The notes: generated by a model from the sequence alone, not told the origin. 31,970 nt of DNA from Bdellovibrionia bacterium (GCA_045805065.1 JBJMMA010000145.1:1-31970), one strand, 5' to 3'; shown: positions 1 through 31,970, numbered from the stretch's first letter. Made by a program: numbers and translations.

Positions 1-1055
1 AAATAATTCCCAAAAAGAATCACAACCGAAAACTGATTCATGATTCTTTGCTTGATTCGCTCAAGGCCATAGTGCTCTTCATCGAGCACCTGCCTTGCGT
101 GATCGAGATCCAGATGATCCACGCTTGCGCCCGAGGATTTTTTCCAAGGCAGTGAGCACAGCCAATCCAGATAGTTCCGAATGACATGAGCATCTGGCGC
201 TTGAGGTCCGATCGAATCCAAACGTCGGAGTTCCGCTTCGGCTGCTTTCCGGACATCGTCAGGCATTTCTGCCTTGGCGATTTTGTCCTGATAATCATCT
301 GAAGCAGGCGCTTCTTCGCCCAGTTCCTCACGGATCGTCCGCATTTGCTCTCTGAGCAAAGCTTCGCGTTGCGATTTCCCGATATTCCTCGAGAGCTTCC
401 TTTGGATTTCCGTCTCGATTTGAAGAGTATCGCGTCGCTTTTGAACCAGCTCAAGCAAGCGCAGCAAGCGCGCTTTTACTGAAGTCTCGGCCAGGATCTC
501 TTGTTTGACCTCGACCGGAGAGTCCAGGTAATGCGCTGTCAGATGCGTCAAATAAGCAGGATCTTCAATCTGCTTGATGATCTCACCGACACCTTCGGCT
601 TCTCCTGAGAGAAGCTCGATGACTTGCAAAGCCAGCTCTTTCAGGCTGTCAAAGAGAACCTTGACGGTTTCCGGATCTTCTTCATGACGATCGGGTAAAG
701 TGAAGCCTTCAGCCGATAGCCATGTCTTTTCGTTTTTACCAGGCTGTTCATTTTTAAACACCTGAACTTGAAAACGCGCAATGCCGCGCGCCACGACCTG
801 ATAACCCTTTTCAGGGCTGCCTGTCATGCGTTCAATTTTAACAATAGTTCCGACACGATGCAGATCTTCAGCCGTCGGCTGATCGCGCCGCGGGTCAACT
901 TGCGAAACGGCGAGCAATTGCCCGTCTTTCTGCTGAGCGACTCGTTTGAGCGCCTCGACGCTTCCCTCTCGTTTAACAAGGAAGGATGCGACCATACCAG
1001 GGAAAATCACAGCGTTTCGAATGGGTAATACTGGCAAGATTTTTGATGTGTCCAT
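1..1055 (-). CDS. lon: ATP-dependent Lon protease, N-terminal part (runs off left edge; not in ORF track)
   Basis: Manual translation from ATG 1055: MDTSKILPVLPIRNAVIFPGM...EDLHRVGTIVKI...RNYLDWLCSLPW...ARQVLDEEHYGLERIKQRI, all hallmark LonA segments. Start and end segments are in the same frame. Confidence 0.95.
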   Translation of the reverse strand, partial: MDTSKILPVLPIRNAVIFPGMVASFLVKREGSVEALKRVAQQKDGQLLAVSQVDPRRDQPTAEDLHRVGTIVKIERMTGSPEKGYQVVARGIARFQVQVFKNEQPGKNEKTWLSAEGFTLPDRHEEDPETVKVLFDSLKELALQVIELLSGEAEGVGEIIKQIEDPAYLTHLTAHYLDSPVEVKQEILAETSVKARLLRLLELVQKRRDTLQIETEIQRKLSRNIGKSQREALLREQMRTIREELGEEAPASDDYQDKIAKAEMPDDVRKAAEAELRRLDSIGPQAPDAHVIRNYLDWLCSLPWKKSSGASVDHLDLDHARQVLDEEHYGLERIKQRIMNQFSVVILFGNY

Positions 1056-1065
1056 TGTGGTCTAA

Positions 1066-1093
1066 AGATGGGGACGAGCGATCCCTTGTCAAG
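1066..1093 (-). promoter_or_regulatory. sigma32 (RpoH)-type heat-shock promoter of lon
   Basis: Minus strand reads CTTGACA-13 nt-CCCCATCT, 10 nt before the lon ATG, matching the CTTGAA-N13-15-CCCCATnT consensus. Confidence 0.7.
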
Positions 1094-1122
1094 AAACCGG
1101 CAAGGGCGCGGCGGAAAAAATC

Positions 1123-2052
1123 ATGAAAGCTAAAACAATTCGGCACTATGGAGGCCCGGAAGTCCTGACTCTCGAAGAGGTCGGACGGCCAGACCCTGGC
1201 GAGCATGAGATTGTCATTCGCGTGCGAGCTGCAGGGGTGAACCCGATCGATTGGAAAGTGCGCGAAGGAGAAATGAAAGAGTCTGGCTTTCATCAATTGC
1301 CATTGATCCCAGGTTGGGACGTTGCGGGCGAGGTTGATCAGATTGGACAAGGTGTCACCCGCTTTGCGGTAGGCGATTCGGTTTACGCTCTGCTCAATTT
1401 GAAAGACAACGGAAGCTATGCTGAATACGCCATCACATCAGACGCCTGTGTTGCACTGAAACCTGAGACGCTCGACTTTATCATGGCCGCAAGCGTTCCC
1501 ATGGCAGCACTTACGGCCTACGAAGCGCTCGACAAAATGAATATTCAAAAAGGCGATCGAGTACTGATTCATGGCGCAGCGGGCTCTGTGGGAAGCTTTG
1601 CCGTACAACTCGCCTATCTGCGCGGAGCCTATGTGATTGGTGTTGCCTCGAGCGGTGACTCAGCCTTTCTCTCAAGCCTAGGCGCAGAAGAGGCCCTGGC
1701 TTATGACTCTGCTCCGTTTGAGCATCTGGTTGAGAATGTTGACGCCGTCCTCGATGTGATTGGTGGCGATATTCTTCAAAGATCCTGGAGAGTCTTGAAA
1801 CCCGGCGGAGTCCTGGTTTCAACCGTCGAAGAGCCGCAACCCACCCAGGAAGCTCAGGCCCGAAGCAATCGCAGCGAGATGATTCTTGTCTCTCCGAGCG
1901 GCACATTACTCACTGAAATCGCAAGGCTCATTGACTCAGGCCAGATCAAGGTCAGAGTCAGCGCCGTGATGCCTTTGAATGAAGCTGAAAAGGCGCAGGA
2001 GCTGGCGCGCTCTTATCATCATCGAGGAAAAGTCGTCTTACATGTCGCTTAG
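1123..2052 (+). CDS. NADP-dependent oxidoreductase, MDR/quinone oxidoreductase family
   Basis: MKA..YGGPEVL, AAGVNPIDWK, IPGWDVAG, VLIHGAAGSVG nucleotide-binding motif, C-terminal RGKVVL. Confidence 0.93.
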   Translation: MKAKTIRHYGGPEVLTLEEVGRPDPGEHEIVIRVRAAGVNPIDWKVREGEMKESGFHQLPLIPGWDVAGEVDQIGQGVTRFAVGDSVYALLNLKDNGSYAEYAITSDACVALKPETLDFIMAASVPMAALTAYEALDKMNIQKGDRVLIHGAAGSVGSFAVQLAYLRGAYVIGVASSGDSAFLSSLGAEEALAYDSAPFEHLVENVDAVLDVIGGDILQRSWRVLKPGGVLVSTVEEPQPTQEAQARSNRSEMILVSPSGTLLTEIARLIDSGQIKVRVSAVMPLNEAEKAQELARSYHHRGKVVLHVA

Positions 2053-2075
2053 GCAGGTGGCCTAAAGGTAAAACA

Positions 2076-3038
2076 ATGAACTCAGATCCGTACTCTGTCT
2101 TAGGTGTATCCCCTACCGCAACTCAGGAAGAGATCCGGAACGCTTATCGAAAGCTTGCCAAATCCCTCCACCCGGATCTGAACCCGGGAAACAAACAGGC
2201 CGAACAACGCTTCAAAGAAGTCGCTGCAGCTTACGAACTCATTGGCGATGAGAAAAAGCGCAAGGCTTACGAAGAATCAAAAGCCCAAAGGGCCGCCGAA
2301 GAAGAAGCCATGCGCGCACGGCAGAACGCAGATGCCCGGCATTTCTATTACGAAACGCAAGGACCCGAGTTTGAGAGCGGCTATTCCCAAGGGTTTTCGT
2401 TTGAAGATCTGTTTGGCGAAGCACTTCGAGGCAGGGCTCGCGGAGGCGCTCGCACGGGCGGAGGCCCCCGCACTCAACCCGGTCCCATTCCGGGTGAAGA
2501 CGAATACTATCGAATGGATGTTGAACTTGGCGATATCATCAAAGGCGCGGAACGCGACCTCACTCTCCCCAACGGGAAACATATCCGAGTGAAGATCCCT
2601 GCCGGGGTGGCCGAGGGCATGAAGCTCCGCTTTGCCGGCCAAGGCGGCCCTGGATTTCAGGGTGGGCCTCCTGGAGATGCCTACGTTGAGCTATCCATCA
2701 AACCTTCCGCAGAATTCAAGCGCGAGGGAAATGATCTTGAGATGGAGCTTCCGATCACTTTATCCGAAGCCGTGAACGGCGGAGAAATCCGCGTCCCTAC
2801 TCTGGATGGAAACGTGATGCTCAGAGTGCCCGGCGGCATCAGCTCCGGCACACGGCTTCGCATTCGCGGAAAAGGCATTCCCGTTCGTGGAAAGTCCGGC
2901 GAGCGCGGCAACCTTTACGTGAAGACTAAAATCGTTCTTCCTTCGGGGCTTGATGATGAGCTCAAGAAGGCAGTCTTAGAATTCGAGAAAAGACATCCTT
3001 ACGATCCAAGATCCGATCTTGGCTCCAAGGCAGCCTAA
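2076..3038 (+). CDS. cbpA: DnaJ-class co-chaperone, CbpA-like (no zinc finger)
   Basis: J domain with HPD (AYRKLAKSLHPDLN), G/F-rich linker, DnaJ C-terminal domains, no CxxCxGxG repeats; followed by a cbpM-like gene. Confidence 0.88.
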   Translation: MNSDPYSVLGVSPTATQEEIRNAYRKLAKSLHPDLNPGNKQAEQRFKEVAAAYELIGDEKKRKAYEESKAQRAAEEEAMRARQNADARHFYYETQGPEFESGYSQGFSFEDLFGEALRGRARGGARTGGGPRTQPGPIPGEDEYYRMDVELGDIIKGAERDLTLPNGKHIRVKIPAGVAEGMKLRFAGQGGPGFQGGPPGDAYVELSIKPSAEFKREGNDLEMELPITLSEAVNGGEIRVPTLDGNVMLRVPGGISSGTRLRIRGKGIPVRGKSGERGNLYVKTKIVLPSGLDDELKKAVLEFEKRHPYDPRSDLGSKAA

Positions 3039-3064
3039 CGGAACAAACCCAAGCGAGAGAACCT

Positions 3065-3358
3065 ATGCCGATCAAAACGATGCCGAAAAATTTGAATGAG
3101 GCCTGCAGCGAATCAGGAGTGAACCGCGAGGTGATCCTGAGCTACGTCGAAAAACAGTGGATTCATGCCACCGAGGAGACGGGCTGGATGGACGAGGACA
3201 TTCGCCGCGCTCACTTGATTATCGAGCTTCAGCGCGACTTCGGAGTCAACGACGAGGCTGTGCCGATCATTCTGCATTTGATCGATCAGCTCCACGCCAT
3301 GCATCGCACCTTGAAGAAACTTGATCTGGAAAAAATTGCCGACATCTCGCTCAAATGA
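3065..3358 (+). CDS. cbpM: Chaperone modulator CbpM-like (MerR-type)
   Basis: 97 aa, ELQRDFGVNDEAVPIILHLIDQLH motif, directly downstream of cbpA. Confidence 0.85.
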   Translation: MPIKTMPKNLNEACSESGVNREVILSYVEKQWIHATEETGWMDEDIRRAHLIIELQRDFGVNDEAVPIILHLIDQLHAMHRTLKKLDLEKIADISLK

Positions 3359-3511
3359 ACCCAAAATTGGCCCGCTTTTTAGATCGGATCCGAAACTGGT
3401 GGCGAGGATCTCGCCGTCCCCATTGGTGCTCAATCCATCATTGCGAATACAACGCGGAATTTTTCAAGGAATGCCCCCGCTGCTTCAGCGAAGAAGGCCC
3501 CTTTCATCATT

Positions 3512-3552
3512 AAAACTTTTAAAAACTTTTAGGCGCCAAAACTTAAGGCGCC
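3512..3552. repeat. Short imperfect tandem repeats at the TolC stop codon
   Basis: AAAACTTTT-A-AAAACTTTTAGGCGCC-AAAACTTAAGGCGCC read directly. Confidence 0.6.
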
Positions 3553-4931
3553 TTACGGAACCACTCTGGGAAGCTGAAAGCGGAGCTTTGAATGGTAGGC
3601 TCAGCAGGTGCTCCGATCCAGGCGTTCATGCCAGCGGTACTCTCCAGACGTAAGTAATCAAGTTTTGTCGTGAAGATCTGCTGATCCAGCGCACGCTCAC
3701 TCTCCTGGTAGGAGATCAGGGCATTCAGAACATCCAGGTTCGTCACAAGTCCTAAGCGATAATCGGTCAACTCTGCTTTTAGATTTCGCTCATTGGCAAG
3801 TTTGCTTCCGCGCAAGGCTTCTACCTGCTGCTGATCCGCCGCATAGGTGCGATAGGCGGCACGGATCTGCTCATCCGCCTGACGGCGCGCAAGGCTCATA
3901 TTGAGCTCGTACTGATGGATCTGAGATGCAGCCTGCCTTACGCTCGAATCAATCGCTCCTCCGGCATAAAGAGGAAAAGTTGCCAAAAACTGAATATCCC
4001 ATCCGACATTGGCCGTGGCGCCAAAGCGATGCAGATAGTAGTTTCCAGTAAAGTCAGCTGAAGGAAGATAAGCACCCTTGGCAATCGCCAGGGACTCCTC
4101 CGTTGCATTGAGCCTGATCTTGTTTGCGGCCACGTCCGGGCGCTGCTCAACACCGTTAATGTAGTACTCAACGGGCGGAACATTTCTCAAAAGAGGCTGA
4201 TCATCCGTTAGAGGCGTCTCTGCCGGCATGCCCGTCAGAAAAGCATAAAGCTCGCGGGCCACGTTCAACTGTCCCTTGGCACTCTCAATCTGTGCGCGAA
4301 GCCCAGCCAGCGACGCCTGAACGGTCAGGACTTCACTTTCACGGGAACGCCCGATGCGTACGCGTTGACGAAGTTCCTTGATGCGATTCTCGTATGCGCC
4401 AGTCTCGGAGTTATAGTTCGCGAGCGTTTTTTCCAGTCCCAGAACCGTATAGAAGTTCTGAACCACATCGTTGAAAAGGAGCGTGCGCGCCTGGCGCTCG
4501 TCCTGTTGGGAGGCCTGAGTCAGTTTCTGACTCTGCCTCAGCCCTGCAAATTCTCTGAACCCACGGAACAAGACCTGGGTTCCCTGGATTTTAAGCAAAG
4601 GTTGCCCGCCTGGATAAAGAGCGCTTGAGGCATTATCAGGTTGCTCCTGGCGAAGGTATGAGCCAACCACGCTGACATTCGGAAGAATCGCACCGATTGC
4701 CTGACGATACCGCTCTTCGGCCTGATTGATCAGTTCGATATCAATTCCAATCGTTTCCGAGCGCTTGATCGCAGCTTGATAACTGCTCAGAAGCGTTTGT
4801 CTCTCCGGCAAAGGCTGCGGGCTGGCGAAGGCTTGCTCACTCACCCATTCAGAATTAAATAGGCCCGAAATAAAAACTGCGGAGAACAAAATTAAAGAAG
4901 AGAGAAACGCCAGGTTCGTTTTCATTTTCAT
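3543..4931 (-). CDS. TolC-family outer-membrane efflux protein
   Basis: Signal peptide, two OEP-like repeats (GAILPNVS; KGAYLPSADF; FPLYAGG; YRLGLVTNLDVLNA). Confidence 0.9.
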   Translation of the reverse strand: MKMKTNLAFLSSLILFSAVFISGLFNSEWVSEQAFASPQPLPERQTLLSSYQAAIKRSETIGIDIELINQAEERYRQAIGAILPNVSVVGSYLRQEQPDNASSALYPGGQPLLKIQGTQVLFRGFREFAGLRQSQKLTQASQQDERQARTLLFNDVVQNFYTVLGLEKTLANYNSETGAYENRIKELRQRVRIGRSRESEVLTVQASLAGLRAQIESAKGQLNVARELYAFLTGMPAETPLTDDQPLLRNVPPVEYYINGVEQRPDVAANKIRLNATEESLAIAKGAYLPSADFTGNYYLHRFGATANVGWDIQFLATFPLYAGGAIDSSVRQAASQIHQYELNMSLARRQADEQIRAAYRTYAADQQQVEALRGSKLANERNLKAELTDYRLGLVTNLDVLNALISYQESERALDQQIFTTKLDYLRLESTAGMNAWIGAPAEPTIQSSAFSFPEWFRKAP

Positions 4932-4966
4932 AGCGATGAATCTATCTCACTTGAGCTTACATGGAC

Positions 4967-5314
4967 TTAAATGGGTTGGCGAGAGCCGACTACTGAGTTC
5001 TCCCAATTGTGATTCGCTCGCTGAAGATTGTCATCGAGATTCTTTTCAAACTTTCTTTTCGCATCGGCGCTACCAAAATAGTAGGTCTTACCATCGTGCT
5101 GCATGACATAGCGGTCATCGCCGAAATGAACCTTCCCTTCCGCTAAGGCCATCGCACACTCGCCATCAAACTCGGCCACGTATTGGCGATCGGATTTCTT
5201 TTCGACCACCACCATGTCCTGTTCTGAGCGACGCTTTGCGTCCGATGCACACCCAGAAACAAGGCCAGAAACCGAGATAAAAACGAAAAAAACGGAGAAC
5301 GCGAACCTGGTCAT
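4967..5314 (-). CDS. YHS-domain lipoprotein
   Basis: Lipobox LVSGC; FDGECAMALAEG...HDGKTYYFGSADAKRKFEKN is YHS-like. Start 5314 chosen for upstream GAGG (alternative 5329). Confidence 0.75.
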   Translation of the reverse strand: MTRFAFSVFFVFISVSGLVSGCASDAKRRSEQDMVVVEKKSDRQYVAEFDGECAMALAEGKVHFGDDRYVMQHDGKTYYFGSADAKRKFEKNLDDNLQRANHNWENSVVGSRQPI

Positions 5315-5486
5315 AGGAGAACCTCTCATGACTCAGTTCGTAGCTTTTTTCGTACCGCGCCAGCCGGTAGCTTCAAACCGGATTAATCCGTGCTCGTCCC
5401 AATTATCGCAACGCGCCAGCGCAGAGGTCGCTTGAGTTTGAAATGTTTCACCGTGCTAATGCCAATTGATAGACAAGGAGCGCCAC

Positions 5487-5537
5487 ATGAAAAATTCTTC
5501 ATTCATCGCTCTTCTCTTGACTCCGATTTACACTTAA
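5487..5537 (+). pseudogene. Possible truncated gene stub (MKNSSFIALLLTPIYT*)
   Basis: AAGGAG RBS 6 nt before ATG, signal-peptide-like start, stops after 16 codons next to the toxin-antitoxin module. Confidence 0.35.
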
Positions 5538-5550
5538 TTTGGATATCAGA

Positions 5551-5847
5551 CTAGGAAGCCTTCTCAACAACTAGCTTTGTCCTGAGGCCAAATGGCTTGA
5601 GTAGAGCATCCAATGTCTCGGGCTTCACATTGCGCTTCGCCTTGAGAAACGAGTTCACATTTTGCTTGCTCATCTTGGCGCGCGAACAGAACTCGACGAC
5701 ACCCATCTTTTGAATGGTTAGACGAAGCGCCTCATCTAATTCAAGCCCATCTTTTCCCTCGATCAGATCCAGAAGGAACCCTTGGGCAAACTCAGGATCT
5801 CGAAGATCCTTTGCCAAGTCTTCGTCATAGGAATTATTGCGATACAT
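5551..5847 (-). CDS. Antitoxin, HTH (HigA-like/addiction module antidote type)
   Basis: YDEDLAKDLRDPEFA..., HTH ending NVKPETLDALLKPFGLR; overlaps the toxin 3' end by 14 nt. Confidence 0.85.
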   Translation of the reverse strand: MYRNNSYDEDLAKDLRDPEFAQGFLLDLIEGKDGLELDEALRLTIQKMGVVEFCSRAKMSKQNVNSFLKAKRNVKPETLDALLKPFGLRTKLVVEKAS

Positions 5848-6151
5848 ACTTACTCCAATATTCCTTGGCCTGTCGGATATCCCGAAACTGGCTGCTCTTG
5901 TCTCCGCCTACGAGAAGCAGAATCAATTCTCGGGAAGCCTCACCAAAATAGATCCTGTATCCTGGTCCATAATCGACTTTAATTTCAAAAATGCCATCGC
6001 CGAGTGATCGAACATTCTTCTTAGCTCCACCTGCAGCAAGACGAATGATAAACGCATGGATTTTCCGTCTACTCACCTTGTCCAGAGCTTGAAGCCATTC
6101 TCTAAAAGGCTCTCGGCCTGCCTCGGTCTGAAAATACTCAACGCGCCTCAA
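5834..6151 (-). CDS. Type II toxin, RelE/ParE superfamily (HigB-like addiction module killer)
   Basis: EPFREWLQAL, GDGIFEIKVDYGPGYRIYF, LLVGGDKSSQFRDIRQAKEYW; TTG start with AAGGAG; toxin-first gene order. Confidence 0.92.
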   Translation of the reverse strand: MRRVEYFQTEAGREPFREWLQALDKVSRRKIHAFIIRLAAGGAKKNVRSLGDGIFEIKVDYGPGYRIYFGEASRELILLLVGGDKSSQFRDIRQAKEYWSKYVSQ

Positions 6152-6163
6152 GCGTTACTCCTT

Positions 6164-6192
6164 AAGGTAATATATTTGTTTTACCTTGTCAA
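6164..6192 (-). promoter_or_regulatory. sigma70 promoter and palindromic operator of the TA operon
   Basis: Minus strand TTGACA-17 nt-TACCTT; inverted repeat AAGGTAA-N10-TTACCTT (6164-6187) spans the spacer and -10. Confidence 0.75.
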
Positions 6193-6328
6193 ATCTGTAT
6201 ATTAGTAGCTGACAGGCGCTAACGAGCAGGAGTCATACTCAGGAAATGTCGCTATAATCGAGATCGATCCGAAATGCGTTCAAAGATAGCACTGGACCTA
6301 CGGTTCTCGGATCAAGCTACTGCGAATG

Positions 6329-7165
6329 TTACAAGTCGCGTCCCAATCCGAAGAGATCGAGTGCGTAGCAGTAAACCGCTTCGTCCTTGGAGTCCTTGAC
6401 GATGGCTCGCACCTGTTCCATGGCCCGAACCAAGGTCTCACGTACTTTCGGGAGATCATCACGAGATACGCTTACGACTCCTGAGTAGTGAAGCTCCTGC
6501 GGCGTCTCGCGCTCCAGAGATCGCATCGCCTGAAGCCTCCAATTCGTGTGATGCTTGGAGATCATGGGTGAATCATGCGCCAGATGGATTCGAACATCTC
6601 CAGCCGAGAGTCTCCCCTTCTCGTTTTTCACAAGCCCTACTGAGCTCAGAAAATCGAGGATCTCAACTGTTTTAGAAACGCTGATATCAAAATACTTTGC
6701 GATCGCTCCAGGAGACCTGAGAGATGGATTAAGCACCGCCATATGAACAGCACAGTAAGCCCAATGGCTGTAATAAGTCGATTGATGCTCAGGCGAGAGA
6801 GCCCTCTTGTCAGTAAAACGATTTTTGAGCTGCAACCTTTGATTCAACACCTTCTGAATTTGCTGCTCAAAGTATTTTTTGAGCGAATGCGTTCCTGCTC
6901 GTGCGTGTTCAACAAGAAGTATGAAAAAATGAGCTTCTTCCTCGCCATGCTCAAGGAGTCCATTGAGCGACTCTGCTTGCTCGAGATTGAATTGAGAGTC
7001 TCCAGTCAAAACCTGCGAGATATAGGCAAGATGGCAACGGGCCTGCTCCGCGATACGAGACTTTACGCCTCGCCCCCCATTGGGTTGCGACGCAATCCAC
7101 TCGTTTAAATAAAGCTTATAGTCCTGAAACTCGAATACGACGGGACGCGGTGCCGGTTTTGCCAT
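6329..7165 (-). CDS. TIGR02147/DUF4423-family protein (putative HTH regulator)
   Basis: VFEFQDYKLYL, AYISQVLTG HTH-like segment, YYSHWAYCAVH, HHTNWRLQA, C-terminal VYCYALDLF; 278 aa is typical for the family. Confidence 0.85.
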   Translation of the reverse strand: MAKPAPRPVVFEFQDYKLYLNEWIASQPNGGRGVKSRIAEQARCHLAYISQVLTGDSQFNLEQAESLNGLLEHGEEEAHFFILLVEHARAGTHSLKKYFEQQIQKVLNQRLQLKNRFTDKRALSPEHQSTYYSHWAYCAVHMAVLNPSLRSPGAIAKYFDISVSKTVEILDFLSSVGLVKNEKGRLSAGDVRIHLAHDSPMISKHHTNWRLQAMRSLERETPQELHYSGVVSVSRDDLPKVRETLVRAMEQVRAIVKDSKDEAVYCYALDLFGLGRDL

Positions 7166-7389
7166 ATGTAAATTCTAACTTTAGTATCGGTTTGTTTCTA
7201 AATTTATTCATCCTATCCTCATAACTCACCGCAGCATATAAACCCTTTCGTCAGCACAAAATCCCGGGGAACACGGGCCGCACCCGAAATCACTAGGGTT
7301 TTGTGTTGGCAGACTTTAAACGAACAACGCTTGATCAATTTACTTAGGTATTATAAATAACTCCCGCGGCCCAGAACAAAGGAACTGTT

Positions 7390-8472
7390 ATGAAAAATGC
7401 TCAATCATTTTCTACGCTGTTTACCGGCTTGTTACTGGCGTCCTGTTTTGCTGCAACCATCACCCCTGCACTCGCTGGCAAAGGCGGAGAAACTGGCGGC
7501 GGCGGCGACATCTGCGAAGATCGTTTCAAAACCGTTCGTGATGATATTCGATTTTGGATTGAGAAAGGTGGTTCAGATCACCTTAAGCTGGCGTTCGACC
7601 CCGCAATCCCTCCCTATCGCTCGGCGATGTCAGACAAAATCGTCCGAGCGCAAATCAGCTGCACAAGTGACAAAGTCATGGTGGGCACTTCAGAGAAGAC
7701 CTGCAAAAATTATATCGACCAGAGTGGTACGCCTCGCATTCTATGTAATTCAGCACGCTTCATGGCTACATCGGAGTCAGATCAATACGTGTTAGTCCAC
7801 CACGAGTATGCGGGACTGGCTGGATTGGAGACTCCCGATGGAGAAAGCTCAAACTACGCAATCTCAAATCAGCTCACCGGTTTTCTTGAGGATCAGGTGG
7901 TTAAAAAACTCGCGATTAAACCTGTGTGCGCCGGTTGCCAAGACAAGTTTGCGACTTTCCGTGAACGCTTTAACAACGCTAATCCTGTAAAAAGCGTTCG
8001 AAGTATCGCAGACCATATCTCTCACAGTTCAGGTACAAAAAGACTCATCTTGATTGGTCTTTCGCATCCTCAAGATTTCGAGTCTTACGATATCCTCTAC
8101 ATCGAGCCGACTTCTGAATCCGTCTATTTCGCTCATTGGTATTTGGGTCAGGAGAACCCTGATAAATTGTCCTGCAGAAATGTTTCTATCCTCTATAAAG
8201 ATATCCAGAAACGTAAATCGTGGGCCATGTTTGATGGAGACGAGCTAAGATATTCAAGAAAAGACGATCCATTCCAATACCGAATCACTATCCGAGAGTC
8301 TTGGGATCCCGCGCACCATAAGAGTTACTTTATTGCCAAAAAAGAGAAGATCGTGAACGAAATGTTTCCTCAAGACCCAAGTTCGTGGGTAGAAGATGAT
8401 TACTTCTTCATCGACTATCACGATCACCCAACCCTGTTAACCGACTCCAACTTAGAAGCTTGTGAACTATAG
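7390..8472 (+). CDS. Secreted hypothetical protein (GGETGGGG / LVHHEYAGLAG N-terminal module plus unrelated C-terminal domain)
   Basis: AAGGA RBS, signal peptide ending PALA, 360 aa ORF, downstream terminator. Confidence 0.8.
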   Translation: MKNAQSFSTLFTGLLLASCFAATITPALAGKGGETGGGGDICEDRFKTVRDDIRFWIEKGGSDHLKLAFDPAIPPYRSAMSDKIVRAQISCTSDKVMVGTSEKTCKNYIDQSGTPRILCNSARFMATSESDQYVLVHHEYAGLAGLETPDGESSNYAISNQLTGFLEDQVVKKLAIKPVCAGCQDKFATFRERFNNANPVKSVRSIADHISHSSGTKRLILIGLSHPQDFESYDILYIEPTSESVYFAHWYLGQENPDKLSCRNVSILYKDIQKRKSWAMFDGDELRYSRKDDPFQYRITIRESWDPAHHKSYFIAKKEKIVNEMFPQDPSSWVEDDYFFIDYHDHPTLLTDSNLEACEL

Positions 8473-8486
8473 ATAGACCGATCAAG

Positions 8487-8514
8487 AAGAACCGCTTTCA
8501 AAGGCGGTTCTTTT
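8487..8514 (+). terminator. Rho-independent terminator
   Basis: AAGAACCGC-tttcaaag-GCGGTTCTT then TT, 14 nt after the stop codon. Confidence 0.75.
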
Positions 8515-8532
8515 CGCCTAATGAGGTGTTCC

Positions 8533-9546
8533 ATGAAAAATCGTCTCGTAGCCATTTGTGCCCTAGTCTTAGGAACCTGCATGTCGCAAGCGTTTGCCAT
8601 CTCGGAACATGAATACGAAGACGCTTATCGCTCCCAGGTGACGCCCTACTTCAATTCCGGCGAAGTACTGACCTTTAAAGGCAAAGATGGCGTCTCCATC
8701 AATGCCTGGAGAATGATTCAGCCCAATGAACGAGGCGCGCTAGTGATTTTGCCTGGCCAGGGCGAGCCGCTTCTCAAATACGCTGAAGTCGCTTACGATC
8801 TGAGATCCCTGGGCTTCTCGATTTACATGATGGATCATCGCGGACAAGGCGCTTCGGGGCGGATGACTGCGAACCCGAAAGTCCAGTATGTGAAAGAATT
8901 CGGCGACTATGCTGATGATCTTGAAACGTTCGTGAACCAGATCGTCAATCAGGTGCCTCATACGAAGAGATTCCTGCTTGCTCATTCGATGGGCGGGGCG
9001 ATCTCAAGCTTATATCTTGAGCGCCACCCAGATGCATTTGATGCAGCGGTTTTGAACTCTCCCATGGAGATGATCAATTCGGATCCTTATCCTGAGCATG
9101 TGGCTATCGCAATTGCGTCGGCCGCAACACATCTAGGAAAAGGAGAAGCCTACTCCATTGGACAATCCGCGTTTGATGCCACATTGCCGTACACGGAAAG
9201 CCGAATGGCCCGATGTGAAGCCCGCCATAAAATGAAGGTCGAATTGTTTTCGCAAAACCCATCCCTTGTCATTGATGGAGTGAGCTTTCGCTGGGTTCAG
9301 AAGTCACTCGAAGAAGGAATCAAGATCCGCCGAAACGCGGACAAGATCACGACTCCGATTTTGTTATTTCAGGCGGGCAACGACGTCATCGTCAAGCTCG
9401 ATGGGCAAGACGAGTTCTGCAAGAGAACAAAGAACTGCAGAATCGCATTTTTTCCTACGGCAAGACACGAGATCCTGATGGAGAACGACGCGATCCGCGA
9501 TCGGGCATTTTCGCTGATCCAGGAGTTTTTTACCGCTCAAAATTAA
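8533..9546 (+). CDS. Alpha/beta hydrolase, lysophospholipase L2 (PldB)-like, with signal peptide
   Basis: DHRGQGASGR, AHSMGG nucleophile elbow, LFQAGND, ARHEILME; GAGGTG RBS before ATG 8533. Confidence 0.88.
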   Translation: MKNRLVAICALVLGTCMSQAFAISEHEYEDAYRSQVTPYFNSGEVLTFKGKDGVSINAWRMIQPNERGALVILPGQGEPLLKYAEVAYDLRSLGFSIYMMDHRGQGASGRMTANPKVQYVKEFGDYADDLETFVNQIVNQVPHTKRFLLAHSMGGAISSLYLERHPDAFDAAVLNSPMEMINSDPYPEHVAIAIASAATHLGKGEAYSIGQSAFDATLPYTESRMARCEARHKMKVELFSQNPSLVIDGVSFRWVQKSLEEGIKIRRNADKITTPILLFQAGNDVIVKLDGQDEFCKRTKNCRIAFFPTARHEILMENDAIRDRAFSLIQEFFTAQN

Positions 9547-9899
9547 AAAGCTTTTTTCCACTCGTCTTCTTTAAAACCAACGAGCCCTTGCTCGCCGGTC
9601 AGAACGAATGGACGCTTCACAAGCTTTCCGTGCTTGGACAAAAGCTTAAGCGCTTCCGCTTCACTCATCGATGGAAGCTTCTCAGAAACGCCAAGCTCCC
9701 GATAAAGCTGGCCCGAAGTATTGAAGAGCTTTTTGATCTCGCCCTTTTGATGCGCGAGCATCTCTTTGAGCTCAGCCACAGTTGGAGGCTGATCCACGAT
9801 CGCAACGCGCTCGTAGCTCACCTTCTTTTGATCCAGGAATTTGAGCGCCTTTTTGCAGGTCGAGCAATTAGCGTATTCGTAAACGCGGATCTTCTTCAT
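9543..9899 (-). CDS. ArsC/Spx/MgsR-family protein
   Basis: NCSTCKKA CxxC, FNTSGQLYR, LVKRPF, VGFKEDEW. Confidence 0.9.
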   Translation of the reverse strand: MKKIRVYEYANCSTCKKALKFLDQKKVSYERVAIVDQPPTVAELKEMLAHQKGEIKKLFNTSGQLYRELGVSEKLPSMSEAEALKLLSKHGKLVKRPFVLTGEQGLVGFKEDEWKKAF

Positions 9900-9922
9900 G
9901 TGAGTGTCTTCCCTACTCTGAT

Positions 9923-10642
9923 TTACTTGCGAGTGAGCTTATAGATGTAAGCAATACCGCCGCTGACTGGGCGATATTCGAGCGTCGAGAACATGCCGGT
10001 GCTTTCAGCAAGCTTCAGGAAGTTGTCGCGGCATGGGAACTGAGCCGAGGACTTTTGAAGATAATCATAAGCCTGGCGCTGGCCCGCGATCAGACCGCCG
10101 ATGCGAGGAAGAATGTTATTGGAGTAAAAGCGATAAAAACCGCTGAAGACAGGAATCTGTGGCTGGCCAAACTCAAGGACCATCACAGCGCCACCTGAGC
10201 GAACCACACGTCCGAGCTCCGAGAGACCCTTCTGAGGATCGTTCACGTTGCGGATGCCGAACGAGATCGATGCGAGATCAAAAGAGTTTGATTCGAATGG
10301 AAGCTGAGTGACGTCAGCGACATCAAACTGCGCGCGGGAGCCCGATTTGACGGCCTTGGCGCGAGCATGGATCAGCATCGGCTCGCAGAAGTCGGTTCCA
10401 ATGACTTGGCCCGAGGTTCCCAGGTTTCTTTCAAATTCAAACGCCAGGTCGCCAGTTCCCGAAGCGCAATCAAGGACGCGATCGCCAGCCTTCACGCCGC
10501 TCCAACGAACCAATTTCTTGCGCCAGAGATGATGAATTCCCAATGAAAGCACAGTGTTCAGAAGATCATAGCGAGGCGCTACCTCTCCAAACATATGGCG
10601 AATGGTTTCAGCTTTTTTGGGAGTCACTTGCATCGTGTTCAT
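9923..10642 (-). CDS. menG: Demethylmenaquinone methyltransferase UbiE/MenG
   Basis: MFGEVAPRYDLLNTVLSLGIHHLWR, VLDCASGTGD, SFGIRNV, AYDYL..S; divergent from the men operon. Confidence 0.93.
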   Translation of the reverse strand: MNTMQVTPKKAETIRHMFGEVAPRYDLLNTVLSLGIHHLWRKKLVRWSGVKAGDRVLDCASGTGDLAFEFERNLGTSGQVIGTDFCEPMLIHARAKAVKSGSRAQFDVADVTQLPFESNSFDLASISFGIRNVNDPQKGLSELGRVVRSGGAVMVLEFGQPQIPVFSGFYRFYSNNILPRIGGLIAGQRQAYDYLQKSSAQFPCRDNFLKLAESTGMFSTLEYRPVSGGIAYIYKLTRK

Positions 10643-10770
10643 TGGACCGCCGTTGTACGCAAATCGGCCACCTCAAACAAGTCTTTTCAAGACGTCCCGC
10701 GTTTAACGCAGATGCACTACCAAAAGGTGGCGGATACCTTTCAAATGTGCGAAAAGAGCCTCCACAGCCT

Positions 10771-11874
10771 ATGACAAACTCAGCAAACTGGGCCTCTTTA
10801 GGGGCCTCCTGGCTTCAATCTGGTGCGATTTTGGGGGTCTCAAACGGACGTGTCCTGCTCGGTGCAGGAACGCTCCAAAGATCCTCGCGTCCTGATTTTC
10901 AGGCTGGCGGTCAGGCATCTTTCTACGCCCCGGACTTTTTTGTGAGCCACGAAAAGCCCTGGCTGAATTTTGAAACGACCTTTGAAGTCAGCACCTTAGA
11001 ACTTCTCCAGCATCTGACCGAGCTCAACTTGTCATCCTCGGTTGAGCCACTCCAATGGCCTGCGCCCCCCAAAGATCGGTTTGAGCGCGCCTTTGATTAC
11101 CTTCAAAACGAGATCCGCCAGGGCGTTCTTGAGAAGGGCGTTCCCTTTACTTTTGAGCGCGCCCAGGCCGCGATGACACCCGCCAGACTTCTGGCCTCAT
11201 TGAAAGCCATGCTGACCTACGCGCTTGAGCGCCCGGTCATGCCTTACGGCTTTTGGGAAAATCAGGAAGGAATGCTGGGCTGCACCCCGGAGCTTCTCTT
11301 CAGACGTGACGGAAAATCCATTCGTACGATGGCGATGGCCGGAACCCGCCGTCACGACGAGCAAGGCCGTCTTCCACTCCTCGATGATCCAAAAGAGCGC
11401 CGCGAGCATCAGCTGGTGATCAACTCCATTGCAAACGAGCTTCAGCCTTTCGGTGAAGTCATCGTGGGAATGACCGAGGTCGCAGTCCTTCCACAACTCT
11501 CGCATCTCAAAACTCTGATCGAGCTTCGTCCTGAAAAGAGCGATGTTTCATTCGATGAACTGATCCGTGCTCTTCATCCAACCCCTGCGCTGGGAGCCTT
11601 TCCACGCGAAGCAGGCTGGAAGTGGCTCAAGTTACTCGAGTCGCAGAACGATCTTCAGCGGGGTCGCTACGGCGCTCCATTTGGAGCAGCCTGGAAAGAT
11701 GCGCAGGGCGAAGATCAAGGCCTGGCTGTCGTCGCCATCCGCAACGTTCAATGGCAAGACGAGCGCATCCTTCTTTGCGCAGGCTGCGGCGTGATCGCCG
11801 AGAGCGAGTTTGAGCGCGAATGGCAGGAAGTGAACGGAAAGATCCGTGCCGTTAAAGGAATTCTAGCTCTATGA
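10771..11874 (+). CDS. menF: Isochorismate synthase
   Basis: GCTPELL, AMAGT, DPKERREHQLV, LHPTPALG, RGRYG, VAIR, AGCGVIAES...EWQE..K. Start moved to ATG 10771 to avoid overlap with menG. Confidence 0.9.
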   Translation: MTNSANWASLGASWLQSGAILGVSNGRVLLGAGTLQRSSRPDFQAGGQASFYAPDFFVSHEKPWLNFETTFEVSTLELLQHLTELNLSSSVEPLQWPAPPKDRFERAFDYLQNEIRQGVLEKGVPFTFERAQAAMTPARLLASLKAMLTYALERPVMPYGFWENQEGMLGCTPELLFRRDGKSIRTMAMAGTRRHDEQGRLPLLDDPKERREHQLVINSIANELQPFGEVIVGMTEVAVLPQLSHLKTLIELRPEKSDVSFDELIRALHPTPALGAFPREAGWKWLKLLESQNDLQRGRYGAPFGAAWKDAQGEDQGLAVVAIRNVQWQDERILLCAGCGVIAESEFEREWQEVNGKIRAVKGILAL

Positions 11875-13463
11875 ACCAGGCACTCGGGCTCGATGTCCTG
11901 CAAAAACTCATCGAGGCCGGCGTCACGGAATTTTGCGTATGCCCAGGCGCGCGCAATAGTCCGCTCATTGATCTGCTTCTCAAACTTCCAGCCATCACGC
12001 GCCTTCATTTCTTTGAAGAGCGCTCGGCCGCTTTCTTTGCATTAGGAAGAATCAAAGCAACGGATCGCCCGGTTGCAGTCATCACGACCTCGGGCACGGC
12101 TGCTGGAGAGCTTCTCCCTGCCACGATGGAAGCCTACTACTCCGCGCTCCCACTCGTTCTTTTGACGGCAGATCGTCCCCGCCGTTTTCGCGGAAGTGGC
12201 GCTCCTCAGACCGCTGAGCAAGTCGGGATCTTTGGAATCTACGCTGAGAAGTGCATCGACACGGCTTCAGGCGAAAGCTTTACACTCTCGGATTGGTCGC
12301 ACACAAAGCCCCTTCATCTGAACGTTTGTTTTGAGGAGCCGCTCATTGATACTTCCGCGCAAAAAGCGGTGGATGAGTTTGCGGCTCAGCTCTCCTCGGG
12401 AGCCTATTCTCAGATTTCAAAGGGTACTACCGCTGAGGATATCCGAAGCTCTGAACTTGAAGCATTTTTAGAGAAGACTCGTAAGCCTTTGGTTTTGGTC
12501 GGTGCTCTTCATCGCGAAGATCGCGCTGAGGTTCGTCGGTTTCTCTCTGATTTTTGTGCACCTACCTATTTCGAGGCACACTCAGGGTTGCGTGAAGATA
12601 AAGCCCTCACTCGCGTTCGGGTACATGGCGTCGACGGCATCCTCGAGCGCGCTCGCAAGAACGGCTACGAGATTGATGGCGTTCTCCGGATCGGCGGCGT
12701 CCCTACCCTGAGACTCTGGCGCGATCTTGAGAGTTTGAACGGCAAAATCCCGGTCTGCTCCGTGAGCCGCGAGCCATTTTCGGGCTTGAGCTGGGCTAAG
12801 ATCACGGCAGCGACTCCCTCGCGCGTTCTTCGCGGCGTAACTCCACAGGCTCCGATGGGCGCGAGCGACTTTCTGGCCTCGGATCACGCTTTCCAGGAAA
12901 AGCTTCGCGCGCTCTTTCACCAGGAACCACTTTCTGAGCCAGGTCTTTTCCATGCCCTTTCCCGCGCCATTCCTGCAGGCGCTCGCATCTTTATCGGAAA
13001 CAGTCTTCCGATCCGCGAGTGGGATCTTGCAGCCACTTATGCCTCGCGTGAGTTTGAAGTCTCGGCAAGTCGCGGCCTGAACGGGATCGATGGCCAGGTT
13101 TCGACTTTCTACGGCTTCAGTGAGGCTGGAAAAGAGAACTGGGCGATCATTGGTGATCTCACTGCCCTTTATGATCTTCCAGGCCCCTGGGCGCTCTCTC
13201 AGATTTCTGAAGAGATCAAAACGTCTCTTGTCGTTGTGAACAATGGCGGCGGGAAAATCTTCTCTCGTATGTTTGGTCCGAAAGAGTTTCAAAATCCGCA
13301 CAACCTGGATTTTGCGGCCTGGGCCAAGCTCTGGAAACTTCCCTACGAGCAATGGCAATCGATTCCGGATTCGGGAATCGAAACCCGCTCGCACCGAATC
13401 ATTGAGCTCACACCAGACGATGCTGCCACCCAGCGTTTCTGGAAAGCTTACGCCGCATTATGA
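11871..13463 (+). CDS. menD: SEPHCHC synthase
   Basis: CPGARNSPL, EERSAAFFALG, TTSGTA, TADRP, GNSLPIR, RGLNGIDG, GDL...NNGGGKIF; ATGA coupling with menF. Confidence 0.96.
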   Translation: MNQALGLDVLQKLIEAGVTEFCVCPGARNSPLIDLLLKLPAITRLHFFEERSAAFFALGRIKATDRPVAVITTSGTAAGELLPATMEAYYSALPLVLLTADRPRRFRGSGAPQTAEQVGIFGIYAEKCIDTASGESFTLSDWSHTKPLHLNVCFEEPLIDTSAQKAVDEFAAQLSSGAYSQISKGTTAEDIRSSELEAFLEKTRKPLVLVGALHREDRAEVRRFLSDFCAPTYFEAHSGLREDKALTRVRVHGVDGILERARKNGYEIDGVLRIGGVPTLRLWRDLESLNGKIPVCSVSREPFSGLSWAKITAATPSRVLRGVTPQAPMGASDFLASDHAFQEKLRALFHQEPLSEPGLFHALSRAIPAGARIFIGNSLPIREWDLAATYASREFEVSASRGLNGIDGQVSTFYGFSEAGKENWAIIGDLTALYDLPGPWALSQISEEIKTSLVVVNNGGGKIFSRMFGPKEFQNPHNLDFAAWAKLWKLPYEQWQSIPDSGIETRSHRIIELTPDDAATQRFWKAYAAL

Positions 13464-14185
13464 CCTCTAAAGTCTATTGCCTTCATGGCTTTCTAGGACT
13501 TCCCTCGGACTGGGATTTTTTAGGGAATCCACCGGAGACAGCCCTGGAGAAGGTCGATATCTTCAGACTTCTCTCTCCATCGACCGGCGCTAATATGTCG
13601 GACTGGGCAGAAGCATTGAACGATCAAGTCGCCCAAAGGTCTGAAAAGCGGGTTCTCTTGGGTTATTCCATGGGCGGAAGGCTTGCCCTTCATAGCCTGG
13701 TCAGAAACCCCTCGCCTTGGGCAGGGGCTGTGATTGTTTCAGCAAACCCATCCCCTCTGCCGGAAGAGCGCGAGCCGCGCCTGGTCGCAGATGAAGCTTG
13801 GGCTCAACGATTTGAGAATGAACCCTGGGACAACGTCGTCTTAGCCTGGGAAAATCATCCCGTCTTTGGCGGAAAGCCTATTCCCTTCGTTCGCCGAGAA
13901 GAAGATTTCCGCAGGAAGGATCTCGCTGGAGCGTTTCGCGCCTGGTCTTTGGCTCGGCAGGAGAATCTCACGCCCAGGCTCTCCGGCTTAGAGGTTCCCG
14001 TTCTTTGGATCACGGGCGAGCAAGATTCCCGCTATCATGAAATCGCCAAACGGGTCCGCGCTCAATTACCAGAAGCCCCGATTGAATTCGTGTCGGTTCC
14101 AGAGTCCGGTCACCGCGTTCCGTGGGAGCAACCGGAGATTTTTCAAACTCATTTTTCGAGTTTTTTGCAGCGCATTTTTTGTTAA
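13460..14185 (+). CDS. menH: SHCHC synthase (alpha/beta hydrolase)
   Basis: LHGFLG, GYSMGGRLA, R...D..WA.RF, GEQD, GHRVP; coupled to menD. Confidence 0.9.
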   Translation: MTSKVYCLHGFLGLPSDWDFLGNPPETALEKVDIFRLLSPSTGANMSDWAEALNDQVAQRSEKRVLLGYSMGGRLALHSLVRNPSPWAGAVIVSANPSPLPEEREPRLVADEAWAQRFENEPWDNVVLAWENHPVFGGKPIPFVRREEDFRRKDLAGAFRAWSLARQENLTPRLSGLEVPVLWITGEQDSRYHEIAKRVRAQLPEAPIEFVSVPESGHRVPWEQPEIFQTHFSSFLQRIFC

Positions 14186-14243
14186 GACTCCGGTCACTAT
14201 GACTTCTCATACCCAGACTGGGGCCCAAACTGGAGTTCTGACC

Positions 14244-15149
14244 ATGACCGCACCACGCGCATCCTTCACGTCTCGGCTCAAGACCTGGCTCATGGCCGCC
14301 CGTCCTAAGACGTTGACGGCAGCAATCGCCCCCATTCTTGTGGGTACCACTCTTTCTCATGCTGCGTTTTATCCATCGCGCTGGGATCTTGCGATCTTTG
14401 CTCTTTTAAGTTCGCTCTTCATTCAAATCGGAACCAACCTGATCAATGACTCCATTGATTTCAAAAAAGGCACGGACACCGAAGAGCGCATCGGCCCAAA
14501 GCGTGTCACTCAAAGCGGACTTCTGAGTCCACAAACCGTGATGCTGGGTGGCTTCATCTGCTTTGCGATCTCCGCCCTTCTTGCTGTTCCGCTTCTTCTT
14601 CAGGGCGGATGGGTCATTGTTGGAATTGGCGCGCTCTCCCTCCTTTGTGGTTACGCTTATACGGGCGGTCCTTTTCCTCTGGCTTATGTGGGCTTGGGCG
14701 ATCTCTTTGTTCTTCTTTTCTTCGGTCTGGCCGCGGTCGGCGGAGTGTACTACCTCAACACCGGCACTTTTGATCTCAAGCCAGTTGTTGCGGGCGTTCA
14801 GATCGGGCTTCTTGCGATGGTGATGATCGCAATCAATAATCTTCGCGATGCTGAAGGCGATAAAAAGACCGGCAAGAAAACACTCGCAGTGCGTTTTGGA
14901 AAAGCTTTCAGCCGAGCTGAAATCACTTTCCTTTGTCTTGCTCCTTTTGCGATGGGCATCTACTGGTTCAATCTTGGACTCACCGCAGCTGCCGTTGCTC
15001 CACTCCTGGTGCTTCCTTTGGCGATTCGTGTGGTTTCCAAAATCCAAAACACGGAACCATCTCCTGCGTATAACGCTTTTTTGGGAATGAGCGCGCTTTT
15101 GCACCTTCTCTTTGGCATCCTTCTCAGTGCGGGATTTAACCTGACGTGA
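14244..15149 (+). CDS. menA: 1,4-dihydroxy-2-naphthoate polyprenyltransferase
   Basis: AARPKTL, QIGTNLIND..DFKKGTD, AYTGGPFPLAY.GLGD, NNLRD...D...GKKTLAVRFG. Start 14244 has GGAG (alternative 14199). Confidence 0.95.
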   Translation: MTAPRASFTSRLKTWLMAARPKTLTAAIAPILVGTTLSHAAFYPSRWDLAIFALLSSLFIQIGTNLINDSIDFKKGTDTEERIGPKRVTQSGLLSPQTVMLGGFICFAISALLAVPLLLQGGWVIVGIGALSLLCGYAYTGGPFPLAYVGLGDLFVLLFFGLAAVGGVYYLNTGTFDLKPVVAGVQIGLLAMVMIAINNLRDAEGDKKTGKKTLAVRFGKAFSRAEITFLCLAPFAMGIYWFNLGLTAAAVAPLLVLPLAIRVVSKIQNTEPSPAYNAFLGMSALLHLLFGILLSAGFNLT

Positions 15150-16132
15150 GGATCTTTTACTCGCCTTACGAGCTCAAGCCGCGTACGAGCCTGAGCAGTC
15201 AGGCGAGTGCGGACGCACGTCCGGGCGCGCTCTTGAAAATCGAGCACGATGATCTGGGTACAGGTTACGCAGATCTTTTCCCATGGCCCGAGCTTGGTGA
15301 TCAACCACTGGCCGATCAACTGGCGATGCTTCAAAGCGGGCTCTTCACCTCTTTGAGCCGAAATTCATTTGTTTTTACGCGCGCGGATGCGCGCGCCAGA
15401 GCCGAAAAGAAAAGCCTATGGGAAGGTTTAGCCATTCCCAAAAACCATAAACTGATCACAGATGCCGCAAGCCTACTCACAGGCGACTTGCTCGATAAAA
15501 TCCTTTCTGAAGAATTTGAAAGAATAAAACTCAAACTGGGTCGCGAGCCAAAATCAGATGCTGACCACGTGAACAAAATAGCCAAAAAACTGAACGGCAA
15601 AGCAAAACTCAGACTGGACTTCAACTCATCACTCACAAAATCAAACTGGCAAACCTTCTGTGAAACCCTATCCGCAGAAGCCGTAAACGCCATCGACTTC
15701 ATTGAAGACCCGATCGAATGGGATGCAAAAGAAGGCTTTGGCCCATCCCCTCGTCAACTCAAACTGGCAGTCGATCGTTCAAGCGACACCGTCATTGACT
15801 CTACGACTTGCCCGGATGTCATCATCATCAAGCCAGCAGTTTCTGACGTCGCATCATCGCTGGTGAAAGCCAAGAACTGGCATAAGAGAATCGTGTTTAC
15901 GAGCTATCTGGATCATCCGGTGGGTCAGCTCTGGGCCGCATGGTCGGCAGCAACTGCTGCGAAAGAAACCGCTGTCGACATCTGCGGTCTTCTTTCTCAG
16001 GATGCGTACGAGCCAAATTCATTTCAGTCCCTGATCATGACAGAAGGCCCAAAGCTTGTGCCACCGCACGGCACTGGAATTGGATGGGACGCGGAGCTTG
16101 AGTCACTTTGCGAGTGGAAGGAACTTCCATGA
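15146..16132 (+). CDS. menC: o-succinylbenzoate synthase
   Basis: GYADLFPWPELGD, KLKLG, LRLDFN, FIEDP, AVD, IIKP enolase-superfamily motifs; GTGA coupling with menA. Confidence 0.88.
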   Translation: MRIFYSPYELKPRTSLSSQASADARPGALLKIEHDDLGTGYADLFPWPELGDQPLADQLAMLQSGLFTSLSRNSFVFTRADARARAEKKSLWEGLAIPKNHKLITDAASLLTGDLLDKILSEEFERIKLKLGREPKSDADHVNKIAKKLNGKAKLRLDFNSSLTKSNWQTFCETLSAEAVNAIDFIEDPIEWDAKEGFGPSPRQLKLAVDRSSDTVIDSTTCPDVIIIKPAVSDVASSLVKAKNWHKRIVFTSYLDHPVGQLWAAWSAATAAKETAVDICGLLSQDAYEPNSFQSLIMTEGPKLVPPHGTGIGWDAELESLCEWKELP

Positions 16133-17334
16133 GCGAGCAACGCTTTGACCCGTTGGATTGGAAAAGCGCCGCCACGCATGTGCTCTTTAACCCACGCATG
16201 CCAGCTGCCGATGCTCAAGAAATCGAGCAGCGATTAAAGTCCCTCAAACCCCTCGAGTCGCATCTTTGGATCGCAACATCAGGCTCCACGGCGCAAGTTG
16301 CCGGTCAATTGAAATGGGTCGCGCTTTCCAAAGCAGCGATTCTTGCCTCAGCTCAAGCGGTTAATCAGCATCTTACCTCAACATCAAGAGACGTTTGGGT
16401 CACAGTGCTTCCAACTTTCCATGTAGGTGGAATTGGGATCTATGCTCGCGCTTACCTGAGTGAAGCAAAAGTCGTGAGCGGACTTCTTACGGACACATCC
16501 GGAAACACGAAATGGGATGCCAGGCACTTTCATCGAGCTTGTGTTGAAAATGACGCCACACTGAGTGCGCTCGTTCCGACTCAAGTTTACGATTTGGTTC
16601 AAGCGAAACTTGAAGCTCCTAAAACCATGAGAGCGGTCGTCATTGGTGGCGCAGCTCTTTCTGAGTCTCTTTACCTGGAAGCGCTTCAACTCGGCTGGCC
16701 TCTTCTTCCAAGCTACGGAATGACAGAATGCTGCTCGCAGATCGCTACAGCTTCACTCGCCTCGCTCAAAGCTTGTCCTGCTCGTTTTCCAGAGTTCGAG
16801 CTTCTCTCTCATGTGAAAGCAGGTCAGAGCGCCAAAGGTAAAATCAGAATCAAATCCCCGTCCCTGCTCACCGGTCTTGCTATTCTCTCACAAGATGGAG
16901 ACCGCTGGATGGACCCTAAGGTGGATGGATGGTTTCAGTCTGAAGACATGGGTGAAATCATCACGGCTGCCCAGGGTCGCTTCTTGACGGTTCGCGGCCG
17001 AAGCTCTGACTTTGTCAAGATCGGTGGCGAGAGCGTTGATCTCAATCGACTCTCTGCGGTCCTGACCCAAGTGAGAACACAAGCAGCCTCGTCGATCGAC
17101 TTGATCATCCTGCCCATGGAAGATGAAAGACTGGGAAGTGTGATTCACGGTGTTACGGCCGCATCTGAAGAAAGCCCAGCGGGATCCGAAGCCAGAAGGA
17201 TCTTTGATCAGTTCAACTCACGCGTCCTTCCCTACGAGCGAATCAGAAAGATTCACTTTGTCCCAAGCATTCCTCGCTCTCCTCTACAGAAGCTTCTGAA
17301 GTCCGAACTGCTTTCGCTACTTTCTCGGAAATGA
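16129..17334 (+). CDS. menE: o-succinylbenzoate-CoA ligase
   Basis: ATSGST, LPTFHVGG, ALVPTQ, SYGMTECCSQ, EDMG, GR...VKIGGE, IPRSPLQK; ATGA coupling with menC. Confidence 0.9.
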   Translation: MSEQRFDPLDWKSAATHVLFNPRMPAADAQEIEQRLKSLKPLESHLWIATSGSTAQVAGQLKWVALSKAAILASAQAVNQHLTSTSRDVWVTVLPTFHVGGIGIYARAYLSEAKVVSGLLTDTSGNTKWDARHFHRACVENDATLSALVPTQVYDLVQAKLEAPKTMRAVVIGGAALSESLYLEALQLGWPLLPSYGMTECCSQIATASLASLKACPARFPEFELLSHVKAGQSAKGKIRIKSPSLLTGLAILSQDGDRWMDPKVDGWFQSEDMGEIITAAQGRFLTVRGRSSDFVKIGGESVDLNRLSAVLTQVRTQAASSIDLIILPMEDERLGSVIHGVTAASEESPAGSEARRIFDQFNSRVLPYERIRKIHFVPSIPRSPLQKLLKSELLSLLSRK

Positions 17335-17343
17335 GAGTTGATC

Positions 17344-18579
17344 TCACGCAATAATCACACAACTTGGATCAGCCGCGTAGACAAAGCCTGCCTTGTTGCC
17401 TACGCCCCCATATCCAGGGACATTCATCTTGGAGAGATGAGTCGGCTTGAAACCAAACCCGCCGTTCTGATTGGCGGAGGGAGCAAAGCCGGCGATTTTT
17501 CCACCATCCAAAGCTACGCCATCCTGGGCATTATAGTTTGCGGTGATTCGAGTGACTTCCATATAACTGCCATCGTTACTCGAAAATCCAACTGAGTTAT
17601 TTAGACTGATCGCATAGGCGCATTCCATCGTCCCATTTTGTCGCGTAAGAAAGCCTACGCCTCCTCCGGACCTGTTATTGTTTTCGGAGGTCGCCTCGTG
17701 CGCCCAGAGAGAGGCTCCCGTTTGCGCAAGAAAACCTGCGATCAAGCCCCCCGTTGCGTAGCTTCCATCAAAGTAACCGATTCCGCCCATCTCCACGCCA
17801 AAGCAGGCTCCGAGCATCTCCGGCACGCCATGCGCGTTGGTAAAGGAGTGGCCAACGTTGAAAGCCTTGCTGCGCATAGCTTCGATGTATCCACCGCCCC
17901 ACGCGAAAAATCCGATATCGCCAGCATTGGCAACCTCTGCGCCGTAGGCGGTTCCAACCGTCTGGCAGACGATTTTTGCGTTCTTATCCGCACGAATGCC
18001 GTAGTAGAAATCCTTGACCCGAATCGCAGGCCCCACAGTAATGGAACTGCCGGACCCCGTAGCGTAAATTCCTGCCCCAAAAGCCTGGTCTGTCCAGCGA
18101 TAGGCTCCCAGATAAGCGCCCAGACCATTGATCGCAAAGCCATCGATCATGCCAAGGCTATAACCGTTCATCGCCAAAATGCCGCAACCGTTTTTAGTGG
18201 CATCAAAGTTCAGCTGGCAGGCGTAAGGGTTTGCCCGATTTCCGATCAGCTTTATCTTCTGGCCATCCGGATGAAGCGGGATGATTGGCAGCGACGAGTA
18301 AACTCCATCTGCAACCTGGATCGTGATCGAGCCATATCCGATGATCCTTCGACGATACGTCCATTCCAATGCCTGAATGATGGTTGGAAAATCTTGTGGA
18401 ACACGGAGGGTGAGATTTGTATCGATATCCCCTGCGGGCAGCTGAGAGGAAATCGGTGTGGCCGCGAAAACCTTTGAAGGTGAGAGGCCCGCGAGAGGTG
18501 CCGTCAGTCCAAGCGCCACGGCTTGAATAATGGCATTTCTCCGGCTCAGATCAGTTTGCGAACTTTGCTTTACAGGCAT
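17344..18579 (-). CDS. Tat-exported protein, probable right-handed beta-helix (pectin-lyase-like fold)
   Basis: LSRRNAI twin-arginine motif plus hydrophobic stretch ending VFA; VPQDFPTI..AL and ITIQVADGVY cap motif; repeated N..G(F/I).A..G.S coils. Confidence 0.7.
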   Translation of the reverse strand: MPVKQSSQTDLSRRNAIIQAVALGLTAPLAGLSPSKVFAATPISSQLPAGDIDTNLTLRVPQDFPTIIQALEWTYRRRIIGYGSITIQVADGVYSSLPIIPLHPDGQKIKLIGNRANPYACQLNFDATKNGCGILAMNGYSLGMIDGFAINGLGAYLGAYRWTDQAFGAGIYATGSGSSITVGPAIRVKDFYYGIRADKNAKIVCQTVGTAYGAEVANAGDIGFFAWGGGYIEAMRSKAFNVGHSFTNAHGVPEMLGACFGVEMGGIGYFDGSYATGGLIAGFLAQTGASLWAHEATSENNNRSGGGVGFLTRQNGTMECAYAISLNNSVGFSSNDGSYMEVTRITANYNAQDGVALDGGKIAGFAPSANQNGGFGFKPTHLSKMNVPGYGGVGNKAGFVYAADPSCVIIA

Positions 18580-18704
18580 AGGGATTCCCTTCTTTGCTTG
18601 AAATAAAACTCAACGAAGCAAATCGAGATGTATGCCCTTTAATTCTGCAAGTCATATGCACAGCAGTGGGATCCTGCTTTTTTCCGATTATTCCAAGGAA
18701 ATCA

Positions 18705-18729
18705 TCCTATGTCATCGTCCTATGTCATC
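18705..18729. repeat. 12-bp direct repeat in a divergent intergenic region
   Basis: TCCTATGTCATC-G-TCCTATGTCATC. Confidence 0.75.
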
Positions 18730-18817
18730 ACGGACTCGGTGCCGCGATTCAGTCACATGTTAAACGGGTGATCGAATTATATCGAAACAATTGAGCGACT
18801 CCCACGTAATAGCAGGC

Positions 18818-19786
18818 ATGACTTTAAAGAACCTGCACGTGTGGAGTGTTTTGTGTGTTTTGCCGCTTGCCGTTGCCTGCGGAACAAACTCGGAGTTAAG
18901 CGGCGGAACAGGCTCTGAAGTAGCCGTAGCGGCCATGAGCGGATCTTCAAGTGCAAGTGAAGGGACCGTCGCGCATCACTTGGATCCTCGGGTAAAGCCC
19001 TCGCCTTTTGAAAAACTGAAAAGCAACTTGAACCCGGTCTCCACTGCGCTTGCCGTACCTTCCTGCAACTGGTCCAATCTCATCACGAGCTGCTCAGGGA
19101 ACGTTGAGACGCTGAGCTTTGATAGCTGCTCCGCCCCCATGGATCCCGCGATCCGAATTCAAGGATCTGAATCTCTCACCTGGACCGGAGCCAGCTGCTG
19201 TACTGCCACTCCCCTCACTGCCTCATCGATGACGCCTTGTAGTTTTACTCGAAGAACCGTCGACAATACGGGTGCCTCTGATCCCCTGAAAAGATCCATT
19301 GGCTCAAACTATGTGATGCTCGATACGGAGACGGTCAGTGGCTATGATAAAAGCCTGAGTGGCGGATTTAACGTCACCTGCCAGGGTACGACCGGAAACG
19401 CCACTTGTGATGGTCAGCGTGAAATCTCAATCACCGGCGCGCACTACACCGGCAAAGCGAGCAGCCTCGCATGGGATCATACTGTATCCACTGATGCTCC
19501 GATCATTGAGCAAGGCCATGGCAACAGCCGCAAGATCTTGAGCGGCACGATCCGTGTTCAGCACAATCTCGCAAAGGTCACGTCCATCACGACGATCAAA
19601 GACACCCTGACCCACACGGCAGGATGTTGCTATCCAACGGGCGGATCCATCTCCACGACCTATGCAGGTGGTAAGCTCGATGGAAAAACCGAGATCATGA
19701 GTTTTACTTCAAAGTGCGGAGAAACAAGCTTAACCGATGGCACGACTCAGCAGAAGACCGGACTTACGCTCCATCATTGCCTTTAA
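18818..19786 (+). CDS. Cys-rich, Ser/Thr-rich lipoprotein of unknown function
   Basis: ATG 18818, lipobox AVAC-G, 12 further Cys, beta-strand-like composition. Confidence 0.8.
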   Translation: MTLKNLHVWSVLCVLPLAVACGTNSELSGGTGSEVAVAAMSGSSSASEGTVAHHLDPRVKPSPFEKLKSNLNPVSTALAVPSCNWSNLITSCSGNVETLSFDSCSAPMDPAIRIQGSESLTWTGASCCTATPLTASSMTPCSFTRRTVDNTGASDPLKRSIGSNYVMLDTETVSGYDKSLSGGFNVTCQGTTGNATCDGQREISITGAHYTGKASSLAWDHTVSTDAPIIEQGHGNSRKILSGTIRVQHNLAKVTSITTIKDTLTHTAGCCYPTGGSISTTYAGGKLDGKTEIMSFTSKCGETSLTDGTTQQKTGLTLHHCL

Positions 19787-19795
19787 GACTGAGGC

Positions 19796-20116
19796 TTAAA
19801 TGTGATCACCCCAGTCGAGATTATCGACTTGGAGGACTTGGCAGGTGTGAATGCTTCGGATGTACCTGACATGGACAACGATGCTGAATTCATGTCCACT
19901 GATCTCGCCAACCATGACTACTGATCCAACACTGCGGTCACGGGCATTCGGCGGCGGGTTTAAGCTGAAAATGCCCGTCATAACCGAGCCTGACGGGACC
20001 AAGCCAGATGAGGCTCGGTACGCAGCCATCTGACAAGGATCCGATGGGGCCAGCGCTGCGTGGGAGTGAAAAGAAATCAGGAGACCTGCAACTGCAAACC
20101 AAAGTGCGCTTCTCAT
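19796..20116 (-). CDS. Small secreted hypothetical protein
   Basis: Signal peptide ending SHA, two Cys, fills the gap between neighbours. Confidence 0.6.
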   Translation of the reverse strand: MRSALWFAVAGLLISFHSHAALAPSDPCQMAAYRASSGLVPSGSVMTGIFSLNPPPNARDRSVGSVVMVGEISGHEFSIVVHVRYIRSIHTCQVLQVDNLDWGDHI

Positions 20117-20226
20117 AAGTCAGCTTATGACCGACTTTGATTTTAATTAAAAATACATAGCGCGCGAGTTGATATGCGCGATCTGAATTTTATACAGTCG
20201 CAGGTCTCTCTTTCTCAAATCAGGGT

Positions 20227-20838
20227 TTATTCTGCGATCTCACAAGACGTTGCGCCCGTCTCCGGAGTGCAGCCATCCCAGAAGGTTTTGCTGCACCGAG
20301 CGTTTTGTGGAGTGACCCACTGACCGGAACGAATGCAGTCCTGCCAGTATTCGCTCTTCACATCGCTCATCTGAGCGCGAACATCGGTCACAAAGCTTTG
20401 TGCGATTTTTTCGATCTTGGCTGGATCTTCGTTCAAAGCCTTGGCCACTTTCTGAAGTGATTCACGAGATGGCATTTGAAGCTGAACCAAAGCCATCAGA
20501 TCAGATCTTTCGATCCCAAGCTTTGTAATCTGCTCTTCATTGGCATTGTGTGCAATGTCCAGAATCGTTTGCGCGGATTCAACACGGATTCCAAAATCAC
20601 GAGCCAACTCTTCGGCCGAATCCATGCTCAAAGTGTCCAGATGATGGCTTCCATGGTGGCCTCCATGATAGCTTCCATGGCTTCCGTGCTGCCAACCCCC
20701 GTGATGCCAATCCCAATCAGAGCCATGACCATGGCCATGCCCTACTCCTACCGTAACGTTACAAGATTGAAACATCGTCACTGCAACAAACAACACGCCT
20801 AATACGCGAATGGCTTTCATAGTCAGAGTCCTTTTCAT
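20227..20838 (-). CDS. Lipoprotein with His/Gly-rich segment and C-terminal 4-Cys motif
   Basis: Lipobox-like FQSC; GHGHGHGSDWDWHHGGWQHGSHGSYHGGHHGSHH; C-terminal C..W.TP.N..C....W.GC.P.TGA..C. Confidence 0.8.
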   Translation of the reverse strand: MKRTLTMKAIRVLGVLFVAVTMFQSCNVTVGVGHGHGHGSDWDWHHGGWQHGSHGSYHGGHHGSHHLDTLSMDSAEELARDFGIRVESAQTILDIAHNANEEQITKLGIERSDLMALVQLQMPSRESLQKVAKALNEDPAKIEKIAQSFVTDVRAQMSDVKSEYWQDCIRSGQWVTPQNARCSKTFWDGCTPETGATSCEIAE

Positions 20839-20982
20839 GAGGTTTTTGTGACGCGTGGAATTTCTTTACGCAAAGGCTGCTTGAGCAACTTCCACACCAT
20901 AAATACGGCAAATTACCCGAAACTTCTATACTTGACTAATTTTGACAGTTTTAGTATTTCAGGTCCTGAATTGAGGCCTCAT

Positions 20983-21810
20983 ATGAAATCCATCAGTATT
21001 TTGAAGCACAAGCGAAGATGGATGGCACCCGTCATCACTCTTATGAGCCTCTGCAGCTGTGCTCCACAAGAACCAGGCTCTCACCTCGTTGCGCAGTCTC
21101 GATCCATTATTGGCGGCAACCTGGTCACAGAAGACTCGGAGATCGCCTCCTCCGCCGTGGTGATCAACATCGATCATGGCAAAAGCATGTGCTCGGGAAC
21201 CCTGATCGGGGATCATCTCGTACTCACGGCTGCGCACTGCGTGCTCGAAGCAGAAAGCCTCCATCTGTATTTTGGAAACGTTCTCGTCGACCTGAAAGGG
21301 GCAACTCCTTTTCAGAACTATCGCGCAGAGGCTTCAGTGGAAAAGGTCGTGGTTCATGAGAACTATTCGATCCAACACTATCGGGGTTTGAACGACATTG
21401 CTCTGATCACATTCAAGCAATCACTTCCACAAGGACTGAAGCCTGCCGCTCTGGCACCCTCTTCCCTGTCTCATGATAACGCCTTGCTCTCAAAAACGGC
21501 TCTCGTCGCGGGCTTCGGACTGACAAAGGACACAAGAAAACCCACGGGCTCTCAGAATCTGAGTCAGGTCGAGCTCAAGATCAATCTCTTTGAGAAGAAC
21601 TCGATTGTCGAGCTCATCAAGCCTGAATTTAAAACTCAAGCCGTCTGCTCTGGCGACTCGGGCGGTCCCGCTTACCTGAGTATCGATGGAAAGCTCTACC
21701 TTTGGGGCGTGAATAGCCGGGGCGATTGTGAAAAGTACAGCTACATTACACTCGCAAGTGACTTTCAAGACTGGATCTCAGAGAAGTCCCGGGAGCTTGA
21801 GATCAAGTAG
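20983..21810 (+). CDS. S1 (trypsin/chymotrypsin-fold) serine protease, probable lipoprotein
   Basis: IIGG, LTAAHC, NDIAL, GDSGGP catalytic triad motifs; LCSC lipobox; GAGG before ATG 20983. Confidence 0.92.
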   Translation: MKSISILKHKRRWMAPVITLMSLCSCAPQEPGSHLVAQSRSIIGGNLVTEDSEIASSAVVINIDHGKSMCSGTLIGDHLVLTAAHCVLEAESLHLYFGNVLVDLKGATPFQNYRAEASVEKVVVHENYSIQHYRGLNDIALITFKQSLPQGLKPAALAPSSLSHDNALLSKTALVAGFGLTKDTRKPTGSQNLSQVELKINLFEKNSIVELIKPEFKTQAVCSGDSGGPAYLSIDGKLYLWGVNSRGDCEKYSYITLASDFQDWISEKSRELEIK

Positions 21811-21843
21811 AAGGGTCTGAACCGACATTGTCTCAGACCCTTC
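21810..21843. terminator. Hairpin between convergent genes (possible bidirectional terminator)
   Basis: GAAGGGTCTGA-12 nt-TCAGACCCTTC, perfect 11-bp stem; no strong U tract. Confidence 0.55.
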
Positions 21844-21875
21844 CATGAAAACATCGTCAAAGAGACACTCGTAAA

Positions 21876-22274
21876 TCAATAACCCGTGCTGCCGCTAGAG
21901 CTGCCGCCGTAGCTTACGCCTGCGCTACCGTAAGAGGTACCTGCGCTGGAGGATGCCGTTCCAGCCTTCTGGCCTGCAGCAACGCCTGCTTTTTGGCCAG
22001 CTTTCTGACCTGCAGCCTGACCGGCCTTCTGGCCAGCCTTCTGGCCTGCGGCGACTCCGGCCTTCTGACCAGCGGCAACGCCTGCTTTTTGGCCAGCCTT
22101 CTGACCTGCAACGCCAGCCTTCTGACCCGCTTTTTGACCGGCCTTCTGGCCTGCGTAGCTTACGCCTGCTGCTGAAGTTCCAGCGCTACCCGTGGTTCCG
22201 TAAGTCTGAGCAAAACCGATCGAAGAAAGAGCGAAAACAGCAATTCCAGCCATCAATGAAAGTGAACGTTTCAT
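21876..22274 (-). CDS. Secreted low-complexity AGQK-repeat protein
   Basis: AGGAG RBS, signal peptide ending GFA, 67-aa core of AGQK/AGVA units with synonymous codon variation among repeats. Confidence 0.85.
   Translation of the reverse strand: MKRSLSLMAGIAVFALSSIGFAQTYGTTGSAGTSAAGVSYAGQKAGQKAGQKAGVAGQKAGQKAGVAAGQKAGVAAGQKAGQKAGQAAGQKAGQKAGVAAGQKAGTASSSAGTSYGSAGVSYGGSSSGSTGY
21954..22154 (-). repeat. Coding tandem repeat, about 12-bp units: 11x AGQK, 3x AGVA, AGV, AGQA, AGTA
   Basis: Counted from the translation; DNA units such as GCCTTCTGGCCA/GCCTTCTGACCT on the plus strand. Confidence 0.9.
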
Positions 22275-22326
22275 AGTATCAATCTCCTAAAGAATGAATT
22301 GTTTTGGTTCGGATGAGCGACCTTTC

Positions 22327-22342
22327 TGCAGTCGAAATGCCA
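22327..22342 (-). promoter_or_regulatory. sigma54 -24/-12 promoter of the AGQK gene
   Basis: Minus strand TGGCATTTCGACTGCA (GG-N10-GC), 52 nt upstream of the ATG. Confidence 0.65.
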
Positions 22343-22518
22343 TTCTTCCCCGCTTCCCAATGAGACGCGGAGTGAAGGAGTTCCCAGTCATCAGCCGAAT
22401 CGCCACACTGATCGTTCCGTTCGCAGATGATGATTTTTTTATTCAGAGCTGAGTCGACAGATCTTCTCACTCTAAGTGGCGGTGCACGCGACTCGATCGC
22501 TGACTGCAATCTGCAGGA

Positions 22519-23748
22519 CTACATCCAAAACCGCAGCATCGCGAAAATGTCAGTTTGCGTGGCGAGCACATTCGTGTCGACAATCTCAGGTCGAGCCACA
22601 TAAGCATATTCATAACGGACATTGAGGATGAGATTGCTGTTCAGGTAAGCCTCGACTCCAAAACCATGACGAAGAAACTGGTTGGATTCGGATCCTGTAT
22701 CGAGGTTGATGTAGTCAAGCTTGTAAAATGGCGTCCACACATGAGTCAGATTGTATTTGAAGAGTGCGTAATAGCCCCTGCTTTGCTTATATGCGATAGA
22801 TCGGATATACGGATCAGTGCTTCCTCCGGGAGTGAAAAACGTCGCCAGTCCCGGATTGATCTGTCCATTGTTCAGTGTGGGGTTGTTCCAATTCAGAGCC
22901 TCGACCGCCTCAAGGCTGAGGTTTGCGCTGATCTTGTTTTGCGTCAGACGATCAAATGAAAGTACGCCGTATTCGGATATCGCGAAGGGCTGAGGAAACT
23001 TCGTGGTCTTCTGAAAGTTTCCGCTGATGCCAAGAAGGAAAGGGAGCTGACGGGGATTCCAACGCGTATTGAGAACGGCCCCCAGTGTAAGATCCGCAGC
23101 GGTGAAATTGCCACCTGTCTGAAAATCATTCACCAGAGCAAAATCCCCATGCCAGTCCGGATTAAAGTTCCACGATATCGCTCCGCCAACATCATAGTTA
23201 TTGAACATTGAATTGGTCTGAAGCCGGGTATAGGTCCGGTGCTCGTCGGTCAAAAGACCAAAGGGGACATAAAACCTTCCCACCATAAAATATGTCGGAA
23301 TGGCCGCTCCTTCTGTCGCGAGCTGAAATCTCAGATACGCCTCTCTCACCTGACTTCCGGCAAGAGGAGACATATTATAGGTCAGCACGCCCCGCATCTC
23401 GGAGCCGCCCTCGCCCTGGATGATGGACACATTTCCTGTGACAGCGGCCTCCATCAAAGCCAGACCGTTCGGCCTCTGCGTCGTCTTGGTCGTCGGCAGA
23501 TAGTCGATGAAACGCACGTCGGCATAATAAAGATCAAGCGAGGAGGTTTTGGCGGGATTAAACCCATGGGAGCCATACACCTTTCCGAACACGTTTCTCG
23601 GCCCACCCCCCCAAGGATTGGCATGGCACGCGACGCAATTCGCTTTTTCCTTAGTGGCGTACTCGGGTCTTGCATCACTGCTGCTTGAACAAACCAGGTT
23701 TAAAACCGCCGCAGCAAAAGTGAGCCCCAATCGATATTTAAAACGCAT
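22519..23748 (-). CDS. Monoheme cytochrome c - outer-membrane beta-barrel fusion (Cyc2-like architecture)
   Basis: Signal peptide from ATG 23748; ARPEYATKEKANCVACH...FGKVYGSHGF right after the predicted cleavage site; EAYLRF, VGRFYVPFGL, amphipathic strands, aromatic C-terminal strand IFAMLRFWM. Confidence 0.8.
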   Translation of the reverse strand: MRFKYRLGLTFAAAVLNLVCSSSSDARPEYATKEKANCVACHANPWGGGPRNVFGKVYGSHGFNPAKTSSLDLYYADVRFIDYLPTTKTTQRPNGLALMEAAVTGNVSIIQGEGGSEMRGVLTYNMSPLAGSQVREAYLRFQLATEGAAIPTYFMVGRFYVPFGLLTDEHRTYTRLQTNSMFNNYDVGGAISWNFNPDWHGDFALVNDFQTGGNFTAADLTLGAVLNTRWNPRQLPFLLGISGNFQKTTKFPQPFAISEYGVLSFDRLTQNKISANLSLEAVEALNWNNPTLNNGQINPGLATFFTPGGSTDPYIRSIAYKQSRGYYALFKYNLTHVWTPFYKLDYINLDTGSESNQFLRHGFGVEAYLNSNLILNVRYEYAYVARPEIVDTNVLATQTDIFAMLRFWM

Positions 23749-23775
23749 CGCCCAACCCCCAGTGCGGGCGGCGTA

Positions 23776-23791
23776 TGCGAGCGATGTGCCA
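23776..23791 (-). promoter_or_regulatory. sigma54 -24/-12 promoter of the cytochrome-porin gene
   Basis: Minus strand TGGCACATCGCTCGCA (GG-N10-GC), 27 nt upstream of ATG 23748. Confidence 0.65.
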
Positions 23792-23812
23792 CAAGGCACT
23801 GGGTCAGCGGTT

Positions 23813-23828
23813 CGGGGCGCCTTTTGCA
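23813..23828 (+). promoter_or_regulatory. Candidate sigma54 promoter of the cupredoxin gene
   Basis: CGGGGCGCCTTTTGCA (GG-N10-GC, perfect TTGCA, degenerate -24), 48 nt upstream of the ATG. Confidence 0.45.
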
Positions 23829-23876
23829 AAAAGTTTTAGAATACATTCCAAAAAATTTCTTAAGTCGAGGTGATTC

Positions 23877-24278
23877 ATGACTCAGTCGATATTCATTCTT
23901 CTCATTGCAGCGTTCCTATCGCTTCCTCAGGGTGCCCAAAGTAAGACTACAAAAAAACAAGCGACTCCCAAGCAATCACCCGGAGTGGCAAGCACGGCCA
24001 GCGCACCCGTTACTCTCACGATTCCAAAGGACTCCATGTCAAAAGGTGCCACGGCTTATGGAGAGAACCCGAAAGTCGTGAAAGCGGGAACTCAAGTCAC
24101 CTGGAAAAACGAAGACACAGTGGCCCACACCGTGACTTCGGACTCTGGCGCTTTTGACTCGGGCAATATCCTGCCCGGACAAAGCTGGTCCTATACGTTC
24201 AATCAGCCTGGTAAGTTTCCGTATTATTGCACCCTACACGGCAAGCAAATGATGGCAGGATCGATCGAGGTGCAATAA
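23877..24278 (+). CDS. Cupredoxin (plastocyanin/amicyanin-like blue copper protein), exported
   Basis: GAGGTG RBS, signal peptide, GTQVTWKNED..AHTVTS, YYCTLHGKQMMAG giving His/Cys/His/Met type-1 ligands. Confidence 0.92.
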   Translation: MTQSIFILLIAAFLSLPQGAQSKTTKKQATPKQSPGVASTASAPVTLTIPKDSMSKGATAYGENPKVVKAGTQVTWKNEDTVAHTVTSDSGAFDSGNILPGQSWSYTFNQPGKFPYYCTLHGKQMMAGSIEVQ

Positions 24279-24281
24279 GCC

Positions 24282-25136
24282 ATGATCATTTCCAAGCAAA
24301 AGCTGACCTCTGAAGATGTTGCGCGCCACTATGATGATCTGGATGCGATCTATCGTGAGACCTGGGGACAGCATCTGCATCATGGGCTTTGGGAGACGGA
24401 AGCGGATTCGACGCATGAGGCGGTGAAAAACCTCTCAATGTTTGTGATCCAACGACTGCGGGTTCATGATGGCGCACGCGTTTGCGACATCGGATGCGGA
24501 TATGCGGCGACCTCTCGACTGATCGCGGAAAGATTCTCAGCTGATGTCACGGGAATCACGATCTCAAAAGCCCAGCTTGCGCACGCCAAGCTTCGAAGAC
24601 CTGCACGCGGCCGCGTCCAACTGCATCAGATGAATTGGCTTGAAAACACCTTGAGCGATCAGAGCTTTGATCATGCCTTTGCAATCGAGAGCTCCGAGCA
24701 TATGGAAGATCACCGAAAATTCTTCTCCGAGGCCTACCGTGTTCTCAAGCCAGGGGGCCGTTTTGTTGTCTGTGCTTGGCTCTCACGCGATAACCCTGGC
24801 TCCATCGAGGAGTCTCTGCTGCTTGAACCGATCTGCAGACACGGCCGACTCCTGGGTCTTGGCTCTGAGAACGAATACAGGCAAATGCTCAAAGAATGCG
24901 GCTTTCATCTGGAGACCTTTGAAGACCTTAGCTCCCAGGTGAGCAGAACCTGGTCGATATGCTCCACGCGTTTCATCCGTTCACTGCCAACGGACTCATC
25001 CAAGTTCCGACTCTTGTTTCAGAAAGAAAATCCTCAAATCGGATTCTTTCTTTCGCTCTTCCGCATCCAACTCGCCTATCGGCTTGGATCGATGAGATAT
25101 GGAGTCTTTACCGCGCTCAAGCCGCTTTCGGCTTAG
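24282..25136 (+). CDS. Class I SAM-dependent methyltransferase (tocopherol/sterol MT-like)
   Basis: VARHYDDL, WGQHLHHGLW, VCDIGCGY, IESSEHM, RVLKPGG; 3 nt after the cupredoxin stop. Confidence 0.88.
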   Translation: MIISKQKLTSEDVARHYDDLDAIYRETWGQHLHHGLWETEADSTHEAVKNLSMFVIQRLRVHDGARVCDIGCGYAATSRLIAERFSADVTGITISKAQLAHAKLRRPARGRVQLHQMNWLENTLSDQSFDHAFAIESSEHMEDHRKFFSEAYRVLKPGGRFVVCAWLSRDNPGSIEESLLLEPICRHGRLLGLGSENEYRQMLKECGFHLETFEDLSSQVSRTWSICSTRFIRSLPTDSSKFRLLFQKENPQIGFFLSLFRIQLAYRLGSMRYGVFTALKPLSA

Positions 25137-27594
25137 TCTTATAAACCGCGGCCGCGACGGCAAGCCCTGTACAAAGGAGAGGCAGCTTGAAAGATCGAAG
25201 TGCGTCGGTCAATCGCTGAATCTTTGTTGCCTTCAGGCTTAACTCGGGAGGCTGCTCCAGAATCATTAAAAAACCTTTCCGTTTAAGCACTCTCCAATGA
25301 GAGCGTCCTTTGCGGTCTCGCCAAAACCGCAAGCTCACACTGGCCTTCCCCACTTTCAGATCATGGATCTCGGCCCAAGGAAGCCAATCCGGCAAAATGG
25401 GTTTGATCAGCAGCGTTTTGAGAGGCGCAACAGGACGAATGCCAAACAGGATCTGAAGATAAAGGGAGATTGCTGAGACGGACCACGATTGCAGGAGATT
25501 GGCTTGAGGATAAAGCCCCGGAACAGGATACTCCTCGCTTCGTTCATGTCCGCTGATCACTTCAGGAAGGCGCATGCTCGGAAAAAGTGTCGCTAAAGCA
25601 AATTGGGAACCCAGAAGATCCATCGTCTCACGGACAAAGCCACAGACCGCAAGTCCTCCTGCGATTGTGGAATTTTCAACCGGCCAGACCGAGCCGCGAT
25701 GATAGGAGAATGGATCAAACGCAGGATTATCTGAAGATAGCGTTCGAATCCCCCAACCCGAAAACATCTCCGGTGAAAAAAGTCTGTGCACGACCGACTC
25801 AAGCTTATCCTGATCGATGATGCCCGAGCCCAGGCACTGGGCCGCGTTTGAGGCAATGGCATCTATTTGTTTGCCTTGTCCATCCAGCGCAAGAGCAAAG
25901 AAGTTTTTTCCAGGCATCCAGAAGGCCTGATTAAACCTTTTCTTGAGACTGGACGCCTCTCTGAAATACTGCCTGGCCTCGCGAACTCTTCCAAGAGCGA
26001 GCGCGATTTCCCCGGCAGAAATGAAAGCGAGATAGCAATATCCCTGGATCTCGGCTGCAGCATGCGGCGGAACGCGATTGCGGCCTTGAGCGTCCACGAT
26101 CGCATCATCGGAATCTTTCCACGCCTGATTGGGATTGCAGCCTGGAACGCCTGGAAGAGCGGGAGCATAATAGATAAATCCATTCCCTTCTCGAATTCTG
26201 CGTCTCATCCAGCGAACACAGGCTTCAAAGGTTTTTGCGTGCCGTTCAAGAAGTCCGTGATCCCCCGTCCAATTGTAAGCCGCTGCAAGCGTCACGATCC
26301 AAAATGGCGTGGATGCGACATCTCCGTAGTAGACCTCGCGATTGGACTCACCGAGCGCTGCCAATGGATTGAGTCTCCGCTCATGAAGAATCCGATCGGG
26401 CTCCTCATCTCTCCACGGATTACTCTGAACGCCGCGAAGATTTCCAGTCAGGGCAAGTGCGGGCTCAAGAAAGCGCGGAGAAAAGAGCGCCGCCTGCCAC
26501 GCGGTCGTCAGAGTATCTCGACCAAACACTCCAATGTAGCGCGGGACGCCTGCGCTGAAGGTCGATGCCTGAGCGGGCCCATGATTCAAATCTGGCGAAA
26601 GCTTAAGAAGCTCCAGATCCACCTGAGCTTGTGCGATGATTTGATTGAGGGTCGAGTTACCGGTTCGGATCGTGGTATCTGCCCGGGGATGATCTGATTT
26701 ATCTCTGGGAAGCGGGGCAATCCTATTTGACCCGGGCGATTGATCCACGGCTTTATCACCATTCACCGTAGGCTGAAAGCGGACTGAAAGCTCAACCCAT
26801 GCTCTCGCAGCAAGGACCGTCGAGAGCTTCAGGGTCGAGAGCTTTCCCGGAACTAAATCCACATGGGCTTCGCATCCTTCAGGGTTATCGAGACCGAGTG
26901 TAATGTGGACTCCCCTTTTGATCTCATCGCCATTTTTGGGTGAGTGATTTCCGAGGAGTGCTGCAAGTTCCTCTGTCGGCGCGTTCTTTCTGAATCCGAA
27001 ACTGCGCTCAAAAGTCAGCGCGGGCAATCCGTCTTCCCATCTGACATCGGGCAGAAGCCCTGCTTCGAAGTTTGAGACTCCATGACGACTCTCGTTTTCC
27101 ACTTTCATTTCTTCTTCAAATTCGACATCCCAGACTGGACACGCAAGCTCGAGTTCAAGATTGACATGGCGGGGCGTGGAACTATGGCTTCTCACGCGGA
27201 TGGTCTCAAGCCACTCGTTGTTCAAATGCCGTCGGATACTGACTTCCACTGAGCCTTCCGCCACCTCCAGATCCGATAGCGTGCCCTGAGTCAGGGTGTC
27301 AGGAACCAGGAAAACGCCGCACCATTCATTCGCGGATCCCTGAATCGAGAATGTTCGCGACAGTGTTTTTCCATTTGCTCGCAGGCGATACTGAGTCACG
27401 ATCCGAGCACCGGCAAAAAAGAATCCCTGAAGTGGCCGTCCCGTCAATTGCCCAAGCGGATCGGTCGACAGCCGGGCCCATCCCTTAAATAATGTCAGTA
27501 TATCAGGATCGGTATTTCCCTGGCCGCACGTTCCGTGAAGCGCAGAAACCAGCGGCATCTTTGCCGCATTTTTTGCCATCTTGCTCGCCGCCAT
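25117..27594 (-). CDS. Glycogen-debranching enzyme / amylo-alpha-1,6-glucosidase family (start uncertain, 27558-27594)
   Basis: AGVPRY..FGRD, RDEEP.RILHE.R, YYG..STP, NQAWKDS.D, EIQGY, FSGWGIRTLS, YHRGSVWP, RLPE, YPQA...QSWS. Confidence 0.9.
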   Translation of the reverse strand: MAASKMAKNAAKMPLVSALHGTCGQGNTDPDILTLFKGWARLSTDPLGQLTGRPLQGFFFAGARIVTQYRLRANGKTLSRTFSIQGSANEWCGVFLVPDTLTQGTLSDLEVAEGSVEVSIRRHLNNEWLETIRVRSHSSTPRHVNLELELACPVWDVEFEEEMKVENESRHGVSNFEAGLLPDVRWEDGLPALTFERSFGFRKNAPTEELAALLGNHSPKNGDEIKRGVHITLGLDNPEGCEAHVDLVPGKLSTLKLSTVLAARAWVELSVRFQPTVNGDKAVDQSPGSNRIAPLPRDKSDHPRADTTIRTGNSTLNQIIAQAQVDLELLKLSPDLNHGPAQASTFSAGVPRYIGVFGRDTLTTAWQAALFSPRFLEPALALTGNLRGVQSNPWRDEEPDRILHERRLNPLAALGESNREVYYGDVASTPFWIVTLAAAYNWTGDHGLLERHAKTFEACVRWMRRRIREGNGFIYYAPALPGVPGCNPNQAWKDSDDAIVDAQGRNRVPPHAAAEIQGYCYLAFISAGEIALALGRVREARQYFREASSLKKRFNQAFWMPGKNFFALALDGQGKQIDAIASNAAQCLGSGIIDQDKLESVVHRLFSPEMFSGWGIRTLSSDNPAFDPFSYHRGSVWPVENSTIAGGLAVCGFVRETMDLLGSQFALATLFPSMRLPEVISGHERSEEYPVPGLYPQANLLQSWSVSAISLYLQILFGIRPVAPLKTLLIKPILPDWLPWAEIHDLKVGKASVSLRFWRDRKGRSHWRVLKRKGFLMILEQPPELSLKATKIQRLTDALRSFKLPLLCTGLAVAAAVYKTKPKAA

Positions 27595-27643
27595 TTGGGG
27601 CCTGGAGTTGCAACTTCGAATCCGAAAATCAGGGAGAAATAAA

Positions 27644-28039
27644 ATGGATCAGTTGCGCAGCACCAGGCAGGCATTCAGGATTCTCCAATTTGCCGTCGTG
27701 ATGTTCACTCTCCTCGCCGGCATCGATAAGTATGCCCACGTTCTGACAAACTGGGAGCAATACATGTCTCCCCTTTTCATGGGAATTCTAGGTGCCAAGG
27801 GCACGCACACTTTCTTTTTAGTGGACGGCGCCATTGAAATCCTGGTTGCCATCGGCGTAGCCCTTCGCCCGCGCATTTTCGCCTATATTGTGTCGGCCTG
27901 GCTCATGGGGATCGTGATCAATTTGCTCACGACTGGACATTTCTACGATGTCGCGCTTCGAGATTTTGCGTTGAGCTTGTCCGCATTTGCTTTAGGAAGA
28001 TTGGCGGGGACCTTTTCTAGCAGAACGCCCGCTGCGTGA
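27644..28039 (+). CDS. DoxX-like small membrane protein
   Basis: GGGAG RBS; AGIDK...TNWEQY, G.IEI..G, YIVSAWLMGIVINL, FYDVALRD; four hydrophobic helices. Confidence 0.8.
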   Translation: MDQLRSTRQAFRILQFAVVMFTLLAGIDKYAHVLTNWEQYMSPLFMGILGAKGTHTFFLVDGAIEILVAIGVALRPRIFAYIVSAWLMGIVINLLTTGHFYDVALRDFALSLSAFALGRLAGTFSSRTPAA

Positions 28040-28877
28040 GTCCTGAAAAGTCAGCGAGATAGCATATTGTCTTCTCAAGGACCCGCTCGCCCAAGAGTCT
28101 GATCATCGCCCCCACACCTTTCAGCGTCAAAGACTTCGTCCGAAGCATTTTCTGGGCCCCGTCCAAGGTTTCTTTGGAAGCCTTTTGAATACTGCCGGAG
28201 TCAAAAGGTGGCTGTGGATCGTACTCGATCAGCAACTGCGAGACTTTGGCGTCTTGCTCGGAGGAAAAGCGGGCCGCAAGGCTCAGTGCCATATCGATTC
28301 CTGCCGAAACTCCAGCCGCGGTGATCACTTTGCCATCCGTCACGACTCTCTGATCAGTGACCGGGATCGCGCCAAAATCAGACAAAACAGAAGTCACTGC
28401 CCAGTGAGAAGTTGCATTCTTCCCTTCTAGAATTCCTGCCTTTGCCAATATCAGGGAACCACTGCAGACCGAAGTCGTGTATTGGGTCGTTTTGTCGATG
28501 CGTTTCACCCAATCGATGATTTCCGGATCAGCCATCGCAATGAAGGTCGAGTTGGCGGATCCTGGGATGATCAGAATGTCAGCTTCTTTTACATCCGAAA
28601 AGCCATAAGGCGCGACCAGTGACAGGGCTTTGCTGTCTGTCTCAACTCTGCCCGCTCTCTTTGCCACAAACAGGATTTTGGTATTGGGAATGAACTGCAG
28701 AACTTCATAGGGGCCAATCGCATCGAGAGTGGTCATTCCGTCATAGAGCAGAATGGCTATTTTCGTGGTCTTTTTCGCTGTGTCCGTATTTGCCTCGGCC
28801 AAGGCAGATCCGGCTGAAAGGATGAACGCGATAGTGAGAATGATTCCGTAATAAAACTTCTTCAAAAATCCGATCAT
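28017..28877 (-). CDS. DJ-1/PfpI family protein (isonitrile hydratase-like) with signal peptide
   Basis: AAGGAG RBS; LDAIGPYEVL, SVCSGS, ATSHW, TAAGVSAGIDMAL, EYDPQPPFDSG. Confidence 0.9.
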   Translation of the reverse strand: MIGFLKKFYYGIILTIAFILSAGSALAEANTDTAKKTTKIAILLYDGMTTLDAIGPYEVLQFIPNTKILFVAKRAGRVETDSKALSLVAPYGFSDVKEADILIIPGSANSTFIAMADPEIIDWVKRIDKTTQYTTSVCSGSLILAKAGILEGKNATSHWAVTSVLSDFGAIPVTDQRVVTDGKVITAAGVSAGIDMALSLAARFSSEQDAKVSQLLIEYDPQPPFDSGSIQKASKETLDGAQKMLRTKSLTLKGVGAMIRLLGERVLEKTICYLADFSGLTQRAFC

Positions 28878-28922
28878 ATTTGCTCCTTAAAATAAAAACT
28901 GTGCTTTTCGATGATCAGGATC

Positions 28923-28945
28923 GACCTTCCCATGATGGGAAGGTC
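28923..28945. terminator. Near-perfect palindrome/hairpin downstream of the tRNA
   Basis: GACCTTCCCAT-G-ATGGGAAGGTC. Confidence 0.5.
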
Positions 28946-29003
28946 AAGAAGAAGAAGAAGATGATGAAGATGAAGATGAGAAGGATAAGAAAAATGATGA
29001 AGG
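28945..29003. repeat. Degenerate (GAA/GAT)n purine-rich tract
   Basis: CAAGAAGAAGAAGAAGATGATGAAGATGAAGATGAGAAGGATAAGAAAAATGATGAAGG. Confidence 0.8.
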
Positions 29004-29050
29004 ACCCGTCACAGAGTACGGTTCAGTATTCTGGGTACTGATGATTGAGA

Positions 29051-29136
29051 TGGTGGCTCCCCCGAGACTCGAACTCGGACATCCGTGAGAATACTCGCTT
29101 TTGAGGCGAGCGCGTCTACCATTCCGCCAGGAAGCC
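29051..29136 (-). tRNA. tRNA-Leu (anticodon CAA)
   Basis: Acceptor GGCTTCC/GGGAGCC plus ACCA, D arm TGGCGGAATGGTAGACGC, anticodon arm CTCGC-CTCAAAA-GCGAG, long variable arm, T arm CCGAG-TTCGAGT-CTCGG. Confidence 0.96.
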
Positions 29137-29205
29137 ACATGCCTAATAATTAGGGCAAGAGAGACCCATTTTTAGCGCAACCCCGGCTGGCTGTCCAAGG
29201 GTTTT

Positions 29206-30234
29206 TTACTCCATCCAAGACCAGCTGACGAGCCTCAGCTGTCCCCTGCGATCCAGACGGTAGTCAGCTCCCAGAGGCAAGGCCGCGATTTCAGGGCCAT
29301 GTCCGACGGGCATGCCCTCAGCGACCGGGATTCCCAGACGGTCGCCCAGCTCACCAAAGATGTCTCGAAGACCCCGGCGCTCGTCGAGCTTTTTGCGCAA
29401 AGGCTTAAGCTCCTCGGGCTTTGGGTCATTGAGCATGCGCTTCATCGAAGCTGCATCTTTAGGTTCAACGGCAAGAACGCGCGCCACCGTGTCGCGGCAG
29501 TTCAGGAAATTGCCCAGAAGGATCGCTTTCACTTCTTTGAAAGCGCCGGCCTGAGCGAGCTGATGGAGCATGCGATCGATGCGATACAGAGGCTCATCGA
29601 CATCTTCCAAAAAGAGCATCTTGCCTTTGCTTTGAGGCGCGAAAGGTGTGCCGATCAAGGACGTCCAGACGGCCAGATTGCCCCCCGTCAGCTCAGCTTG
29701 GATCGGAGTTTTGGGCGCGCCGTTGATGAACTTCAGGGGCTTCTTTTCCCAGGGGGCCTTGGCGGCCTTCCCTTCTGTTCCACCATAGACAAAGCGGAGC
29801 AAGGAGTCCCATTCGTCTTTCTTTTGAACGCAAAACTTTCTCATTGCGGGCATCGGCGCATGCATCGTCGCCCAGCCCCAGCGATTGCGGACGTATTCTT
29901 GAAGCGCGGTTGCATCTGAATAGCCCAAAAGGAGTTTGCGATCGGGAATGCCACGCTCGGCGGTGTATTCTTCCAGATAAGGAAGCAGACGAGCGGCACC
30001 ATATCCCCCGCGCGCGGCCCACACGACTGAGAATCGTGGATCCACGGCGTATTCAAAAAAGGCCTGTGCCCTTTCTTCGTCCGTTCCCGCAAAAAAGAGA
30101 TGATTCTTTTTGCATTGAGGATGAACAATCGGGTTCATTCCTGCTTCGCGAAGCTTATCGAGGCCCATTCGGAACTCGATCATGGGAAGTTTGCTCGAAG
30201 GTGCAACGACGCCAATCTGCATTTTGGGACTCAT
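29206..30234 (-). CDS. ldcA: LD-carboxypeptidase (peptidase S66)
   Basis: VVAPSS, AGTDEERA, ARGGYGA.RLL, GYSD.TAL, GGNL, FLEDVDE, GHG (Ser-Glu-His triad). Confidence 0.9.
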   Translation of the reverse strand: MSPKMQIGVVAPSSKLPMIEFRMGLDKLREAGMNPIVHPQCKKNHLFFAGTDEERAQAFFEYAVDPRFSVVWAARGGYGAARLLPYLEEYTAERGIPDRKLLLGYSDATALQEYVRNRWGWATMHAPMPAMRKFCVQKKDEWDSLLRFVYGGTEGKAAKAPWEKKPLKFINGAPKTPIQAELTGGNLAVWTSLIGTPFAPQSKGKMLFLEDVDEPLYRIDRMLHQLAQAGAFKEVKAILLGNFLNCRDTVARVLAVEPKDAASMKRMLNDPKPEELKPLRKKLDERRGLRDIFGELGDRLGIPVAEGMPVGHGPEIAALPLGADYRLDRRGQLRLVSWSWME

Positions 30235-30247
30235 AGTACCTAAGAGT

Positions 30248-30856
30248 CTAACTGGCAGAGAGGTGTACGGCTAGCTCTTTCAATCCATCTTTGCTTTCAG
30301 AAGAGACCCAGAAAATATTTCCGGTAGGATCAAAGCCCAGGTGCTTGATCGCTTGAACGACTTCTTTCTTGCGCTTGGATCTTTCGGCTTGAGTTTTGAG
30401 CTGATCATATTTCGTCATGACGAACGTCATGGGAACAGCTTGGGAAGAAAGAAAGCGAATCGCGTCTTCATCTAATTTCGTAGGTCCATGACGAGAGTCG
30501 AGCAAGATCAGGGCGCGCTCTAAATGTTGATCTTCAGCAAAGTAAGCGTCAATAAACTCGGACCAGCGGTCGCGTTCATCTTTTGACGTTTTTGCATAAC
30601 CATAGCCCGGAAGGTCAGCGATGATTTTCTTGATGTCCTTCCAAAGGTAAAAGTGAATTGCGCGCGTCTTGCCAGGCTCTTTACTCACCTGCGCGACCTT
30701 GGTCTGCACCAGCGCATTGATCAGGGAGCTTTTCCCGACGTTCGAGCGTCCTACCATGGCAACGCGAGGCTCGCCCCGTCCTTTGATGAACTTGCCATTG
30801 AACATGCCATCAAAATTCGAAATAGCTCCAATAGTGACGACAAACTCAGCTGCCAT
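30248..30856 (-). CDS. engB: Ribosome biogenesis GTPase YihA/YsxC
   Basis: GRSNVGKSSLIN, SKEPGKTR, DLPGYGYAK, LDSRH, TKYD. Confidence 0.95.
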   Translation of the reverse strand: MAAEFVVTIGAISNFDGMFNGKFIKGRGEPRVAMVGRSNVGKSSLINALVQTKVAQVSKEPGKTRAIHFYLWKDIKKIIADLPGYGYAKTSKDERDRWSEFIDAYFAEDQHLERALILLDSRHGPTKLDEDAIRFLSSQAVPMTFVMTKYDQLKTQAERSKRKKEVVQAIKHLGFDPTGNIFWVSSESKDGLKELAVHLSAS

Positions 30857-31094
30857 GGGAATCCTCTCGAGGCTTTACTAATCAGTTCAGGATTGAACCA
30901 AAATCCTAGCCTTTAAAACTTCGTACTTGAGACAGAAGACCAGCATTGCGCGTCCTTCTGTACCCACAAATGATGATCTATCAAGAACTTAGGGACCATA
31001 CCTGAGAAAGACTCCCGAAACAACTCATGCGAGCATGCCGATTGCTCTAAAGGCCAGAAACGAGACCTTAAGCTTGAAAGAGGAGTATTGAGTT

Positions 31095-31970
31095 ATGTGG
31101 CAAGTTCGAATTGAAGATCCATCGGGCGAGACCCGAATCTGTTCGCTAAAGAAACCCACCCTTCGCGTAGGACGCGATCCAAGTTGCGAGATCCAGCTTC
31201 GGGATCCCCTGGTCCCATCCGAAGCCGCGCTCATTTGGGAGACGCCCCGTGCCTCTTCTTCCAAAAATGCGTCCCGCACGGCCTCACCCTACTGGGTGCG
31301 AACGCTTGATTCTGAGCAACCCCTGCTGCTTGGAGACTTGCCGTTTCGCGAGTCGCAGCTTCCACACGGGATGATTCTCACGGTCGGTGAAAGCCGGATC
31401 GTGCTTCAACGAGCGGATGAGCATCTGGCGCTTCCCGATCAGCCTCACAGCATCCGCCCCTGGCTCACCTGCTCCGAGTCGGGTCGAAAGCTTCTTTGGA
31501 CAGCCAAAAAAGCTGCGGGCACGCCCCTCTCGCTCTACCTTGCGGGCGAGACCGGCACCGGAAAAGAAGTCCTCGCGCAGCTTCTTCATGCCTGGAGCGA
31601 TCGCGCGCGAGGCCCTTTCATCCCGCTTCATTGCGGAGCGCTTCCTTTGTCACTGGCTGAAAGTGAGCTCTTTGGACACGTCAAAGGCGCGTTCACGGGC
31701 GCAATCCAGCAACGCCCCGGAGCCTTGATGCAGGCTCATGGTGGAACGCTTTTTCTGGACGAAGTCGGCGATCTCCCCCTCGATATTCAGGTCAAGCTTC
31801 TGCGCTTTCTGGAGAATGGAGAAATCAGACCGGTCGGGGCCGACCAATCCACGCGTGTGGATGTGCGCCTGATCTGCGCGACCCACCATCCCCTCAGGCA
31901 GCTTGTGGAAGAAGGAAAGTTTCGCCGCGATCTTTACTTCCGGATCGCATCCGTGACACTTGAGATCCCT
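31095..31970 (+). CDS. sigma54-dependent transcriptional activator with N-terminal FHA-like domain (runs off right edge; not in ORF track)
   Basis: Manual translation from ATG 31095 (AGGAG RBS): LRVGRDPSCEIQLRD, GETGTGKE, ESELFGHVKGAFTGA, GGTLFLDEVG, QVKLLRFLE, FRRDLYFR. Confidence 0.95.
   Translation, partial: MWQVRIEDPSGETRICSLKKPTLRVGRDPSCEIQLRDPLVPSEAALIWETPRASSSKNASRTASPYWVRTLDSEQPLLLGDLPFRESQLPHGMILTVGESRIVLQRADEHLALPDQPHSIRPWLTCSESGRKLLWTAKKAAGTPLSLYLAGETGTGKEVLAQLLHAWSDRARGPFIPLHCGALPLSLAESELFGHVKGAFTGAIQQRPGALMQAHGGTLFLDEVGDLPLDIQVKLLRFLENGEIRPVGADQSTRVDVRLICATHHPLRQLVEEGKFRRDLYFRIASVTLEIP

Follow-up and report, generated by a model that had tools for sequence, protein, structure and literature searches.

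The window, by which we mean the whole 31,970 nt stretch of DNA analysed (Bdellovibrionia bacterium, GCA_045805065.1 JBJMMA010000145.1:1-31970), carries four genes in the region studied, from 21,876 to 25,136. These genes, the promoter sequences upstream of them and an inverted repeat at one end are as follows:

21810-21843, no strand assigned: perfect 11-nt inverted repeat, GAAGGGTCTGA / TCAGACCCTTC, with a 12-nt loop, lying where the AGQK and trypsin-like genes converge
21876-22274, minus strand: AGQK-repeat protein gene, 132 aa, predicted secreted; a neighbour only
22327-22342, minus strand: sigma-54-type promoter of the AGQK gene, TGGCATttcgaCTGCA, two mismatches, 53 nt from GC to ATG
22519-23748, minus strand: putative fused monohaem cytochrome-porin gene, 409 aa counted from the ATG
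23776-23791, minus strand: sigma-54-type promoter of the porin gene, TGGCACatcgcTCGCA, one mismatch to TGGCAC-N5-TTGCA, 28 nt from GC to ATG
23813-23828, plus strand: candidate sigma-54-type promoter of the cupredoxin-methyltransferase unit, cGGggcgccttTTGCA, three mismatches with a weak -24 box, 49 nt to ATG
23877-24278, plus strand: cupredoxin gene, 133 aa
24282-25136, plus strand: class I SAM methyltransferase gene, CMAS-like, 284 aa

All four genes lie where a preliminary description of this DNA had placed them, with the methyltransferase starting 3 nt past the cupredoxin stop and a GG-N10-GC motif preceding each of the three units, as it had also reported. A longer porin reading frame with a TTG start, reaching 23829, was considered and receives no backing from the alignment of homologues. 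The inverted repeat is a probable two-way terminator. Around the porin/cupredoxin pair the window holds the methyltransferase, a GDE/MGH1-like glycoside hydrolase, a trypsin-like protease and the AGQK protein, and no oxidase, bc1 or Cyc1-type genes adjoin the pair there.

The porin has a hydrophobic N-terminus ending SDA|RPEY and, since this Ala-Arg-Pro-Glu-Tyr junction is kept in the alignment, a signal peptide is predicted, leaving RPEY as the predicted mature N-terminus. A putative c-type haem site follows, CVACH (C38/C41/H42); the CxxCH is invariant in 26 of 26 aligned sequences and present in all 163 stored sequences considered, a set defined by a length of at least 300 aa and a CxxCH inside residues 1-140 that is preceded by 16 residues. 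R27, P28, Y30, M99, D168, E169 and H170 are likewise invariant in the 26-sequence alignment, and the family shares a strictly conserved PFGLLTDEHRTYTR loop. The AF2 model predicts 16 strands (pLDDT 84.2, pTM 0.82), and Foldseek places this predicted structure with OprP (2o4v), OprO (4rjw), 5o78, PorB and OmpF at probability 1.00, Omp32 being also among the matches. Model and motif together suggest an outer-membrane 16-strand porin in which a short N-terminal domain, approximately residues 27-72, would hold a single c-type haem. A family profile retrieves 1398 proteins at E <= 0.001, the best 150 of which were inspected. Searches returned 92 porin homologues, and the sequences found are all from Bdellovibrionota. 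Even there the distribution is patchy: the gene is present in 22 of the 301 genomes sampled from this phylum, the present one included, and was not found in the same-genus genome G001 with either the window query or the profile.

The product of the divergent gene matches PF00127 (35.6 bits, cut-off 21.2) and carries H84, C118, H121 and M125 behind a predicted signal peptide. Since His, Cys, His and Met form the type-1 copper ligand pattern, the ligand set is complete, and to judge from its sequence this 133-aa protein is a periplasmic type-1 blue copper protein. Two of the ligands, H84 and C118, are invariant among nine aligned porin-linked cupredoxins.

What can be said of the shared promoter class? 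The sigma-54 consensus is TGGCAC-N5-TTGCA, with GG at -24 and GC at -12, 10 nt apart. The bare GG-N10-GC motif is not above chance, with 37,841 sites in the genome, and in the window the consensus with at most two mismatches is matched six times against 9.95 expected; what matters is how well a site fits the extended consensus, and where it lies. Across the genome, sites lie just upstream of a co-oriented ORF in 4 of 5 cases at zero mismatches, 21 of 36 at one, 144 of 432 at two and 307 of 2399 at three, against a background of about 7% at four or more. Judged by the excess over this background, the porin site is very probably real and the AGQK site probably so, while for the cupredoxin site the balance tips slightly against - though a similar box in a relative improves its prospects. 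In L050, which has the same divergent layout as the window, cGGtacaccttTTGCt stands upstream of the cupredoxin gene, and L049 bears TGGAACatgacCTGCA. Boxes resembling the porin promoter are found upstream of porin orthologues in L015 (gGGCACgccgcTCGCA), L046 (cGGCATagcgcTCGCA) and L043 (cGGCACggctaGTGCA), with GGCA[CT]-N3-GCTCGCA kept in the orthologous porin promoters of the window, L015 and L046. The porin and candidate cupredoxin promoters stand back to back, and no sigma-70-like site was found in the spacer between the two genes. The sigma-54 control originally proposed for all three units is thus credible for the porin and AGQK genes, with one and two mismatches, and only plausible for the cupredoxin gene, whose box is weak and has three.

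The genome encodes rpoN and about 17 strong sigma-54 activators, and its count of sigma-54-like sites upstream of ORFs exceeds background by well over a hundred. Such promoters are so common that a shared promoter class says little on co-regulation, and one could read the whole set of four, even the porin and cupredoxin, as functionally unrelated neighbours with only sigma-54 use in common. We consider this very unlikely given how regularly a carrier gene accompanies the porin. In 38 of 46 homologous loci, the three ORFs nearest the porin gene upstream or the two or three nearest it downstream include a Pfam-recognised electron carrier, usually a cytochrome c; these are 23 of 29 loci from genomes (20 with cytochrome c and 3 with a cupredoxin, L018 having a HiPIP as well) and 15 of 17 from metagenomes (6 with a cupredoxin, 9 with cytochrome c only). 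This adjacency persists through divergent, co-directional and convergent arrangements. Cupredoxin orthologues adjoin porin homologues in L014, L015/L045, L046 and L050, and two different cupredoxin types occur beside porins. In the porin tree, a cupredoxin neighbours all six rows of the well-supported clade to which the window belongs (98/98), as against 2 of the 32 rows outside it (L047 and L023). No Pfam carrier was detected in the remaining eight loci; in four of these (L016, L019, L037 and L057) an ORF next to the porin gene encodes a hydrophobic N-terminus together with a single CxxCH. The linkage first suggested for this locus therefore holds for the porin and cupredoxin, whose pairing recurs rearranged in relatives, and does not extend to the AGQK and methyltransferase genes.

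The preliminary description inferred that all four genes form one co-regulated envelope system, and put forward as one idea a secreted structural peptide whose export or oxidative cross-linking the haem barrel and copper protein would assist; in the version weighed here, the methyltransferase would also modify the AGQK peptide. The genes are indeed adjacent, with sigma-54-type boxes before three units, and the AGQK protein is predicted to be secreted, is Gln- and Lys-rich and has Tyr at both ends; furthermore, its own tail, GSTGY, looks like those of the porin-adjacent cupredoxins of L015 and L046, which are Gly/Ser-rich and close with PTGY and GSGY. Neighbourhood analysis of porin homologues nevertheless contradicts such a system, which we regard as extremely improbable. 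No AGQK homologue occurs in any of the 47 homologous porin loci (tblastn on the first 29, phmmer on the ORFs of all 47), and in G007 and G004 the distance between AGQK-like DNA and the genome's own porin is 80 kb and 21 kb, respectively. Nor does any methyltransferase orthologue adjoin the porin in these 47 loci, with no more than weak family-level matches 1-6 kb off in L014 and L017. The methyltransferase itself matches PF02353 (1.2e-23) and falls under every NCBIfam cut-off; its orthologues, present in 3 of 60 relatives (G013, G017 and G034), have unrelated neighbours and are never beside a porin or cupredoxin, and none of these three genomes gives a strong porin match. It merely shares the cupredoxin transcript here, and is an unrelated gene and not a conserved partner.

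The AGQK gene, likewise rejected as a porin partner, encodes 11 AGQK units in 8 different 12-nt words and is one of five dispersed paralogues in the genome, all with an upstream sigma-54-type box (0, 0, 1, 2 and 3 mismatches). The other four lie on other contigs, beside HAD, GH15, DJ-1, PilZ and PilT-like genes, and no redox protein was found among their neighbours. A search of 5.8 billion sequences with the AGQK protein gave three weak matches only. The nearest Atlas clusters are the YbgS family and bacterial LEA-like hydrophilins, which are similarly small, secreted, Gly/Ala/Lys/Gln-rich and predicted to be disordered, but the Atlas scores (at most 0.80) are at chance level by the tool's own figures, and no sequence homology was found. 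On the best reading it stands apart as a sigma-54 gene in its own right, belonging to a five-member family whose low-complexity products are secreted. This corrects the first reading of the locus, for whose export and cross-linking scheme we found nothing in favour, and agrees with the alternative offered alongside it, that of unrelated sigma-54 genes.

The working unit would accordingly consist of two genes and not four. We think it moderately probable that the porin and cupredoxin form a sigma-54-controlled outer-membrane electron conduit, leading from an outside donor to the cupredoxin. The porin haem would be reduced by a donor located either outside the cell or within the lumen of the pore, for which Fe(II) or some other soluble reductant is the most plausible candidate. 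The haem would in turn reduce the type-1 copper site of the divergently encoded cupredoxin, its presumed periplasmic redox partner, and the reduced cupredoxin would ferry the electron to the respiratory chain. As both genes appear to have back-to-back sigma-54 promoters, we propose that the pair is turned on by a signal-specific activator. What the analysis shows is the architecture, the conserved pairing and the promoter matches with their conservation; haem attachment, electron transfer between the two proteins, its direction and the substrate are inferences.

The same pair might instead work in reverse or serve another purpose, with the cupredoxin sending electrons out through the haem-porin - candidate acceptors being Fe(III) in reductive iron uptake, oxidants in detoxification, and prey-derived or humic compounds - or with the two acting as a redox sensor. 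We judge this unlikely. Cupredoxins, HiPIPs and class I-type cytochromes c are high-potential carriers, which usually feed oxidases, and the porin's partners are of these types; known outward conduits rely on multihaem cytochromes, and the window locus has no reductase or uptake gene. In favour of this reading, ChaN-like haem/iron-uptake proteins adjoin the porin in L030, L039 and L059, and would also suit a role in iron acquisition, a copper ATPase lies beside the porin/cupredoxin pair of L014, and the window porin weakly matches the LbtU siderophore porin of NCBIfam (21 bits, cut-off 90). A preprint describes Bdellovibrionia genomes with both oxidative and reductive extracellular-electron-transfer genes (10.1101/2022.03.26.485925), and a low potential, -130 mV, is given for purified Ghiorsea Cyc2 in PMC13692758, so Cyc2-type haems are, on that account, not tied to one direction.

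Bdellovibrionota are known mainly for predators. If the porin and cupredoxin conduct electrons inwards as we propose, members of this phylum can exchange electrons with their surroundings. A broader picture, offered tentatively and as something we doubt will hold in its entirety, is that Bdellovibrionota have their own undescribed branch of fused cytochrome-porins (A-R-P-E-Y...CxxCH-x2-P-x-G-G-G plus the PFGLLTDEHRTYTR loop), sigma-54-controlled and with an exchangeable carrier (cytochrome c, HiPIP or either of two types of cupredoxin), through which these soil bacteria would take electrons from Fe(II) or other reductants outside the cell; and that, separately, the AGQK protein represents a new sigma-54-driven secreted hydrophilin-like family with a GSTGY C-terminal tag. 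Hints of electron exchange in Bdellovibrionia from metagenome surveys come, as presented in 10.1101/2022.03.26.485925, only via automatic gene calls.

The preliminary description recognised no described system of this composition, but its core is known from iron oxidisers, where Cyc2 is combined with rusticyanin or a cytochrome c. We compared the porin with Cyc2 by the features set out in the account of Keffer et al. 2021 (PMC8406198); the apparent likeness lies in predicted architecture and gene neighbours, and is not a claim of homology to Cyc2. At 409 aa the window porin exceeds the minimum length of 365 aa, and it has a predicted signal peptide, a single N-terminal CXXCH and an OprO/OprP-like 16-strand barrel, OprP 2o4v and OprO 4rjw being the templates given there for Cyc2 too. 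Signal peptide, single haem site and a length of about 400 aa are, as described, common to A. ferrooxidans Cyc2, Mariprofundus Cyc2PV-1, Ghiorsea Cyc2TAG1_1 and Leptospirillum Cyt572, as is a predicted 16-strand porin matching OprO/OprP-type structures (PMC8406198). Cyc2 and the porin family also share an Ala-Arg that is conserved where the signal peptide is probably cut, with an aromatic residue between it and the haem site, and periplasmic carriers encoded nearby (cytochromes c, a cupredoxin or a HiPIP), as reported for Cyc2 in PMC8406198, PMC13692758 and PMC10654088. The defining motif is nevertheless different. Where Cyc2 has AXPXFAR[Q/K][T/Y] five residues before CXXCH, the porin family has (F)ARPE[YF]A and a longer spacer, with an Arg-to-Cys gap of 10 residues and not 7, and P-x-F-A-R-[QK]-[TY] occurs in none of 202 stored porin sequences of at least 300 aa (185 of which carry CxxCH within residues 1-140). 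Behind the haem site, the Cyc2 pattern CxxCH-x4-PxL is replaced by CxxCH-x2-P-x-G-G-G, the Pro lying at +3, and not +5, after the His in 145 of 163 sequences. No Cyc2 model in Pfam or NCBIfam matched the porin, and the PFGLLTDEHRTYTR loop, with confinement of the sequences found to Bdellovibrionota, sets the family further apart. The porin thus has the Cyc2 architecture without the Cyc2 signature motif, and screens that require this motif, such as that described in PMC8406198, would miss it.

The Acidithiobacillus ferrooxidans rus operon (Cyc2, Cyc1, Cup, CoxBACD and rusticyanin) likewise encodes an outer-membrane haem-porin with a periplasmic blue-copper carrier, its pathway running, as outlined in PMC10654088, from Cyc2 to rusticyanin and Cyc1. 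The window, in contrast, has two divergent genes only, with no Cyc1 or oxidase genes in the locus, sigma-54-type promoters, and a cupredoxin that is plastocyanin/amicyanin-like and not a rusticyanin. Electrons also cross the outer membrane through MtoAB, PioAB and MtrCAB, each of which combines an outer-membrane barrel with a haem protein. MtoAB is characterised in PMC11429942 as a porin-cytochrome complex of this kind. In these systems separate subunits, decahaem cytochromes, are threaded in larger barrels, whereas the window protein is predicted to have one haem domain fused to a barrel of general-porin size. As for the carriers, cytochrome c6 and plastocyanin are known to swap as alternative soluble carriers, and the porin family's neighbouring carrier similarly changes, one clade having a cupredoxin in place of cytochrome c; here, however, the change lies between lineages and involves two cupredoxin types, and is not a copper-regulated switch within one organism. 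A swap this clean in one porin family offers a natural experiment on the demands that the haem domain makes of its partner.

Four neighbouring genes had been joined, in the preliminary description, into one sigma-54-controlled envelope module made up of a secreted repeat protein (AGQK), a haem-bearing porin, a cupredoxin and a methyltransferase. Open reading frame (ORF) calls bear out all four genes at the positions proposed, as well as the 3 nt that separate the cupredoxin stop from the methyltransferase ATG:

21876-22274, minus strand: AGQK-repeat protein, secreted, 132 aa (ORF)
22519-23748, minus strand: porin, 409 aa, CVACH near the N-terminus (ORF, counted from ATG)
23877-24278, plus strand: cupredoxin, 133 aa (ORF; PF00127)
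24282-25136, plus strand: class I methyltransferase, 284 aa (ORF; CMAS-like)

A longer TTG start for the porin was dropped, as the homologue alignment gives it no support. Against Pfam, the cupredoxin scores 35.6 bits with PF00127 (cut-off 21.2) and the methyltransferase has a CMAS-like match (1.2e-23); the AGQK protein and the porin have no Pfam match, and NCBIfam added no specific name for any of the four. Cupredoxin residues H84, C118, H121 and M125 form a full set of four copper ligands, the His/Cys/His/Met pattern of type-1 copper. Short contigs identical to parts of the window are present in four soil DNA runs from one study, which may be the source samples of the assembly. One of these contigs (X4 record 22) bridges the AGQK-porin spacer and another (X2 record 14) the porin-cupredoxin spacer; they back the assembly only, and the sequencing runs matching the window include no listed RNA run.

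Close by, the flanks encode a protease of trypsin type, a secreted protein rich in His and a glycoside hydrolase resembling GDE/MGH1. The window also holds a menaquinone biosynthesis operon (9923-17334; MenF, D, H, A, C, E and UbiE/MenG) and, at its end, about 6-7 kb from the porin-cupredoxin pair, a sigma-54 activator with an FHA-like N-terminus (31095-31970, plus strand). A 203-aa secreted protein without a family match (20227-20838, minus strand) contains the His/Gly-rich stretch GHGHGHGS...HHGGWQHGSHGSYHGGHHGSHH and may bind metal. A 152-aa multi-pass membrane protein without a Pfam family (27581-28039, plus strand) has orthologues directly 3' of the porin in one related locus (L049, 7179-7619) and 7 kb from it in another (L014), and is loosely linked to the pair. 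Ala-Ala C-termini are found on 161 of 3955 greedy ORFs of at least 80 aa across the genome (KAA 37, RAA 34), several-fold above compositional expectation, and KSA (18) and RSA (12) endings are also present; examples in the window are the glycoside hydrolase (KPKAA), the methyltransferase (KPLSA) and the 152-aa membrane protein (RTPAA).

A word-based search returned 92 porin homologues, the named ones all being 'hypothetical protein' from Oligoflexia or Bdellovibrionota assemblies, and an HMM search returned 1398 relatives at E values up to 0.001, 142 of them at no more than 1e-30. Without exception, the 26 aligned sequences have C38, C41 and H42, together with R27, P28, Y30, M99 and, within the loop PFGLLTDEHRTYTR, D168, E169 and H170; the family pattern is (F)-A-R-P-E-[YF]-A-x-[RK]-x3-[SN]-C-x-x-C-H-x-x-P-x-G-G-G. 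By way of speculation from the alignment, the sixth ligand of the haem may come from M99 or H170, and Fe(II) may be bound by the acidic DEH loop. An AlphaFold2 model built from the 26-sequence alignment (pLDDT 84.2, pTM 0.82) begins with a short helical segment, after which come 16 strands, and its Foldseek matches are 16-strand porins (PorB, Omp32, OprP 2o4v, OprO 4rjw, OmpF and 5o78). The Atlas model lies nearest to clusters named 'Cytochrome c domain-containing protein' and to Porin_O_P / BBP2 porins.

The family is present in 22 of 301 sampled genomes of the phylum, this genome included, and its distribution among close relatives is sparse: only two of 40 have a strong match, G007 (47% identity) and G004 (36%), and in the same-genus genome G001 (95% completeness) there is nothing beyond two weak matches (about 2e-4) at the N-terminal end. 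The porins nearest to that of the window, P0002-P0006, share 77-87% identity with it. Some relatives (P0205, P0208, P0210 and P0213) lack the haem domain altogether, their matches beginning at profile position 70, and this CxxCH-less branch also occurs in genomes G062, G147, G158 and G178. A second fused cytochrome-porin family (358-435 aa) is found in relatives (L005-L011, from G001, G003, G004, G017, G018 and G033), with the N-terminal signature A-[FY]-P-E-[MF]-[VI]-[RK]-[HN]-[GD]-Y-x-N-C-x-x-C-H-x-x-P-x-G-G-G.

What recurs beside these porins is an electron carrier. Our neighbourhood set comprised 29 loci from species genomes and 18 from metagenomes, one of the latter (L045) being the same contig as L015; the nearest porins, P0002-P0006 (77-87% identity), are left out of the counts, and G184 and G245, being the same genomes as L014 and L016, add no relatives. 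A tblastn search of the 29 genome loci with 13 window proteins showed that L014 and L015 each have a cupredoxin adjoining the porin; a phmmer search of every ORF in the 47 loci brought in cupredoxins of L046 and L050 as well (plus L045, the L015 contig). Pfam was run on 131 ORFs of the genome loci, three upstream and two downstream of each porin, and on 56 ORFs of 17 metagenome loci, where L044, a near copy of L043, is represented by two ORFs only. Among the genome loci, 20 of 29 have a cytochrome c, three a cupredoxin and six neither, with a HiPIP also present in L018; for the 17 metagenome loci, Pfam and phmmer combined give a cupredoxin in six, a cytochrome c only in nine and neither in two. 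A recognised periplasmic electron carrier is thus among the nearest ORFs in 38 of 46 loci, or 36 of 43 without identical porins, and in four of the eight carrier-blank loci (L016, L019, L037 and L057) an adjoining ORF begins with a hydrophobic stretch and contains a single CxxCH. Gene order varies - divergent, co-directional on either side, or convergent - which argues for a functional link rather than one inherited operon.

In a porin tree of 38 rows - from which duplicates (L044, L045, L051, L057) and broken or site-less porins (L036, L041, L042) were left out, and which porins running off a contig end (L050, L058, L060) never entered - the window's porin falls in a clade of six (support 98/98), all six with a cupredoxin alongside, against two of 32 rows outside it (L047, L023). 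The cupredoxins are plastocyanin/amicyanin-like in the window, L014, L015, L046 and L050, and azurin-like in L043/L044, L047 and L049. In L050 the cupredoxin domain is the C-terminal portion of an ORF (332 aa; 2038-3036, minus strand) that starts like a lipoprotein, and in L014 a copper-type P-type ATPase with YHS and HMBD domains (6445-8745, minus strand) lies two genes from the pair.

The remaining two genes do not travel with the porin, and the four do not constitute one envelope module: the neighbourhoods of porin homologues bear out the cupredoxin, or another carrier, as a recurrent neighbour, but not the AGQK gene or the methyltransferase. No AGQK homologue was found in the porin loci, either by tblastn of 29 loci or by phmmer against the ORFs of 47. 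AGQK-like DNA is present in six of eight same-family genomes searched (G001, G003-G007), far from the porin where the genome has one (80 kb in G007, 21 kb in G004), and this genome has one porin only as against five AGQK paralogues. AGQK is not a partner of the porin. Methyltransferase orthologues (41-47% identity) are found in three of 60 relatives (G013, G017, G034), none of which has a strong porin match, and they sit among unrelated genes (haem O/A synthesis, CheB/CheD, a PIN protein). There is no orthologue in G007, where porin and cupredoxin are both present, and the only tblastn matches in the 29 loci are weak ones (23-29% identity), in L014 and L017, at a distance of 1-6 kb. With just 3 nt between them, cupredoxin and methyltransferase are probably co-transcribed in this genome; nothing ties their functions together.

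The AGQK ORF is a genuine gene, with both a Shine-Dalgarno sequence and a signal peptide; its 11 units are written by eight different 12-nt words, so that selection acts at the protein level.

AGQK paralogues in the genome, with mismatches in the sigma-54-type box upstream
Contig C16, 1571-2356, plus strand: 0 mismatches; His-rich N-terminus
Contig C25, 572-1003, plus strand: 3 mismatches
Contig C106, 32723-33364, plus strand: 0 mismatches
Contig C145 (window), 21876-22274, minus strand: 2 mismatches
Contig C253, 3952-4398, minus strand: 1 mismatch; His-rich N-terminus

The four paralogues outside the window are flanked by genes for GH15, three HAD hydrolases, DJ-1/PfpI, PilZ and PilT-like proteins, with no redox protein beside them. 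Recurrent among the neighbours are DJ-1/PfpI (present in the window too, at 28017-28877), HAD hydrolases and glycoside hydrolases, the latter GH15 or, in the window, GDE/MGH1-like; this company may hint that the family has to do with stress or compatible solutes. A protein database search returned three weak look-alikes only, an Atlas search for function gave scores of at most 0.80 (chance level), and the repeat string is absent from the literature searched. Going by composition and gene neighbours alone, our best guess is that the AGQK proteins form a family driven by sigma-54 whose members are secreted, disordered and similar to hydrophilins. Three of the five paralogues end in GSTGY; porin-linked cupredoxins with Gly/Ser/Asp-rich C-terminal extensions end in PTGY (L015, 11198-11707, plus strand) and GSGY (L046, 2500-3009, plus strand), and a shared C-terminal tag is possible.

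Common control by sigma-54 had been proposed from a GG-N10-GC motif before each of three units. The motif is indeed present at all three, 53 nt (AGQK), 28 nt (porin) and 49 nt (cupredoxin) from the start, but in bare form it is commonplace, with 37,841 sites in the genome, and carries little meaning. The extended sigma-54 consensus is TGGCAC-N5-TTGCA; at up to two mismatches the window has six sites, against 9.95 expected from shuffles. The share of the genome's GG-N10-GC sites that lies just 5' of a co-oriented ORF is given below.

GG-N10-GC sites upstream of a co-oriented ORF, by mismatches to TGGCAC-N5-TTGCA
0 mismatches: 4 of 5 (80%)
1 mismatch: 21 of 36 (58%)
2 mismatches: 144 of 432 (33%)
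3 mismatches: 307 of 2399 (13%)
At least 4 mismatches: about 7% (background)

Consensus fit tracks position strongly. Judged by the excess over the background of about 7%, the porin site TGGCACatcgcTCGCA (one mismatch) is very probably a real promoter and the AGQK site TGGCATttcgaCTGCA (two mismatches) probably one, while the cupredoxin site cGGggcgccttTTGCA (three mismatches) is a candidate at slightly less than even chances. Boxes in relatives lend the porin and cupredoxin sites added weight: gGGCACgccgcTCGCA (L015), cGGCATagcgcTCGCA (L046) and cGGCACggctaGTGCA (L043) lie just 5' of porin orthologues (44-47% identity), TGGAACatgacCTGCA lies upstream of the L049 cupredoxin, and cGGtacaccttTTGCt upstream of that of L050, which has the divergent layout and the -12 region in common with the window. 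Only four of 42 loci (two distinct) have a site with up to two mismatches within 200 nt of the porin start, a count qualified by the many loci in which the porin lies 3' of a cytochrome gene in the same direction. The genome has rpoN and about 17 strong sigma-54 activators; no sigma-70-like promoter was predicted in the three spacers, and a repeat search found no convincing inverted repeat shared between the AGQK and porin/cupredoxin upstream regions. The porin and cupredoxin boxes are arranged back to back with 21 nt between them, and a perfect palindrome, TTTTGCAAAA (23822-23831), takes in the -12 region of the promoter proposed for the cupredoxin.

What, then, might the pair do? We propose that a donor outside the cell or in the pore lumen would reduce the porin haem, which would reduce the copper site of the cupredoxin, which in turn would deliver the electron to the respiratory chain. 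Cupredoxins, HiPIPs and class I-like cytochromes c are high-potential carriers, and their presence beside the porins points to this inward direction. A published parallel is the route from Cyc2, the fused cytochrome-porin of iron oxidisers, to rusticyanin/Cyc1 (PMC10654088). Outward electron flow or a role in iron uptake would fit the ChaN-like iron/haem proteins beside the porin in three loci, and the window's locus has no oxidase gene; the potential described for Ghiorsea Cyc2 is, moreover, low (PMC13692758). On these grounds we keep this alternative as an unlikely one, the carrier types favouring inward flow. A complex prediction for mature porin, haem and cupredoxin domain scored 0.00 in a run without controls and favours neither side.

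How close is the porin to Cyc2 itself? The Cyc2 motif P-x-F-A-R-[QK]-[TY] occurs in none of 202 stored sequences of at least 300 aa (185 with CxxCH in the first 140 residues) and is absent, in canonical form, from the best 150 of the 1398 profile relatives. No Pfam or NCBIfam model and no tblastn match among plasmids links the porin to Cyc2, and a PDB sequence search with the porin gave chance-level matches only. P0224, the most distant full-length CxxCH-bearing match listed, was tried as a bridge to named Cyc2 and led instead to 461 'hypothetical proteins' that make up a family in Bacteroidota/Ignavibacteria. On motif comparison, the published signature (Keffer et al., PMC8406198) being absent, we do not file the porin as Cyc2. 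No description of the family as such was found in the literature passages searched. A preprint reports Bdellovibrionia genomes with automatic calls for oxidative and reductive electron-transfer genes (10.1101/2022.03.26.485925), and another publication counts a Bdellovibrionota genome among the carriers of iron-oxidation genes.

Cyc2 is described as having a signal peptide, one CXXCH and a 16-strand barrel modelled on OprO/OprP, with the haem domain on the periplasmic side and a low-spin haem with two axial ligands (PMC8406198, PMC13692758). The window's porin is predicted, from its sequence and structural model, to have this published architecture. Its family differs from Cyc2 in the spacers on either side of the haem site, but shares with it an Ala-Arg at the likely signal-peptide cut, followed by an aromatic residue.
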